Assembly: GCA_037146995.1 (NCBI GenBank)
Contig: JBAWWA010000006.1
Span: forward strand, 15,031-79,030
DNA length: 64,000 nt
Direction of reading: 5' to 3'
DNA from: a bacterium
GTDB lineage: Bacteria > Patescibacteriota > Patescibacteriia > Patescibacteriales > GWE2-39-37
Below are positions 1 through 64,000 of this stretch, one piece after another. How positions within the stretch are numbered: position 1 is the first letter of the stretch; each line of letters starts with the position of its first letter. The notes beneath the pieces were generated by a model. It ran no database searches. It had not been told where the DNA came from and was given only the letters and a program-made list of their open reading frames with translations. The position numbers and the translations under genes are program-made.

Positions 1-14
1 GACTAGGCGGGGCG

Positions 15-1244
15 GTGACGCAAAAAATCGGTGACAAGACTGGCTTTACCCCACTGAGTGACGTGGGTAGGCTGGCTAATACCTGGGGTAATGAAATGTC
101 AGAAGCCAAAGACAAGCAACGCAAGGAAAGCGCTAAAAAATTCTTCAAAAAAATTGGCTTTGGTGAAAAGACTTTTGATGCAGCTGCTACAGCTGAAAAA
201 GGGGCACGTGACTTTTTTGTCGAAGGGCCTAAAAAGGCTTTGGCTGACACTGTGCGAAGCGTGGGCGATTATGCCAAGTCCAAGAAATTTGATCAGACCG
301 ATACCTTGATTTCACAAAAGAAGGCGGCAGCCGAGGCGATTACCAAACAGGCACTGACTCAGGTGGCTGGAGCGGATGCGGCACGAAATGCAGCCATTGC
401 TGCGGCAGCCGCTCCGTTAGAGCAATTAAAAAATAATCTTAACAATAGAATTAACACAATTGAGAATAATGCTACAATGCCTGACGCAGTGAAAAAGGCG
501 AGAAGGGCTACATTACTTCAGCAGTATGAATCTGATAAAGCTTTAGCTGAGGTGCCATACAATGCCGCAAAGGCAGCAGCAGATAGTAACTTTGAGAGCA
601 TTAAAGCCAGTATTAATTCGAATCGCGATAATGATATAAAAAATTCAAATACTGGCTATGACGGTAGACTTAGAAATGAGGCAACTCGAAACCAGGCAGA
701 TGCTAATATTATTACAAAATCATTGGATGCGGCCCTAGACGGCGTAGCTGGTACCGCGAAGTTTACCGGTACGCAACTAGACGAGCACAAACCCCTTGGC
801 TTTATTCATGAAGCCTTGCAGGGTGAGGTTAAGGACAAAAAGAAGCGTGAAAAAATTCAATCCAATATGGACTTGCCAGAAAATGAACGCTCGCATTTTA
901 CCGATACTGGGGCTGCGACTTGGTATTCTGAGAGTGGCATGAACGCCAACCAGACAGCTATGTTCAAAGACTTGGCTAACGGCTCCGAGCGTTCAAACAG
1001 GATACTTTCAAATATGGAAAGCACCCTTAAGACGCTTCAAGCACGCGGTTGGGCAAATCTCTCTGGCGGTGAAAAGGCAACTATTGTGGCAATGAAACAG
1101 GGTATCGCGGCTAATTTGAACGCCAAAAAAATAGACATGGCACCGTTTGAAAAATTATATGAACCGCTAAATAATCTAAGTAGTGGCAACTCCGGTGAAA
1201 AAGAGGGTAAAAAAATCGAAGAACATCAAAAAACTGTAGTTTAA
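15..1244 (+). CDS. hypothetical Ala/Lys/Asn-rich, probably coiled-coil protein; first visible gene of the T4SS-like operon, possibly 5'-truncated by the window edge
   Basis: 409-aa ORF from GTG at 15. The frame stays open back to nt 3, so the real start may lie upstream. 4-nt gap to the next ORF. No catalytic motif recognised. Confidence 0.5.
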   Translation: MTQKIGDKTGFTPLSDVGRLANTWGNEMSEAKDKQRKESAKKFFKKIGFGEKTFDAAATAEKGARDFFVEGPKKALADTVRSVGDYAKSKKFDQTDTLISQKKAAAEAITKQALTQVAGADAARNAAIAAAAAPLEQLKNNLNNRINTIENNATMPDAVKKARRATLLQQYESDKALAEVPYNAAKAAADSNFESIKASINSNRDNDIKNSNTGYDGRLRNEATRNQADANIITKSLDAALDGVAGTAKFTGTQLDEHKPLGFIHEALQGEVKDKKKREKIQSNMDLPENERSHFTDTGAATWYSESGMNANQTAMFKDLANGSERSNRILSNMESTLKTLQARGWANLSGGEKATIVAMKQGIAANLNAKKIDMAPFEKLYEPLNNLSSGNSGEKEGKKIEEHQKTVV

Positions 1245-1248
1245 ATAT

Positions 1249-2280
1249 ATGTTAGTAGCTGAAGCAATCGAAAAATTTAAAAATCTACCCGAAGTAGTGC
1301 TCTTTGCAGCCACGGCTGACCAATATACAGAAGTGCTTGATCGAATAAAATCCAGGTATGACTTGGTTTTGAATTCGGTGGTCATACTTGTGATAGTTGG
1401 TGAACTGGCTGAAGATAAAGTGAAAAATTATCTAATCTCAACCTATGAGTTAGACGAGGCGACGGCTGAAAATATAACCAAGGACTTACAAGATAATTAT
1501 TTTTCACCTCTACGTGATAGATTATTTTTGCTGAATGGCAAACCGCTAGCCAACAAGACGGCGACTATTTGGCATGTTAGGATTTTGCTCGAAATATTTG
1601 AGGGTAAAATACTTGATGAAATAAATGCGCCGCGGGCGATTTGCGAGGCTTTGAATTTTCGAATTTTTTCGATTTTACCACTAGATGAAAATTTTTCCCA
1701 CGAACTTGAGCGCGCTTTGAGTAATAATCAAGAAATGATCGGTAAGAAGCTTGTTATCGATGGTCGCCCTGTACCACCAGTTATTGCCAATTGGCTAAAA
1801 GACTTTGTTAAGACAATTGGAGCAGTGATGTTTGACCAGTTGCAGCTGACTCAATACTTGATTAATTCGCCTAATGTGAAGCTCCTGACCGAGCAAGAGC
1901 GCAAAGTATTGAGTCGAGTCTTGAAGACTTATCGGAATATTAAATATTTTCCGGCCAGCATGCCGAATGATAAGGGTGATGGTTGGGAAATCATACCAGT
2001 TGAACGACAGATTGAGTCGGTAATAGTGCAAGATTCGACTGATGTTTTTGCTGATTTAAATGCGCCAAATAGTTCAATAGATGACAATCAAGCAAGGAGT
2101 CAAGTTGTGCAGGCAAACGTAAGTGAGGGCTTAGAGTTGAAGGGCAATACTGCCGCCGATAAGGCGCAAAGCGTAGTGAACGAAAAACGCCTAGCTGAGC
2201 TTTTGGCCTTGTCGGCCACTTATGCCGAAGGTAGTCTCGAACGGCGAGCGGTCGACGAGGAGATAAAAAGGAATTCATAA
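1249..2280 (+). CDS. hypothetical protein with an N-terminal helical module paralogous to the next ORF
   Basis: 343-aa ORF, tightly packed in the operon. Its N-terminus (EAIEKFKNLPEVV...VLDRIKSRYDLVL) aligns by eye with the N-terminus of ORF 2290-3591. Confidence 0.5.
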   Translation: MLVAEAIEKFKNLPEVVLFAATADQYTEVLDRIKSRYDLVLNSVVILVIVGELAEDKVKNYLISTYELDEATAENITKDLQDNYFSPLRDRLFLLNGKPLANKTATIWHVRILLEIFEGKILDEINAPRAICEALNFRIFSILPLDENFSHELERALSNNQEMIGKKLVIDGRPVPPVIANWLKDFVKTIGAVMFDQLQLTQYLINSPNVKLLTEQERKVLSRVLKTYRNIKYFPASMPNDKGDGWEIIPVERQIESVIVQDSTDVFADLNAPNSSIDDNQARSQVVQANVSEGLELKGNTAADKAQSVVNEKRLAELLALSATYAEGSLERRAVDEEIKRNS

Positions 2281-2289
2281 ATTTTAAAA

Positions 2290-3591
2290 TTGATCATGCT
2301 AGAATATTTGCAAAAATTTAAAGCCTTACCAGGAGAGCTACGTAATGTGGTTTCAGGGGATGAAGCGGTGGCGATCATTAATGTTCTTGAGGCCCGTTAC
2401 GGCGTCAGCTTAGCGGATACGATAATCCGCTTGATGGTTAAGGATATCGCCATCAATGCTTTACCAGCCTTTTTGGTAATGGATCTAAAAATGGAAATGG
2501 CGCAGGCTGATTTGTTGTATAATGAATTGATTAGCGGCTTGCTGGTACCAGTTATGCCGTATTTGAAAGGTGGTAGTCAAGTTGCAAGTGGCGCTGCCCC
2601 ATCAGCAGAGATTAATAATATTAAGGCGCCCAGCGAGGTGGCAAAATCACCATTTTATTTTGATCCAGAGGATGAAGCTGAGGTGAGGAAATTTGCAGAA
2701 AAAGCTAAGGCCAGTAATGTCGAGGCTTTGTATAGGCAACAAACCAAAGATATAATTGCCAAGACTGAATTGTCATTTGGCAGTGAGGTTTTGCTTGAAC
2801 GACTTCAACATATAATCGAGACTTATCTCTCGGGCGTCAGGAATCGGATTGACACTAAACTAGCCTTTAACAAATCGATCGAACAGGGCGGAGTAAATCT
2901 GGATGAGGCGACTATTGAAAAAATCTTCAAAGCCGCCGATCAATTCACTAAGCCGGACGGCTTGGTTCAAGATCGGAAGATTCAAGGAGTGACAGGTGTT
3001 CAGGATGAGTCAATCGAAAAGGGCAGTAAGGAAGATTTTGAAAAATTAAAAGCTCTGGGAGCACGTGATTTTGAGTATGACCTGGGTGCGCTCGAATTAA
3101 AAAACAAGGACATTCAAGATAAAAAAGAGCTCGCCAAGCCACTGGGTCGGCCCAAGCAAGAAAAGGAATCATTTGATGTTTCTGATTCTGACCCTTTTGC
3201 GTATAGGCGACCAAAGGAGGCGGTCGGCAAGACGATCATGAGTGATGTTAAGGTTAATCTGCCGAAAGTGATGGGGCCGATCGATGAGCTGCATTATCTA
3301 GACTTGGTGGTTTTTCGACGACTGGCTCGTTTACCGGAAGAGGGTATTTTAAAAATAAAAGACAAATTTGATCTGCTCGAGGCCGAGATGATCGGTAAAA
3401 AATTCGAGGGCATCAAGGCCTGGCGCCTCTCACCAATTTATCAAGAGTATTTGAAAATAGCCGAATCTTCTATCAAGACTGATCGTCCGGTGGTTGAGAT
3501 TATTAATGAACAATTAAAAACGCGACCTACTGGTTTGAATTTGGCTGAATTTGAGGCTATAATAAAATTAAACAAGCAGATTAGATTCTAG
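2290..3591 (+). CDS. hypothetical protein, N-terminal module paralogous to ORF 1249-2280
   Basis: 433-aa ORF with TTG at 2290 (alternative ATG at 2296). N-terminus EYLQKFKALPGELRNVV...VLEARYGVSL resembles that of the previous ORF. The rest is charged and helical. Confidence 0.5.
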   Translation: MIMLEYLQKFKALPGELRNVVSGDEAVAIINVLEARYGVSLADTIIRLMVKDIAINALPAFLVMDLKMEMAQADLLYNELISGLLVPVMPYLKGGSQVASGAAPSAEINNIKAPSEVAKSPFYFDPEDEAEVRKFAEKAKASNVEALYRQQTKDIIAKTELSFGSEVLLERLQHIIETYLSGVRNRIDTKLAFNKSIEQGGVNLDEATIEKIFKAADQFTKPDGLVQDRKIQGVTGVQDESIEKGSKEDFEKLKALGARDFEYDLGALELKNKDIQDKKELAKPLGRPKQEKESFDVSDSDPFAYRRPKEAVGKTIMSDVKVNLPKVMGPIDELHYLDLVVFRRLARLPEEGILKIKDKFDLLEAEMIGKKFEGIKAWRLSPIYQEYLKIAESSIKTDRPVVEIINEQLKTRPTGLNLAEFEAIIKLNKQIRF

Positions 3592-3600
3592 GTTTACTCC

Positions 3601-4065
3601 ATGCAGCAATTTACAGTTCCCCAATTCATTGACGTCGAAGACAAGATTATCGGGCCGATTACGACCAGACAGTTTTTGATTTTGCTGGCCGAGACGATTG
3701 TGGCGGCGATTTCGTATTCACTTTTTGATTTTTCCTTATTTATAACGATTTTTGTTACATCATTATTTACGGCTTTTGTTTTTGCATTTGTTAAGGTTAA
3801 TGGTCGGCCATTTCATTTATTTGTGCTCAATATTTGTCAAACCTTGAGTCGTGCACCTCTCCGAGTTTGGTTGCTTGTTGCCTTGCCAGATTCGATGATT
3901 TTGCCTGATGAAATAAAGAAATCAGAAAATATTCCGACCAAAAAAGTTAATCTCCAAGCGTCGAGACTTGATCAACTGTCCTTGATTGTTGACACCTCTG
4001 GTCAGTATCGGGGTGAAGATTTGATTAAAAAAGAAATTAAACCTAATAATAATGTCCGAAAATAA
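3601..4065 (+). CDS. PrgI-family conjugation/T4SS membrane protein (VirB3-like role)
   Basis: N-terminus MQQFTVPQFIDVEDKIIGPITTRQFLILL matches the PrgI-family signature as I remember it. Two TM helices follow. It sits directly upstream of the VirB4-like genes and overlaps the next ORF by 14 nt. Confidence 0.65.
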   Translation: MQQFTVPQFIDVEDKIIGPITTRQFLILLAETIVAAISYSLFDFSLFITIFVTSLFTAFVFAFVKVNGRPFHLFVLNICQTLSRAPLRVWLLVALPDSMILPDEIKKSENIPTKKVNLQASRLDQLSLIVDTSGQYRGEDLIKKEIKPNNNVRK

Positions 4066-4741
4066 ATTAGCTAAAGGACGATTAACCACCTCAACTCAGC
4101 AATATCTAGATATAGCTGAGATCCGTGACAATACGCTGGTCATGAAGGATTCGACCATGCGTTCTGTCTTGTTGGTTTCTAGTATTAATTTTGCTTTGAA
4201 GAGTGAAGATGAACAGAGTGCTATTATTTCGGCCTATGTTGGTTTTTTGAATAATATTGATTTTCCAATGCAGATCGTTATTCAATCGAGGGAATTAGAT
4301 ATTGAAGGTTATATTGTTAATTTGCGAAAAAAAGAAAAGGAGCAAACCAATGAGTTGTTAAAAATCCAGATCCATGACTACATTCAATATGTTTCAGAAT
4401 TAATTTCAATCGGCAGAATCATGACCAAACGTTTTTATGTAGTTGTACCATTCAATCCCTTAACGGACAAAAAGAAAAACTTTTTTGCTTCAATGATGGA
4501 GGTTTTTAAGCCGATTAATTTGGTCAAAATGAAGCGTGACGTCTTTGTTAGACGCCGTGAAATGCTAAGTCGACGCGTTGATGGCGTTATTTCCGGCCTG
4601 GGATCAATCGGACTTAACGTGGTTGAACTAGATACACAAAGCTTGATTGAGCTTTATTACAACACTTATAACCCAATGACTTCTGGTAATCAAAAGATGG
4701 TAGATATTGATAAGTTAAGAGTAGGCGAAAATTATGTTTAA
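4052..4741 (+). CDS. VirB4 N-terminal-domain-like protein (separate ORF)
   Basis: 229 aa. The pattern LDIAEIRDNTLVMKDSTMRSVLLVSSINFALKSEDEQSAIISAYVGFLNNIDFPMQIVIQS resembles the N-terminal domain of Gram-positive VirB4/TraE-type ATPases. Its stop overlaps the start of the ATPase ORF (ATGTTTAA). Confidence 0.45.
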   Translation: MSENKLAKGRLTTSTQQYLDIAEIRDNTLVMKDSTMRSVLLVSSINFALKSEDEQSAIISAYVGFLNNIDFPMQIVIQSRELDIEGYIVNLRKKEKEQTNELLKIQIHDYIQYVSELISIGRIMTKRFYVVVPFNPLTDKKKNFFASMMEVFKPINLVKMKRDVFVRRREMLSRRVDGVISGLGSIGLNVVELDTQSLIELYYNTYNPMTSGNQKMVDIDKLRVGENYV

Positions 4742-6644
4742 TTTGAATAAAATCAGTCTTAAGGACGCAGAAAAGGCGAAATTGGCCAATAAAGGTCAAG
4801 AAATGTTTGCTAATGAGCAAATGGAACACGAGGCCTCAAGCTTGGTCGCCGAAGAAAAATCTTTTCGACGAGGCTTACTATCTATTCAGGATTTGATCGC
4901 GCCAGCTAGTTTTCAAGTATTTCCTGATTACTTGCGTCTGGGTGAGATGTATGTCCGTACTTCATTTGTCATTACTTATCCGCGCTATATTAGTGTCGGT
5001 TGGTTTGCACCGATTCTTAACCTCAATCACACTTTTGATATTGCTATGTTTTTTTATCCGGTCAAAAGTGCGGTTATTTTGAAACAATTAAAGAATAAAG
5101 CCGGTGCACTTGAGGCGCAAATCGTCTCTGACGCGGAAAAGGGTGCGGCTCGTGATCCGTTACGTGAGACCGCCTTGCGTGATATTGAGGGGTTGCGTGA
5201 CTCATTGACTCAGGGAACGGAGCGCTTTTTTCAATTTGCTTTATACGTGACGATTTACGAAAATTCCAAAGAAGATTTGGATCGTCTTTCTGATGAGGTT
5301 GATAATATTTTCGGTTCTCGTTTGGTTTTTTCACGCAAGGTTTTTTATCAGGCTGAACAGGGTTTTAACTCAACTCTGCCTCAGGCTAATGATGAGCTCT
5401 ATATTTGTTTCAATATGAACTCGTCACCAATCGCTTCATCTTTTCCTTTCATGTCCTCGGAGCTGACTAGTGACAATGGTATTCTTTATGGCATTAACAG
5501 GCACAATAATAGCTTGATTTTGTTTGATCGATTCAGTTTGCAAAATGCTAATTCAGTGGTCTTCGCGACTTCTGGTTCGGGTAAGAGTTATTGTGTCAAG
5601 CTTGAGATTTTACGTCACTTGATGATGGGCACAGAGGTGATTGTGATTGATCCGGAGTTTGAGTACAAACATTTATCCGATGCTGTTGGTGGTACATATA
5701 TTAATGTCTCGCTTTCGAGCGAGAGTCGGATTAATCCGTTTGACTTGCCGAGATCGATCGGTGGCAACTCCAAGCCGGAGGATATTATTCGTGGTGCCGT
5801 TATCACCTCTAAGGGTCTTTTAAGACTAATGCTTGGCGCTATGACCAACGAAGAGGATTCGATCATCGATCGAGCGCTAATCGAAACTTACGCCAAAAAA
5901 GATATTACCCCAGATGCTGACCTCTCCAAAGCAGAGCCGCCAATACTGCAAGACTTTCAAGATATCCTTGAGGGTATGGAGGGTGGTAATAGCTTGGCAG
6001 AGCGTTTAAAAAAATATACGACCGGTACTTTTTCAGGGCTACTCAATAATCCGACCAACGTTAAAATGGATAATTTATTGGTTTGTTTTTCGGTGCGAGA
6101 TCTTGAAGATGAGTTGCGACCGATGGCAATTTATACCGTCATTACTTATATTTGGAATGTCGTACGCTCACAAGTTAAGAAGAGAATTTTGGTCATTGAT
6201 GAAGCTTGGTGGATGATGCAACATGAAGATTCGGCCAAATTTATTTTTGCTCTCGTGAAACGTTGTCGTAAGTATTATTTGGGCGTAACGACAATCACTC
6301 AAGATGTTAATGACTTTTTGCGCTCGCCTTACGGTCAGGCCATCGTGACGAATTCTTCGTTGCAGATACTCTTAAAGCAGTCACCAGCTTCGATTGATAA
6401 TATTCAAAAGACTTTCAGTTTGACTGATGGTGAAAAATATCTACTGCTTGAGTGTGGTGTGGGTGAGGGCATATTTTTTGCTGGACCAAAGCATGCGGCT
6501 ATCAAGGTGGTTGCCTCATATTCAGAGGATCAACTCATCACGACTGATCCGCGGCAACTTTTGGCCATTGAAGACGCTAAAAAAGAATTTGCCGCCAATC
6601 AAGAAGGCGCGGAGGATGACGGACTCGAGGGGATTGATTTATAA
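4734..6644 (+). CDS. virB4: VirB4/TrsE-family type IV secretion ATPase
   Basis: 636 aa. Walker A ATSGSGKSYCVK, Walker B-like RILVIDEAWWMM, and C-terminal region TTITQDVNDF typical of VirB4/DUF87 ATPases. Preceded by a PrgI-like gene. Confidence 0.85.
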   Translation: MFNLNKISLKDAEKAKLANKGQEMFANEQMEHEASSLVAEEKSFRRGLLSIQDLIAPASFQVFPDYLRLGEMYVRTSFVITYPRYISVGWFAPILNLNHTFDIAMFFYPVKSAVILKQLKNKAGALEAQIVSDAEKGAARDPLRETALRDIEGLRDSLTQGTERFFQFALYVTIYENSKEDLDRLSDEVDNIFGSRLVFSRKVFYQAEQGFNSTLPQANDELYICFNMNSSPIASSFPFMSSELTSDNGILYGINRHNNSLILFDRFSLQNANSVVFATSGSGKSYCVKLEILRHLMMGTEVIVIDPEFEYKHLSDAVGGTYINVSLSSESRINPFDLPRSIGGNSKPEDIIRGAVITSKGLLRLMLGAMTNEEDSIIDRALIETYAKKDITPDADLSKAEPPILQDFQDILEGMEGGNSLAERLKKYTTGTFSGLLNNPTNVKMDNLLVCFSVRDLEDELRPMAIYTVITYIWNVVRSQVKKRILVIDEAWWMMQHEDSAKFIFALVKRCRKYYLGVTTITQDVNDFLRSPYGQAIVTNSSLQILLKQSPASIDNIQKTFSLTDGEKYLLLECGVGEGIFFAGPKHAAIKVVASYSEDQLITTDPRQLLAIEDAKKEFAANQEGAEDDGLEGIDL

Positions 6645-6679
6645 TTTTAGTTAATTTTATTTATTAGATAATAAACGAT

Positions 6680-7294
6680 ATGGATAGAAAAAAGGTGGGT
6701 ATTGCAATAATAATCATAGGAGCCTTAATCTTGATTGGGATTATTTACATGATGTTTTTTTATAAAATTGGCTCGCCGTTGGTTTCTGATCAGCCACAGG
6801 TTTCGACTGGCGAGAGTGAGTCGGCCAAGATTAAGCCGAATGAGATCGATGCACGCACCGTCACCGAGGTGCCTGAAAAAAAAGTCGTTAAGAAAAATGA
6901 TGAAATTGAATTGACGCAGATTGCTTATTCTTTTGCCGAGCGTTTCGGTAGCTACTCTAATCAGTCTACATACCAAAATATGCTCGACCTTAAGGTGGTC
7001 ATGACGCCAAAAATGGCCAAGTGGGTTGATGGTTATGTTAACGAGCAAATCACCAGCAAAAAAGATACCAGCGTTTACAGTGGTTTTACCACAAAGACGG
7101 TGAGTGTAAAATTGGTTGGCTATAGCGAGACGGCGACGAATGTGACGGCTGAAGTCAGCACTCAGCGTCGTGAATCGACTGGTGATAACAATAATAGCGC
7201 TAGCTATGGTCAAGTTTTGAATATAAATTTTGTGAAGGATGGCAAAGACTGGAAGGCTGATGAGGCGAGATGGCAGGATCAGAAACTGAAATAG
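6680..7294 (+). CDS. N-terminally membrane-anchored protein; VirB8/PrgL-like (NTF2-fold) candidate
   Basis: 204 aa. One N-terminal TM helix (VGIAIIIIGALILIGIIYMMFF), a linker, then an about 130-aa domain ending in KDGKDWKADEARW. Size, topology and position after VirB4 fit VirB8-like proteins. The function is inference only. Confidence 0.5.
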   Translation: MDRKKVGIAIIIIGALILIGIIYMMFFYKIGSPLVSDQPQVSTGESESAKIKPNEIDARTVTEVPEKKVVKKNDEIELTQIAYSFAERFGSYSNQSTYQNMLDLKVVMTPKMAKWVDGYVNEQITSKKDTSVYSGFTTKTVSVKLVGYSETATNVTAEVSTQRRESTGDNNNSASYGQVLNINFVKDGKDWKADEARWQDQKLK

Positions 7295-7298
7295 CAAA

Positions 7299-7973
7299 AT
7301 GCTATTCTTGAGCTATATCATCAAGGCATGTCTTGTTGCTCGAGACGTGCTTTTTGATTTGATCTTTCCTATTCGATGTCAGGGGTGTGGTGACTATGGC
7401 GAGCTGCTGTGTGCTGCGTGCTTGGCTGATTATAAAAGTTTTTTGCGTGTTAGAAAGATCGAACTAGATGTCGATGAGGGCCTAGATGCTGTTTATGTGG
7501 TGGCTGATTTTAAACATAAAATGACGCAGAAATTAATCAAAAATTATAAATATAATTTAGTGCGGGATATTGGTGATATTTTTGTTTTGTGCCTCAATGA
7601 AAAGTTGGTAGATGTGGTGCTTTTTAGACAAGCTGATCTAGTGACCTCAGTTCCACTTCATCCTCGACGTTTAAGGTGGCGGGGTTTTGATCAGGCTGCA
7701 ATGCTTGGTTCTGGTTTTGCTGATTTTTATCGTATAAAATTCCTGCCAATTCTCGTGCGTACTAGATATACAGAGCCTCAAGCTAGGTTGGGCAAATTAG
7801 TCAGACTGACGAATATTAGTAATTGTTTTTCAGTGAATTACGAGGTTGAAGGGACTACAATTTGGCTAATAGATGATGTGGTAACTTCAGGGGCGACCCT
7901 CTCGGCTTGCGCAATCGCTTTAAAGTTGGCTGGTGCCAAGCGCGTTTATGGCTTGTGCCTGGCTCATGGCTAG
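7299..7973 (+). CDS. comF: ComF-family competence protein (phosphoribosyltransferase fold)
   Basis: N-terminal Cys pairs CQGCG...CAAC. C-terminal PRPP-binding motif IWLIDDVVTSGATL. Confidence 0.8.
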   Translation: MLFLSYIIKACLVARDVLFDLIFPIRCQGCGDYGELLCAACLADYKSFLRVRKIELDVDEGLDAVYVVADFKHKMTQKLIKNYKYNLVRDIGDIFVLCLNEKLVDVVLFRQADLVTSVPLHPRRLRWRGFDQAAMLGSGFADFYRIKFLPILVRTRYTEPQARLGKLVRLTNISNCFSVNYEVEGTTIWLIDDVVTSGATLSACAIALKLAGAKRVYGLCLAHG

Positions 7974-8069
7974 TCTTTACAAATAAGGGTGGTTGTATTA
8001 AACTATATTTGTTATGAAAATAGCCAATTATGGTTATTTTTCTTAATATCTAGTCAATATATTTTATCT

Positions 8070-8156
8070 GGAGAGGTGCCTGAGTGGTTGAAAGGGGCAC
8101 CCTGCTAAGGTGTTAGGGTAGCAATATCCTCGAGGGTTCGAATCCCTCCCTCTCCG
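8070..8156 (+). tRNA. tRNA-Ser (anticodon GCU)
   Basis: Hand-folded cloverleaf. Acceptor GGAGAGG/CCTCTCC, anticodon stem GCACC/GGTGT, loop CTGCTAA, long variable arm, T-arm GAGGG-TTCGAAT-CCCTC. CCA is not encoded. Confidence 0.9.
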
Positions 8157-8164
8157 CACATAAT

Positions 8165-8191
8165 AAAACAGACCTGAGTAGGGTCTGTTTT
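8165..8191 (+). terminator. rho-independent terminator after tRNA-Ser
   Basis: Hairpin AAAACAGACC / GGTCTGTTTT followed by a T-rich run. Confidence 0.6.
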
Positions 8192-8321
8192 ATTATGTGT
8201 TGGAAAGTGAGGGTGCAGAATTTTGGCTTGATTATAGGCGAAAATTCACATCGATTTAAACAGGGAGTAAGATTATTTTAAAAGGTGGCTTTTATACGTG
8301 ACAGTCGGAGGGTTTAACCCT

Positions 8322-8345
8322 TTCGAATCCCTCCCTCTCCGCACA
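8322..8345 (+). repeat. orphan duplicate of the tRNA-Ser 3' end (T-loop plus acceptor 3' strand)
   Basis: The 24 nt TTCGAATCCCTCCCTCTCCGCACA are identical to 8137-8160. GAGGGTT is also present just upstream, with a 7-nt insertion. The copy is followed by its own hairpin plus T-run (about 8350-8385). Confidence 0.8.
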
Positions 8346-8437
8346 TATAAAAAAAATCACTAATTTAGTATTGGTGATTTTTTGTTAAAAATAATAACAT
8401 GTATTAGGATGGTGGTCTTTTGTTTAAAACTCCAATA

Positions 8438-8466
8438 TTGTCATTAAGCGCAATTTGTGACATAAT
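8438..8466 (+). promoter_or_regulatory. sigma70-like promoter giving a leaderless or near-leaderless mRNA for ORF 8473
   Basis: TTGTCA, 17 nt, CATAAT, then 6 nt to the ATG at 8473. No Shine-Dalgarno site. Confidence 0.5.
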
Positions 8467-8472
8467 AAAATC

Positions 8473-8979
8473 ATGGAAAATCAAATAAACTCTGAACAAT
8501 TAAGCTGGGAGGTGCCAGAATATGAGAAACATGACCGGAGCAAGCGCTGGTATGTTATTGCAGGCTTAGTCGACTTATTTTTTGTTTTTATTTCGGTCAT
8601 TACGCCCAATTTGTTTTTTGATAAACCGAATATCTTATTTTTGGGTATCGTAGTTATTGGTTCGGTGATCATGTATTTGAATGATCAATCTGAGTCAAAT
8701 ATGATAGGAATAGTTTTGGGGGATGAGGGGGTGACCTTCGGCCACACGTTTCATGATTATGACGAGATTAAGGATTTTTCGGTGCTCTATAAGCCGGCGC
8801 AGGGGCTCAATCATTTGTATATTGAGTTCAAAAGTCCGGCCAAGCTGAGGTTGTCGATAAATTTGATGAATCAAGACCCAGTAGGGGTGAGGCGCTATCT
8901 ATTGCAGTACTTGCCAGAGGATCTAGAGCGCATAAATCGACCAACTTCAGAGACTCTTGTCAAAATGTTAAAATTGTAG
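8473..8979 (+). CDS. hypothetical membrane protein (two TM helices plus a soluble C-terminal domain)
   Basis: 168-aa ORF with a hydrophobic pair of helices (WYVIAGLVDLFFVFISVI..., LFLGIVVIGSVIMYL) and a promoter directly upstream. Confidence 0.5.
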   Translation: MENQINSEQLSWEVPEYEKHDRSKRWYVIAGLVDLFFVFISVITPNLFFDKPNILFLGIVVIGSVIMYLNDQSESNMIGIVLGDEGVTFGHTFHDYDEIKDFSVLYKPAQGLNHLYIEFKSPAKLRLSINLMNQDPVGVRRYLLQYLPEDLERINRPTSETLVKMLKL

Positions 8980-9073
8980 TTAAATACTAGCAGAGCAATA
9001 AAAAAGGCAGTTGCCTCTTTTTTATTGTAAATTATTTCGGTATTTTGTTAGGTAAATACGGTAGGATAAATTA

Positions 9074-9145
9074 GCACTCGTCGTTCAACGGATAGGACGC
9101 AAGCTTGCGGAGCTTGCAATCTAGGTTCGATTCCTAGCGAGTGCA
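9074..9145 (+). tRNA. tRNA-Arg (anticodon GCG)
   Basis: Hand-folded. Acceptor GCACTCG/CGAGTGC, anticodon stem CAAGC/GCTTG, loop TTGCGGA, T-arm CTAGG-TTCGATT-CCTAG, 72 nt. CCA is not encoded. Confidence 0.75.
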
Positions 9146-9152
9146 CAATTAT

Positions 9153-9178
9153 AAAAACCACCCTTATGGGTGGTTTTT
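9153..9178 (+). terminator. rho-independent terminator after tRNA-Arg
   Basis: AAAAACCACCC-TTAT-GGGTGGTTTTT hairpin with a T-run. Confidence 0.7.
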
Positions 9179-9197
9179 GGTTATTTAGGGCGTTTTA

Positions 9198-9229
9198 TGG
9201 TAAAATATACATATCCACAGGCTGGATAT
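9198..9229 (+). promoter_or_regulatory. candidate ftsK promoter (extended -10) with an overlapping palindromic operator containing a DnaA-box-like core
   Basis: TGgTAAAAT at 9198-9206. Four nt later comes ATATCCA-CAGGC-TGGATAT (9211-9229), a perfect 7-bp inverted repeat. TATCCACA lies at 9212-9219. Confidence 0.4.
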
Positions 9230-9296
9230 TTTTAGCTATTGAATCATGAAAATGAATTAAAATAGTCATTAAAAAGGTAAATTTAATATTTTTAAT

Positions 9297-11969
9297 ATGG
9301 CTCGACGACGAAAGAAAACTTATCGCAATTTTTTTGGCAAAAGCCCCCTCGAAGGTTTGATGCCGGAATTTGAATTCAGTCAGGAAATCCGCAAAGGCAT
9401 TTGGGTGGTTTTATTTATTTTATTCGGTATTATTAGCTTGTTATCACTTTTTGGTTCGGCCGGCATGATCGGTGAATATATAAATAGTTTTTTTGTCGCC
9501 TTGCTTGGTTTTGGTAGTTGGTATTCTCCAGTCATTTTGATCGGTATTGGATATTTGCTCTATGCCAAGGAAAAGCGGGCGGTCCGGGGTAGCGTTTATT
9601 TGGGTTTATTTTTCTTTGTGGCTTCGATGCAGGGCTTGTTTCATATTTTTTATGATCAGACTTTGTGGGTGTCTAATATTGAGATTGGTACTGGTGGTGG
9701 GTATATCGGCTATTGGGTGGCCTCATTGTTTGTGACCTTGATGGGCTTTTGGGCCTCGTTGTTTTTATTGGTTGGTCTACTTCTGATTGCCCTGATGTTT
9801 GTTTTTAATAAGCCGCTCAATGAGCTAATCGGTGGTGATAGCTTCTTTGGTAAGTTGATGTCGCCTTTTAATTGGCTAATCAGAAAGATCTTCCGCCGTG
9901 GTGAGCAAACAGACGAAGAAGAAAACGAAGAGGAAGATGAGAATGAAGAAGAAGAGGTAGACGAAGAAGAAAACGAAGAGGAAGAGGAGAATGAAGAAGA
10001 AGAAAAAAAAGGCTTTAGCAAAAAATTAATCCCGGCCTTTATTGAGAGGGCTAAAGTAACTAAAGCGCCATTAGCTGAAAATATCTGGAAAACGACGAAT
10101 GTTGAAATCGATTTCCCGATGGACTATTTGTCAAATAAAGTTGGCAAGTCAGTAGCGGGTGATATTAAAGAGGCGAAAGAGATTATTCGTTCAACTTTCC
10201 AGACTTTTGGTATCAAGGTTGAGATGGGCGATGTTGAAGTCGGCCCGACCGTAACACGCTACACTTTGAAGCCAGCCGATGGTGTTCGTTTGTCAAAGAT
10301 TACTGAGCTTAATAGCAATCTCGCGTTAGCTTTGGCTGCTAGGTCAATTCGTTTTGAGGCGCCTATCCCAGGCAAAGCCCTGGTTGGTATTGAGGTGCCC
10401 AACAAGACCACTGCCGTTGTTGGTTTGCGTGAGGTCCTAGAGAATGATGAATATCAAAATGTTACCGAAGAGCATCGCAAAAAGCGAAAGGGCAATTTAC
10501 TCTTCGCCCTAGGCAAAGACGTCTCTGGCGAGGTTTGTTTTTATGATTTGGCGGATGCGCCGCATTTACTGGTCGCAGGTCAGACAAAATCCGGTAAATC
10601 GGTCGGTATTAATTCGATTATTTTGAGTCTATTATCACAGAATGGGCCGGATGAATTGCGCTTGATCATGGTTGATCCGAAACGTGTTGAGCTAACGATT
10701 TATAATAATTTGCCGCATTTATTGTGTCCGGTTATTACTGATGTGCCAAAGACGGTCAATGTGTTGAAGTGGTGTTTGGGCGAGATGGAGAGGCGCCTGG
10801 ATTTGATGAGTGAAAAACACAAGGTTAATATAGTCGAATATAATCAGGCCTCAAAGCAAAAATTACCTTACATTGTGGTGGTGATTGATGAGTTGGCTGA
10901 TCTGATGTCATCAGGTTCGCGCAAAGAGGTTGAGGGAAATCTGGTCAGACTATTACAAATGGCTCGTGCCGCTGGCATTCATTTGGTGCTAGCAACGCAG
11001 AGGCCAAGTACTGACATTATTCTTGGCACGATGAAAGCTAATTTGCCAGCGCGTATTGCGTTTGCTGTTATGTCTGGTATCGACTCCAGCACCATCCTTG
11101 ATCAGCGCGGAGCGGAAAAACTACTTGGCAAGGGAGATATGCTGTTCTTGTCGGCCGAGATGCCGAAGCCACGTCGTATTCAAGGGGCTTTTGTGTCAAG
11201 CGCAGAAATTAAAAAAATAGTTGACAAGATTAAAAGCCAAGGTGAGCCAAACTATATCGATGGCATTACTGGCAAGCAAAAAGCTGGCAGTTCAGGTGGT
11301 GGCGGTGGTGCAGGTTCTTTTGATGGCGAAGGCGCTGATGATGAATTATTTGAGGAAGCAAAAGAAATTATTATCAATTCTGGCAAGGCCTCAACATCGT
11401 ATTTGCAACGACGTTTGTCGATCGGCTATGGTCGCGCCGCCAAATTGATTGATATGCTTGAAAACGCTGGCATCGTTGGTGCGCCTAATGGTTCAAAGCC
11501 GCGCGAGATTCTAATCTCGAAAGAGCAGTACGAGCGCATGTTGTCACAAGGCGTCTCTGGGGTGAGCGTTCATGATCGTGACAGTTTTGAGGCGCCAGAA
11601 AATTATCTAGGCGACGATGAAGATGATTCAGAAGATGAGGCTGAAGTTTTTGAGGAGGCAGAGGAGGAAATTTTAGAGGAGATGAATGACGAAGAAGAAA
11701 TGGATGAAGATTTAAACGAAGAAGATGGGGAGGAAGAAACCGAGGATGAGCCTGAGACTGAAGAAGATGATGATGAGTCATCTGAGGATGATCACGAAGA
11801 CGAAGATGAGTCTGAAGAGGAAGAGGAGGAAGAGGAGGTGCCAAAAAAGAAAACAACTAAAGCTAAAAAACCGGTAGCAATTAAAAAAAATTCTTCGAAA
11901 AAAATAGCCAGTGCAAAATCAAAACCGGCTTTGAGTGAAGATGAATTTGATCGCTTGTTTTCTAAGTAG
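9297..11969 (+). CDS. ftsK: DNA translocase FtsK/SpoIIIE with acidic low-complexity insertions
   Basis: N-terminal TM helices, Walker A GQTKSGKS, Walker B VVVIDELADLM, gamma winged-helix STSYLQRRLSIGYGRAAKLIDMLE. E-rich linker, plus an about 165-aa acidic then Lys-rich tail after the gamma domain. Confidence 0.9.
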   Translation: MARRRKKTYRNFFGKSPLEGLMPEFEFSQEIRKGIWVVLFILFGIISLLSLFGSAGMIGEYINSFFVALLGFGSWYSPVILIGIGYLLYAKEKRAVRGSVYLGLFFFVASMQGLFHIFYDQTLWVSNIEIGTGGGYIGYWVASLFVTLMGFWASLFLLVGLLLIALMFVFNKPLNELIGGDSFFGKLMSPFNWLIRKIFRRGEQTDEEENEEEDENEEEEVDEEENEEEEENEEEEKKGFSKKLIPAFIERAKVTKAPLAENIWKTTNVEIDFPMDYLSNKVGKSVAGDIKEAKEIIRSTFQTFGIKVEMGDVEVGPTVTRYTLKPADGVRLSKITELNSNLALALAARSIRFEAPIPGKALVGIEVPNKTTAVVGLREVLENDEYQNVTEEHRKKRKGNLLFALGKDVSGEVCFYDLADAPHLLVAGQTKSGKSVGINSIILSLLSQNGPDELRLIMVDPKRVELTIYNNLPHLLCPVITDVPKTVNVLKWCLGEMERRLDLMSEKHKVNIVEYNQASKQKLPYIVVVIDELADLMSSGSRKEVEGNLVRLLQMARAAGIHLVLATQRPSTDIILGTMKANLPARIAFAVMSGIDSSTILDQRGAEKLLGKGDMLFLSAEMPKPRRIQGAFVSSAEIKKIVDKIKSQGEPNYIDGITGKQKAGSSGGGGGAGSFDGEGADDELFEEAKEIIINSGKASTSYLQRRLSIGYGRAAKLIDMLENAGIVGAPNGSKPREILISKEQYERMLSQGVSGVSVHDRDSFEAPENYLGDDEDDSEDEAEVFEEAEEEILEEMNDEEEMDEDLNEEDGEEETEDEPETEEDDDESSEDDHEDEDESEEEEEEEEVPKKKTTKAKKPVAIKKNSSKKIASAKSKPALSEDEFDRLFSK
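9912..10007 (+). repeat. in-frame 48-nt tandem duplication inside ftsK (DEEENEEE[DE]ENEEEE[VK] x2)
   Basis: 9912-9959 and 9960-10007 differ at only a few positions. Both are in the ftsK frame. Confidence 0.85.
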
Positions 11970-12044
11970 TTGACTCATGAGCGCTGAATCTGATAGCAAG
12001 AATGATTTGGTAAATTAATTTGAAGCAGTTAATAAAAATTTTAA

Positions 12045-12206
12045 ATGCAAACCAGTCGAGATGATGAAATTGCTATTTTAAGCAAAGAATATCAGTTGAA
12101 AATAAATAAGATCAAAAATGATGCGGTAAAAAAAATCAATGCCGTTGTTCGGGCTGCTGAAAAAAGAAGGCTAGGTCAATTAAACGTCGGTATAAAAGCA
12201 AATTAA
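12045..12206 (+). CDS. possible small ORF (53 aa, Lys-rich helical), below the ORF-track size cutoff
   Basis: ATG at 12045 to TAA at 12204-12206 (MQTSRDDEIAILSKEYQLKINKIKNDAVKKINAVVRAAEKRRLGQLNVGIKAN). It ends 4 nt before the giant ORF. There is no other support. Confidence 0.25.
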   Translation: MQTSRDDEIAILSKEYQLKINKIKNDAVKKINAVVRAAEKRRLGQLNVGIKAN

Positions 12207-12210
12207 TAAT

Positions 12211-15200
12211 ATGGCAAAAGGTGAACCAAAATTAAAATTACATGCGGTCGCTGAACAATTTAAGGGTCTTGATCGAAATTCAGCGCCTCAAAAAATTGAA
12301 GAAACTGTTGAAAGTATAAAGAATCAGGCTGCGGACGTGAAAAAGAATATTATTGACTATGCTGCAAAATTTGAGGGCACTGGCTTGTCGGTGGAGGATA
12401 AGGAAATTATTAACCGTTATACTAATGAAGCATGCAGCCAGGTTGACGGGGTTTGCGAAAGTTATTCTGAACAAATTAGGGCAATTAATGATAATATTTG
12501 GTCTAATAAGCAGCGAAAAAAATATCAAGATGGCGATGTGAATGAGATAAACAATCTTTTAAATTCATTTGGCCAAGATAGTAGTAAAGCGGAACAGGGT
12601 TTTAAGGGACGCTTGGATGGTGATTATGAGACAAGACAGACCACCGAGTTACGTAAGGATACACTACTTTCACCTCTCAAATTAGAGGCCTGGCTCAAGA
12701 AGGAGTGCTTTGATGATTTTGGTATTATAAATTTGACAGAATATCTAAAGATGAATCCAGTCTTGGCAGAGCAAGCACGTTTATTAAATTATCATTTTGA
12801 CAAAAAACAAGCTGAAAATGAGCGGATAAATCCTAAAACTTTACCTTTGCGCAATAATGTTGTTGATTTTTTGAATTTACTTTTGGATGAATGTGACCGT
12901 TTACGCGAACAAGGCAAGGAAGTCGAGGTTGATGTTGATAAATTGACTAGCTTATTGCGCAGCCTATCGCCCAAGGCTAGAAATGACATTAACAGTAAAC
13001 GTCGTGCGGTAGGTGAAAAACCCCTGGCAGCTGGAGAAGGTAAAGCGGTGGGAGTGCGCGAAAAGATGCTGCTTTTTGGAGATTATGAGGGATTTGTCGA
13101 TAATGTCAAATCAGCTTATTCGGAGGCCAGTATTTTGGCATTTTATAGTAAGAGCGCTTACAAGGAACGTGCCAAAGGTTTAAGAGGTGAGAAGCTGGGT
13201 AGTTATGAGCAGTTATTAAATGGACATCTTGGAAAATGTCAAGAAGCATTAAGAGTCGCCCAAAGTGGTCAATTCGCTAATGATAGTTCGGGTCAAACCG
13301 TTATGAAGTTTCTTGAATTACTGCGAAAACGTGGCGAAATTGATCGAGCAGAGGCTATAAAAAATAAATGGCTCGAGTTTCAAGTTAATGATAATAAAAA
13401 TCGCATCAGAATTATTAATATCTATTTGGCGCAAACATTGTCAGAAGAACAGGATAAGCTTGATAATGCTTTCGAGACTGGAGATTATAAAAAGGCTAAC
13501 GAAGAGTTTAATAATTTGGCATCTGCTAATTTGGCAAGAGGCATTTCCTCCTTGTCAGCTGAAGATTTACAACTTCATTTAGAGAAACTATTAAACAGTC
13601 AAAAAGCTTATAATCCAAAAAAACCAATTAGGACAATTGAAGTTTCGCATACGGTTAAAGGCAAGGTTTATGATTTTAAATTGCCAGTCCAGAGTGTTAT
13701 TGGAGCGATAAACGCAATCAATCCAGACATAATCAAAAATTTTAAGCCAGTTAAGCCAAGGGGAAAGTATGCCACCATGGGTAAAGCTGAAGCGATTTTT
13801 AATCTTTTTGATAAGGGGCGGATTATGTCTGCTTTTATTCCAAGTAATGAGGGCGTTAGTGGATTGGAAGCTACTGATCACCAATATGAAAAGTGGGAAG
13901 ATAGGGTTAGAATCGAAGGTGATGGATATGATGGCGAGCAATTGACAGTCGAAAAGCTGAGCATGTTGGGTGTTAAACCGGAATTTCAAGTTCAGATTGC
14001 TGGAACGAATATGTTTTTGTCTAAGGTGATAACCGGCGGTAGTAGGCTATCGCTGGTCGTATTTGTTGAACAAATTGAATCTGGCAAAAAAATTTTAATA
14101 CCACGTGGTTATTATTTTAGTAATTCGCAGGGTGTTTGGCGTCATGCACCCAATTATGATTTTTCCTGGATTGGCAAGGGTGGATCTGACAAAAATAGCG
14201 AAGATCATATGACTGCACCATTTGAGCTGCAGCAAAAAATTTCTAGCTTGATTTGTGTTGATAATGTCAAAGAAAATTGTCTTGAACTAGGGCGTAATGA
14301 TAGGAATTTGGTTCTTTATGGTAGTGGAAAATTTTTAAATAAGGGTGATTCTCTGTACAAAGGACTTGAAGGTGAGATGAGTGAGCCGATTTATCTGCCT
14401 GGTAATTTATTTTCAAATAATGGTAAAGAGCTTGTAAAGCCTGAAGTCTTGGATGTGCCAACTGAATATCAACCAGAATTTTCAAATAAAATCGCATCTT
14501 GGGGCTTGCCATCTGATTTGTATGGCTTTATAGAATATGAAGCTTTTAAATCTAAAAATGAAGATATAGTCTATACGTTTTGTACCACCGGTGATGGCAA
14601 GGTTTGGATTGGCAGCATCGAAGGTTTGGGTGAATTAAATTCGCATGGTATTAGGCGGGAGCCAGTAAGTGCTGGAGATTTAACTACGCCTGCCTTTGAG
14701 TATAATACAGCAACTGCCAATCAGACTGGTGGGTATGGTGGTGGTGAGCTTAAAGGTGATTATGAAAATATTAGCGAAAATTATCATAAAAATATTCCGA
14801 TAATTAAAAATTACCTGGCCTACAAAAGGAACGTGCCTGTAGATACTACTAATGAGAGCGAGCAACACGTAGTAACTGGTAACAATAAGGCTGGTAATAC
14901 GAATGAAAAATTAGACTTAACTCAAGAAGGTGAGTTCGCTGGGCTTAAAAACTTTCAGGCGATTTTTGAAAAGATAAATGAGATAACTAAAAAGGGCCTA
15001 GGTGGTTTTCAAAAAGATTTGCCACTAATCTTGAGTGTCATTAAGGGTGAAAAAAATATCAATACCATAACAGAGTCAAATGGATTGCGGGCAATGGTCG
15101 AAGGACTTAAGCCAGAAGTGATAGATAAGGCTCAAGAACTTGTGGCCAGAAGTATTGAAAATGATTTTCTAGTCGAGGTAAGCAAACAAGAGTTCTTGCA

Positions 15201-17670
15201 ACAAGAAATTGATCGGCGCAATGAATTAATCGGGGAAGTCTACAAGACGGGTGATTTTGGTAAAGCAGCTGAGTTCTCTGCAATGGTGTATTGGTTAAAT
15301 CAAGCCCTGAGCAAGGAGTTGGAGTTGCAAGATTCCAAAGCCAAGGAAAATCCAGCTGAGGTGATAGCCAAAACCTCTTTTAAATATGAGGCTGTGGTGG
15401 CTGATTCGCGTTTGCAAATTACGGCACTGCGTGAGCAGATGGAGGCGGCTAAAACTGAGACTAGTTGGGCGCGAAAGATTTTTATTGGACTAGACAAGAG
15501 TGTAAAATATAATGAGCTTAAAGCGCAATTTGAACAAGCGCTTGCAAGTCATCGTGAGCTACTCCTAAGTAGCACTAGAGAATTTGTTCAGGCGCAACCA
15601 AGCGGTGCGAATGTTGAAAGTGTTAAACAGCAGGTGCTTGATACGGTTTTGTATGAGGCTGAATTTCGCATGGCCATGCAGCCGAAGGATGCTCGAGTGG
15701 ATAACATTATGGGCTGGTTGGGCTCAGAGTGGAATGACTATCAAACTCGAAAAGGTTTGGTTGGTAAAGGTGCTGAAAATACAGTAAAAACTTTTAGTTC
15801 GATTTTTGGCAAAATGTCAAAGGGGCTCGAAAAAGGCGTGGCTAAAACTGTTAGTCTGGGTCGAGGTGAAGAGGTTGAGAAAAAAACCGCCGAATGGCTA
15901 GAAAAGAAAAAGGCTGGCAAGTATATTATGGCCGGCTTAGGCATTGCAGCGACGGTGGGCTTTACTGGGTTGGCTGTGGGTGGCGTTAAGGGTTTAAGGT
16001 ATTTGGCAAGTCTAGGCATGGGTGCAGTAGTTGAGGCCCGCAATATTAGTCGATCCAGGTCTGCAGACGAAAGAGTAAGTCAGACAAAGGAGGACATTAG
16101 CAACGCAGAATTAACTGACGACTTTTTGGCTTCACTTGACTTGCACATTGATGAGTATTCGCAAAAACTTGATGAAATGACCAAAGAGAAGTCTCGGTCA
16201 AATCGAAATAGAATCTTGGCTGCAGTGGCTATCGGTGGGGCTAATATTGCCTGGAGTCTCGAGCATCTTGATAGTATTGTCGCCAAAGACGGTGCCACTG
16301 GTTTGTACGATAAAGTAATTAATGGCAAGACTAGCCCTGTTGCACCCAATCTTGATCAATTAAGAAGTCATGATGCGCAGGCAGATTCAGCTCATCAGGT
16401 CGCTGCGAAGCCTGAAACGGCCGAAGGCATAAGAAACACAGCCGAGGCGGTAACCGCTCATGAAGCAGAAGTAGTAAGGATTGAGCATGGCGACAGTGCT
16501 TGGCGACTTGTCAGACAACACCTAGAGCAGCAAGGTACGCCAAAGGATCAATTAAATCTCAAAACGCAATCAATACTCTTGAAGAATGGCTATGTTGACG
16601 GTCAGGGTAACACCTTAAAAGGACTACGTGAGGGTGGGGCTTTTTCGCTTGATGAAAATAACACGATTCATGTTGGTAAAAATAGTGAGTATGATTTTCA
16701 AAAATATCAAGTTGAGGAGGTGGGGGCTGTAGAGTCGACATCGGCAGTAGAAGAGGTTGAAGACCAAGAGATAGTGATTGAGTCAGCTGGACCGTATGAT
16801 ACAGCAATAAAAAATATTCAAGACAAATTCGGCTCAGAATTAAAAATTATTGGTTACGATAAGGATTTATCACATATAATCATTAGAGACAATGCTGATT
16901 TTGAGCATAGGATAGGACTCGCAAATAGGCCTGAGGCAGAGATTAAATATGAAATTGATAATGTCTCGAAAAGTTTGAGCTCTTTGCGTGAGTCTGTTGG
17001 TACAAAAGTTTTAGAATTAAAAGACGATACTGGCAATGTGTTAGAAAAAAAGGAAGTTTTTGGAATTAGTCCGGACAGTGCAGCTAAAATTTTAGGCAAA
17101 AAATCTATCATAAATTTTGATGATGCCGACTTTACCGTCTTGAAGTTTGTTAATAAACATCTGCAAGAATTTGATGGCAATACTAATAGGGCGGCCGAAT
17201 TTGTAGCTATAAGTGAAAAAGCAGGCTTTCCTTGTAATTCGGCTGACGATCCTGAATTGCATAAATTTCTAGTTGAAAAATATAGATTCCTGCCTCAGGG
17301 CTTAACTGTTGATGAAAAAGCGGGTCTGGCCATTCTCGGTCATGACGACATGCGAACTGACATGATGAAAAGCGGGGCGATAAAAACTTTTGGCAAGGGC
17401 ATACTAGGGGTAGATTCGGAGATTGTGCGTTCAAAAAATGGTGTGGTAAATATTGTTAATGCTTTCGGTCACGATGGTTATGCTTTGCGAATCTTTGATA
17501 ATAAAATTAGCATTATTGGGCCTGCAAAATATCTTTTTGGCGAAGACGAGGTTTTGGGGGCGACTGACATAACGGAAAAAATACTGGCTAGTGGTAGTAA
17601 TGAATTGAATATTATTATTGCCAAAACTATTAAGGCAAGAGCGGACATGGCTGCCGTAAATCAAAATTAA
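12211..17670 (+). CDS. giant orphan protein (1819 aa) with central TM helices
   Basis: Uninterrupted 5.46-kb ORF. Coiled-coil-like N-terminal third; hydrophobic segments YIMAGLGIAATVGFTGLAVGGV and ILAAVAIGGANIAWSL at roughly residues 1225-1330. No catalytic motif recognised. Confidence 0.7.
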   Translation: MAKGEPKLKLHAVAEQFKGLDRNSAPQKIEETVESIKNQAADVKKNIIDYAAKFEGTGLSVEDKEIINRYTNEACSQVDGVCESYSEQIRAINDNIWSNKQRKKYQDGDVNEINNLLNSFGQDSSKAEQGFKGRLDGDYETRQTTELRKDTLLSPLKLEAWLKKECFDDFGIINLTEYLKMNPVLAEQARLLNYHFDKKQAENERINPKTLPLRNNVVDFLNLLLDECDRLREQGKEVEVDVDKLTSLLRSLSPKARNDINSKRRAVGEKPLAAGEGKAVGVREKMLLFGDYEGFVDNVKSAYSEASILAFYSKSAYKERAKGLRGEKLGSYEQLLNGHLGKCQEALRVAQSGQFANDSSGQTVMKFLELLRKRGEIDRAEAIKNKWLEFQVNDNKNRIRIINIYLAQTLSEEQDKLDNAFETGDYKKANEEFNNLASANLARGISSLSAEDLQLHLEKLLNSQKAYNPKKPIRTIEVSHTVKGKVYDFKLPVQSVIGAINAINPDIIKNFKPVKPRGKYATMGKAEAIFNLFDKGRIMSAFIPSNEGVSGLEATDHQYEKWEDRVRIEGDGYDGEQLTVEKLSMLGVKPEFQVQIAGTNMFLSKVITGGSRLSLVVFVEQIESGKKILIPRGYYFSNSQGVWRHAPNYDFSWIGKGGSDKNSEDHMTAPFELQQKISSLICVDNVKENCLELGRNDRNLVLYGSGKFLNKGDSLYKGLEGEMSEPIYLPGNLFSNNGKELVKPEVLDVPTEYQPEFSNKIASWGLPSDLYGFIEYEAFKSKNEDIVYTFCTTGDGKVWIGSIEGLGELNSHGIRREPVSAGDLTTPAFEYNTATANQTGGYGGGELKGDYENISENYHKNIPIIKNYLAYKRNVPVDTTNESEQHVVTGNNKAGNTNEKLDLTQEGEFAGLKNFQAIFEKINEITKKGLGGFQKDLPLILSVIKGEKNINTITESNGLRAMVEGLKPEVIDKAQELVARSIENDFLVEVSKQEFLQQEIDRRNELIGEVYKTGDFGKAAEFSAMVYWLNQALSKELELQDSKAKENPAEVIAKTSFKYEAVVADSRLQITALREQMEAAKTETSWARKIFIGLDKSVKYNELKAQFEQALASHRELLLSSTREFVQAQPSGANVESVKQQVLDTVLYEAEFRMAMQPKDARVDNIMGWLGSEWNDYQTRKGLVGKGAENTVKTFSSIFGKMSKGLEKGVAKTVSLGRGEEVEKKTAEWLEKKKAGKYIMAGLGIAATVGFTGLAVGGVKGLRYLASLGMGAVVEARNISRSRSADERVSQTKEDISNAELTDDFLASLDLHIDEYSQKLDEMTKEKSRSNRNRILAAVAIGGANIAWSLEHLDSIVAKDGATGLYDKVINGKTSPVAPNLDQLRSHDAQADSAHQVAAKPETAEGIRNTAEAVTAHEAEVVRIEHGDSAWRLVRQHLEQQGTPKDQLNLKTQSILLKNGYVDGQGNTLKGLREGGAFSLDENNTIHVGKNSEYDFQKYQVEEVGAVESTSAVEEVEDQEIVIESAGPYDTAIKNIQDKFGSELKIIGYDKDLSHIIIRDNADFEHRIGLANRPEAEIKYEIDNVSKSLSSLRESVGTKVLELKDDTGNVLEKKEVFGISPDSAAKILGKKSIINFDDADFTVLKFVNKHLQEFDGNTNRAAEFVAISEKAGFPCNSADDPELHKFLVEKYRFLPQGLTVDEKAGLAILGHDDMRTDMMKSGAIKTFGKGILGVDSEIVRSKNGVVNIVNAFGHDGYALRIFDNKISIIGPAKYLFGEDEVLGATDITEKILASGSNELNIIIAKTIKARADMAAVNQN

Positions 17671-17687
17671 TTTTAAGTAAGAAATAT

Positions 17688-17999
17688 ATGCAAACACAAC
17701 TACAGCAAAATATATTAAAAGAGTTGGGCCTAGAAAATATGGCGCCCGAGAAAAAGGCTATAGTAATGGAAAAAATTGGCAAGGTAATTTTTCAGGCGAT
17801 TTTGATTCGAGTTCTTGAGGGCATGTCCGAGTCTGACAAGGAACGGTTTGATGAGCATCTGAAAAATAACCCAGATGACATGGAAGCACTTTTTGGATAT
17901 TTGGAAAAAAATGTGCTATACTTTTCAGACGTTGTGGAACAAGAAATTCTGAAGTTCAAAAAAGAAAGTTTGGGTATTTTAGGGCCATTAAATAAATAA
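17688..17999 (+). CDS. small helical protein (resembles the DUF5663-type small proteins common in CPR genomes; tentative)
   Basis: 103-aa ORF starting 17 nt after the giant ORF. The pattern LKELGLENMAPEKKAIVMEKIGKVIFQAILIRVLEGMSESDKERFDEHL underlies the call. The family assignment is from memory only. Confidence 0.5.
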   Translation: MQTQLQQNILKELGLENMAPEKKAIVMEKIGKVIFQAILIRVLEGMSESDKERFDEHLKNNPDDMEALFGYLEKNVLYFSDVVEQEILKFKKESLGILGPLNK

Positions 18000-18028
18000 A
18001 TTTTTTAAAATATAATTAAATTAAAATC

Positions 18029-19162
18029 ATGAAACAAGCAAACTTTAAAAAAGGCGCGATTTCGTTATTAGCACTGACCGTGCTAGTGGCTGGTATGCCA
18101 GTGTCGGCTGCCACAACAATTAATAACTTTCGATTGCTTAAGGATACGGTAGCAATGGATGGTTCTATTAATACAGGTGAATTTTATGGTGTTCAATATG
18201 ATGTTAGTGACCCTCTAGGCTTGAGATCAGCTCAAATTGAAGTCGCCACGGCAGACAATGTCGGTGATATTACTGGTACAGCACTTATAAATTTGGAACA
18301 ATATTTTAATGAGGCACCAGCGATTGCTGGTGTTTATCCTCCATCCTATACTAATAGTGCAGCTAGTACGATTAAAATTGATCCAGATTGGAATAATGGC
18401 ACAACAAGTGTTGTTAGGCGTTTAACTTTGGTTACAAAAAATTCAAAAATGGAGCAAAAAAGATCAGCTCCAATTTGGGTGACAATTTTTGGTAATCTAA
18501 AAATTACTAATTTTGATGTTGACGGCAAAACTCAATCTGGTGGTTCTGGTCTTGACATTTCACCTGTTATATTAAAACAAGACAAGAATTTGACCACGGG
18601 TAATATCTTAAAGGTAATGTCGACCGTTAACGCAGCAACAAAAAGAACTTTAACTGCCGGATCTAAAAAATTTCCAATTACCTTAGATGCACAGGATATT
18701 GATGCAGATGCGATGCAAACTGGTAAATACAATGTACAGTTATCCGCAATTGCTACTGCCGGTTTGAAGGATAAAACGGTGGTTTCGAAGCCAATTAGCG
18801 TAACAGTGTTGGGTATGCCAGAGCTTAAAGATCTTCGCTACAACGATACTACTGTGGCTACAAGTGTGGCTGGAGCAGTTACCGTAAAAAATGGTAAATG
18901 TAAGTTGTCAGCAACAAAACGAAATACTGATGATGTTGAATTTTTGTGGACTGGTATTAATTTAACTAAGTTGGCATTAAATGTTGATGGTGTGGACTAT
19001 TTATTTCCTAGTCCAAGCAGGAGAAATGCAACAGTATATTTTCAGCCTGATTGTTTAGCTACTACAGTAGCTGGCACAACCTATCCTTTTACATTAAAAG
19101 CAGAAAATACAAAGGATTATCAAGTTGCAACTGTTAACGGCAGTCTTTTGGTTAAGCCATAA
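18029..19162 (+). CDS. secreted protein, probably tandem Ig-like beta-sandwich domains
   Basis: Sec signal peptide MKQANFKKGAISLLALTVLVAGMPVSA/ATT. T/V/S-rich beta-type sequence. A strong terminator follows. Confidence 0.6.
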   Translation: MKQANFKKGAISLLALTVLVAGMPVSAATTINNFRLLKDTVAMDGSINTGEFYGVQYDVSDPLGLRSAQIEVATADNVGDITGTALINLEQYFNEAPAIAGVYPPSYTNSAASTIKIDPDWNNGTTSVVRRLTLVTKNSKMEQKRSAPIWVTIFGNLKITNFDVDGKTQSGGSGLDISPVILKQDKNLTTGNILKVMSTVNAATKRTLTAGSKKFPITLDAQDIDADAMQTGKYNVQLSAIATAGLKDKTVVSKPISVTVLGMPELKDLRYNDTTVATSVAGAVTVKNGKCKLSATKRNTDDVEFLWTGINLTKLALNVDGVDYLFPSPSRRNATVYFQPDCLATTVAGTTYPFTLKAENTKDYQVATVNGSLLVKP

Positions 19163-19180
19163 TAGTCGATTCTTTATTAA

Positions 19181-19208
19181 AAAAACCGCCAATCTTGGCG
19201 GTTTTTTG
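19181..19208 (+). terminator. rho-independent terminator
   Basis: AACCGCC-AATCTT-GGCGGTT hairpin flanked by an A-run and a T-run. Confidence 0.75.
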
Positions 19209-19354
19209 TTTTTATTAAAACCTTGCCAAATATCAAAAAATTGGCTAAAATAAGAGAGTAAATTAAGAAATTGTAATTATATTCAATTAGTTTAAAAGTG
19301 CTAATTTTTCTTTTTGTTTTTGAAGTAATTATATTATTGTAAATAAATTAATAT

Positions 19355-19993
19355 ATGATAATTACCTGGCTCGGACATTCATCGTTCAAAATTCAAGACA
19401 AGACAACGGCTGGCGGCGTTACCTTGATTACCGATCCGTATGCTGACAGTATCGGTTTTAAAATGCCAAAACTTGAGGCTGACGTGGTCACTATTTCTCA
19501 TGACCATGAGGATCATGCCAATTTTGGTGCAGTGCGCGGCACTCCCTATCTAATAAATTGCGCTGGTGAGTATGATGTTAAAGGTATTTTGATTGAGGGG
19601 GTAGAAGTATCTCATGATGAAAAAGGTGAGCGCGGTAAGGTTATTGCCTTTAGAATAGATTTAGATGATATTACGGTAGTGCATCTCAGTGACCTAGGCA
19701 CGACATTGACCCCAAAACAGCTTGAGCCATTGACTGGGGCGGATATTTTATTAATTCCTGTTGGTGGCAAGTACACGCTCGATGCAAAAAAGGCCGTAGA
19801 GGTGATCGCTCAGCTTGAGCCTAGAATTGTTATTCCGATGCATTACATGGTGGACGGTTTGAAATATGACCTTGATCCGGTAGAAAAATTTATCAAAGAG
19901 CTGGGGATTAAGCCTCGTCATGAAGAAAAGTTAAAAATTAGTAAAAAGGATTTGCCAGTTGAAGACATGGAGTTGGTTATTTTGAGTTTTTAA
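19355..19993 (+). CDS. MBL-fold metal-dependent hydrolase (UPF0173-like)
   Basis: N-terminus MIITWLGHSSFKIQ, metal motif SHDHEDH, about 210 aa, as in the small beta-lactamase-fold hydrolases. Confidence 0.75.
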   Translation: MIITWLGHSSFKIQDKTTAGGVTLITDPYADSIGFKMPKLEADVVTISHDHEDHANFGAVRGTPYLINCAGEYDVKGILIEGVEVSHDEKGERGKVIAFRIDLDDITVVHLSDLGTTLTPKQLEPLTGADILLIPVGGKYTLDAKKAVEVIAQLEPRIVIPMHYMVDGLKYDLDPVEKFIKELGIKPRHEEKLKISKKDLPVEDMELVILSF

Positions 19994-20000
19994 GTATAAT

Positions 20001-20432
20001 ATGTTAAGGGGGAATAAGAAAAAAATTAACAATCTGATTACGGAGGCTGAATTTGAGGCCATGGCCCTGAAAATTGAGCACGAAAAGCGCTTAATTTTGT
20101 ATACGGGAGTCAGTTTTTTTATGATCTTGTTTATTAGTATGTGGTTTTTTTCTTTTAGGCAGGAAGTGCAAACTAGCGTGCCGGAACTAAAAGCTCAGGA
20201 TACTGTTGACGGCATGCTCAGCAAACTTAAGCAAAGTTTGTTTGATACTCAAGATAGTATTAATCAAGTTAAAAAGCAAGTTACTAATTTGACTGGTACT
20301 ACGACCGAAGTAGTGAGCTCAACAACAAGTCGGGAATTAGATATCGATGCCTTAAATATCGAAATTAAAAAGAGCCAAGCTGAAGATTTGAATATGGCCA
20401 CCGGTACGTTAAATTTACCAGTTAGTGAATAA
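20001..20432 (+). CDS. hypothetical single-pass membrane protein
   Basis: 143-aa ORF with one TM helix (LILYTGVSFFMILFISMWFF), 7 nt after the previous gene. Confidence 0.45.
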   Translation: MLRGNKKKINNLITEAEFEAMALKIEHEKRLILYTGVSFFMILFISMWFFSFRQEVQTSVPELKAQDTVDGMLSKLKQSLFDTQDSINQVKKQVTNLTGTTTEVVSSTTSRELDIDALNIEIKKSQAEDLNMATGTLNLPVSE

Positions 20433-20455
20433 TTTATTGTCAATGTTAAAATAAT

Positions 20456-23101
20456 ATGCCAAAGAAAGACGAGGAAAAAGCCAAGGCTAAGAGTCAAAAG
20501 CCAAAAATAAATCATGACAAAGAGCCTATCGAGGATGAGTCAACGACCAGTGAGAAGGAGGCGGTAATTGAGGCTGAGGATGCAAGCGAAGAGGTGGAAA
20601 AAAATGAAAGCACAGATAGTGGATCGAGCCTCATTGTTACCGAGAGAGGGATGACTGAGTTCGGTATTGTAGAACCTCAACCGATTGTTACAGAGATGCG
20701 TAAGTCGTATCTTGATTATGCTATGAGTGTGATCGTCTCCCGAGCCTTGCCTGATGTTCGTGATGGCCTCAAACCGGTACATCGTCGCATCTTGTATGCC
20801 ATGTGGACTATCGGGCTGCGCTCAAATGCTAAATTTCGCAAATCAGCGACTGTCGTCGGTGAAGTGCTGGGTAAATATCATCCTCATGGTGATAGTGCAG
20901 TTTACGAATCAATGGTTCGTATGGCTCAGGATTTTTCTTTGCGATATCCGCTGGTTAGGGGGCAAGGAAACTTTGGCTCACTCGATGGTGATAGTGCCGC
21001 CGCCATGCGTTATACAGAAGCTAAATTAGCGGCGATTGCCGAAGAAGTCTTGTTTGATTTGGACAAAAACACGATTGATTATATCCCGAACTACGATGGC
21101 TCACACAAGGAGCCTCGCGTCTTGCCTGGTCGTTTGCCGCAACTACTTTTGAATGGTACGGTCGGTATTGCTGTCGGCATGTCGACCAATATTCCGCCCC
21201 ATAATTTGCGGGAACTGACTGGCGCCATTAATTGTATTATTGAAAATCCTGATGCAACGGTCGAAGATTTGATTCAACATGTTAAAGGACCAGACTTTCC
21301 GACTGGTGGCTTGATTTATAATAAACAAGATATTCAGCAAATTTATGCTACTGGCAAGGGCGGAATCGTCTGTCGTGGTGTGGCTGAGATAGTTGAGGCC
21401 AAGGCTGGATATTTTCAAATTGTCATTACTGAGATTCCTTATCAGGTAAACAAGGCGACCTTGGTAGAAAAAATTGCTGACTTGGTCAAGGATAAAAAAA
21501 TTGACGGCATCAAAGATTTGCGCGATGAATCTGATCGTGAAGGTGTGCGCATTGTCGTGGATCTCAAAAAAGAGGCCTATCCTAAAAAGATTTTGAACGC
21601 TTTGTTTAAAATGACGCAACTTCAAACGACTTTTCATGCCAATGTTTTGGCCTTGGTGGATGGTATCCAGCCTAAGGTTTTGACCTTGAAAATGGTTTTG
21701 GTTGAATACATCAAGCATCGCGAGTCTGTTGTTCGTCGTCGAACGCAATTTGAACTGGACAAAGCGCTTGACAGGGCTCATATCCTAGAAGGTTTAATGA
21801 TTGCTCTGCATAATATTGATGCGATTATTAAGACCATTAAAGAATCAAAAGACAGAGAGATAGCGCGTGAAAATTTGATGAAAAAATTCAAATTATCCGA
21901 GCGTCAAGCGGTGGCTATTTTAGAAATGCGTTTGGCTAATTTGGCCAATCTGGAGCGTCTCAGAATTGAAAATGAATTAAAGGATAAGACTAAATTAATC
22001 AAGGAATTAGAGGCAATTTTAAAGTCAGTACAAAAAATCAGAACCATTGTTAAGGATGAACTGAATGAATTGACTGAAAAATTTGGCGATGATCGTCGTA
22101 CCAAAGTGATTGATCATGCAGTGGGTGAATTTTCAGTTGAAGATTTGGTGCCAAACGAAGAAGCAGTGGTGGTTATGTCGAGAGACGGCTATATTAAGCG
22201 TGTTGCCCCTGATACTTTCAGGGTTCAGGGACGTGGTGGCAAAGGCGTAATGGGTCTGTCGACGAAAGAAGAGGATATGGTTGAGTTCATGTTTACGATT
22301 ATGACGCATTCGGACGTGCTGTTTTTTACGACAACCGGACGGGTCTTTCAGCTCAAGGGCTATGATGTGCCGGTGGCTAGTCGTACTTCCAAGGGCAACG
22401 CTATCGTTAATTTCTTACAATTAGCGCCAAATGAAAAAGTGACCTCGGTTTTACCGCTTGAAAAAGTTGGCGATCGTAAATTTCTATTTTTTGCTACCGA
22501 GAAGGGTTTAGTTAAAAAGGTTGATATTCACGCTTTTGATAATGTTAGGCGCTCTGGCTTGATTGCCATCAAAATAAAAGAGGATGACAAATTAATTTGG
22601 GCCAAACCAACAACCGGCAATGATGAGATTCAGTTAATTTCGGCTCAAGGTCAAGCCATTCGCTTCCATGAAAAAGACGTTAGGGACATGGGCCGTGGTG
22701 CAGCTGGTGTTAATGGTATGAGGCTGCGTAAAAATGATGCCGTGGTTGGCATGGGTATTATTACGACTGACAAAGAAAAGTTGAAAAAATATCAGATTGT
22801 CTCTATAATGTCCAAAGGTTATGGTAAGAGAACTGGACTACATCATTATAAAGTACAAAATCGTGGCGGTTCTGGTATTAGAACGGCTAAAGTAACTGAC
22901 AAGACTGGTCCGATTGCCAATGCTTATGTCATTAATTGGGAGACTATGAAGGATAAGGATTTAATTATCATCTCCTTGAATGGTCAGGTTATCCGTTTGC
23001 CATTTAATACTGTTCCAGATTCCGGTCGTGATACACAGGGTGTGCATTTGATGCGTTTTAAAGAGGGTGATGATCAGGTGGCGAGTGTAACTTGGGTTTA
23101 G
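20456..23101 (+). CDS. gyrA: DNA gyrase subunit A with an about 75-aa charged N-terminal extension
   Basis: [65 protein letters not shown] (catalytic Tyr region), GyrA box QGRGGKG, C-terminal beta-pinwheel repeats. Confidence 0.95.
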
Positions 23102-23209
23102 TGAAGTTTTTGAAAATTAATTAATATAATAATTAAAGCAGTACGTAGCATTTTGCCACGGTGATGATGGAGGACAACCGTTAGAAGCTCTGCGTATAGC
23201 GAAATATGT

Positions 23210-24208
23210 ATGAAAAAACTGATTTTGGCTGGTGTGGTTTTGTCATTTGTATTGACTGGTTGTACTCTTGGAGAGTTCAAGAAGGTTGGCAGTACAAATA
23301 AAAAGTTGACGGCGACTGAGATTAAGGTCAAAGCCGAGAGTTTTATTAACGGGACTTTGATGCAACCTGGTACAACTGCTACCGTTGGTGAGCCAGTACT
23401 TGAAAATGGACTTTACAAGATTAATGTTTCCTTTAAAGATGGCAAGGCAGTCGATGCTTACATGACGGTTGATGGCAAGACTTTTTTCCCACAATCATTG
23501 AGCGTTGAGGAGACTGAGAAGCAGGCTAATGCTAAAAAAGATACAACGGCTGGCGCTACCGACACTCAGGCACCATCTACGGTGACTAAAAAGAGTAATA
23601 AGCCAGTGGTTGAGGCTTTTGTTATGAGTTACTGTCCTTATGGAACTCAGATCGAGAAAGGCTTGATTCCAGTGGTTAAGGCCTTGGGTAATAAAATTGA
23701 TTTCAAGATCAAATTTGTTAGCTATGCCATGCATGGTGAGAAAGAGGTTAAAGAGAACTTGTTGCAATATTGTATTCAAAAAGAACAAACCGCTAAATAC
23801 AACAACTATCTTGCTTGTTTTCTTAAGGATAGTAAGTCAGCAGATTGTATGAAGTCTACAGGTATTGATGAGGCCAAGTTGAAAGTTTGTACTGATGCTT
23901 CTGATAAGAAGTTTGATATTACCAAGAACTTTGAGGACAAGAGCACATATCAAGGTCAATTCCCTCCATTTAACACAGACAAGGCAGACAATGAAAAATA
24001 CGGTGTTCAAGGTTCACCGACTTTAGTTATAAATGGCAGTCAGGCTGATGCTGGTCGCGATTCAGCCTCACTTCTAAAGGCTATTTGTGGAGCGTTTAAT
24101 AAAGCTCCAAAAGAATGCAGCACAAAGTTGTCGTCTGAGTCGCCTGCACCAGGTTTTGGTGAAGGCACAGCAGCAGCTGGTGCTCCAGCTGCAGGTTGCG
24201 GACAGTAA
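23210..24208 (+). CDS. lipoprotein with a DsbA/thioredoxin-like domain (CPYG in place of CxxC)
   Basis: Lipobox VLTGC. The segments FVMSYCPYGTQ ... YGVQGSPTLVINGSQ resemble the active-site and cis-Pro regions of DsbA-like oxidoreductases. The second active-site Cys is absent. Confidence 0.55.
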   Translation: MKKLILAGVVLSFVLTGCTLGEFKKVGSTNKKLTATEIKVKAESFINGTLMQPGTTATVGEPVLENGLYKINVSFKDGKAVDAYMTVDGKTFFPQSLSVEETEKQANAKKDTTAGATDTQAPSTVTKKSNKPVVEAFVMSYCPYGTQIEKGLIPVVKALGNKIDFKIKFVSYAMHGEKEVKENLLQYCIQKEQTAKYNNYLACFLKDSKSADCMKSTGIDEAKLKVCTDASDKKFDITKNFEDKSTYQGQFPPFNTDKADNEKYGVQGSPTLVINGSQADAGRDSASLLKAICGAFNKAPKECSTKLSSESPAPGFGEGTAAAGAPAAGCGQ

Positions 24209-24225
24209 AGTATTTTATTATATAT

Positions 24226-24254
24226 AAAAACCCGCTTTTATAAGCGGGTTTTTT
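24226..24254. terminator. bidirectional rho-independent terminator between convergent genes
   Basis: AAAAACCCGCTT-TTAT-AAGCGGGTTTTT, a perfect hairpin with A and T runs on both sides. Confidence 0.8.
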
Positions 24255-24285
24255 ATTAGCAAGATTTTGACGAAAGAAGTGCAGT

Positions 24286-24567
24286 TTATAGCACAGCGTC
24301 TTTAGCTGCCTTGCCTAGGCGGAATTTAACCACAGTTTTAGCGGCAATCTTGATCTTTTCACCAGTTGCAGGGTTGACACCCATACGAGCTGCGCGCTTA
24401 GCCTTGATCATTTTACCGAAACCTGGGACTAAGACCTCACCATTCTTTTTTACCTCTTTGTAAGCCAAGGTAATGTAAGCATCAAAGAAAGCGTCTACCT
24501 GCTTTTTTGTTAAACCGGTTGTCTCTGAAAGAGTTGCAACTAATTGTGTTTTGGTCAATTTGGCCAT
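24286..24567 (-). CDS. hup: HU-family nucleoid-associated DNA-binding protein
   Basis: 93 aa. MAKLTKTQLV...GFGKMIKAKRAARMGVNPATGEKIKIAAKTVVKFRLGKAAKDAV is a typical HU/IHF fold sequence with the beta-arm RxGRNPxTGE-like motif. Confidence 0.9.
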   Translation of the reverse strand: MAKLTKTQLVATLSETTGLTKKQVDAFFDAYITLAYKEVKKNGEVLVPGFGKMIKAKRAARMGVNPATGEKIKIAAKTVVKFRLGKAAKDAVL

Positions 24568-24742
24568 AGTGTTTTGGTTGTTTAGGCAAATTTATTGCAT
24601 AAACACTAGTAATTTAATAATAACTATCCACAGTATAACACTTTGGATGAGTTTTTGCTAGGCATTATTAAATAGATGTCAATAGTAGCTAGTATTAATG
24701 GGAGTTTTATTAAAAAAATATTTTTTAAAATAAGATAAGTTT

Positions 24743-24771
24743 TTGACATTTTAAATGCTTGGTTCTATATT
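24743..24771 (+). promoter_or_regulatory. sigma70-like promoter giving a leaderless mRNA for the methyltransferase gene
   Basis: TTGACA, 17 nt, TATATT, then 8 nt to the ATG at 24780. The TTG start at 24759 used in the ORF track lies inside the promoter spacer. Confidence 0.55.
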
Positions 24772-24779
24772 ATAAAAAT

Positions 24780-25463
24780 ATGCAACAAAAAACTTGGGAA
24801 AAAGAATACAGTAATCCGCAGCTCGTGACAGGTACTAGCAATGAACCTATCGCCGATGTGGAGCGTTTTGTAAAATGGTACAAGAAAAAAGTTGCTAAGC
24901 CGCTTGGCTTAGCGGTTCTTGATTTGGGTTCTGGCAATGGCAAGAATGGTAATTATCTAGCCCGGTTGGGTGCTCAGATAGAAGGTATTGATATCGCCCG
25001 TAACGCTGTTGATGTGGCTAATAAAATTGCCAAGGAATCAGAGTTGTCGGCTACTTATCGACAAGGTAGTATTGGCGATAATTTGCCATTTAGTGATGGG
25101 TCTTTTGATATGGCAATTGATGCGACTGCCTCGAATTCACTCACCGAAACTGAACGAGCGAAGTATTTGACCGAGACAGCGCGATGCCTAAAACCTGGTG
25201 GTCATTTTTTTGTTAGAGTCTTGACCAAGGATGGAGACAAAAACGCCAAAAATTTGTTAAAACTTTTTCCTGGCAAGGAACATGACACCTATATAATGCC
25301 TGGAGTTGGCTTGATTGAGCGAGTCTGGACTGAAGCTGACTTTCGTGAATATTATAAAGAATTTTTTAATATTATTTTTCTAGAAAAAAGAGAGCATTAT
25401 ACGCGTTTTGCCGGTCAAAAGTATAAAAGGCACTTTTTGATCGCGTATTTGGTTAAAAAATAG
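24780..25463 (+). CDS. class I SAM-dependent methyltransferase
   Basis: Motif I VLDLGSGNGKN, an acidic residue at the end of beta2 (IEGIDI), and post-I motifs. The start is moved to the ATG at 24780. Confidence 0.75.
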   Translation: MQQKTWEKEYSNPQLVTGTSNEPIADVERFVKWYKKKVAKPLGLAVLDLGSGNGKNGNYLARLGAQIEGIDIARNAVDVANKIAKESELSATYRQGSIGDNLPFSDGSFDMAIDATASNSLTETERAKYLTETARCLKPGGHFFVRVLTKDGDKNAKNLLKLFPGKEHDTYIMPGVGLIERVWTEADFREYYKEFFNIIFLEKREHYTRFAGQKYKRHFLIAYLVKK

Positions 25464-25506
25464 GATTCGTGTATAATAATGAGAGTAAAAATAAAATAAA
25501 ATTCGT

Positions 25507-25944
25507 ATGAAAAGCCTACAAGAAACATTTAATCAAATCCAAGAAATCAAAAAAAAGCAAAAGGATCTACGTAGCGCCTATAAAGAGGCATTAGAGCGCT
25601 TGCCATCACATAAAGAGGCGACTGAGGCCATAAAAGCGCTAAGAGAGAAAAAGGTTAAACTCGAGGATGAAGTTAAGCTAGAGTTTAGCAAGGAATTTGA
25701 TAAATTGGATGAATTGAAAATCGAACTTGAGGAGGCTAACATGATGTTAACCGATATTGCTATTTCCGAATTAATGAAGGGTCAGACGGTGGAAATTACC
25801 GATCAAAAAAGTAATATCTATGAGCCAGCTTTTGCGGTCCGCTTCAAGCGTACCATGTCTGGCAGTGTTTCAAATCAATCTGAAAGTCAACCTATTCAGG
25901 AGCGAGCCAAGGCTGATGATATCCCGGAAATTAATTTGTTTTAA
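25507..25944 (+). CDS. hypothetical coiled-coil protein
   Basis: 145-aa ORF rich in K/E heptad-like sequence. It ends 1 nt before the rlmH start. Confidence 0.5.
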   Translation: MKSLQETFNQIQEIKKKQKDLRSAYKEALERLPSHKEATEAIKALREKKVKLEDEVKLEFSKEFDKLDELKIELEEANMMLTDIAISELMKGQTVEITDQKSNIYEPAFAVRFKRTMSGSVSNQSESQPIQERAKADDIPEINLF

Positions 25945-25945
25945 A

Positions 25946-26404
25946 ATGAAATTTACAGTAATTGCCTTTGGTAAATTGCGGACGAAAGAATACAAGACGC
26001 TTTATGACGAGTACATGAAGCGTCTTTCGCCTTATGCTAAAGTCGAGACCATCGAATTAGAACCTGAAAGTTTTAATCCGGGCGAAGAAGAGCGGGCCAA
26101 AAAGAGAGAGGCGGAAAAACTGCTTGACTATATTTATCGGCATAAATTGGGAACGGTTATACTTTGTGATGAAAAGGGTAAAGAGTTCACTTCGCATGAA
26201 TTTTCACAAGAACTAGAAAATCAAGGTTCGGTGGTCTTGGTCATTGGTGGGTCACTCGGTTTTGGGGAGTCGGTAAGAGAAATGCACAAGGTCAAATTGG
26301 CCTTATCAAAAATGACCATGCCCCATGAGCTCGCCCGGGTGGTTTTGGCTGAACAATTGTATCGAGCGGTGACCATAATCAAGGGCAAGACCTATCATTA
26401 TTAG
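25946..26404 (+). CDS. rlmH: 23S rRNA (pseudouridine1915-N3)-methyltransferase RlmH (SPOUT)
   Basis: MKFTVIAFGKLRTKEYKTLYDEYMKRLSPY... with VVLVIGGSLGF and LSKMTMPHELARVVLAEQLYRA. 152 aa. The start is trimmed from the 194-aa track ORF, in the same frame. Confidence 0.85.
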   Translation: MKFTVIAFGKLRTKEYKTLYDEYMKRLSPYAKVETIELEPESFNPGEEERAKKREAEKLLDYIYRHKLGTVILCDEKGKEFTSHEFSQELENQGSVVLVIGGSLGFGESVREMHKVKLALSKMTMPHELARVVLAEQLYRAVTIIKGKTYHY

Positions 26405-26434
26405 AATTTTGTTATTTAAATGAGAAAAAAATAA

Positions 26435-26463
26435 TTGAATTTTAATAATTTGAGTGGTATATT
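26435..26463 (+). promoter_or_regulatory. sigma70-like promoter giving a leaderless mRNA for the MNT/HepT pair
   Basis: TTGAAT, 17 nt, (TGg)TATATT, then 6 nt to the ATG at 26470. Confidence 0.5.
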
Positions 26464-26469
26464 GAAAAT

Positions 26470-26781
26470 ATGAAGCAAAAAACACTGACAATTAAAGAAA
26501 TTAAGCATCAAATAACGCCGATACTAAAAAAAAGCGGCGTGGTTCGTTCTGCCTTGTTTGGCTCATATGCTAGGGGTGAGGCAACCAGCAAGAGTGATGT
26601 TGACCTGATAATTGAAATGAAAAAGCCTCAAGGCATATTTTTTACTATTGGTTTAAAACTGGATTTAGAGGAAAAGTTGAAGAAAAAAGTTGATCTGCTT
26701 ACACCAGGCGCTATAAATCATCGTTTGAAAAAATATATCAATAAAGATGTCATCGAAATCTACAATCAAAGAACCCGTTGA
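26470..26781 (+). CDS. mntA: MNT-type nucleotidyltransferase (antitoxin of a HepT/MntA type VII TA pair)
   Basis: Polymerase-beta nucleotidyltransferase motif LFGSYARGEATSKSDVDL. 103 aa. Overlaps the downstream HEPN gene. Confidence 0.8.
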   Translation: MKQKTLTIKEIKHQITPILKKSGVVRSALFGSYARGEATSKSDVDLIIEMKKPQGIFFTIGLKLDLEEKLKKKVDLLTPGAINHRLKKYINKDVIEIYNQRTR

Positions 26782-27103
26782 ATTTCTATATCACATTTTT
26801 GATAGCATTAGCTACATCCAGAAGTTTACAAAAAAAGTAACACTTGCAGAATTTAAGGAAAATGTCGAAAAGCAGGATGCGGTAGTTAGGCGATTCGAAA
26901 TTATTGGTGAGGCTTCAAATAATGTGACAGAAAAAATTAAGCGTGATAATCCTGATTTGCCGTGGCGCGAAATGAAGGCAATGAGAAATTTTGTTTCGCA
27001 TGAATATTTTGGTATTGATTATGAGGATATTTGGAAGGCAGTAAAAAGTAATTTACCACCGCTTAAGAAACAGATTAAGGCTTTAATAAAGGCATTGGAG
27101 TAG
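26747..27103 (+). CDS. hepT: HepT/DUF86 HEPN-domain toxin
   Basis: 118 aa with the HEPN R-x4-H motif RNFVSHEY near the C-terminus. 35-nt overlap with the MNT gene. Confidence 0.8.
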   Translation: MSSKSTIKEPVEFLYHIFDSISYIQKFTKKVTLAEFKENVEKQDAVVRRFEIIGEASNNVTEKIKRDNPDLPWREMKAMRNFVSHEYFGIDYEDIWKAVKSNLPPLKKQIKALIKALE

Positions 27104-27112
27104 TTTTAGCTA

Positions 27113-27856
27113 TTGAAATATAATATGTTTAATCGAATATCAAGTTTTGGCTTGTATGTAATTTTAACTAGTGCCTTGATTATTTCATCTCTTTTGTGTG
27201 GATCCTACTTGGGTCAACATCCGCACCCGCTACTTATTTTAATCTTACCAGTATTCATCTTTTTTCTGATATTGATTATTCATAATTATAAAATTTATTC
27301 AAAAATAGCACTATTTTTTTTACCAATTATTTTAGGTGTTGTTAATATGATTGCAATTGAATTTAGTGCGACAAGATTAAATAATTTTAATTCAATTACA
27401 TTATTTTATGCTATTGTTGGTGGTGCAATAATGGGGTTAATTTTAAGTTTAAATTATTTATATTTTTTTGATAAGCCGATATTGACTGACGATATTAAAT
27501 ATAAGCCACTATTAATATTGGGTTTAATAATACCACTTGCCTCATATGGTCTTAGATTTAGTTATGTCAATACATACCAAAAGGAAGATGTGATGCTTTA
27601 TTTAAATTGCGGTAGTATTTTTTTAGCATTGCTTTTTATCTTTTTAAATAGAAAAATTAACGATAGCTGGGGATGGAAAATTCTGGCACTGTTTGGAATT
27701 GTTTTTTCGATATTTGTAACTAATGGAGTTCTTAGTGGATTGCAATATGGATATGGGGATTATGATTATACGCAAAATGAATTGCCATTATGCTCAAGCA
27801 GCATAACAAATAACTGTCATCCGGGGCTTAGTGAAGATCGATATGATTTAAGATAA
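27113..27856 (+). CDS. hypothetical polytopic membrane protein (very AT-rich)
   Basis: 247-aa ORF (TTG at 27113, ATG at 27125) with about 7 hydrophobic helices. No motifs recognised. Confidence 0.45.
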   Translation: MKYNMFNRISSFGLYVILTSALIISSLLCGSYLGQHPHPLLILILPVFIFFLILIIHNYKIYSKIALFFLPIILGVVNMIAIEFSATRLNNFNSITLFYAIVGGAIMGLILSLNYLYFFDKPILTDDIKYKPLLILGLIIPLASYGLRFSYVNTYQKEDVMLYLNCGSIFLALLFIFLNRKINDSWGWKILALFGIVFSIFVTNGVLSGLQYGYGDYDYTQNELPLCSSSITNNCHPGLSEDRYDLR

Positions 27857-28124
27857 AATAAATTTAGATATATTTAAAATTTATTAGTAAAGAAAAATAC
27901 TGCATTAATTATGAATGGTTAAAAGTGGAAAGCTGTAGTTAATGGCATTAGTGCTTATGTGTTTGGATTTAATAAAAATGAACTAGCGCTAAGCGTAATT
28001 TTTAATAAAAGCATGGGTAGTATTTTAATAAATTACCTAAATATGGGAAAGGTTAGATGAAAATATTAAAAATTTACAATAATAATTAGGTGATTGCAAT
28101 AAACACATAATAATTCCAAGTTTT

Positions 28125-28154
28125 CTTGACAATTTCGGGCTTTTACATTATATT
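28125..28154 (+). promoter_or_regulatory. candidate typA promoter
   Basis: TTGACA (28125-28130), 18 nt, TATATT (28149-28154). Confidence 0.5.
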
Positions 28155-28203
28155 TATAGTGTTAATTTACTCTCTGCGGAATGCAGATTTTTTTGTCTAA
28201 AAA

Positions 28204-28299
28204 ATGAATATCAGAAATGTAGCGATTATCGCCCATGTAGACCACCCCACGTCGCTAAAGCTTTGCGGGGCGAGACTCAATAAATCAATCAATCAATAA
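28204..28299 (+). other. 31-codon upstream ORF created by a duplicate of the typA 5' end
   Basis: 28204-28246 matches 28306-28348 with one mismatch (43 nt). The uORF reads MNIRNVAIIAHVDH, the same as TypA residues 1-14, then diverges (PTSLKLCGARLNKSINQ). Its stop is at 28297-28299, 6 nt before the typA ATG. Confidence 0.7.
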
Positions 28300-28305
28300 A
28301 TAATT

Positions 28306-30114
28306 ATGAATATCAGAAATGTAGCTATTATCGCCCATGTAGACCATGGCAAAACCACTTTAGTTGATGCTTTGTTGCGTAGTGCTAAGGTAACTTTAAA
28401 TAAAGAACAGGCCTCTGGTGACTTGATCATGGATTCCAATGAGCTTGAACGTGAGCGTGGTATTACCATTTTCTCTAAAAATGCCTCAGTTGTTTATAAC
28501 GATTTGAAGATTAATATTATTGATACTCCCGGTCATGCTGATTTCGGCGGTGAGGTGGAGCGCGTTTTGTCGATGGCCGATGGTTGTTTGTTATTAGTAG
28601 ATGCCAAAGAGGGACCAATGCCACAAACTAGATTTGTTTTAAAAAAGGCGCTTGAAATGAAACACAAGGTGATTGTGGTTATTAATAAAATCGACAAACC
28701 CGATGCTCGTCCGCAGTACGTATTGGACAAGACTTTTGATTTGTTTTTAGAGTTGGGAGCCGATGATGAAACGGCAGAATTTCCGGTTATCTACGCCTCT
28801 GCTAAAAATGCCCTAGCTGGTCTTGAGCCAACTCTTGAATCAATGACCGACATTACTCCTATTTTTGAATTGATTGAAAAAGAAATTCCTGAACCAAAGA
28901 TGGACGCCTCAAAACCGCTTCAGTTAATGGTTACAACCGTCGCTGCTGATAATTATAAAGGCAGAATTGCTATCGGTCGCATTTTAGCTGGTACTATCAA
29001 AGCAGCGCAGGAAGTGATTCATTTTAATCGTGAAGGCTTGCAAAAGAAGTGTCGCATCTCTTCGCTTATGACTTTTGCTGGCTTGGGTCGTGTTGAAGCG
29101 ACTGAAGCTTTTGCAGGTGACATTGTGGCTATTGCCGGTATTTCTGATGTGACCATTGGGGAAACAATCGCTGACTTAGTTGACCCAGTCCAATTGCCGT
29201 TATTATCTATTGAGGAGCCAACCGTCAAAATGACATTTAGTGTTAATGATTCACCCTTTGCTGGTAAAGAAGGTAAATTTACAACTTCACGTCAAATTCA
29301 GGAGCGTCTAGCTAAAGAACTTGAGACTGATATGGCGATGAAAATCGACATGTCTGAAGGTACAAGCTGGGTAGTGTCTGGTCGTGGTGAACTTCATTTA
29401 GCCATTTTGCTCGAACGTATGCGTCGCGAAGGTTTCGAAATTCAGGTTTCTCGGCCTCAGGTGGTAGAAAAGATGATTGACGGCAAAAAGCAAGTACCTT
29501 TCGAGCGCGCCTTTATTGAGGTGCCAGAAGAATACTCTGGTTCAGTGATTCAGAAGCTAGGTAGTCGCAATGGCTTGATGTTAGAGATGCGTCTCGAATC
29601 TGGCACGGCCTTTTTGGAATTCGTTATCCCGACTCGTGGCTTGTTTGGTTATCGCGCTGAGTTTTTGGTTGATACGCGCGGACTAGGTATTATGAATACG
29701 ATGTTTGAAAAATTCGATACTGATCCAGGTAATTGGAAAGAGCGTGACCAGGGGTCACTCGTCGCTCATGAGACTGGCGCCTCAAATCTTTATGGTTTGA
29801 CCAATGTTCAGGACCGTGGAGTTTTATTTATCGGTCCGGCCGTGCAAGTTTACAAAGGCCAGGTTATTGGTCAGCATCAACGTCCTGGAGATTTGCGCGT
29901 TAACGTTTGTAAAGCTAAGGAACTTTCAAATATGCGCTCTAAGGGCGATGGTCCTGCCGAACATTTTAATCAACCAAAGCTCATGGAACTAGAAGATGCT
30001 TTGGAATATATTGGTGATGATGAATTGGTAGAAATTACGCCAATCAATGTCCGTATTCGCAAGATGATTCTTGACGAACAAGATGCAAGACGAAAAGCTC
30101 TAGGTATAAAATAA
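28306..30114 (+). CDS. typA: translational GTPase TypA/BipA
   Basis: G1 AHVDHGKTT, G3 DTPGHADFGGE, G4 NKID. 602 aa with EF-G-like domains and the TypA C-terminal domain. Confidence 0.95.
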   Translation: MNIRNVAIIAHVDHGKTTLVDALLRSAKVTLNKEQASGDLIMDSNELERERGITIFSKNASVVYNDLKINIIDTPGHADFGGEVERVLSMADGCLLLVDAKEGPMPQTRFVLKKALEMKHKVIVVINKIDKPDARPQYVLDKTFDLFLELGADDETAEFPVIYASAKNALAGLEPTLESMTDITPIFELIEKEIPEPKMDASKPLQLMVTTVAADNYKGRIAIGRILAGTIKAAQEVIHFNREGLQKKCRISSLMTFAGLGRVEATEAFAGDIVAIAGISDVTIGETIADLVDPVQLPLLSIEEPTVKMTFSVNDSPFAGKEGKFTTSRQIQERLAKELETDMAMKIDMSEGTSWVVSGRGELHLAILLERMRREGFEIQVSRPQVVEKMIDGKKQVPFERAFIEVPEEYSGSVIQKLGSRNGLMLEMRLESGTAFLEFVIPTRGLFGYRAEFLVDTRGLGIMNTMFEKFDTDPGNWKERDQGSLVAHETGASNLYGLTNVQDRGVLFIGPAVQVYKGQVIGQHQRPGDLRVNVCKAKELSNMRSKGDGPAEHFNQPKLMELEDALEYIGDDELVEITPINVRIRKMILDEQDARRKALGIK

Positions 30115-30132
30115 ACTATACGGAGGTGCAGC

Positions 30133-30351
30133 TTGGATAAAAATCCCGAAAAGTTTAGAGATTTGTGGTGGTTACTAGGAATTTCTTTGTGTATTTTTTT
30201 GGTTGGTCCGTTGTATCACGAAATTTTTCAGTTTAGCATTAGCTCCTGGCCACTCACTATTGGTGGTGCTAGTTTAGCCTTTTGCCTATTACTTTTTGGT
30301 TTTTTTATTAAAGAGATTATTTTGTCGATTTTAGAGAAAAGTAAAAAGTGA
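30133..30351 (+). CDS. small two-TM membrane protein
   Basis: 72-aa ORF from TTG, preceded by one of the few clear Shine-Dalgarno sites in the window (GGAGG, 6 nt upstream). Two hydrophobic helices. Confidence 0.5.
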   Translation: MDKNPEKFRDLWWLLGISLCIFLVGPLYHEIFQFSISSWPLTIGGASLAFCLLLFGFFIKEIILSILEKSKK

Positions 30352-30362
30352 GAAAAAATTTT

Positions 30363-30388
30363 AACCCCCTTCATTAAGGGGGTTTTTA
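30363..30388 (+). terminator. rho-independent terminator
   Basis: AACCCCCTT-CATT-AAGGGGGTT followed by TTT. Confidence 0.75.
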
Positions 30389-30485
30389 TTTATTATTGAA
30401 TTGTCTTATTCTCAAATCGAGCTCTGATGTTGTTAGTTTTTAGAATTGTATGAGGGTGCATTGTCTACACCAACCTATCTCATTG

Positions 30486-30494
30486 TGTTATAAT
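30486..30494 (+). promoter_or_regulatory. extended -10 promoter element giving a leaderless mRNA for ORF 30501
   Basis: TGtTATAAT, then 6 nt (TAAAAA) to the ATG at 30501. No SD and no good -35. Confidence 0.45.
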
Positions 30495-30500
30495 TAAAAA

Positions 30501-30990
30501 ATGCAAAAACAAGTTTTTAAATTAATATTTTTGATATCTCTCTTTTTAATTTTGCCTAATCTTACTCAAGCTGCACCCATTCCAGTACTAAATTTCTCGG
30601 ACATTGATTCAGGTCCAAAAGTCGGCAACACAGACGGAGTCGGATCGGGCGCTATTGTAACTATCTGGGGTAATTATCTTGGATCGGCAACGGGAACCTC
30701 AAAAGTCTATGTTGGCAATGTCGAGGCCACTGCTATTTATTATTGGAAAAATGCTGATGGTCAACTGCCGGGAGGACCAGCTGAACTTTACAGTTATCAT
30801 AAGATGCAAGAGATTGCTTTTGCCATTCCAGCTAGCGCACCAGATGGCTTGACTACTATTAAAGTTGTGGTTAATGGCATTGAAACCAACACACTGCCTT
30901 TTACGGTTAGATCTGGAAATATATATTTCATCAAAGCTGGAGGCAATGACACCACCGGCAATGGCAGTTGGGGAAATGCCTGGGCGACGT
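30501..30990 (+). repeat. direct repeat copy 1 (5' region of beta-helix paralogs)
   Basis: About 480-490 nt align colinearly with 35261-35750. By eye roughly nine of ten positions are identical (not computed). Confidence 0.8.
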
Positions 30991-32291
30991 TGCAGTCAAC
31001 GTTTATCGGCGGAAATAATAAACTTACAGCAGGTGACATTGTTTATAGTGTTGGGGTTGGTACAAATGTTGGTCTTGAGATCGGTAAAAATCTTGGAATT
31101 AATGGTACTTTGGCACAGCCAATTTCGATCGCTCAATATCCTGGAACTAAAATTAATATTTCTGGCAACACTAACATTGCCAATACTATTTACTATTATA
31201 ATACTAATGAATTTTGGAATTGGTCAAAAATTTCTGTTACCACAACAGTTTCAGCTTTTGCGTTGTCTAGAAAAAATCGAATTGTTGGCGTAGAAATAAC
31301 TGGGCCGACGGTTTATGGGGGTTATTCTGGTGCCCTGGGTGGTGGGTGTAATGGCGATATAAATTGTTTTGGAACTGAGGGGGGCAAATACTTAGGTTTG
31401 TACATTCATAATTATGGAACTGATAATGGTGTTCCGTCAATTGGTAATATTGGAACTGATCCTTCAACTTGTCCGTATTCAAACCCTGCCTGTAAAAGCA
31501 CGTGGGATCGCTTTCAGCATCTTTTTTATATTTCTAATCGGTCTGGTGGGCCACGAGAAGCCTATGAAATTGGCTGGAATAATTTAATAGATAATCCAAT
31601 TGCACCAGGTATTCATATTTATGATCAGAGTCCTTGTGGTGATTGGACTGGTACAATGGAAATTCATAATAATGTTATTAAGAATCAGCGTGGCTCAGCA
31701 ATTAATGTTGATTTGAGCAATTGCACGCCACGACTTTTGGTTCCATTTAGGATATATAATAATATCATAATTAATGATGCAACTGTTGCTTATGGTGGAA
31801 GGGGTATCACTATAATCGCCCCTGGTAGGGCGGAAACTCCCTTGGATCAAATTCAGGTTTACAATAATACTGTTTATGGTCAAATTCAGTCCAGTAATTT
31901 TGTCAATTTTCCAACTAATCAAGTTTTTAAAAATAATATCTTTGTGGATACACAAAATGTTGATTTTTTTGAGCAATATGGAGGAAGTCCTTTAGTCAGT
32001 TCAAATAATTTATTTTATAGTTTGTTTGCCAAGGCAGCACCATCTTGGACTGGCACTGGATCAATTATGGCTAATCCGCTTTTTATTGATGCTGCAAATT
32101 TTGACTTTCCCTTGCAGCCAACAAGTCCAGCAAAAACTGCTGGCTCAGATGCTACGCTTGCAGTGGCGCCCACTGATTTCTATGGTCAATCACGCCCAGC
32201 TGGTAGTGTCAGTATGGGTGCGATTCAATATGTTTCAGCTGTGGTTGACACTATTGCTCCTGCTGCACCAACTGGTCTTGACGTAATATGA
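30501..32291 (+). CDS. secreted IPT/TIG + right-handed parallel beta-helix protein (short paralog)
   Basis: Signal peptide ...FLILPNLTQA/AP. Ig-like IPT segment (AIVTIWGNYLG...VYVGNVEA...TTIKVVVNGIETNTLPFTV). N-rich beta-helix turns (IHNNVIKN, IYNNIIIND, VYNNTVYG, FKNNIFVD). C-terminal cap NPLFIDAANFDFPLQPTSPAKTAG...FYGQSRP...MGAIQY. Tail APAAPTGLDVI-stop. Confidence 0.7.
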   Translation: MQKQVFKLIFLISLFLILPNLTQAAPIPVLNFSDIDSGPKVGNTDGVGSGAIVTIWGNYLGSATGTSKVYVGNVEATAIYYWKNADGQLPGGPAELYSYHKMQEIAFAIPASAPDGLTTIKVVVNGIETNTLPFTVRSGNIYFIKAGGNDTTGNGSWGNAWATLQSTFIGGNNKLTAGDIVYSVGVGTNVGLEIGKNLGINGTLAQPISIAQYPGTKINISGNTNIANTIYYYNTNEFWNWSKISVTTTVSAFALSRKNRIVGVEITGPTVYGGYSGALGGGCNGDINCFGTEGGKYLGLYIHNYGTDNGVPSIGNIGTDPSTCPYSNPACKSTWDRFQHLFYISNRSGGPREAYEIGWNNLIDNPIAPGIHIYDQSPCGDWTGTMEIHNNVIKNQRGSAINVDLSNCTPRLLVPFRIYNNIIINDATVAYGGRGITIIAPGRAETPLDQIQVYNNTVYGQIQSSNFVNFPTNQVFKNNIFVDTQNVDFFEQYGGSPLVSSNNLFYSLFAKAAPSWTGTGSIMANPLFIDAANFDFPLQPTSPAKTAGSDATLAVAPTDFYGQSRPAGSVSMGAIQYVSAVVDTIAPAAPTGLDVI

Positions 32292-32298
32292 TATAAAA

Positions 32299-35253
32299 AT
32301 GGAAAATAAAATTCTAAAAATATTTTTACTACTTTTTTTCTTTTTAATCCTGCCTAATTTTACACAAGCAGCCTTAAGTGTCCCGCTTACCATTCAAGAA
32401 ACACTTCCTGCTGGAGTTACTGGCTTAGATAGAGCTAGTGAAAATTTTTCATCTGGAATTCCCTTGGCGCAGGATAGTGGAATTACCAATGTCAATCAGC
32501 TTGGACTCACGAATTCAACAGCTGCTCAATTTAGAGCCCTGGCTTGGTGGCCAAACGGAAATATTAAATGGGTTTTAGTCGATGGGCAATCTTCAATATC
32601 AGCTGGAGGTACAGACACAACAAAAGCCTTGACGGATGGCACAGGAAACTTTGGAGGATCAGATTTGGCAACCGACAATGGTGCAAATATTTCAATTAAT
32701 ACTGGAAATGCTCAATTTGTCATTAGAAAATCGGGCTTCAATATTTTTGATAATGTGGTTGTTGATGGACAGGAATTAGTAATAAGTGGAAACGCTGGCA
32801 GAATTTCTGCAGTGGGTCTGGATGGTTTAACTTATACGTCAATAAATGATGCGCATACTCAAGTTGCGATTGAAGAAAATGGTCCAGTTAGGTCTGTAAT
32901 TAAGGTGATGGGTGCACTTGAGAATTCTTCCAATGCGAGATTAATGGATTATACTTTGAGAATTCACTTCTATAAAGATAGTTCAAAAGTTAAAAGTTTT
33001 GTCACACTTAGAAATGCCAGTGCTGTTGCTAAAACAGACGTGGCTTTCAATAACCTTGAAGTTGTCGTTCCACTTTCATTGTCGGGACAAAAAACTGTTT
33101 TATTTTCTCGTAAAACAGATACTATTTCGCGCACGCTTGGAACTGGTGAAAGTGCTTACATGTATCAGGGATATAATACTACAGTGCCAGTGATTAATAA
33201 TTTGGATTGTTATTATTGGCATATTCCAATTCCTGGGACTTGTAATGGATCAACATTGACTCCAGACATAAATTATCTTGGCATGGCGATTAAGGTGGGA
33301 AATGAATGGGTAAATAGTGTTGGGACGACCACGGACTCCACACAAGGGTTTGCTGATATGAGTATCGGTGGACGAGGAATTTCAGTTGCAAGAAAGTGGA
33401 TGTCAGCCTATTGGCCTGCTGGTTTCGAATTTAATGATAATGGTGAGACAAGTATTGAAATTTATTCCAAGAACAATGGGGCTGAAAAAGTTGGACTGGG
33501 TTTTGGTCGTCATTTTTCGAGTGAAATTATGTGGGATTTTCACGTGACATCTTCTGATGGTAAGAGTGCGCTCTATGCTTTGCAATACCCCTTACTCGCT
33601 CGTGCAAATCTCGATTATTATGGAGCAACTAAAAGTATTTTTGGGCAAGATGAATTTGTGAGCGAAGCGCAACAAAACACTTTTTTCACAAATTTACATG
33701 TTGGTCATGCTGCGCCAACATATTTGATTAATCCAAGCATGCAGGTGATCAGATCGTGGCAATGGGATAACACAGGTGGTGCTAATCAAACTGACACACC
33801 CTTGCAATGGTTGACTGACTATTTGCGCACTGGAAGGGGTGGATTTTTTCAACTTGGATCACAACGAACTGTTTGGACTATGGAGAATGCTATCGGTATA
33901 GCTGATGATTATGTTGGTTTTTATCATTTAGATGCCAGTATTCTTCATCCTTTTGACAATACGAGTAATTACCCGGCATTTCCTGGTGGGACAATGAGCA
34001 GGATAAAAACCGGTTTTGCTGACACTGAGCATGCGAATTTTAGCTCAATACCATTTTATTATTTTTTAACAGGCGATGAGAATATTAAAGAAGGCTATCT
34101 GAAAGCGGGGGAGCGTTGGAAAAAAGCCAATGACATGGGCTATTATGCTGTGCCAAATATAAACACACCACTTCGACCAATAGGAAAGCAATTTCGCAAT
34201 ATGGCCTTGGCCTATGAATTTTCATGTCAAATTGGTGCGTGTAATAATTCTTGGAAAACCACAATTGAAAATGCGTTAACGACTTTTTTGGACATGCGAG
34301 ATAATCCGTCTCAGGGATGGGGAACTGACGGAACTCCAGTTGGTAGAAATATGGAAAGAGGTTATGTTTGGTGGGACAAGGCTGTTGGAAGTCAGGGTCA
34401 GACCTCCACGCCATCAACCAGACTTATTCATGAGTTTTATCAGACGCAGATTCTAACCGAGTGTATGTATCAGGTTTGGCGAGTTATGCGAGATACAGAC
34501 TGGAATTACAGTAAAATGCTTTACTTTCAAGATTTTCTAACTGGCCTTTCTCAATTTATTTTTAATGAATTTGCTCAGCCAGTAACAGATAGCGGTCCAC
34601 CAGCTGCTTTTTATGGCTATCCAGTTGATTATCAATGGGCATTCTACAAGGAATACGCCATCGATCAATTGCAATCAACTATAAACCCCTTAAATGCTGC
34701 AGATAAAATACGCATGAGTGTGCATGACGTTTCACGTGCTGCGCGCTGGGGCTATGAGCATACTGGCGATTCTTCTATTTTGGATAAGGGCAATTCTTTT
34801 CTTTGGGGTATTCAATCTGAAACTGGTTGCACAGCTTATCCTTCAGAATTACAAGATCAGACACTGATGTATGCATATTTTAATAAAGCAACAATTCCAA
34901 CATGGCAAACTATTGTCCCCAATGTTGTTGACAATGGGGGTGGATCGTATACATTAAATTGGACCGTTCCTGCTGGCGCAAAAGAATATCAAATAAAATA
35001 CGCAGACAAACCAATTGTCGAGTGGCTTGGTTTTGACAAAAACACTAGGGCATATCAATATGATCCTGCAAATTACACAGCATTTTTTGCTGCTAACAAT
35101 ATTACAAATAATCCAGTGCCAGTTACTGCTGGAACAGTCCAGAGTATAACACTTACGGGATTGCCAAGTAATCAGAATTTTTCCATGAAGTTCTTGTCTG
35201 ACATTCCAGATATTATTGCTCCAAATGCACCAAATGGTTTGAGCGTGATATAA
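32299..35253 (+). CDS. secreted 984-aa protein of unknown function (possibly polysaccharide-active; unassigned)
   Basis: Signal peptide ...FLILPNFTQA/AL, related to those of its neighbours. W/Y-rich central region. FN3-like C-terminal part (YTLNWTVPAGAKEYQIKY). Tail APNAPNGLSVI-stop. 7-nt gaps on both sides. Confidence 0.65.
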   Translation: MENKILKIFLLLFFFLILPNFTQAALSVPLTIQETLPAGVTGLDRASENFSSGIPLAQDSGITNVNQLGLTNSTAAQFRALAWWPNGNIKWVLVDGQSSISAGGTDTTKALTDGTGNFGGSDLATDNGANISINTGNAQFVIRKSGFNIFDNVVVDGQELVISGNAGRISAVGLDGLTYTSINDAHTQVAIEENGPVRSVIKVMGALENSSNARLMDYTLRIHFYKDSSKVKSFVTLRNASAVAKTDVAFNNLEVVVPLSLSGQKTVLFSRKTDTISRTLGTGESAYMYQGYNTTVPVINNLDCYYWHIPIPGTCNGSTLTPDINYLGMAIKVGNEWVNSVGTTTDSTQGFADMSIGGRGISVARKWMSAYWPAGFEFNDNGETSIEIYSKNNGAEKVGLGFGRHFSSEIMWDFHVTSSDGKSALYALQYPLLARANLDYYGATKSIFGQDEFVSEAQQNTFFTNLHVGHAAPTYLINPSMQVIRSWQWDNTGGANQTDTPLQWLTDYLRTGRGGFFQLGSQRTVWTMENAIGIADDYVGFYHLDASILHPFDNTSNYPAFPGGTMSRIKTGFADTEHANFSSIPFYYFLTGDENIKEGYLKAGERWKKANDMGYYAVPNINTPLRPIGKQFRNMALAYEFSCQIGACNNSWKTTIENALTTFLDMRDNPSQGWGTDGTPVGRNMERGYVWWDKAVGSQGQTSTPSTRLIHEFYQTQILTECMYQVWRVMRDTDWNYSKMLYFQDFLTGLSQFIFNEFAQPVTDSGPPAAFYGYPVDYQWAFYKEYAIDQLQSTINPLNAADKIRMSVHDVSRAARWGYEHTGDSSILDKGNSFLWGIQSETGCTAYPSELQDQTLMYAYFNKATIPTWQTIVPNVVDNGGGSYTLNWTVPAGAKEYQIKYADKPIVEWLGFDKNTRAYQYDPANYTAFFAANNITNNPVPVTAGTVQSITLTGLPSNQNFSMKFLSDIPDIIAPNAPNGLSVI

Positions 35254-35260
35254 TATATAA

Positions 35261-35750
35261 ATGCAAAAACAAGTCTTAAAATTAATACTTTTCCTATCAT
35301 TCTTTTTAATCTTGCCTAATCTTACTCAAGCTGCACCCATTCCAGTATTAAATTTCTCCGACATTGAATCAGGTCCAAAAGTCGGCAACACAGATGGAGT
35401 TGGGTCAGGAGCTATTGTAACCATTTGGGGAAATTATCTTGGATCAGCAACGGGAGCTTCAAAAGTCTATGTTGGCAATGTTGAAGCAACTGCTATTTAT
35501 TATTGGAAAAATGCTGATGGTCAACTTCCATCTGGTCCAGCAGACCTATATTCATCCCACAAAATGCAAGAGATTGCTTTTGCCATTCCAGCCACTGCAC
35601 CAGATGGCTTAACCACCATTAAAGTTGTGGTTAATGGCATTGAAACTAACGCACTACCTTTTACGGTGAGAGCTGGAAACATTTATTTCATCAAAGCTGG
35701 AGGCAATGACACCACCGGCAATGGCAGTTGGGGAAATGCGTGGGGGGCGT
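35261..35750 (+). repeat. direct repeat copy 2 (5' region of beta-helix paralogs)
   Basis: See copy 1. The two copies flank the 984-aa gene, 4.76 kb apart. Confidence 0.8.
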
Positions 35751-38677
35751 TGCAAAATGTTTTCAATGGCGGTAATGGAAAATTAATTTCAGGTGACATC
35801 GTTTACACTGTTGGAGTTGGATCAACTGCTGGATTGTCAGTGGGATTTGGCGGTGCAATTAAGGCCACGCAATTAAATCCAATTGCATTAGTTTTATATC
35901 CAAACACGGCCTTGTTGATGTCTGGACATGCGGCAGGTAATAATTATGGTTACGTTATTAATAACTGGTATAGTTCAAATAGCTTGTATTCAAGTGAATA
36001 TATTAATTTTTCTAAAATAAAAATCTTAGCTGAAGGTGATGGCACTGAATCAAGTTCAGGCGTGCATACTTTTAAAGGTAATAGAATTGTTGGTCTTGAA
36101 ATTACTGGTCCAACTGTATATGGAGGATATGGCGGAGCAATTTCTGGTTCAGGTGGGTTTGGCGGTGCTGGTGCAGGTGAAAATGCTGGTGGTGGAAAAT
36201 ATCTTGGAATCTATATGCATGACTATGGCTGGAAATCAACAACGGCGGGAGTTGGTAATTATGGCTGGATTTTTGTTAATAATGCTAGTGCTTGGACTGG
36301 ACCAAGTTGTGTAAACAGAAACCCAACAGCATGCGCTACTAATTGCATAGCTGGAGCGGATTGCACAACTGAACCCGGTGGCTGCACCTATGCCAATGTT
36401 AAATGTAAATATAGCGTGGATGGTTTTCAGCATCTTTACTATATTTCAGATCGTTCACCGGATGCTATTAATGGTTATGAGATTGGTTGGAATAATTTAA
36501 TTAACAATCCAATCTTATCAGGCATACATATTTATGATCAGGGTCCTAATATCGGAGGCTGGAACACGCCAATTATTATTCATGATAACTTAGTTAAAAA
36601 TCAAAGAGCTAGTTCCATTGATGTGGCATATCCGAAAGCGGATGTTGGTCCAAATGCTGGAACAGCTGCGCCAATCTATATTTATAATAATATTATTGTT
36701 AATGATGAAGGGGGTATTGATAATGGTTGGGCTTTGAACATTCAAGGCTCTGGAGATGCTAAAGTTTATAATAATACGGTGCATGGATTTCGCTATATTA
36801 ACATTATGCGACCTGCAACTTCTGATTATCGCAATAATTTGATGGTAGAAGCTGATTTGCCAATTGATTATCATTATTATATTTACGACACGCCAACCAC
36901 TAAAAGTAATAATCTTTTTTACGGCACTCATTCATCTCCCATGCCAGCTTGGTTTTCTGCTGGAGCGGGGGATTTAAACACAGATCCTCTTTTTACTAAT
37001 GCTGCAAGTTATGATTTTTCCTTGCAAGCAACAAGTCCTGCAAAAACTGCAGGAACAGATGTCACACTTGCAACTGCTCCAACTGATTTCTATGGTCAAC
37101 CACGTCCAGCTGGCAGTGTCAGTATGGGTGCTATTCAATATATTAATAATGACAAGCTCTTGCAACAATCTGATCTGGAATATTTAGGAGCTTTTCGTGT
37201 GCCCAAGGGAAAATATGGTGCTTCTACTGGGTCAGCTTCCTTGAGCTATGGCGGCGGTCCTATTGCCTATAATAAAATAAATGATTCTTTGTTTATGTAT
37301 GGACAAGGAAAATTGCTTTTAGAGATATCCATTCCCCAAGTTTTTAATACCACTAATATGGCCGCACTTAGCACAGCCAATTTGCTTCAACCCTCGGTGG
37401 ATATTGCGGATGGAAATTGGAATAATGTCGGAACTGCATATGCGCCGATAGGTAACGGTGCCGTGCCACGAGGGCTATTGCTTTGGAATGGCAAATTATT
37501 AGGCTCTGATTCTGGTGTTTATGACGCCGACAATCAACAGATTTATTCGCATTTTCTAGCCAATGCAAATTGGAGTAGTAGCACGGGATTCTCGGGATTT
37601 TACAAACTGAGCACGGAGCCGATTGCTGCGATTACTAATAGGGCGGGTTTTGTGGCTGGTTTTATGGGTGATATTCCTGTTTCATGGCAGAGTGGGCTTG
37701 GCGGAACAGTGCTGACTGGTGAAAAAACCCTTAGTATTATTGGAAGGTCATCCTTTGGCCCAGCAGCCTTTGCCTTTAATCCCTCAGACATTGGAACTGT
37801 TGATCCAATTTCAACTCAAGGATTAATGTATTATCCCGCAACGCATCCAACATTGGGTCAATATTCTGTTGATAGTATAAATCCAGCCTTTAATAGAGCG
37901 ACTCAAATTAGTGGGCTGGTTTTTCCAGAAGGAAGTCGTAGTGTTCTTTATTTTGGATCGACTGGTCTTGGCTCTTCTTGTTATGGCGAAGGTACGGCCA
38001 CGGCAACCTTAGATAATACTTTTGTTAGCGAAGTTGTAGCCAGTAGTGCCTCAACCTTGACTATAGATACATCGTCCAAGGTGTTGCAGATTCCCGCTGG
38101 TCTCAATACTACTGATGGCGCGTATGTAATGTTGAAACCAACAGCCAATTTGACAAATCATGTTTATGGCATAATTACGGCTTACAACGGAACCACTCTA
38201 AGTTTAGATGTTGTAACAGGCGGTATTCTGGGTTCAGGAACATATAGCGACTGGGAAGTGCATCTAGCGACAAGCAGTGGTCTTAATTCCGTAAGATATT
38301 GTTATGATCCAACTAGTAGTAGCAAAGGTGACCATGCTTATCCGTATGCTTATTTTGTCTGGGCTTACGATGCTAATGATTTTTTGAAGGTTAAAAATGG
38401 TGATATAAATCAAGCCACCGGGTTAGCCTATAAGCCATGGGAAATTGTACCTTACGCCACTTGGCAACTGGATTTTCCATTTGCTATTGAGTACAAAGAT
38501 ATTTTAGGTGCAGCTTATGATTCAAGTACACAGAGGCTCTTTTTGTCAGAAAAATACGGAGATAGACCGGCTGGTTCGGAGCCATATCCTCTAGTTCAAG
38601 TTTATCACTTGAATTTGAATCCGGTGGTCTCGGATAAAGCTGCTCCGCAAGCACCTAGTGGCTTAGAGGTTAGATAA
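35261..38677 (+). CDS. secreted IPT/TIG + parallel beta-helix protein with an about 500-aa extra C-terminal region (long paralog)
   Basis: The first about 165 aa are nearly identical to ORF 30501. Beta-helix turns IHDNLVKN, IYNNIIVND, VYNNTVHG, and the same cap motif DPLFTNAASYDFSLQATSPAKTAG. Tail APQAPSGLEVR-stop. Confidence 0.7.
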   Translation: MQKQVLKLILFLSFFLILPNLTQAAPIPVLNFSDIESGPKVGNTDGVGSGAIVTIWGNYLGSATGASKVYVGNVEATAIYYWKNADGQLPSGPADLYSSHKMQEIAFAIPATAPDGLTTIKVVVNGIETNALPFTVRAGNIYFIKAGGNDTTGNGSWGNAWGALQNVFNGGNGKLISGDIVYTVGVGSTAGLSVGFGGAIKATQLNPIALVLYPNTALLMSGHAAGNNYGYVINNWYSSNSLYSSEYINFSKIKILAEGDGTESSSGVHTFKGNRIVGLEITGPTVYGGYGGAISGSGGFGGAGAGENAGGGKYLGIYMHDYGWKSTTAGVGNYGWIFVNNASAWTGPSCVNRNPTACATNCIAGADCTTEPGGCTYANVKCKYSVDGFQHLYYISDRSPDAINGYEIGWNNLINNPILSGIHIYDQGPNIGGWNTPIIIHDNLVKNQRASSIDVAYPKADVGPNAGTAAPIYIYNNIIVNDEGGIDNGWALNIQGSGDAKVYNNTVHGFRYINIMRPATSDYRNNLMVEADLPIDYHYYIYDTPTTKSNNLFYGTHSSPMPAWFSAGAGDLNTDPLFTNAASYDFSLQATSPAKTAGTDVTLATAPTDFYGQPRPAGSVSMGAIQYINNDKLLQQSDLEYLGAFRVPKGKYGASTGSASLSYGGGPIAYNKINDSLFMYGQGKLLLEISIPQVFNTTNMAALSTANLLQPSVDIADGNWNNVGTAYAPIGNGAVPRGLLLWNGKLLGSDSGVYDADNQQIYSHFLANANWSSSTGFSGFYKLSTEPIAAITNRAGFVAGFMGDIPVSWQSGLGGTVLTGEKTLSIIGRSSFGPAAFAFNPSDIGTVDPISTQGLMYYPATHPTLGQYSVDSINPAFNRATQISGLVFPEGSRSVLYFGSTGLGSSCYGEGTATATLDNTFVSEVVASSASTLTIDTSSKVLQIPAGLNTTDGAYVMLKPTANLTNHVYGIITAYNGTTLSLDVVTGGILGSGTYSDWEVHLATSSGLNSVRYCYDPTSSSKGDHAYPYAYFVWAYDANDFLKVKNGDINQATGLAYKPWEIVPYATWQLDFPFAIEYKDILGAAYDSSTQRLFLSEKYGDRPAGSEPYPLVQVYHLNLNPVVSDKAAPQAPSGLEVR

Positions 38678-38830
38678 TATTTTTTTGAAGTGATTTCTTT
38701 TAGCTGCCTTACCTCTCCACTGAGAAGCTTGGTTTTTATTGGTCAGGGTGAGAAATTTGGTATTTTGTGACAACCTTGTATATTTTGCGCTAAAATTATA
38801 TAATCTTAAAGATTGAAAAAGTAATAATAT

Positions 38831-40684
38831 ATGATGAATATGAAAATTTTTGTTAAACAATTTGCCCTGATTTTTGTGGTTTTTGTCCTGATTTCAGCGG
38901 CTTTTAGCATGTACAAGGGGGGTGTCAAACCTGAGCAGATAGGACTTGAGCAGTTGGTTAATGAAATAAATGCCGGCCAAGTCGAATCTATAGATATCAG
39001 TGGTGATATTTTGTCTATAAAATTAAAGGATAATAAGATTCAGTCAGTGACCAAAGAGGCCGGTCAGCCATTATCCGAACTACTCAAAAGCTTTGGCGTA
39101 TCACCAGAAAAAATGACCGCGGTCAAGACAGCGGTCAAGACGGAGAGCGGTACTACTTATTGGATAAATGCTTTGTTACCGATTTTGTTGCCATTCTTGC
39201 TGATTGCCGTGTTTATTTATTTTATGATGCGTCAGGTGCAAGGGGCAAATAAAAATGCCATGATGTTCGGTCAGTCGCAGGCTAAGGAGTTTGATTCCAA
39301 GGGCAAGGAAAAGGTTAGTTTTAAGGATGTAGCTGGAGCTAAAGAGGCAAAAGAAGAATTAAAGGAAGTGGTGGAATTTTTGAAACAACCGAAGAAATTC
39401 CTTGACTTGGGAGCGCGTATTCCGCGTGGTGTCTTGTTGCTTGGTTCTCCAGGAACGGGCAAAACTTTGCTCGCCAGAGCCGTGGCCGGTGAGGCTAATG
39501 TACCATTTTTATCGATCTCAGGTTCAGAGTTTGTGGAGATGTTTGTTGGTGTTGGTGCCTCTCGAGTGCGAGATTTGTTTAAAAGGGCTAAAAAAATGGC
39601 ACCTTGTATTATTTTTGTTGATGAAATCGATGCCGTTGGACGTCGTCGTGGAGCTGGTCTGGGTGGATCGCATGACGAACGCGAGCAGACGCTCAACCAA
39701 ATACTGGTGGAAATGGATGGTTTTGATCAAAACGCCAATGTAATTGTGATTGCCGCTACTAATCGGCCTGACGTACTTGACCCAGCCTTGCTGCGTCCTG
39801 GTAGATTTGATCGTCAGGTTATGCTTGATGAGCCTGATTTGAATGATAGGGAGGCTATTTTACAGGTTCATGTGACTAAAAAGCCACTCGACACTGATGT
39901 TGATTTACGTAAAATTGCTCAGCGAACACCAGGCTTTTCTGGGGCTGACTTGATGAATCTGCTCAATGAGGCGGCCATTTTAACAGCCAGGCACAATAAG
40001 AAATTAATCACCATGGATGACGTTATTGAAAGCATCGAAAAGGTTATGCTTGGGCCTGCCAGACGAAGTCGAGTTATTACCCAAAAAGAAAAAGATATAA
40101 CTGCTTATCATGAAGCTGGGCACGCCGTAGTGGCACATTTATTACCCAACACTGACCCTGTGCATAAGATTTCAATTATTTCTCGTGGACGGGCTGGTGG
40201 TTATACTTTGAAATTGCCAATTGAGGATCGACATATGCGCAGCCGGACAGAATTTATTGAGGAGGTGGCAGTGCTGCTTGGTGGTAATGTCGCCGAACAG
40301 GCTTTTTTCGGAGATGTGACGACTGGGGCGAGTTCAGATTTGCGCCGAGCGACCGAGGTGGCTAGACGCCTAGTGACCGATTACGGTATGAGTGCCAAAT
40401 TAGGTCTGCGCACCTTTGGTCAGAAGGAGGAAATGGTCTTTTTAGGTCGAGAAATTCACGAGCAACGTGATTATAGTGAAAAAACAGCTGAATTAATTGA
40501 TATTGAGATCAGTGCGATTATTGAACAAGCTACTAAAATGGCAGAGGATATTATAACCAAGCAGGCTGACAAGATAAAGGCTGTAGTTGCGGAATTGGTG
40601 GAAAAAGAGACTATTGAACAGGATCGTTTTATTGAAATTGTGGGGCTAAAAAAGGGGGAGTTTGCTAATGTTGCTAAAAAATAA
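38831..40684 (+). CDS. ftsH: ATP-dependent zinc metalloprotease FtsH
   Basis: Two TM helices, Walker A GSPGTGKT, Walker [14 protein letters not shown] region, zinc motif HEAGHA. Confidence 0.95.
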
Positions 40685-40777
40685 TAAATAATTATTATAG
40701 TTATAGAATTAAAAAAGGCTTACTGCATTTTTCATTTTATGTTATAATATTTTTATAACTTATTAACAAGGAGATTT

Positions 40778-41752
40778 ATGTCGCTTTATCGTAATATTTT
40801 AAGTCAAGCTCTAAAAACCAGTTGGAACAATAAATATTTATGGTTTTTTGGTTTATTTGCTTCACTCATTGGCTCCGGTGGTTTTGAGATAGTCGGACAA
40901 AGCGCAAGTAGTAGTTCTGAAACGGTCATGCAGATCGCTCAGCTCCTGGATAAGAATTTTTTTAGCATGCAGACCTTGGCCAATACCAAGGATATATTTG
41001 TCAATCAACCGCTGAATATGGCAATATTGATTCTGGTCTATCTAATTGTTTTTGCGATTGCATTGTTTGTTATTTGGCTGGCGACAGTTTCGCAAGTGGC
41101 GATAGTCAAGGGTAGTGCAATGGCGATTGCCAAGGAAAAACACAGTTTTTCTTCAACGATCGAGATTGGTACGAAGAAGTTTTTACCAGTCTTGATGCTT
41201 AATGTCATGATTAAATTGGTTTTTGTAATCATGCTGTTTTTTGTTAATTTGCCTTTGTTAATCGGTGTTTTTAGCGGTCAGTCAACCGGTCTTAGCTTTT
41301 TGTATATTTTGGTGTATGTTTTGGTGGTGCCGACGTTGCTTTTATTCTCCTTTATTATCAAATACGTTATTGCCTTTGTGGTTTTGAAGAACGATGATTT
41401 AGGTATGGCTATCAAACGCAGTTTGCAATTATTCAAGCGTAATTGGTTAATTAGTATTGAAATGTCTTTACTGCAGTTCGTTATTAGTTTTGTGGTCTCT
41501 ATATTGGCGATTCTGATCTTGTCTGCGATGTATTGGCCAGTTGCTCTAGTGGCGAGTGTGGTTATGTCATCAGTTGGTATTTTTGGCGCTATTTCCATTC
41601 TGTTTATTGCTGCAGTTTTGGCCATTATGTTTTTGGCTTTCGTTGGCGCTTTTGACTCGACTTTTCAGATTGCGGCCTGGACTGGTTTATTTGTCGAATT
41701 GACCGGCCGTGGCGGTGAAAGTAAATTACAACGAGTTTTTAGAAGAAAATAG
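40778..41752 (+). CDS. hypothetical polytopic membrane protein
   Basis: 324-aa ORF with about 7 hydrophobic helices. A terminator follows. Confidence 0.5.
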   Translation: MSLYRNILSQALKTSWNNKYLWFFGLFASLIGSGGFEIVGQSASSSSETVMQIAQLLDKNFFSMQTLANTKDIFVNQPLNMAILILVYLIVFAIALFVIWLATVSQVAIVKGSAMAIAKEKHSFSSTIEIGTKKFLPVLMLNVMIKLVFVIMLFFVNLPLLIGVFSGQSTGLSFLYILVYVLVVPTLLLFSFIIKYVIAFVVLKNDDLGMAIKRSLQLFKRNWLISIEMSLLQFVISFVVSILAILILSAMYWPVALVASVVMSSVGIFGAISILFIAAVLAIMFLAFVGAFDSTFQIAAWTGLFVELTGRGGESKLQRVFRRK

Positions 41753-41770
41753 TCGACTTTAAATAGTAAA

Positions 41771-41800
41771 AAATACTAACCCTGAGGTTGGTATTTTTTT
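41771..41800 (+). terminator. rho-independent terminator
   Basis: AAATACTAACC-CTGA-GGTTGGTATTT (one G-U pair) plus a T-run. Confidence 0.7.
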
Positions 41801-41823
41801 ATTTCTTAACTCGTGGGTGTATT

Positions 41824-41851
41824 TTGCTCAAGGTGTAGTTTATGCTATAAT
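41824..41851 (+). promoter_or_regulatory. candidate promoter of the tandem ATPase gene
   Basis: TTGCTC, 16 nt, TATAAT, 28 nt before the ATG. Confidence 0.45.
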
Positions 41852-41879
41852 TTAAGCGTAAAATTGTAATATTATATCT

Positions 41880-44800
41880 ATGCCTAATGGCATTCAATCA
41901 ATAGAAGATTTAATTCGGGCGTCTCGCGGACAAATCAAGGATGATCAAAGCGCTCAGGCGAAATTTGCAGCCAAACAGATTCAAATTAGCGTCAAAGACA
42001 AAGAAAAATCAGCAGCTATAAAAGCTGCTAGTCTGGGGTTGCCTTATATGGATCTTTTTGCCTTTCCTATGAGTCCGGAAGGCCTGGTTTTGATACCCGA
42101 AGAGCAATCAATCGCTCAATCGACCGTCTGTTTTTATTTTGATGGCGGCAGCTTTAGGGTAGCCACCACTAATCCTACCGAGCAAACTCTAGAGATTATC
42201 AGTACGATTGAAGCCAAAACTTTTGCTAAAGGTCAGTTATATTTTATTTCTGAACGTAGTTTGAAGTACGCTCTGGATATGTATAAAATTATTCCTAAGG
42301 TTGATAAGACGGCTTCGGGAGTCAAGATTGAAGCGGCGGATCTCGAGCGTTTCAAGGAGCAAATTGTTGATTATCGCAGTTTGAATGAAATGATAAATAC
42401 GGTCAGCATCAGTGATATTGTAACTTTGTTGATTGCCACGGCCTTAAAAGTGGGGACGAGTGATATTCATATTGAGGCCGAGGAACGTGGAACGGTGGTT
42501 AGGTTACGTATTGATGGTATTTTGCAGGAGGCAGCGGTGATAGATAGAGAAAAATGGCCGCGGATTATTTCTCGCATGAAGTTACTTGCTAAGGTAAAAT
42601 TGAATGTAACAGGCAAGCCGCAAGATGGTCGCTATAATATTGAAATGCCGGATGAAAAGATTGCCGTGCGCTGTTCTTTTTTGCCGACAAGTTTTGGTGA
42701 GTCGGTAGTAATGCGTTTACTCAAATCCAGCTCTGTTGGTCTACCCTTTGAGGAGTTAGGCATGTCGGCGCGCGCCTTTGAGATTTTGGGTAAGGAAATT
42801 GAAAAACCCAATGGTTTAATTTTAACTACCGGTCCGACAGGGTCTGGCAAGACAACGACATTGTATGCGATTTTAAATAAAATCAATCAACCAGGGGTCA
42901 AAATTATTACGTTAGAGGATCCGGTTGAATTTCAGTTACCAGGTGTTAATCAAAGTCAGGTCGATGCTAGTAAGAATTATACTTTCGCCAATGGTTTGCG
43001 ATCGATTTTGCGCCAAGACCCTGACGTGGTGATGGTGGGTGAAATTCGTGATCTTGAAACAGCTGAAATATCGGTTCAAGCGGCTTTGACTGGCCATTTG
43101 GTGTTATCAACATTGCATACCAATGACGCCTCTGGGGTTATTCCACGTCTGATCGACATGGGGGTGAAGCCATATTTTTTGACGCCATCTATTAATGCCG
43201 TCATTGGTCAACGCTTGGTGCGCAAGCTTTGTAATAGCTGTAAGGTTGAAGATTTAGTTAGTGAAGAGGATTCGGAACGGGTTAATAAGATATTGGCAGT
43301 TATTTCCCCCAACGCCGGCGTTGATATACCGGCTGTCATGCCAAAATTGTACAAAGTCGGTCCAGGTTGTGATAAGTGTAAAAATAGTGGCTTTAAGGGG
43401 CGTGTTGGTATTTATGAGATATTTACGATGTCAGATGATCTCAAACAGCTAACCGCCGATGGTGCGCCAGCTTTTAAAATCATGCAAAAAGCTATAGAGA
43501 ATGGCATGGTGACTATGCTTCAAGACGGCGTCTTGAAAGCGATGGCGGGTCAAACTAGTTTAGAGGAGATCTACCGTGTTATTGGCAAATTTGACTATAT
43601 CGATGCATTGTATGATGTGGTCGTCTCTAATACTGTAGGTCGAGGCGTCAAGATTAAGGCTGATATTTATGAGCAGGCCTTAGAGTTGTCAAAAAATCTC
43701 ATTAATCTTGGTTCAGCCCTCGAGGCGACGCCAACCAAGCAAATGCTTGATTTGATTTTTGCTGTGGCTATTCGCGTTGAGGCGGGTGATGTACATATTG
43801 ATCCGACTGAGCATGGCGTAAAAGTGCGCTTTCGTATTGATGGCGTGATGAATGATATAGTTAAGCTTGGTAAGGAGCATTACATTCCCTTGATGTCGAA
43901 TATCAAGAGTCTGGCTGGTTTTTCGATGAGCGAAAAAAGACCGACTTACGATGGACGCTTTTCAATTACCGTGGCTGAAAAAAATATGGATTGTCGATTA
44001 TCTATTATCTCTGGTGGCTATGGAGAGACGGCAGTTATTCGCGTTTTAGCCAATGAGGCGGCAAATCTGGATATGGAAAAATTAGGCATTAACGACGCGG
44101 CCTTAATGGCACTAAAGCGTTCGATCAAGAAAACTAAAGGCATGATCGTGACCACTGGTCCGACTGGCTCGGGTAAAACGACTACACTTTATAGTGTTTT
44201 AAATAAGCTAAATAGCTCTTACGTCAAGATTATTACTATTGAAGACCCGATCGAGTATCATCTCGAGGGTATTATGCAGACTCAGATTGATACGGCAGGT
44301 GGCTATACTTTTGCTGCTGCTTTACGCTCTTTGATGCGCCAAAATCCTAACGTCATTATGGTAGGTGAGATTCGCGATGATGAAACGGCTAAAACCGCTG
44401 TTGAAGCGGCCATGACTGGTCATCTCATGCTCTCGACCATCCATGCCAATAGTGCGGCCGGTGCGATTGCGCGTTTTGTTGGTTTGGGCGTCGAGCGTCA
44501 GGCTTTAGCGAGTTCGCTTGAGTGTGTGGTCGGTCAGCGGTTAGTGCGTCGAATTTGCACACATTGCAAAGTCTCAGATGAATTATCGAGTGAGACAAAA
44601 ACCGAGCTCGAAGTGTATTTGACACAAATGAGAGCTCAGGGTACCTTTGATTTGCCGGCTGAATTGAAATTTTTCAAAGGTGCTGGTTGTGCGGAGTGTG
44701 GCGGTATTGGCTACAAAGGCAGGGTTGGCTTGTATGAGGTGATTGAGATGTCACCAGATATTCAAAAAATCATTCAACAAGAAAATGTCACTGACCATGA

Positions 44801-44912
44801 TATCGAAGAGGCAGCCATGAAAAATGGCACGGTTTTAATGTTGCAATACGGCATCATGAAGGCACTCTCTGGAGAGACTTCAATAAGTGAGGTCTTTAGG
44901 ACGGCAAAATAA
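41880..44912 (+). CDS. tandem-fused double GspE/PilB-family secretion ATPase (two complete ATPase units in one 1010-aa ORF)
   Basis: Unit 1 has a T2SSE_N/MshEN-like N-terminus, Walker A GPTGSGKTTT (nt 42831-42860), ITLEDPVEF, VVMVGEIRD, TGHLVLSTLHTND and CNSC...CDKC. Unit 2 has Walker A GPTGSGKTTT (nt 44157-44186), ITIEDPIEY, VIMVGEIRD, TGHLMLSTIHAN and CTHC...CAEC. The junction is near nt 43590, with no stop or frameshift. Confidence 0.8.
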   Translation: MPNGIQSIEDLIRASRGQIKDDQSAQAKFAAKQIQISVKDKEKSAAIKAASLGLPYMDLFAFPMSPEGLVLIPEEQSIAQSTVCFYFDGGSFRVATTNPTEQTLEIISTIEAKTFAKGQLYFISERSLKYALDMYKIIPKVDKTASGVKIEAADLERFKEQIVDYRSLNEMINTVSISDIVTLLIATALKVGTSDIHIEAEERGTVVRLRIDGILQEAAVIDREKWPRIISRMKLLAKVKLNVTGKPQDGRYNIEMPDEKIAVRCSFLPTSFGESVVMRLLKSSSVGLPFEELGMSARAFEILGKEIEKPNGLILTTGPTGSGKTTTLYAILNKINQPGVKIITLEDPVEFQLPGVNQSQVDASKNYTFANGLRSILRQDPDVVMVGEIRDLETAEISVQAALTGHLVLSTLHTNDASGVIPRLIDMGVKPYFLTPSINAVIGQRLVRKLCNSCKVEDLVSEEDSERVNKILAVISPNAGVDIPAVMPKLYKVGPGCDKCKNSGFKGRVGIYEIFTMSDDLKQLTADGAPAFKIMQKAIENGMVTMLQDGVLKAMAGQTSLEEIYRVIGKFDYIDALYDVVVSNTVGRGVKIKADIYEQALELSKNLINLGSALEATPTKQMLDLIFAVAIRVEAGDVHIDPTEHGVKVRFRIDGVMNDIVKLGKEHYIPLMSNIKSLAGFSMSEKRPTYDGRFSITVAEKNMDCRLSIISGGYGETAVIRVLANEAANLDMEKLGINDAALMALKRSIKKTKGMIVTTGPTGSGKTTTLYSVLNKLNSSYVKIITIEDPIEYHLEGIMQTQIDTAGGYTFAAALRSLMRQNPNVIMVGEIRDDETAKTAVEAAMTGHLMLSTIHANSAAGAIARFVGLGVERQALASSLECVVGQRLVRRICTHCKVSDELSSETKTELEVYLTQMRAQGTFDLPAELKFFKGAGCAECGGIGYKGRVGLYEVIEMSPDIQKIIQQENVTDHDIEEAAMKNGTVLMLQYGIMKALSGETSISEVFRTAK

Positions 44913-44938
44913 TAAAAAAAGTAACAATAATCTAAATT

Positions 44939-45514
44939 ATGTCCACAAAATATTTTGAGCAACTCCTCAAGGATTATTCATACTTTAACAAGACACGACG
45001 CGAAATCATTGGCTTGTCTGCTGACGCTCTGCATAAATCAAAAATTGCCATTTTTACGATGCATCGCGGTCAATTTAATGAGGCCAAGATTCTATTATTA
45101 GAGATAGAGACGATATTTAAAAACTTAGAAAAAAATTTCAAGCAAAGTCCTGGATTACGTTATGAAGGGAGTTATCGGGCAGCGCTCGAGGAATATGCCG
45201 AGGCCAAGATTTTTTGCGAATTAGCAATCAAAGGTCAGGCAAGTGCGATCAAAGAGATAAAGATAGATTTTGATACCTATTTGGCCGGCTTGTGTGATGC
45301 GACAGGTGAGATGGTTCGACTTGCAACCAAAGAAGCAACCAATGGCAACTTGGAGGAGGTAACCAAAATAAAAGACCTGGTGACTGAAGTGATTGGTGAA
45401 TTAGTCGTTTTTAACTTGACCTCATATTTGCGGACGAAGTATGATCAAGCCAAGACGAATTTACGCCGACTTGAGCAGATGGTTTATGAAATAAAACTTA
45501 GAGAAATAAAATAA
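44939..45514 (+). CDS. translin-family protein (tentative)
   Basis: 191-aa all-helical ORF. The motif YLAGLCDATGEMVRLATKEA resembles the translin/TRAX signature (GL.DLTGEL.R). Confidence 0.55.
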   Translation: MSTKYFEQLLKDYSYFNKTRREIIGLSADALHKSKIAIFTMHRGQFNEAKILLLEIETIFKNLEKNFKQSPGLRYEGSYRAALEEYAEAKIFCELAIKGQASAIKEIKIDFDTYLAGLCDATGEMVRLATKEATNGNLEEVTKIKDLVTEVIGELVVFNLTSYLRTKYDQAKTNLRRLEQMVYEIKLREIK

Positions 45515-46726
45515 ATGAAAAAAATAATCGCCAAAGCCAAGTCGATGCAGGCTCTGCATTTTTTATCAATCCTGATCGGCTTTACCGAGGCCCTGGTAAT
45601 CTATACTGTTTCGTCTTATTTTAAGGAATTTTCAGGCCGTGAGGCTGTTGGAATTTTTTATGTTGGTGCTTATTTGATGTTTCTCTTGACGTTATTCAAT
45701 TATCATAAGCTCGTCAAGACGTTCGGCAAGACCATGATGTTTAAGTCAGTTTTGGTTTTTCAGTTGTTTGTTACTTTGATTTTGATTTTCAGTCCTTTCG
45801 CTTGGCTCAAGTTGGTGGCCATGATGCTGTATTTATTATGTGAAAATCTTTTACTGGTCAATCTGGATATTGTTATCGAGTCTTTTTCAACTGGGCATAA
45901 CTCTGGTCGCATGCGCGGTTCGCATCTCACGATTTTGAATCTGGGCTTTATTTTGGGGCCAATGCTCTCGGCTTGGCTCTTATCTTACGGTGGCTATATA
46001 TTGATTTTTGCGATCGCCCTGATTTTAAAAACTGGCCTACTGGGTATTTTGTGGTTCAAATTGGGTGATATTGCTAATAAATTCCGGGAACGAGTCACAG
46101 TCGGCCAATTAATCAAAAAAGCCTTGGCCAATCAGGACATCAGACGAATCTATTATATTTCTTTTATTCTCGAGACATTTTATGCTTTGATGATTATGTA
46201 TTCGCCAATCTATTTGCGGGCACTTGGGGTGTCTTGGGCTGATATTGGCATTATATTTACCGTGATGCTTGTGCCATTTCTGTTTTTTGAATATCCGATC
46301 GGTTGGTTAGCCGACAAGGAGCTAGGCGAAAAAGAGATGATAATTTTTTTTCTTTCCTGGATGGCGCTATCAGTTGCTTGGGTCTATAAACTAGATCAAC
46401 CAGACGTCTTCAAATGGTCACTCGCCTTGCTAGCCACGCGCATTGGTGCCTCAGCTATCCAGATTTTACGGGATTCTTATTTTTATAAAAAAATTGACAA
46501 GGATGATGTTGATTTGATAGATTTTTATCGTACGGCTATGCCAATGGCTTATATTATTAGTGCTGGCTTATCGGCCTTGATTGTGAGTTATTTTGGGGTA
46601 AGAGAGATATTTTTGCTTGCAGCCGTATTATTGATCACGGCCTTAGTGCCGGCCTGGCGCCTGCGGGACAATCTGAGTGAGCGTGAAATACTTCTTGAAC
46701 GGAATTCAAAATTAGAAATTGCTTAA
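45515..46726 (+). CDS. MFS-type transporter
   Basis: 403 aa with about 11-12 TM helices in two halves. It starts immediately after the stop of the previous gene. Confidence 0.55.
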   Translation: MKKIIAKAKSMQALHFLSILIGFTEALVIYTVSSYFKEFSGREAVGIFYVGAYLMFLLTLFNYHKLVKTFGKTMMFKSVLVFQLFVTLILIFSPFAWLKLVAMMLYLLCENLLLVNLDIVIESFSTGHNSGRMRGSHLTILNLGFILGPMLSAWLLSYGGYILIFAIALILKTGLLGILWFKLGDIANKFRERVTVGQLIKKALANQDIRRIYYISFILETFYALMIMYSPIYLRALGVSWADIGIIFTVMLVPFLFFEYPIGWLADKELGEKEMIIFFLSWMALSVAWVYKLDQPDVFKWSLALLATRIGASAIQILRDSYFYKKIDKDDVDLIDFYRTAMPMAYIISAGLSALIVSYFGVREIFLLAAVLLITALVPAWRLRDNLSEREILLERNSKLEIA

Positions 46727-47224
46727 ATGTTATTTACGATTATTGCCGATGTTCACGACAATTTAGTTAATCTAGAAAAATGTCTTAACTGGTCAATTGA
46801 CCACAAGGTAGAGGCGATTATTTGTTGTGGAGATTTAGCCAATGCTGAGACCTTGGAATTTTTGGCCGCTAATTTTAAGGGTAAAATTTATCTAATAATG
46901 GGTAATTGCGATAATTATGACGAGCTGGCGGTGCTGAATTACAAAAATATAAAATATTTTGATCGCAAGGGGGGTAAATTTGAGATTGATGGCAAGTTAG
47001 TTGGATTTTGTCATGAACCATATCACATCAAACACTTATTTCATTTAGCCAAATTCAATCTGATATTTTATGGCCATACTCACAAACCTTGGGAGACGTC
47101 TGAAAATGGGGTTAGGTTAATAAACCCGGGGACGCTCGGCGGGGTTTTTCAAAAATCAACCTTTGCCACTTGGGACTCAAAGGAGGATGTTTTGTCACTT
47201 AGGGTAATGGAAGAGCTGAAATGA
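46727..47224 (+). CDS. YfcE/MJ0936-family metallophosphoesterase
   Basis: Motifs IIADVHDN, CCGDL, GNCD, GHTH. 165 aa. Confidence 0.8.
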   Translation: MLFTIIADVHDNLVNLEKCLNWSIDHKVEAIICCGDLANAETLEFLAANFKGKIYLIMGNCDNYDELAVLNYKNIKYFDRKGGKFEIDGKLVGFCHEPYHIKHLFHLAKFNLIFYGHTHKPWETSENGVRLINPGTLGGVFQKSTFATWDSKEDVLSLRVMEELK

Positions 47225-47250
47225 TGAAATTTTAAACTGCAAAATTTATA

Positions 47251-47290
47251 AAAAACCTGATTTTGTGATTAGGTTTTTTATTTTTTTATT
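47251..47290 (+). terminator. rho-independent terminator
   Basis: AAAAACCTGAT ... ATTAGGTTTTT hairpin followed by a long T-run. Confidence 0.65.
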
Positions 47291-47301
47291 TGGTTGATTT
47301 A

Positions 47302-47329
47302 TGGTATAATAATACGAAGATGTTTATAA
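47302..47329 (+). promoter_or_regulatory. candidate promoter of the giant surface-protein gene plus a downstream TGTTTATAA motif
   Basis: Extended -10 TGgTATAAT (47302-47310), 10 nt, then TGTTTATAAC (47321-47330). Confidence 0.4.
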
Positions 47330-47398
47330 CTTTTGGTTATCAAATATTATTTATTCGTTATAATATATTAGCTAATATTAAATAAAACACTTGTACCC

Positions 47399-50300
47399 AT
47401 GTCTCAAGTGCTAAAAAATGTTTTATCGCGATGTTTGACGCTCTATCATGAGCGGCAATATTTTTTATTTAAGTTTCTAAGGCGACTAGCTTTTTTGCGT
47501 CGCAAGCATCTTTGGCATGGCGCGATTATTGTCTTTATTTTTATCAATTTAATTACTGGTTTTAGTCCATTCGACCTGGCAGGTCAAATGGTTAAAGCCT
47601 TTGGTGGTCACGAGGTAAAAAGTATTAATTTTTATCCAAGCAAGTGTGTTGTTGATAGTGCTGATGCGCAAAACGGTTGGCAAACAGCAGAATTGGCTAG
47701 CGGAGAGCCAAGTATCGAGCTAACTAAGCCTGATAATTTGTATAATCGGCAAAACTCTGCTTATTTCAATCAGGGTACGAGTACTATTTTGTGTTCAAAT
47801 TTCAGCTTAGCTGAGTCAAAAGATAATAAAACCGAGGATTTGGAGATTGTTGCCACTACTAGCGAAATCACAGCCACTGCGACGCCTATATCCGAGGCTA
47901 GTCCTGAGTATGTTGCTACTGGGACTTTGGTTAGTCTTGATGGTGAGACTAAAGACGAGGTAAAAAAAGGTGATATCTCCACTAACGCGTCAGTTACTCC
48001 AAAGATGCCAGAAATTATTATTGAAGAGGTGGATGCTTCATCGAGTGAGGTAGTAATTATTGATCCAGTTAAAGCAACGGATACTGAGGTTGAGATTGTA
48101 CCGACAGATAAGGGTGGCAACAATACTGAGACGTCAGTTATCGTGAGTTTTTTAAATTCAATCAAGTCATCAATTAATTTTGCAAAATTGGTGATTGGTG
48201 ATTTTGTGACCCGAGTGCAAGAGTCGGCCACAGCAGAGAAGCAAGAGGTAAATCCTGCTCGCTATGAGGATATCGGTTTTTTGAAATCTGCTAAGATCAA
48301 TTTGTCGATGGCTGAGGTCAACCGAGTGATACCGAAAATACTTGTTGATAGCAAGCCGGCAACAACATCATTAAACGTGGCTTCAACCTCCGATGAGTCT
48401 CCTGAGGCGATTAAAGCGATTGCCTCGACAACGCCTCAAGAAAAAATTGATACTAGCGGTGCGGCTTCGACAACAGAAGATAATGCGGTGATAGTTGATT
48501 TGTATGGCAATAATGTCGAGCAGACGAAAGAAAATGAAAAGGTGGGTGATTTGAGTGTCTGGTATTCGGTTAATAATAGTGAAGAGGTTAATAATGAGGG
48601 GCGGATTTGGTGGAAGCTTGGTGAGTTGCCAATTGATGGTATTTTGAGTTGTCAAAAATTTAAAAATAGTGAGGCGAATAGCCGTTGTTTGGCCGAGGTT
48701 CTTCAGGGGCAATTGAGTGCTGGTTTTTTCAGTTTTGAGGCACCAGTCATCAAGCGTTGGCAGGATATTACCAATCTTCAAATTAAAATCGAATCAGCGG
48801 CGAGTGCTGATAAATATGAAATCTATCTTGATAGTTCTTGGGTTAGTGTCAATTATACCAAGGAAGATGACGATTCTGAGGATGGTGGTTACGCTGTCAC
48901 TGACAAACTGGTCGTTGGAGATCAGACAATAGATTTGTCCTACACTGATGAAAATGCCGACGAGAATTTGCTCATCAAAACCAATAGCAAAGACTACGTA
49001 GATATTACGAACGCCACCGTTTATTTTAGTGTTGCCAATCAAGCAAGTGAACCAGAGAATGTTAATGTGCAAGTACATTTTCCGGCTGACATGGGCTCAG
49101 TCTACAAACTCGAGCGACTGCGGCATGGACGCTGGGCGCCAGTAGAGATTAAAGATCAGCCGATAAGTGAACCTAATATCGTGCAAAAAGTTTTTGGTAG
49201 AGGGAAATACAAGCGCAAAAACATCAAAGAAAATATGCGTGCCAAGAATAGTACGAATGATGGCGGTATTTTGATAAACCCTGGTAGGGCTCAGTATTAT
49301 CGGATGGTTATTCAGTATCCGGCCATGAGTAAGGGTGAGTTTTTTATCGAGGCTGAAGGTGACAAGAGCGGCTATGGCTTGCTTGATCCGTGGTGGGATG
49401 GTTATTGGCATTACAAAATGCCAATCACGATTAATAATGCTTCGAGTACTAGCGCTTTGACTGATTATCAGGTCTTGATCAATATTTCTTCGACCACACC
49501 AAATTTTTGGAGTGGCGTGACCGCCAGTGGTAGCGATATTCGCTTTTTAGACTCGACTGAGACAACGCAACTAACTTATTGGACTCAGTATTTTACCAAG
49601 GTTGGCTCCAGCACTTCTATCTGGGTTAAAGTGCCGTCAGTACCTGCTAATTCAAGTACGACGATTTATCTATATTATGGCAATCCAGTGGCCGCTTATA
49701 CGAGCGATATGTACTCGACGTTTAGTTATAGTGTTTTGACGCCGGCCTTTTATATGGTCAACAATGAGACCGCGACTGCGACCTTGCGCGTTACGAGTTT
49801 AATTGATAATAATCAGATTCAGTTAGACAATCAAACTGCTGTTAATTTGAATAGGCAACAAACGGCCACACTGACCAGTGCTTATGCAACTTCGGTTTTG
49901 AAAGTGCTTGGCCCAGTTATGCCAAAAATCGTCAATCGCGCGGCAGCTGAAAGTATGGTGCCAATTAGTTTTAATTCGACCGAATTTGCTGTGCCACAAA
50001 TACTCGGGGCCACGGAAAATTTTTATACCTATTCGCCCTTTGGTCGGGCTACGACTTCATATTTCAATGGTAATGTAGTTAATAATACTAAGGTTATGGC
50101 CACGTCAACGGCTACAACCTCATCTTTTGCAGTAGCCACCGCTGGTATGGTAACTTCGACTATTCCTATCTTGCTTTCATTTACCGATGCTCAACCGACC
50201 AGTCTTATTCCATATCCCACGACCAATCAAGATCTTTATGGTATTAAATCTAGTACTGTTTATATAGGCGCTAGTGCGACCAGTTCAGTTAATGCTTTTT

Positions 50301-53300
50301 GTTCAGTTGGAACGGGCGGCGTCAATACGGTTAATCGCGGAACAGTCTTAACCAGTGCTAGATGTACAGGATCGGCAGCTGGTGCTGGTTCGGCGATGCG
50401 GTTAACCCAGATTACGGGTAAAATTGCAGCGGTGCAGTACAATGATGGTGATGGTCTTGAGACAACCAGCTTTTTGCCAGCTTCAGAGTTAGCCACTGAG
50501 TATATGGTGCCGACTCAGTCTCAATACATTGCTATTGCTTGTCCAGCCAATAATGGCACGGTCAATATTGCTCGTTACAGCGAGGCTAATGTCTTTGTCT
50601 CTTCGACAACTTGCGCTTCTACTGCTACTAATCCTGGCAAGGCTTTGTTCACCGCTACAACCTCGGCCGGTTCACGTGTTGTCTCGACTGATGTGCCGCC
50701 TAAGCCATTTTATGCCTACTATGAAGATCTTGATGCCACTGGTACGGCTGGCGGTGATGAATCTAATCTCTGGGGAGCGGTGCAAGCCAGAAAGGATAAT
50801 TACCCTGAGCCGGTCATTACTTTTGGGGCTCAGCAACGCTACGTCATAAATGTCTCTGGTAACATCTATAAGCGTGATCGTTCGACGCCGCTGTTGTCGG
50901 CGCCGGTGATTAATTTGGTCTACGGTCGAAGCCTGATCGCAACGACAGCCGCCTCAATTGTTAATGGTAGTTATGTGTTTGGTGGAGTTGTGGCGCCAGA
51001 CATGAGTACAACTACCCTTGTCTATATCGCGAGCACTACGGTCTCTGGTGTGGCCTATAATCGCTATAGCGGATCTGGTGACATAACTGGCTTTGACGTC
51101 TATCAAAATGGTGTGATTATTCGTCATGACGATAGTGGACCCATGACTAATACCAATATTGATAGTTATGACTTCAATCAGGATGCACAAATAAAAATGA
51201 CCGTTACGAGTCCGAATGCCGTTGTCGCGGCTGGTAATTTTTTATACATTTGGCCTAATGACACTTATTTGCCGGGTGGTACTTTGACGACCACCAAGGG
51301 CACTTCTTCAAACCAGGCGGCTGACATCATTATTGGTGCTAGTTCAACGCTGAACATGGCGGCTTTGGCAATCACAGCGGCCGGCGGCTGGTATAATAGT
51401 GGTAGATTGATAACTTCTGGCGTGCAAACGACGACCTTCACGGCAACCTCAACTGGTTATAATATTATTAACAATGGTACGAGCACTTTTTATAATCTGA
51501 CCATTAATGGCACGGCCGGTGGCTGGACTACTGGTGGTTTGATCGATGTGACAAATGCGTTTACTTTGACGGCTGGGGCACTAACCTTGGGTTCTCCTTC
51601 AAATTTGATTGTTGATGGCGCTTCTGTTGTAACCGGTACAATCGGTGGTGTCGGTGATGCGAATTTTTATGGTAATCTGACTGGCGACGGCGCTATTACT
51701 ATGGCAAGTGGAACTTTTATGATGGCCAGTACCTCAAATTTGGCTGGTATTACGGCGAGGAGCTTTTATAATTTGACTTTTGGTGATGGCAGATTAACAC
51801 CAGCCACGACGACTAGGTCGGTTTCAACTGGCGGTATTACCGTGAATCATGTTTTGTCGATTGCGCCTAATCAATATTTTGTGGCTGGTTCGGCCAACTA
51901 TACTTTAAATGGCACGGGCACGCCATTTAATCTCCAGGGAACGTTAGTCCCGCAAACATCCTTGTTTCGTTATGCCGGCACCTCTTCGCCAGTGACAATT
52001 ACAACGACCCGTTATAATAATTTGCAATTAGCTCCTGGCACTGCTGGTGGTCAATTATATACGATTAACACTGGAGCCCTTTATATGAATGGCTATTTAA
52101 CCATTGGCGATGGTGTTAATGCTGCCACTGTTAATGCCTCAACGACTAATCCAATAATCGATATGGTTGGCAATTTTACTATCAGTCCTAATGCGACTTT
52201 TTTTGCTCCGACCTCGAGTTTATTTGCCATTATGGGTAGTTGGGCCAATTCAGGTACTGGTCGTTTTGTCCATGCGAGCGGTACAGTGACTTTTGACGCC
52301 TCAACTACGGGCAAGACTATTGCTGTGGGTACAGCCTCACCATTTAATAATGTTTATTTTAATGGTGTTGGTGGCGGTTGGACCATAAATGCTAATGCTA
52401 CCACTACTGGTGATTTTACCCTGGCAACTGGTACGTCATTTTTACTTAGTCCAACAGTGACGCTTGAAGTGCGGGGGAATTTTTGGAATAACCTTAAAAA
52501 TGCCTCAACTACCTGGACAGGTTCTACTTTGTATTTGAACGACACGGGTAGCTCGACTATTAATTCAAAGCTGATCGGCGGGGACAATTACGCCACTTTG
52601 CGTCTAGGTGCCAGTGCTAATATTAGAATGTGGGATTCAACCTCGACTATTTATACGGTACCAACTAATGCCTCATTATATTCAATGGACGCCAGTACGA
52701 CCCTGGGTTCTCTTTGGATTTGGGGTGATTATTATATTTCGACTGGTACGACCGAGTATTGGCAAAACAAGGTGGACTTTGATGGGGCTGATATCTCGGC
52801 CGCACCACGCCAGGTTAACGTTCGTCTAGCGGCCAATGCGACCACCACAATTAATGGCGGTAGTTTAAATATTATTGGTTCATCAACCGCCACGACCACG
52901 ATCGCTTCACAAAATACCAATGGCTTTCATACTTTTAATATGACCGCCGGAAATTTGAATGCCAATTATTATCAATTCAGAAATTTGACCACTAACGGTC
53001 TGAATTTTTCTGGTAGTCCTTTAGTTAATTCATTGAATAATGGTGATTATCAGATGTCTATAGCGCTCGGTAGCATGATTCGTTTAACACCGAGTGTCCT
53101 AGATACTAATCCCGGGTTGATTATTAATAATTGCAGTTTTGCAACCTCATCGTCGGTGAGCACCGGTTATAATGTTTATTTGTCAGCCAGTACTAGCAAT
53201 GAATGGCATTTTAATGGCCTGCTAGGCAATAGGTCTGGTGAGTCATTTGATTTTGACCCATCTGATCCGCGCGGTAATATCGTTTGGGATGATAGTCCGA

Positions 53301-54346
53301 GTTATACCCCAAAATCACAGGATTGGCGGTGGTATTATGATGAATCGCTGGAAACTCCAGTTAAGCCGGCGGCAGGTGTTAATATTGCCCCGTCCAATGT
53401 CATAGCTAGTAGCACTTTGAAGTTACGTATGGATATTAAAGAAACTGTCGGTTTGGGCGCAGGTAGCGTTAAAATGCGTCTTCAGTACTCAACTTCGCCG
53501 ACTTTTGCCACAAATGTGAATTTTGTCGGTGAAATTGGCTCAACTACGGCTCTTTGGACTTATGATAATGGTATTGATATTGACGGGGCAATGCTTTCGA
53601 CCACCACTTTAGCCAGCTCGACCTTGGCTGGTACTCATAATGAATCAGGTACGACCACCTCAAGCTTTACGCAAACAGCTTTTTCGGTAGCCGAGTTTGA
53701 ATTCACTCTCAGGAGTAATGGGGCAGCCACTGGAACGATCTATTATTTTAGGGCTTACACCCAAAGTGCCAGTGGCAGCGTCGTTTCGAACAATACCGGT
53801 TATGTTTATCCAAGTATTGTGCCCGGCGATAGTGCTATTGCCTCAGTTATAAATGGGTTAAGTTCCGGCACAACAACCTGCGGTGTTTTGACTAATGTAA
53901 GCTCGGCGGCCAACACGATTGGCTTCGGTTCGATAAATTTTGCTACACAGTATTATGCGGCACATCGCCTGGCAATTAATACTAATGCTGAAGGTGGTTA
54001 TCAGATATTCGTTTTGCAAAATCAAGACTTGACCAAAAACGGTAGCTCAACTATTGCTGGCATTCCTGCTACCAATGACGCCCCAGCCGCTTGGAGCATT
54101 GGCACAAACGTTGGTGGTTTTGGTTATCATACTTCCGATCCTACATTATCCGGCGTCTCACCTTCACGCTTTGCCGCCGACAATACCTACGCAAGACTTG
54201 AAAAAACGATGCAGGAGATAGGCTACAATCCATTGCCTTCACTTAATGATAGTCTAGATATTATTTATCGCATGGAGGTAACTAATCAACAGCCAGCAGG
54301 TGATTATGTCTCCTCGGTTGAATATATTGTTGTGCCAACCTATTAG
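47399..54346 (+). CDS. giant surface protein (2315 aa): N-terminal signal anchor, DUF2341-like lectin-fold domain, long T/S/G/N-rich beta-repeat region, C-terminal WxL-like domain
   Basis: TM helix HGAIIVFIFINLITGF. At about nt 49390-49690, WWDGYWHYKMPITINN...DIRFLDS...TYWTQYF...IWVKVPSVPANSSTTIYLYYGNP matches my memory of DUF2341. The last about 170 aa are homologous to the C-termini of ORFs 55414 and 56924 (ends QQPAGDYVSSVEYIVVPTY). Confidence 0.75.
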   Translation: MSQVLKNVLSRCLTLYHERQYFLFKFLRRLAFLRRKHLWHGAIIVFIFINLITGFSPFDLAGQMVKAFGGHEVKSINFYPSKCVVDSADAQNGWQTAELASGEPSIELTKPDNLYNRQNSAYFNQGTSTILCSNFSLAESKDNKTEDLEIVATTSEITATATPISEASPEYVATGTLVSLDGETKDEVKKGDISTNASVTPKMPEIIIEEVDASSSEVVIIDPVKATDTEVEIVPTDKGGNNTETSVIVSFLNSIKSSINFAKLVIGDFVTRVQESATAEKQEVNPARYEDIGFLKSAKINLSMAEVNRVIPKILVDSKPATTSLNVASTSDESPEAIKAIASTTPQEKIDTSGAASTTEDNAVIVDLYGNNVEQTKENEKVGDLSVWYSVNNSEEVNNEGRIWWKLGELPIDGILSCQKFKNSEANSRCLAEVLQGQLSAGFFSFEAPVIKRWQDITNLQIKIESAASADKYEIYLDSSWVSVNYTKEDDDSEDGGYAVTDKLVVGDQTIDLSYTDENADENLLIKTNSKDYVDITNATVYFSVANQASEPENVNVQVHFPADMGSVYKLERLRHGRWAPVEIKDQPISEPNIVQKVFGRGKYKRKNIKENMRAKNSTNDGGILINPGRAQYYRMVIQYPAMSKGEFFIEAEGDKSGYGLLDPWWDGYWHYKMPITINNASSTSALTDYQVLINISSTTPNFWSGVTASGSDIRFLDSTETTQLTYWTQYFTKVGSSTSIWVKVPSVPANSSTTIYLYYGNPVAAYTSDMYSTFSYSVLTPAFYMVNNETATATLRVTSLIDNNQIQLDNQTAVNLNRQQTATLTSAYATSVLKVLGPVMPKIVNRAAAESMVPISFNSTEFAVPQILGATENFYTYSPFGRATTSYFNGNVVNNTKVMATSTATTSSFAVATAGMVTSTIPILLSFTDAQPTSLIPYPTTNQDLYGIKSSTVYIGASATSSVNAFCSVGTGGVNTVNRGTVLTSARCTGSAAGAGSAMRLTQITGKIAAVQYNDGDGLETTSFLPASELATEYMVPTQSQYIAIACPANNGTVNIARYSEANVFVSSTTCASTATNPGKALFTATTSAGSRVVSTDVPPKPFYAYYEDLDATGTAGGDESNLWGAVQARKDNYPEPVITFGAQQRYVINVSGNIYKRDRSTPLLSAPVINLVYGRSLIATTAASIVNGSYVFGGVVAPDMSTTTLVYIASTTVSGVAYNRYSGSGDITGFDVYQNGVIIRHDDSGPMTNTNIDSYDFNQDAQIKMTVTSPNAVVAAGNFLYIWPNDTYLPGGTLTTTKGTSSNQAADIIIGASSTLNMAALAITAAGGWYNSGRLITSGVQTTTFTATSTGYNIINNGTSTFYNLTINGTAGGWTTGGLIDVTNAFTLTAGALTLGSPSNLIVDGASVVTGTIGGVGDANFYGNLTGDGAITMASGTFMMASTSNLAGITARSFYNLTFGDGRLTPATTTRSVSTGGITVNHVLSIAPNQYFVAGSANYTLNGTGTPFNLQGTLVPQTSLFRYAGTSSPVTITTTRYNNLQLAPGTAGGQLYTINTGALYMNGYLTIGDGVNAATVNASTTNPIIDMVGNFTISPNATFFAPTSSLFAIMGSWANSGTGRFVHASGTVTFDASTTGKTIAVGTASPFNNVYFNGVGGGWTINANATTTGDFTLATGTSFLLSPTVTLEVRGNFWNNLKNASTTWTGSTLYLNDTGSSTINSKLIGGDNYATLRLGASANIRMWDSTSTIYTVPTNASLYSMDASTTLGSLWIWGDYYISTGTTEYWQNKVDFDGADISAAPRQVNVRLAANATTTINGGSLNIIGSSTATTTIASQNTNGFHTFNMTAGNLNANYYQFRNLTTNGLNFSGSPLVNSLNNGDYQMSIALGSMIRLTPSVLDTNPGLIINNCSFATSSSVSTGYNVYLSASTSNEWHFNGLLGNRSGESFDFDPSDPRGNIVWDDSPSYTPKSQDWRWYYDESLETPVKPAAGVNIAPSNVIASSTLKLRMDIKETVGLGAGSVKMRLQYSTSPTFATNVNFVGEIGSTTALWTYDNGIDIDGAMLSTTTLASSTLAGTHNESGTTTSSFTQTAFSVAEFEFTLRSNGAATGTIYYFRAYTQSASGSVVSNNTGYVYPSIVPGDSAIASVINGLSSGTTTCGVLTNVSSAANTIGFGSINFATQYYAAHRLAINTNAEGGYQIFVLQNQDLTKNGSSTIAGIPATNDAPAAWSIGTNVGGFGYHTSDPTLSGVSPSRFAADNTYARLEKTMQEIGYNPLPSLNDSLDIIYRMEVTNQQPAGDYVSSVEYIVVPTY

Positions 54347-54385
54347 TACTAAAAGGAGATTTTAAAATTATTGCAAATTTAATCT

Positions 54386-55090
54386 ATGAAATTTAAACAT
54401 TTCCTTTTTTTGCTTATTCTGGTCTTTACATTGTCTGGTTGCACTATTTGGTCAGATGAAAAGGCGGGTAGCAATACCGTGCCTGTATTATTAGCGCAAG
54501 AATGTGGACTGGATGGACTCAAGTGCTGTGCAACTAGTCCGAGCTGTAATTATGGTCAAGCGTGTTGTGTCAATCCGAATAATACCAATGAAAATATGTG
54601 TGCCGATAAATGCGACTTTGGTAAGCTTGAGCAGTTTTGTAGGTCAGATAGTCAATGTGATCAAGGACTCAAATGCATTAACGGCACCTGCAATCTTTGT
54701 GGCACAGAGGGTGAGACCTGTTGTCATGGCGACAATGACCAGGAAAGATGTTTCGGGCGAATTAAGGAGGGTAATTTAGTTTGCGTGGATGATAAATGCC
54801 TTAAATGTGGTCAAGCAGGTAATCCGTGTTGTGCGGAAAATAAATGCTTTAATCAAAATCAGTTACTGGGCGGTCATGTTGAGTGTCGGCAGGGTGCTTG
54901 CGTTGCTTGTGGTCTTGATGGTCAGGCAACTTGTAATAATGATAAGAAATGTGGTGAAAATTATTTAATCAATGATGGTTCATGTCTGAGCTGCGGTCAA
55001 TATAACAAGCCGTGCTGTAAAAATGAGCAGGGTCTAGAATTTTGTGATTCTAAATTAAAATTAAAATGTCAGCTAGGATTTTGCAATTGA
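54386..55090 (+). CDS. cysteine-rich repeat lipoprotein (35 Cys in 234 aa)
   Basis: Lipobox TLSGC. Five copies of a C-G-x-x-G-x-x-C-C-type module (ECGLDGLKCC, LCGTEGETCC, KCGQAGNPCC, ACGLDGQATC, SCGQYNKPCC). Confidence 0.65.
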   Translation: MKFKHFLFLLILVFTLSGCTIWSDEKAGSNTVPVLLAQECGLDGLKCCATSPSCNYGQACCVNPNNTNENMCADKCDFGKLEQFCRSDSQCDQGLKCINGTCNLCGTEGETCCHGDNDQERCFGRIKEGNLVCVDDKCLKCGQAGNPCCAENKCFNQNQLLGGHVECRQGACVACGLDGQATCNNDKKCGENYLINDGSCLSCGQYNKPCCKNEQGLEFCDSKLKLKCQLGFCN

Positions 55091-55111
55091 GGTAGAAGTA
55101 TACGTGAAAAT

Positions 55112-55147
55112 TATAATATTGTTAACCTGTGGATAAAATTGACAGAA
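55112..55147 (+). promoter_or_regulatory. candidate promoter or operator upstream of small WxL-like gene 1
   Basis: TATAAT (55112-55117), 10 nt, then TGTGGATAAAATTGACAGAA (55128-55147). TGTGGATAA is the reverse complement of the DnaA-box consensus TTATCCACA. Confidence 0.4.
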
Positions 55148-55413
55148 TTAAAATAAATAGATTTAATAATATTTTCTTTGTTCGTTTTTTTAAAAAAAAT
55201 GGCTAGTATTAATAAAAAAAAATAATTAAATTATCACCACACAATTCTTCTAATTAAACAAAATTGTGTTATAATTAATTTAAAGTTTCATATTCTGTCA
55301 CATTAATGTGGTAAAAGTCGAAGAAAAATGAGCTTTTTCATTACAAAAATTAACAATAAAAACAAGTAAAACAATTTTAAAAACAATTTAATAACATAAT
55401 CTTAAGTACTCCC

Positions 55414-56442
55414 ATGCTTAATTACAAACGTTTCATTGCTGTTGTTGCAATCCTCTCCCTGGTAACAACCAATCTCACAAACGTTGCAGACGCTGCCTCA
55501 CTATCTAATGCTAAGGACTCTCTTAGTACATCTGATTTGGGCGTCGTCTCAACGCACACGGTTACTTTTACGAATCATGTCGCGTTAAACGCTAATGATA
55601 CGATTGAGATAACTATGCCAAGTCCAGCTAACGTAACTCCTGGACTGGTCACTTGTCCACTGAATTTTACCGCCTCAGCGCCTTTTGCTAATACGGCACG
55701 TTGCACAGCTTCGACCAGTATTGCTACCGGTACTTTTACGGTAATTATTCCAAGCATCACTAATCCATCCACGGCTGGCAGTCAAGATGTTACCATCGTC
55801 ACTAGAGCTGGCGGCACGACTGCTATTGAGTCAATCACGGTTAGAGTAGCGTATATTGATAAAATTAATGTATCAGCTTCTGTACCATCAACGTTAACAT
55901 TTTCGATTTCAGGTGTCTCATCTGGTACGGCGGTAAATGCTGCCACGACAACCCTGACTTCGAGCTCAACGGCCCTGGCTTTCGGCAACTTACAGGCTGG
56001 TACTAGCTCTATTATCGCTCAGCAATTGTCAGTTGTTACCAATGCTTCAGCTGGATATAGCGTAACTGTTCAGCAAAATCAGAATTTAACTAGTAGTGGT
56101 GGTTCGCAAATTGCGACCTTTAAGGATGGTACTGCCACAACTTCTGCTTGGGCAAATCCTTCAGCAGTTCTAGATTCTACTAATACTTACGGACATTTTG
56201 GCTTGACCTCAAACGACTGGACTTTGACGGCTGGTGACACCTTCGGTGCTTCATCAACAGCAAAATACAGTGGCTTTAATGGTACAGCCCCAATTGAAGT
56301 TCTCTATCATACCGGAGTTGCTGATGGTGTAACCATCAGCAAGGGTATGGCTCAAGTGGCATACAGATTACAAGTTTCCGCCCTTCAACCTGCAGGTGAT
56401 TATTCAAATATATTGACTTACATCGCCACGCCGACCTATTAG
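55414..56442 (+). CDS. secreted WxL-like-domain protein, small paralog 1
   Basis: Signal peptide ...TNVADA/AS. N-terminal Ig-like domain. C-terminal domain LAFGNLQAGTSSIIAQQLSVVTNASAGYSVTVQQNQNLTS ... LQPAGDYSNILTYIATPTY-stop. Confidence 0.7.
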   Translation: MLNYKRFIAVVAILSLVTTNLTNVADAASLSNAKDSLSTSDLGVVSTHTVTFTNHVALNANDTIEITMPSPANVTPGLVTCPLNFTASAPFANTARCTASTSIATGTFTVIIPSITNPSTAGSQDVTIVTRAGGTTAIESITVRVAYIDKINVSASVPSTLTFSISGVSSGTAVNAATTTLTSSSTALAFGNLQAGTSSIIAQQLSVVTNASAGYSVTVQQNQNLTSSGGSQIATFKDGTATTSAWANPSAVLDSTNTYGHFGLTSNDWTLTAGDTFGASSTAKYSGFNGTAPIEVLYHTGVADGVTISKGMAQVAYRLQVSALQPAGDYSNILTYIATPTY

Positions 56443-56516
56443 GTATTAATTATCTTAATAGATAGGCAAAAAATGAACATATATCAGCTTTTATAGCTCG
56501 TGTATGAGTCTGCAAA

Positions 56517-56556
56517 ATAAAAGAACGCCTAGGGAAGAGGCGTTCTTTTATTTTTA
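56517..56556 (+). terminator. rho-independent terminator
   Basis: AAAAGAACGCCT-AGGGAAG-AGGCGTTCTTTT plus a T-run. Confidence 0.8.
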
Positions 56557-56585
56557 TAAAATGACTTGTGGATAACTTTGCAGAA
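56555..56585 (+). promoter_or_regulatory. candidate promoter or operator upstream of small WxL-like gene 2
   Basis: TATAAA (56555-56560), 6 nt, then TGTGGATAACTTTGCAGAA (56567-56585). It aligns with 55128-55147. Confidence 0.35.
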
Positions 56586-56690
56586 CCTGAAATTTAGTCA
56601 TTGCTATTGTAATAAAATAATGATTTATTAGTATTTTGTAAATAGTTAAATATTTGCTAATTATAAATAATAAAATAGGTTTTTGTGGTT

Positions 56691-56714
56691 GTGTCAAATC
56701 TTTATATTTGACAC
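56691..56714. promoter_or_regulatory. perfect inverted repeat, candidate operator
   Basis: GTGTCAAAT-CTTTAT-ATTTGACAC (9-bp arms, 6-nt spacer), 210 nt upstream of the ATG at 56924. Confidence 0.35.
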
Positions 56715-56923
56715 TCTAGAAAAAAAGGACTCTTCGTGATATTATAATTTCATACAGTGCTAGAAAGGCACAAGTTCATCTGAAAATTTAGTTTGAAGTC
56801 GCCGAATAAATCGCGATGACAAAAAAATAAAAAAAGATAATTCATTTTTTAAAAATTATAGAAAATGAAAAAAGGACTTGCCAAAATCAAAATCAACAAA
56901 AAGACAAATAATAAAAATATAAC

Positions 56924-57970
56924 ATGCAAAAACACAAAAAAACACTCGCGCTGTTAGCGATTTTATCGCTAGTAGTAACAAATGGCTTTTATAGTAGCTT
57001 GGTAAATATTGCCAACGCTGGGTCCTTAACTAGTGCCAAGGACACAATTTCAAATTCAAACGTGAGCGCATCAGCGACTCATGTAATTAAGTTTACTACA
57101 AAAACAGCTTTAATTGCTGGTGACGAAATTCAGGCAAATTTTGCCGGTGGCTTTACCAACGTTTTAGCTGTTAACACGACTTGTACTGGTGCTGCTTTTG
57201 CAGGTGGTACTTTACCGGCTGCAAATACTGTTAATTGTGCGGCTGCTGGTGTAATCGCTACGAATACAGTTTTAACAATTACTGTTACAGGTGTTGTCAA
57301 TCCAGGCACGGCTGGTAGCCAAATAATTAGTTTAAATTCCAAACATACTGGCTTTGGCTCACCAGCTATCGATCGTGCTGATGTTATGGTAGCTATAATT
57401 TCAAACGTTGCTGTAAGCGCATACGTTCCTTCGTCATTATTGTTTACAATTTCTCCGGTTGCTACTGGTACCAATGTTAATAACGGTGTTACTACTTCCA
57501 TGTCAGCCACAACTTCATTGGCTTTTGGCACTTTGACCGTTGGTACTTCCTCAATCATGGCACAACAGTTGGCCGTTACCACTAATGCGGGCTATGGTTA
57601 TACGGTAACAGTTGAACAGAATCAGGATTTAACTTCAAATTCAGGCGCAATAATCGATTCGTTTAAAGATGGCACCCCAACTAGAAGTGTTTGGTCGGCA
57701 CCATTAGGAACTTTAGACGCCACAACTACTTATGGTCATATGGGCTTTACTAGCGATGATGCGACCTTGCAGGCGAATTTTGCAGCAGGTGAATATGATG
57801 GTTTTATAGGTACAACACCAGAAGAAGTTATGTATCACACTGGTCCAGCTGATGGTAGCACACAAAATAAAGGTTTAGCTAAGGTTGCATATAGAATTCA
57901 GATCAGTGCTTTGCAAGAAGCAGGTGACTACTACAATACTTTAACCTACGTCGCCACCCCAACTTACTAA
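56924..57970 (+). CDS. secreted WxL-like-domain protein, small paralog 2
   Basis: Signal peptide ...VNIANA/GS. C-terminal domain LAFGTLTVGTSSIMAQQLAVTTNAGYGYTVTVEQNQDLTS ... LQEAGDYYNTLTYVATPTY-stop. Colinear with ORF 55414. Confidence 0.7.
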   Translation: MQKHKKTLALLAILSLVVTNGFYSSLVNIANAGSLTSAKDTISNSNVSASATHVIKFTTKTALIAGDEIQANFAGGFTNVLAVNTTCTGAAFAGGTLPAANTVNCAAAGVIATNTVLTITVTGVVNPGTAGSQIISLNSKHTGFGSPAIDRADVMVAIISNVAVSAYVPSSLLFTISPVATGTNVNNGVTTSMSATTSLAFGTLTVGTSSIMAQQLAVTTNAGYGYTVTVEQNQDLTSNSGAIIDSFKDGTPTRSVWSAPLGTLDATTTYGHMGFTSDDATLQANFAAGEYDGFIGTTPEEVMYHTGPADGSTQNKGLAKVAYRIQISALQEAGDYYNTLTYVATPTY

Positions 57971-57996
57971 GTTTTTGCAGACTTATATTATGCAAA

Positions 57997-58029
57997 GCCT
58001 CGGCCTCGGTCGAGGTTTTGTGTTTTTTT
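57997..58029 (+). terminator. probable rho-independent terminator
   Basis: GCCTCG...CGAGG hairpin followed by TTTTGTGTTTTTTT. Confidence 0.5.
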
Positions 58030-58074
58030 GTTCAAGTGCTTAAAAAATGCTATAATGAATTCGTATGTTGATAA
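58028..58074 (+). promoter_or_regulatory. promoter of the three-gene DUF916-like operon plus a downstream TGTTGATAA motif
   Basis: TTGTTC, 17 nt, (TGc)TATAAT (58051-58056), 9 nt, then TGTTGATAA (58066-58074). It lies inside the N-terminal extension of the track ORF, which argues for the ATG at 58097. Confidence 0.5.
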
Positions 58075-58096
58075 ATTATTAATCGCAATTTTTTTT

Positions 58097-59206
58097 ATGA
58101 AACTATGTAAAGGGGCTTCAGTGACAACAGGTTTATTTTTAATCTTAGCTGTTTTTTTTCTTCAAGTTAGTCAGGTGTTGGCAGCCGGAGCATTAAAGGT
58201 TAGTCCGATTAGGGTTGATGAATTAGCTAATCCCGGCGATGTGATTTCACGAAGTGTAACCGTTACAAATGATTCAGATACTCCGACCACAATTTTTGCT
58301 TATATTCGAGATTTTAAATCTGAGGGTGAGGAAGGTCAGGCACGCTTGATTGAACCGGGCAGCGAATCAGGGCCTTATTTATCGTCTTGGATCCAGATTA
58401 CCAATGCCGGTGTGAGTTTTGCTCCGCATGAAGCAAGGGATTTTAGCTTTAAAGTTTCTGTCCCGCAAAACGCTGGTCCAGGTGGTTATTATGGTGCTTT
58501 AGTTTTTGGTACCAAAGCGCCAAATGTACGCATTGACTCCGCAGAAAAGGGTGCGGCCATTGGTGTGGCTCAGCAAACGGCAGTTTTGGTTTTGATTCAG
58601 ATTGCCGGTCAAGTTAATGAAAGTGCCATAATTCGCGATTTTTCGACTGACAAAAGTTTATATAACACACCTTTTACGGCCACCTTTTTAACTCGAATAG
58701 AAAATCAAGGTAACGTGCACATCAAGCCTCGAGGTATTGTTCAGGTTTATAACATGATGGGTAAAGAGGTTTCAAATATACGTATTAATGATAAATCAGC
58801 TAATGTTTTGCCAAAAACTATTAGAAAATTTCAAGATAATTGGCAGGATAATTTTGGCTTTGGTCGCTACAAAGCAGTACTTTCGTTGAGCTATGGAACT
58901 TCACTCGAAAATGGTGGCACGGGCATGCAGTCACTTAACTCGATTTCTTATTTCTGGATCCTGCCGTTCAAAATTGTGGGTATTATTTTGTTAATACTTG
59001 CCGGTATATTTTTGTTCATATTCAGTTCCTTTAAAATGTTCAAAATGCGGGCCATGAAAAACATGATGAAGGAGCTTGGCGTGGGCGGGGCTAATGTTAA
59101 AAGGCGTAAGAGCAAGAACGCTGATGGTTCACTTGGCCTAGTTTTGTTTATTGTTTTAAGTTTCATTGCTTTATTGGGTCTGGCAGTTTTTTTTCTAGTT
59201 AGTTAA
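58097..59206 (+). CDS. DUF916/DUF3324-like (WxL-interacting-protein-like) membrane-anchored surface protein, paralog 1
   Basis: Signal peptide ...VSQVLA/AG. First beta-sandwich half LKVSPIRVDELANPGDVISRSVTVTNDSD...GGYYGALVF. Second half RIENQGNVHIKPRGIVQVYN...FGRYKAVLSLSYG. C-terminal TM helices and a basic tail. The start is trimmed to the ATG at 58097. Confidence 0.65.
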   Translation: MKLCKGASVTTGLFLILAVFFLQVSQVLAAGALKVSPIRVDELANPGDVISRSVTVTNDSDTPTTIFAYIRDFKSEGEEGQARLIEPGSESGPYLSSWIQITNAGVSFAPHEARDFSFKVSVPQNAGPGGYYGALVFGTKAPNVRIDSAEKGAAIGVAQQTAVLVLIQIAGQVNESAIIRDFSTDKSLYNTPFTATFLTRIENQGNVHIKPRGIVQVYNMMGKEVSNIRINDKSANVLPKTIRKFQDNWQDNFGFGRYKAVLSLSYGTSLENGGTGMQSLNSISYFWILPFKIVGIILLILAGIFLFIFSSFKMFKMRAMKNMMKELGVGGANVKRRKSKNADGSLGLVLFIVLSFIALLGLAVFFLVS

Positions 59207-59209
59207 ATA

Positions 59210-60163
59210 ATGAGAATTTTTACTAAATTTTTTTTCTTTTCGCTTGCTTTATGGTGGCTGGTAAATAGCCACCCAGTTTTGGCGCAAGGTGTAACTATTT
59301 CTCCCGTCATAGTTGATGAAATTTCAGTAGCTCGAGGTTTGGTTGAAAAAAGTATTAATATTCAAAATAATACGACAACTAAGGTAACTTTGTATCCTTT
59401 TGTGAATGAAGTTACTCAGTCAGGTGGAAAACAAGTTTTTGATGCTTACGCTGCTGACAAAACCACCTCTTTGGCTAATTGGATTGATTTTTCTCGCAAG
59501 ACTATTGAATTAATGCCTGGAGCCTCAACCTCAGTGCCGCTTCGAATTCAAGTTCATCCATCGGCTAAGGCGGGCAAATATTATGCCATTATTTCGATCA
59601 TCAATGGCGCTAATCGACCAGATGCTGAGTCAAGAATATCCAGTAGTATTGATTCAGGGGTGACTATTAATCTAGAGATTAAGGATAATAAGATTGAAAA
59701 TGCCGAGCTTGGTGATTTTAATGTGTTAAATTTTTTCAATTTTAATAACAATGTCGATTTAACTTTTAACATAAAAAATGCTGGTAATCAATTGATCGTA
59801 CCAACGGGCAATATTTTGATTTATGATAATCGTGGTCGTGAGATTGATGAAATAAAAGTAAATACGGAGGGTAAAAATATTATTGCAGGTGAAAAACAAT
59901 TTAATAAATTGATTTGGGCTACCGGCAATAAAATGGGAAAATTCAAGGCTAAATTGAGTTTGAAGTATGGTGATGTTACAAAAAGAGATTTGCAGGATTC
60001 TGTTTATTTTTGGGTTCTGCCTAAATGGTTTCTTGGTTTAGTGGGTTTTATAGTGCTGATTTTATTTGTCAGTATTATGATTTTGGTGATGCGCTTGGGT
60101 CGTCTCAAAAAAAGCTTATACGAAGATGAGCGCGGCGAAATTATTAATTTACGTGGACGTTAA
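59210..60163 (+). CDS. DUF916/DUF3324-like membrane-anchored surface protein, paralog 2
   Basis: Signal peptide ...HPVLA/QG. VTISPVIVDE...INIQNNTTTKVTLYPFV, GKYYAIISI, FNIKNAGNQLIVPTGNILIYD, GKFKAKLSLKYG. C-terminal TM helix plus RLGRLKK. Confidence 0.65.
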   Translation: MRIFTKFFFFSLALWWLVNSHPVLAQGVTISPVIVDEISVARGLVEKSINIQNNTTTKVTLYPFVNEVTQSGGKQVFDAYAADKTTSLANWIDFSRKTIELMPGASTSVPLRIQVHPSAKAGKYYAIISIINGANRPDAESRISSSIDSGVTINLEIKDNKIENAELGDFNVLNFFNFNNNVDLTFNIKNAGNQLIVPTGNILIYDNRGREIDEIKVNTEGKNIIAGEKQFNKLIWATGNKMGKFKAKLSLKYGDVTKRDLQDSVYFWVLPKWFLGLVGFIVLILFVSIMILVMRLGRLKKSLYEDERGEIINLRGR

Positions 60164-60165
60164 GC

Positions 60166-61173
60166 ATGAAGAAAACTTTATTTGCATTATTTGTATTAGT
60201 GGGCTGTTTTATGACTGGAGCTTTTGCCGAGGCTCAATCTGCTCAAGGCTTGGCATTGTCTATTTCACCTCCACTGTATAAGGTAAATTTAAACCCAGGT
60301 GAAGCTTGGGGGAGCGTTGTTAAAGTAATTAACAACAATCCTTATGAGATGATGGTTTATGCCCAGGTCCTAGACTTCAAGTCAGGCGAGCAGGGTGGGG
60401 TTGAATTTATAAAAAATAATCTCAGTGATCAAGCAACCTCGACCGACAAGTTTGCTTTGAGTCAATGGGTGAATATTACTAGTGAACCTGTTCGTATTCC
60501 AGCTTTTGGCAGCCAAGATGTGCAATTTACAATTGCTACGCCAGCCAATGCCTCGCCAGGCGGTCATTATGCGGCGATCATGGTTGGCACTGAGCCACCG
60601 GACAATACTGGCGGCGGAAGTAATATTAAAGTTTCGTCAAAATTGGCCTCATTGATTCTCGCCAGGGTCAGTGGTGATGTGATTGAAAAGGGTGATATTA
60701 AGGAATTTTCAGTGGGAAAAAGCGTTTCAGCTGATCTCAAAGCCGATTTTAATGTTATATTTGAAAATTCTGGTAACACCCACTTGCAACCAAAAGGAGA
60801 GATAAGTATTACCAATATTTTCGGACAGAAACGTGCAACTATTATGGTAAATAATCAGGCCGATTATGGCAATGTTTTGCCAAACAGCGTGAAGCGTTGG
60901 CAATTCAATTGGCAAGGTGATAGTAGTCTTTTTGATGCCGGACTAATGAAGGCGGATTTATTAATGACTTATGGCGGTGATACCAAAGAATCCCTTGTAC
61001 GTACAATTTATTTTTGGACCTTTTCGATGAAGCCGACACTAATTGTTTTGGGCGTAATAATTATTCCTTTGCTTTTAATTATCTTTATTATTAGATTGTA
61101 TATTCGACGTAGTATAAATAATTTACGCGAACAGGCAATGATTCGTCCGTCGCGTGGTCGCCCAAGGCGTTAA
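60166..61173 (+). CDS. DUF916/DUF3324-like membrane-anchored surface protein, paralog 3
   Basis: Signal peptide ...GAFAEA/QS. LSISPPLYKVNLNPGEAWGSVVKVINNNP, GGHYAAIMVG, FENSGNTHLQPKGEISITN, GLMKADLLMTYG. C-terminal TM helix plus an RR-rich tail. Confidence 0.65.
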   Translation: MKKTLFALFVLVGCFMTGAFAEAQSAQGLALSISPPLYKVNLNPGEAWGSVVKVINNNPYEMMVYAQVLDFKSGEQGGVEFIKNNLSDQATSTDKFALSQWVNITSEPVRIPAFGSQDVQFTIATPANASPGGHYAAIMVGTEPPDNTGGGSNIKVSSKLASLILARVSGDVIEKGDIKEFSVGKSVSADLKADFNVIFENSGNTHLQPKGEISITNIFGQKRATIMVNNQADYGNVLPNSVKRWQFNWQGDSSLFDAGLMKADLLMTYGGDTKESLVRTIYFWTFSMKPTLIVLGVIIIPLLLIIFIIRLYIRRSINNLREQAMIRPSRGRPRR

Positions 61174-61178
61174 TTTGT

Positions 61179-62036
61179 ATGGCAAAAAACAGGACACTAA
61201 ATCTCAAACAACACAAACGTGGTTTTTTTGGCCGGCGTGAGTTTTTAGTGATTGTTTGTTCGATCATTATTACTTCAGTCGGCATTAAGGCAGCCGACAA
61301 TTTACGTAATGGTAAAAATTCAGAACCAGAATATTTCGGACCTTGTCCAGCTGACATGGTTCAGGTTATTGCACCTCATGGTAATTTTTGTATAGATAAA
61401 TATGAGGCATCAGCTGGTCAGAATTGTCAATTTAAAAATCCCAACACACAAGACGAGACGCGTCGAAGTCTTGATACCAATGATTGCGCCGCTGCTTCAG
61501 TTCAGGGCGCCGCCGCTTGGAGTAATATCTCACAAAATCAAGCCAGCATTGCCTGTGCTCGTGCAGGCAAACGTCTACCGACAAATCAAGAATGGTCACT
61601 CGCGGCAGCCGGCACGCCTGATAAAAATGATAATTGGGTGAATGATGATTGTAATGTTTCCGGTAATTGGACTGGTGGAGCAGGGTTAACTGGTAGTGGT
61701 ATGCAATGTAAATCAGCTTCTGGGGCTTTTGATATGGTAGGTAATGTTTGGGAATGGGTTGCTGGTACGGTCAATGAGGGTGTGTATGAAAATACGAAAC
61801 TTCCAAGCCAAGGTTTCGTGAAGGCGGTTGATGATAAGGGTATGCCCAGTGCCACTAGCGAGACAGGAGACCAAAATTATTATAATGATTACGCCTCAAT
61901 AAAAAATACCGGCATCAGAGCTATCGCTCGCGGTGGTTATTGGGCTAATAAAGGTGAGGCGGGACAGTACTCTACCTACATTGTTTATGAGCCTTCATTC
62001 GCTGGTAGTAGTATTGGCTTTAGATGTGTAAAATAA
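61179..62036 (+). CDS. membrane-anchored FGE-sulfatase (SUMF1/formylglycine-generating-enzyme-like) domain protein
   Basis: N-terminal TM helix (FLVIVCSIIITSVGI). Motifs CIDKYEAS, RLPTNQEWSLAA, GNVWEWV, ARGGYW, SIGFRCVK, typical of the FGE-sulfatase fold. Confidence 0.7.
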   Translation: MAKNRTLNLKQHKRGFFGRREFLVIVCSIIITSVGIKAADNLRNGKNSEPEYFGPCPADMVQVIAPHGNFCIDKYEASAGQNCQFKNPNTQDETRRSLDTNDCAAASVQGAAAWSNISQNQASIACARAGKRLPTNQEWSLAAAGTPDKNDNWVNDDCNVSGNWTGGAGLTGSGMQCKSASGAFDMVGNVWEWVAGTVNEGVYENTKLPSQGFVKAVDDKGMPSATSETGDQNYYNDYASIKNTGIRAIARGGYWANKGEAGQYSTYIVYEPSFAGSSIGFRCVK

Positions 62037-62047
62037 GTTTGAAAAAC

Positions 62048-62407
62048 ATGAGATTGCAATTAGTTAAAATAAAGTCAATTAAGGCCGTCTTATTTTTTTG
62101 CTGGCTCTTGATTATTGGCATGAGCTCGTATTCACTAGTTTTAGCTAGTAGTATGGGGGTTGGGGCTGGTATTCAGACAAGTGTTCCTGAAAATGAATAC
62201 AGCCGAGCTGCTATTCAATTACGACAAAAATCAACTGAACTTGATCAGCGACAGCAGGCGCTCGATAATCTGCAAAAAAAAATTGAACAAGGCAATCAGA
62301 CTAGGGATAAAGTTTTGGTGGTGGCGGGTCTAAGCCTTTTTGTCTTAATCGTGATAAATTATTATCTTGATCTGCATCGCCGCAAATTAACAGGCATAAA
62401 AACATAG
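62048..62407 (+). CDS. small bitopic protein: N-terminal signal/TM, coiled coil, C-terminal TM plus basic tail
   Basis: About 119 aa from the ATG at 62048 (the track ORF starts at 62024 and overlaps the previous gene). C-terminus VLVVAGLSLFVLIVINYYLDLHRRK. No LPXTG motif. Confidence 0.5.
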   Translation: MRLQLVKIKSIKAVLFFCWLLIIGMSSYSLVLASSMGVGAGIQTSVPENEYSRAAIQLRQKSTELDQRQQALDNLQKKIEQGNQTRDKVLVVAGLSLFVLIVINYYLDLHRRKLTGIKT

Positions 62408-62410
62408 AAA

Positions 62411-64000
62411 GTGGTTAAGGGATTTTTTAAAATTTCATTTTTAATTTTGTTAATTGCTATTTCAGCTCTTCTGGTCAATCATTTGGCCCTGGTTCGTGCA
62501 TCCAACTTGATAAATATTAGCACCACTGCTGATCGTCCCTGGCCAGCGGTTAATTCAGTTCAAACTTTAAAATTCACCTTGACCCAAGCCATTCCCGACA
62601 ATGGTCAAATTGTTGTCTATGAGGGGGCTTCTGGCTTTTCTATTCCGGCTGGATTTACTGAAACGCTGGTTAATGTCTATGTCGCCGATGATGGAGGTAA
62701 TTATATAGACCGTAAAACAGTGATGCAGTTCGACAGCACCAGTGTTGTAACTGGTGCGGCAGGACAGATAAATATGCGCTTAGCTCCTGGCTTGCCGGCT
62801 GGCAAGAAGATTATGCTGGTCCTCGGTGCACCGGGCGATTCGAGTAATATAAACAACCCGGGTATTATTGATCGTTATAACATAAAAATTGAAACGCTTG
62901 ACGCCTCGGATCAGGTTCTTGATACTGGCCTTGCTAGTATTAAGATTTTAAATAAAATAATTACCAATTTATCTAAAATTAGTGATCAAATCGAGACGCC
63001 TTGGCCCAGCACAGCGCTAATTTCTCGACCAGCCGCGCATACACTAAAGTTTACTTTAAACCAATCATTGCCCAGTGGTGGCAAGATAATTGTAACGCCA
63101 AATCCTGGCTCTTTTGATATTCCATTAAATTTTGATTATCGGGATATTGATATGGCAGTAACTGATAGTTTTGGGGCTTATACTGACCTTGGTCTGGCAA
63201 ATTTTGTAAATTTTTCTGATCAAGGAGTGGTGGTGACGACTGGGACGAATGGACAGATTGAGATAACTTTGAATGCTGTTACTAGTTTACTTGCTGGTCA
63301 ATCAGTAATGCTTAAATTAGGTAATGCGACCTATGGTGAGATTGGTGATAGTAAAATCTTTAATCCGCAAAAACTAGGTTCGCATGCCATTAAGGTTGAA
63401 ACGAAGGATCAAAATGGTGATTTACTTGATCGAGCGGCAGCAGTCGTAAATATTATTAATCCGGTTAGTGTTGGTGTTTTAAATCCTAAGGTTAAATATA
63501 ATTTGTCACCGACTGGTGAGCTAATGAATGTAATGCTTGTTACTCTGTCATTTCGGTCTAATTATGCCGCAACTTGTAAATATTCTGATGTTTCTGGCCT
63601 GAGCTATGATGCTATGACCGATTTTTTTGATTATTCGATTGACACTAATGGGCATTTTTATCAATCACAAAATGATATTATTGGTCTTAGCACCAATGCT
63701 TGGCATTCTTTTTATGTTTTGTGTAAAGACGCCAAGGGTGTACTCGATGACAAGGAGACAGAGATAAAATTCTTTTCACGTGGTGGCGGTATGGGTGGCA
63801 CTGGTGGTGGTACGGGCTCTGGTACTGGAGCCGGCACTGGTGGGGGTTCTGGCACGACGGGCGATAGCACAAGTACTGGAGCTGGTGGCGGTGGCACTGG
63901 TGGTGGTACTGGGGCAGGCAGTGGTACAGGAGCTAGTTCAAACGGCACCGGTGGGACAAGCGGCAGTGGTGGTTCGGGTAGTGGAGCAGGTGGCGGCGGC
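62411..64000 (+). CDS. secreted repeat protein, 3'-truncated by the window end (absent from the supplied ORF track)
   Basis: GTG at 62411, 3 nt after the previous stop, opens a frame with no stop through nt 64000 (530 codons). N-terminal signal/TM FKISFLILLIAISALLVNHLALVRA. Two tandem about 150-aa modules (VQTLKFTLTQAIPDNGQIVV... and AHTLKFTLNQSLPSGGKIIV...). Then a Gly/Thr/Ser-rich tract. Confidence 0.7.
   Translation, partial: MVKGFFKISFLILLIAISALLVNHLALVRASNLINISTTADRPWPAVNSVQTLKFTLTQAIPDNGQIVVYEGASGFSIPAGFTETLVNVYVADDGGNYIDRKTVMQFDSTSVVTGAAGQINMRLAPGLPAGKKIMLVLGAPGDSSNINNPGIIDRYNIKIETLDASDQVLDTGLASIKILNKIITNLSKISDQIETPWPSTALISRPAAHTLKFTLNQSLPSGGKIIVTPNPGSFDIPLNFDYRDIDMAVTDSFGAYTDLGLANFVNFSDQGVVVTTGTNGQIEITLNAVTSLLAGQSVMLKLGNATYGEIGDSKIFNPQKLGSHAIKVETKDQNGDLLDRAAAVVNIINPVSVGVLNPKVKYNLSPTGELMNVMLVTLSFRSNYAATCKYSDVSGLSYDAMTDFFDYSIDTNGHFYQSQNDIIGLSTNAWHSFYVLCKDAKGVLDDKETEIKFFSRGGGMGGTGGGTGSGTGAGTGGGSGTTGDSTSTGAGGGGTGGGTGAGSGTGASSNGTGGTSGSGGSGSGAGGGG
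63781..64000 (+). repeat. GC-rich GGN/ACN low-complexity repeat encoding a Gly/Thr/Ser tract
   Basis: GGGMGGTGGGTGSGTGAGTGGGSGTTG... continues to the window edge. It explains the spurious Pro-rich ORFs on the minus strand. Confidence 0.85.

What the first reader, a model, noticed from the sequence alone, without database searches (positions are those of the whole stretch)
30501..38677. Three back-to-back secreted proteins sharing both a signal peptide and a C-terminal tail AP-x-AP-x-GL-x-V-[IR]-stop
The genes are separated by only 7 nt. All three begin with a related signal peptide (FFLILPN[LF]TQAA). All three end with D-x-[IA]-AP-x-AP-x-GL-x-V-[IR] directly before the stop: DTIAPAAPTGLDVI, DIIAPNAPNGLSVI and DKAAPQAPSGLEVR. 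Sequences of this type normally form the linker and first beta-strand of a fibronectin-III domain in bacterial carbohydrate-active enzymes. Here the proteins stop right after it. It may be a short sorting or docking tag, for example a strand donated to a partner. It may instead be a scar of a modular cassette system in which catalytic bodies are swapped between constant ends.
Basis: seen in the sequence. Interest (0 to 1): 0.6.

Follow-up and report, generated by a model that had tools for sequence, protein, structure and literature searches.

The report
Free FN3 strand as docking tag
Three neighbouring secreted sugar-cutting enzymes each end in the same 14-residue tail, which is the first strand of a fibronectin-III domain without the rest of the domain, and related genomes suggest it plugs into anchor proteins whose fibronectin-III domain lacks exactly that strand.

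Summary
The three genes (30501-32291, 32299-35253, 35261-38677) are 7 nt apart. They share a signal peptide and end in D-x-x-A-P-x-A-P-x-G-L-x-V-x-stop.

Across 1.38 Mb of related loci translated in six frames, the core motif occurs 72 times, 63 of them exactly one residue before a stop. It sits on 98 unique proteins with several unrelated bodies, in arrays of up to eight genes. Most are from Patescibacteria, with some in other phyla.

AlphaFold2 models both tested bodies confidently and leaves the tail disordered. The tail is homologous to the FN3 linker plus strand A, but it prefers G-L-x-V where intact FN3 domains in the same loci have N-L-x-A.

Related loci encode FN3 domains that begin at strand B directly after a signal peptide. 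These are fused to a dockerin (next to a cohesin gene), a peptidoglycan-binding domain or Ig-repeat stalks. Some relatives carry body, full FN3 and dockerin or Ig domain in one chain.

Best reading, at about 0.5 confidence: a split FN3 docking system that works by strand donation. No partner gene lies on this window's contig, and no complex was modelled.

The parts
30363..30384 (+). Terminator-like hairpin downstream of the TypA-like gene (28306-30114). It marks the upstream boundary of the three-gene unit.
   Evidence: 9-bp stem with 5 G-C pairs, followed by a T run.
30468..30500 (+). Decayed copy of the tail-stop-7nt junction upstream of orf1. In the tail's frame it reads ...STPTYLIVL-TAA-TTAAAAA-ATG.
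   Evidence: Repeat D1 (87% over 300 nt) starts 33 nt before both the orf1 and orf3 start codons. 21 of 33 nt are identical to each real junction, and the in-frame stop is followed by the same 7-nt spacing.
30501..32291 (+). orf1, 596 aa: signal peptide (aa 1-24), IPT/TIG domain (aa ~29-136), right-handed beta-helix body (to aa ~576), linker and tail.
   Evidence: TIG, DUF5123, choice-of-anchor Q. (AF2 pLDDT 90.5). (weak fold matches to PL6 alginate lyase, chondroitinase B and LnbX).
32247..32288 (+). orf1 tail DTIAPAAPTGLDVI (aa 583-596), followed by TGA.
   Evidence: residues 577-596 have pLDDT about 50 and no secondary structure.
32292..32298 (+). 7-nt spacer TATAAAA between orf1 and orf2.
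32299..35253 (+). orf2, 984 aa: signal peptide (aa 1-24), PL26-like exo-rhamnogalacturonan-lyase fold, own FN3-like domain (aa ~868-967), linker and tail.
   Evidence: PcRGLX_2nd. (AF2 pLDDT 88.4). (5xq3/5xqo, E about 1e-22, TM about 0.52).
35209..35250 (+). orf2 tail DIIAPNAPNGLSVI (aa 971-984), followed by TAA.
   Evidence: residues about 968-984 have pLDDT falling from 49 to 37 and are coil. The preceding FN3-like domain ends confidently at strand 960-967.
35254..35260 (+). 7-nt spacer TATATAA between orf2 and orf3.
35261..38677 (+). orf3, 1138 aa. It is a paralog of orf1 over aa 1-628 (signal peptide, TIG, beta-helix) and has an extra C-terminal region of about 500 aa with unknown fold, then the tail.
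   Evidence: (54% identity to orf1 over 639 columns). (no PDB sequence match for aa 640-1138).
38633..38674 (+). orf3 tail DKAAPQAPSGLEVR (aa 1125-1138), followed by TAA.
   Evidence: Orthologs in L001 and L005 end the same way (...NPVVSDTTAPAAPTSLSVI...NPVIGDIISPSAPANLSVQ).

Best explanation
The three genes form one operon of Sec-exported polysaccharide-cleaving enzymes from a Patescibacteria-like (Moranbacteria-related) bacterium. Two are TIG + beta-helix proteins and one is a PL26-like lyase.

Each ends in a 14-residue modular tag, D-T/I-T/I-[AP]-P-x-A-P-x-G-L-x-V-x-COOH. This is the inter-domain linker plus beta-strand A of a fibronectin-III domain, without the rest of the domain.

Proposed mechanism:
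- After export the tag stays unfolded.
- It inserts as the missing edge strand into an FN3 'socket' on a separate protein. The socket's FN3 domain begins at strand B directly after its signal peptide.
- The Leu and Val of the tag fill the core positions that strand A normally supplies.
- Sockets are fused to anchoring modules: a dockerin that would bind a neighbouring cohesin protein, a peptidoglycan-binding domain, a membrane helix, or Ig-repeat stalks. Many different enzymes can therefore share a few anchors and be held at the cell surface.

What is shown: the tag's conservation, its fixed position at the C-terminus, its independence from the enzyme body, its predicted disorder, its homology to FN3 strand A, the existence and genomic proximity of strand-A-less FN3 modules in relatives, and fused single-chain versions.

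What is inferred: that tag and socket bind each other, and that this window's genome has a socket.
For: (1) Fixed position. 63 of 72 core-motif hits in 1.38 Mb of six-frame translation end exactly one residue before a stop. All three hits in the window do so.

(2) Independence from the body. The same tag ends orthologs of orf1 (about 25 of 120) and of the unrelated orf2 family (about 20 of 120, including Binatia, Limnocylindrales and Deltaproteobacteria). It also ends PL14-like, GH16 and He_PIG-containing proteins. Arrays reach 4-8 genes (L001, L003, L006, L060, L109, L113).

(3) Not part of the protein's own fold. The AF2 models of orf1 and orf2 have pLDDT 90.5 and 88.4 and pTM 0.91, while the last 17-20 residues have pLDDT 37-51 and are coil.

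(4) Homology to FN3 strand A. In P0159 the same motif continues into a full FN3, with the Pfam fn3 profile matched from position 2.

(5) Complementary sockets. FN3 domains that start at fn3 profile positions 12-16 directly after a signal peptide or TM helix lie next to or inside tail arrays:
- L003 and L090: TM-FN3, then FN3-dockerin, then a cohesin protein.
- L109: FN3 x3 plus PG_binding_1, E 7e-15, inside a five-gene array.
- L076, L007, L008, L012: FN3 plus Big_7 repeats.
- L002 and L063.
Internal FN3 domains in the same loci keep the A-strand motif.

(6) Reverse test. Starting from the small TM-FN3 family (114 Patescibacteria proteins), the module TM-FN3 / FN3-dockerin / cohesin recurs (L130-L132). 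Tail genes lie within 10 kb in 3 of 4 independent socket loci. One genome (Moranbacteria GW2011_GWE1_36_7) has the tail-bearing orf1 homolog P0019 and the socket P0313 on different contigs.

(7) Fusion/fission pairs. P0159 is body + full FN3 + dockerin. L101 is PL14-like + full FN3 + Big_7. The alignment places the break between strand A and strand B.

(8) Orthologs in sister lineages carry a dockerin at the same place (P0014, P0038, P0061, P0125).

(9) The tail is specialised. G is at -5 in 82 of 98 tails and V/I at -2 in 87 of 98. Nine intact A strands have N/S/T and A/G at those positions.

(10) Variable tail positions are more alike within a locus than between loci: 0.476 against 0.261, with 0 of 5000 permutations reaching the observed value.
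Against: - No tag-socket complex was modelled or measured. Only single chains could be predicted here.
- No strand-A-less FN3, dockerin or cohesin gene lies on the window's 71-79-kb contig. None was seen within the available flanks of several other arrays (L001, L005, L006, L060, L061, L113).
- The co-location evidence rests on a handful of lineages. The loci were gathered through homologs, so they are not fully independent.
- Part of the small TM-FN3 family has an RD[LI]x[VI]xG segment before strand B that could act as its own strand A.
- A donated strand does not obviously require the chain to stop exactly one residue after the Val.
- Within-locus tail similarity could reflect paralogy or gene conversion and not a shared receptor.
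- The sample of intact A strands is small: 9 strands, three from one protein.
Confidence: 0.5

Rival explanations
1. The tail is a real C-terminal recognition tag, but it is read by something other than an FN3 socket. One candidate is the HlyD/ABC/MacB-type exporter that flanks the arrays in the closest relatives, which could move Sec-exported cargo across the wall. Others are a C-terminal-peptide-binding protease or another unseen receptor.
For: - In L001, L005 and L113 the arrays sit between the two MacB-type permease genes of a HlyD/ABC/MacB operon, with different cargo in each.
- The strict end one residue after Val suggests that the free C-terminus itself is read.
- No FN3 socket lies near the window's array.
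Against: - The MacB context occurs only in one syntenic group. It is absent from the window and from L003, L006, L060, L061 and L109.
- MacB-type pumps are known for small substrates, not 600-1100-aa folded beta-helix proteins (general knowledge, not tested here).
- The last residue is variable and mostly polar (R, Q, N, E), unlike classical PDZ ligands with a hydrophobic last residue.
- This reading does not explain the fused FN3 versions or why the tag is exactly an FN3 strand A.
Confidence: 0.2
2. The tail is an evolutionary scar. FN3 linkers are recombination points for domain shuffling, and the junction (tail end + stop + short spacer + signal peptide) spreads by duplication and gene conversion between tandem genes. 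The tail would then persist without a function of its own.
For: - The junction is a 126-nt direct repeat present three times, and a decayed copy lies upstream of orf1.
- orf1 and orf3 are 87% identical at the DNA level over the first 300 nt including the junction, but only 54% identical as proteins overall.
- Syntenic sites hold different cargo.
- Tails are homogenised within loci.
Against: - A neutral remnant would drift in length and sequence. Instead the stop position is fixed in 63 of 72 cases across distant phyla and unrelated bodies.
- Six positions carry more than 3 bits of information each, including the unsearched Asp at -14.
- The tail's residue preferences differ from intact linkers.
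- Arrays with long spacers (L060, L003) keep the tail without the 7-nt junction.
Confidence: 0.1
3. The tail acts within or between the enzymes themselves. It could be a last strand packing on the enzyme's own domain (for example the missing last strand of orf2's FN3-like domain), or it could mediate oligomerisation of the enzymes.
For: - orf2's own FN3-like domain matches the FN3 profile only to about position 70 of 88, so it seems to lack a last strand.
- Beta-helix enzymes often oligomerise (general knowledge, not tested here).
Against: - AF2 leaves the tail unstructured at low confidence in both orf1 and orf2 while the rest is confident.
- The TIG domain of orf1 already has seven strands.
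- The same tail follows many unrelated C-terminal domains.
- Many orf2 homologs end directly after that FN3-like domain with no tail.
Confidence: 0.05
4. The tail is a Pro-rich spacer that is glycosylated or sticks directly to wall or capsule polymers, with no protein partner.
For: - The Thr/Pro-rich D-T-T-P-P-S-A-P composition resembles glycosylated linkers (the resemblance is from general knowledge).
- The enzymes act on polysaccharides.
Against: - The most conserved part is the G-L-x-V strand at the very end, not the Thr/Pro part.
- orf2 and orf3 lack the D-T-T triplet.
- This reading does not explain the fixed stop position or the fused and split FN3 pairs.
Confidence: 0.05

Closest known systems
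Donor-strand complementation in chaperone-usher pili (and strand exchange in type V pili)
   Same: An Ig-like beta-sandwich that lacks one edge strand is completed by a short strand from another polypeptide. The donor segment is unstructured until it is inserted. This is a comparison from established knowledge, not a test made here.
   Different: - Here the fold is FN3 and the missing strand is the first one (A), not the last (G).
- The donor sits at the extreme C-terminus of enzymes, not at the N-terminus of pilins.
- No chaperone or usher genes are present.
- The product would be a 1:1 enzyme-anchor pair, not a polymer.
- Binding has not been shown.
Cohesin-dockerin tethering (cellulosome-type assemblies)
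   Same: - Many different secreted carbohydrate-active enzymes carry one common C-terminal module that docks them to shared anchoring proteins.
- Orthologs of orf1 and orf2 carry a dockerin at the same position.
- The putative sockets are fused to a dockerin and lie next to a cohesin gene.
   Different: - The tag is 14 residues, not a calcium-binding module of about 60 residues.
- The window proteins have no dockerin.
- The tag would act one step upstream, joining the enzyme to a separate FN3-dockerin adaptor.
C-terminal sorting signals (LPXTG/sortase, PEP-CTERM/exosortase, T9SS C-terminal domain)
   Same: - The signal is C-terminal, independent of the protein family, and found on sets of secreted proteins.
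- It follows a 'choice-of-anchor Q'-type region in orf1 and orf3.
- Exosortase genes lie near tail genes in L002, L032 and L063.
   Different: - There is no hydrophobic helix or basic end after the motif.
- There is no LPXTG or PEP signature.
- The tail is far shorter than a T9SS domain.
- The protein simply stops one residue after the Val.
SpyTag/SpyCatcher-type split Ig-like domains (engineered)
   Same: A short peptide that is one strand of an Ig-like domain docks into the remainder of the domain and tethers any cargo fused to it. This is from general knowledge.
   Different: - Those systems are engineered from a CnaB2 domain and are locked by an isopeptide bond.
- Here the split would be natural, in FN3, and presumably non-covalent.

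Membership tests
Fibronectin type III domain (Pfam PF00041) | A complete seven-strand sandwich follows the linker and strand A. | tested here: not met
   The proteins stop one residue after the strand-A Val. Pfam finds no fn3 at the tails. The next gene starts 7 nt later with a signal peptide.
Fibronectin type III domain (Pfam PF00041) | The tail is homologous to the FN3 linker plus strand A. | tested here: met
   In P0159, L101 and the L060 GH16 protein the same motif runs into an FN3 matched from profile position 2.
Donor-strand complementation systems | An acceptor domain lacks one strand. | tested here: met
   This is met in related loci only. There, FN3 domains start at fn3 profile positions 12-16 directly after a signal peptide or TM helix. 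No such gene lies on the window's contig.
Donor-strand complementation systems | The donor strand is not part of its own protein's fold. | tested here: met
   In the AF2 models of orf1 and orf2 the tail has pLDDT 37-51 and is coil, while the bodies have pLDDT 88-90.
Donor-strand complementation systems | Donor and acceptor form a physical complex. | not testable with these tools
   Only single-chain prediction was available. This needs AlphaFold-Multimer or binding assays.
Cellulosome-type cohesin-dockerin system | The enzyme carries a dockerin module. | tested here: not met
   The three window proteins have no Dockerin_1 hit. Orthologs P0038, P0125 and P0159 do.
Cellulosome-type cohesin-dockerin system | Cohesin-bearing scaffold genes are present in the genome. 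| tested here: inconclusive
   Cohesin genes follow the FN3-dockerin genes in L090, L130/L131 and L132, and a homolog follows in L003. None lies on the window's contig. The rest of the genome was not available.
Sortase (LPXTG) or exosortase (PEP-CTERM) substrates | A signature motif is followed by a hydrophobic helix and a basic end. | tested here: not met
   Nothing follows the tail, and it contains no LPXTG or PEP motif.
T9SS C-terminal sorting domain | A folded C-terminal beta-sandwich of about 70-100 residues. | tested here: not met
   The tail is 14 residues and disordered. There is no Por_Secre_tail hit.
PL26 exo-rhamnogalacturonan lyase (orf2 body) | The overall fold of PcRGLX. | tested here: met
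   Foldseek matches 5xq3/5xqo with E about 1e-22 and TM about 0.52. Pfam finds PcRGLX_2nd with E 1e-11. Catalytic residues and substrate were not examined.
Polysaccharide lyase/hydrolase beta-helix (orf1 and orf3 bodies) | A right-handed beta-helix fold with a lyase-type active site. | tested here: inconclusive
   The model has beta-helix secondary structure. The fold matches to PL6 lyases, chondroitinase B and LnbX are weak, with TM about 0.3. The active site was not examined.

The most novel reading that the evidence does not exclude
A natural 'plug and socket' built from a split fibronectin-III domain. A 14-residue C-terminal strand-A tag on dozens of secreted enzymes per lineage inserts into strand-A-less FN3 modules carried by a few anchor or adaptor proteins (dockerin adaptor plus cohesin scaffold, peptidoglycan-binding stalk, membrane stub, Ig-repeat stalk). 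This would give tiny-genome Patescibacteria, and some other phyla, a minimal modular way to display changeable enzyme sets on the cell surface.
Probability: 0.45. Interest if true: 0.85.

Novelty: new variant of a known kind. Interest (0 to 1): 0.72.

Why it matters
If the tag works by strand donation, it would be a new natural protein-docking principle for secreted enzymes. It would be far smaller than a dockerin and would use the commonest bacterial linker domain.

It would explain three things:
- How Patescibacteria, with genomes of about 1 Mb, keep varied sets of polysaccharide-cleaving enzymes at their surface.
- Why arrays of unrelated enzymes share constant ends.
- Why many genomes hold small proteins annotated only as 'fibronectin type III domain protein'.

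It would give annotators a simple rule for a class of surface-tethered proteins: the C-terminal sequence D-T-T-P-P-x-A-P-x-G-L-x-V-x followed by the stop.

It could also supply a compact, genetically encodable peptide/domain pair for protein engineering.

Even if the mechanism proves different, the tag itself is a widespread, strongly constrained C-terminal signal. My searches of the held paper library found no description of it.

Tried and rejected
- Partner in the window. I searched with phmmer using five socket proteins, with an iterated local FN3 HMM, and with Pfam on essentially all ORFs of at least 150 aa. I also fetched the rest of the source contig. The only FN3-like domain found is orf2's own.
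- Intramolecular roles. The idea that orf1's TIG domain lacks a strand was dropped because the model has seven strands. The idea that orf2's tail is the last strand of its own FN3-like domain was dropped because the tail is low-confidence coil.
- Alternative genetic code. Read-through of orf1's TGA would add only six residues before the next stop and would overlap orf2's start. Long ORFs throughout the window fit table 11.
- NCBIfam gave only sub-threshold choice-of-anchor Q hits and nothing for the tail.
A three-sequence alignment worked.
- PDB sequence searches for orf2 and for the orf3 C-terminal half found nothing.
- Five literature searches found no description of such a tag.
- BLAST single-linkage clustering of the tail-bearing bodies merged families through shared domains. 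It is not a reliable count of families, so I rely on the Pfam assignments.
- The promoter scan was uninformative in this AT-rich DNA.


Full report
**1. What is in the window**

Three + strand ORFs lie back to back: 30501-32291 (596 aa), 32299-35253 (984 aa) and 35261-38677 (1138 aa). The spacers are exactly 7 nt, and each gene is shifted +1 in frame relative to the one before.

A terminator-like hairpin at 30363-30384 separates them from the upstream TypA-like gene. An FtsH-like gene follows at 38831.

All three proteins begin with a closely related signal peptide...FLILPN[LF]TQA|A. They end in DTIAPAAPTGLDVI, DIIAPNAPNGLSVI and DKAAPQAPSGLEVR, each directly before a stop. The relaxed motif P.AP.[GN]L occurs only these three times in all six frames of the 64-kb window.

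**2. The protein bodies**

- orf1 and orf3 are paralogs, 54% identical over about 630 residues. Each has an IPT/TIG domain and a right-handed beta-helix that ends in a choice-of-anchor Q/DUF5123-type region.
- The orf1 model weakly resembles PL6 alginate lyases, chondroitinase B and LnbX.
- orf3 has about 500 extra residues with no sequence match to any solved structure.
- orf2 is unrelated to the other two. Its model matches the PL26 exo-rhamnogalacturonan lyase PcRGLX (E about 1e-22, TM about 0.52; Pfam PcRGLX_2nd). It ends in its own FN3-like domain.

These are secreted enzymes that most likely cleave polysaccharides.

The genomic context fits a Patescibacteria (CPR) genome: T4SS-like genes, FtsK, GyrA, a PilB-like ATPase and giant ORFs without Pfam hits. 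So do the closest named homologs, which are from Moranbacteria.

**3. The tail is conserved, fixed in position and independent of the body**

- About 25 of the 120 best orf1 homologs (34-66% identity) end in [AP]P.AP.G[LIVM].[VI]x, with the first Pro exactly 10 residues from the end.
- About 20 of the 120 best homologs of the unrelated orf2 do the same. They include proteins from Binatia, Limnocylindrales and Deltaproteobacteria.
- I ran a census of two sets of loci gathered in different ways. The first has 60 loci (966 kb), obtained through the orf1 and orf2 families, and includes this window. The second has 63 metagenome loci (413 kb), obtained through a PL14-like family. The 10-residue core motif occurs 31 and 41 times. 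In 25 and 38 cases exactly one residue lies between the motif and the stop. Only 5 and 2 occurrences are internal.
- From 98 unique tail-bearing proteins the unit is D-T/I-T/I-[AP]-P-x-A-P-x-G-L-x-V-x-COOH. Asp at -14 is present in 86 of 98 although it was not searched for. The preceding linker is variable.
- The tag ends TIG/beta-helix, PL26-like, PL14-like, GH16, He_PIG-containing and other proteins. They are often in tandem arrays: four genes in L001 and L003, six in L006, eight in L060, five each in L109 and L113.

These results rule out chance. They also rule out the simple pseudogene or truncation reading.

**4. What the tail is**

It is homologous to the FN3 inter-domain linker plus strand A. 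In P0159, an orf2 homolog, the same motif continues as ...DTTPPTTPTNLTPTPISPSQINLSWTAS... into an FN3 matched from Pfam profile position 2, followed by a dockerin. The same is seen in L101 (PL14-like + full FN3 + Big_7) and in the L060 GH16 protein.

The tail is nevertheless not just a cut linker. It has G at -5 in 82 of 98 cases and V or I at -2 in 87 of 98. Nine intact A strands from the same loci have N/S/T and A/G at those positions. That sample is small.

**5. The tail is free of its own protein**

AlphaFold2 with family alignments gives confident models for both proteins: orf1 with pLDDT 90.5 and orf2 with pLDDT 88.4, both with pTM 0.91. The last 17-20 residues drop to pLDDT 37-51 and have no secondary structure.

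orf1's TIG domain is already complete, with seven strands. orf2's FN3-like domain ends confidently at strand 960-967 without using the tail. An intramolecular role is therefore unlikely.

**6. Complementary 'sockets' in related genomes**

In L003, a 921-kb CPR contig, four tail genes are followed at once by two small genes.
- The first encodes a 121-aa protein with a TM helix and an FN3 that starts at fn3 profile position 15.
- The second encodes a 200-aa protein. Its predicted mature N-terminus (VQA|AGSATVSW) is FN3 strand B, at profile position 13, and it ends in a dockerin.

The diverged locus L090 has the same order and adds a cohesin protein (E 1.6e-9). The gene at the equivalent place in L003 is 42% identical to that cohesin protein (E 1e-45).

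In L109 a protein sits inside a five-gene tail array. It has a signal peptide, an FN3 without strand A, two full FN3 domains and a PG_binding_1 domain (E 7e-15).

In lineages with two membranes, the orf1 and PL14-like families carry variant short tails (...PPNATGSGHQ...GNIKGNWK...KKMNATIITP). These lie near proteins built as signal peptide, FN3 from strand B, then Big_7 repeats (L076, L007, L008, L012).

Internal FN3 domains in these same loci keep the A-strand motif. The FN3 domains that directly follow a signal peptide do not. An alignment of fused and split forms puts the break between strand A and strand B.

**7. Reverse test**

The small TM-FN3 protein defines a family of 114 Patescibacteria proteins of about 120-145 aa. 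None of the 106 members with a recognisable TM helix and strand B has a P..[GN]L.V motif between the two.

Their neighbourhoods again show TM-FN3, then FN3-dockerin, then a cohesin protein (L130/L131, L132). L130/L131 also has two tail genes 6-9 kb upstream. Tail genes therefore lie within 10 kb in three of four independent socket loci.

Moranbacteria GW2011_GWE1_36_7 has the tail-bearing orf1 homolog P0019 and the socket P0313 on different contigs. Adjacency is therefore not required. That matters for this window, where no socket is seen.

**8. Mechanism proposed**

The enzymes are exported by Sec and the tag stays unfolded. It then inserts beside strand B of a socket FN3 and supplies the Leu and Val that strand A normally gives to the core. 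The enzyme thereby acquires the socket's anchor: a dockerin to a cohesin scaffold, peptidoglycan binding, a membrane helix or an Ig stalk.

Three other observations fit this:
- Orthologs in sister lineages carry a dockerin at the same position.
- Fused single-chain forms exist.
- Variable tail positions are more alike within a locus than between loci: 0.476 against 0.261, with 0 of 5000 permutations reaching the observed value. Gene conversion could also produce this.

The fixed stop would make sense if the tag's free carboxylate abuts the socket's own N-terminus, that is, if it marks a nick in what is otherwise one chain. This point is inference only.

I put this mechanism at about 0.5. That the tail is a functional modular tag of some kind I put at about 0.85-0.9.

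**9. Weak points**

- No complex could be predicted with the tools available.
- No socket, cohesin or dockerin gene lies on the window's 71-79-kb contig or in the flanks of several other arrays.
- Some TM-FN3 proteins may carry their own strand-A-like segment.
- The loci were gathered through homologs and are not fully independent.
- The closest relatives of this array (L001, L005, L113) sit between the two MacB-type permease genes of a HlyD/ABC/MacB operon. This keeps open a different receptor or export route.

**10. The cassette idea**

As a description of how the arrays evolve, it has support.
- Tail + stop + 7 nt + signal peptide is a 126-nt repeat unit found three times.
- The orf1/orf3 duplication is 87% identical over 300 nt and starts 33 nt upstream of both start codons.
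- Upstream of orf1 there is a decayed junction...STPTYLIVL-TAA-7 nt-ATG.
- Syntenic relatives hold different cargo at one site.

As an explanation of why the tail exists, it fails, because of the constraint on the tail described in section 3.

**11. Comparison with known systems, and novelty**

In mechanism the nearest known case is donor-strand complementation in pili. In function the nearest is cohesin-dockerin tethering. In genomic behaviour the nearest is the family of C-terminal sorting signals.

The window proteins fail the membership tests for dockerin, for sortase or exosortase substrates and for the T9SS C-terminal domain. The tail is only one strand of an FN3.

Five searches of the held literature found no description of such a tag.

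I rate it a new variant of a known kind, with interest 0.72. The decisive computation is a multimer prediction of tails with sockets. The decisive experiment is peptide-domain binding.

Noticed in passing
window 30468-30500: A decayed copy of the tail-stop-7nt junction lies upstream of orf1 (...STPTYLIVL-TAA-TTAAAAA-ATG). 21 of 33 nt are identical to each real junction. It suggests that a former upstream tail gene was lost, or that a duplication spanned the junction.
   Followed up: partly
window 30468-30767 vs 35228-35527: orf1 and orf3 are 87% identical at the DNA level over the first 300 nt, including 33 nt upstream of the start codon, but only 54% identical as proteins overall. This points to a partial recent duplication or gene conversion at the 5' end.
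   Followed up: partly
L001 11-11781; L005 3508-14489; L113 4386-16252: In the closest relatives, tail-gene arrays with different cargo (beta-helix, PL26-like, He_PIG-containing, five PL14-like) sit between the two MacB-type permease genes of a HlyD/ABC-ATPase/MacB operon. In the window the array instead lies between TypA-like and FtsH-like genes.
   Followed up: partly
window 3601-6644 (and L065 upstream): There are T4SS-like genes: PrgI-family, TraC-like, and a VirB4/TraG-type ATPase. On the source contig they are preceded by a 1637-aa ORF.
   Followed up: no
window 41880-44912: A 1010-aa protein appears to be two fused GspE/PilB-type secretion ATPase halves. The Walker A motif GPTGSGKTTTLY occurs twice in the translation. 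It was not scanned against Pfam.
   Followed up: no
window 12211-17670 and 47399-54346: There are two giant ORFs. The 1819-aa ORF has no Pfam hit. The 2315-aa ORF has only a DUF2341 hit. They may be surface proteins and were not examined as possible anchors.
   Followed up: no
window 1-64000: Every large ORF that looks like a gene is on the + strand, and GC skew is positive in every 2-kb bin. This is consistent with one long leading-strand stretch.
   Followed up: no
L076 394-1434; L008 10001-11857; L012 9872-11680; L037 and L054; P0034-P0037, P0045, P0069: Other lineages carry different short Pro-rich-then-beta tails on the same enzyme families (...PPNATGSGH[QL], ...APKNVSGTVVGQ, ...GNIKGNWK, ...KPNPPSNFTIQ). 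The same variant is shared between unrelated bodies within a lineage. These may be lineage-specific versions of the same tag.
   Followed up: partly
P0259, P0263, P0268, P0275, P0282 and others (small TM-FN3 family): Part of the family has RD[LI]x[VI]xG between the TM helix and strand B. This could be a built-in strand A, so these members may not need a donated strand.
   Followed up: no
L032 (Marinobacter koreensis DSM 17924) 3255-11770; L002/L063: In proteobacterial and Binatia genomes the orf1 and orf2 families lie in exopolysaccharide loci with exosortase EpsH, a PEP-CTERM protein (seen in L032), glycosyltransferases and Wzy-type genes. There they probably process the cell's own polymer.
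   Followed up: no
window 60166-61173: A protein with a WxL-interacting-protein peptidoglycan-binding domain (WxLIP_PGBD) lies next to an FGE-sulfatase-like gene. It is another possible cell-surface assembly component.
   Followed up: no
L130 1104-6875: Three AAA_14/DUF4143 ATPase genes and an AbiEii gene lie between and beside the tail genes and the socket module. This looks like a variable, defence-like or mobile stretch.
   Followed up: no
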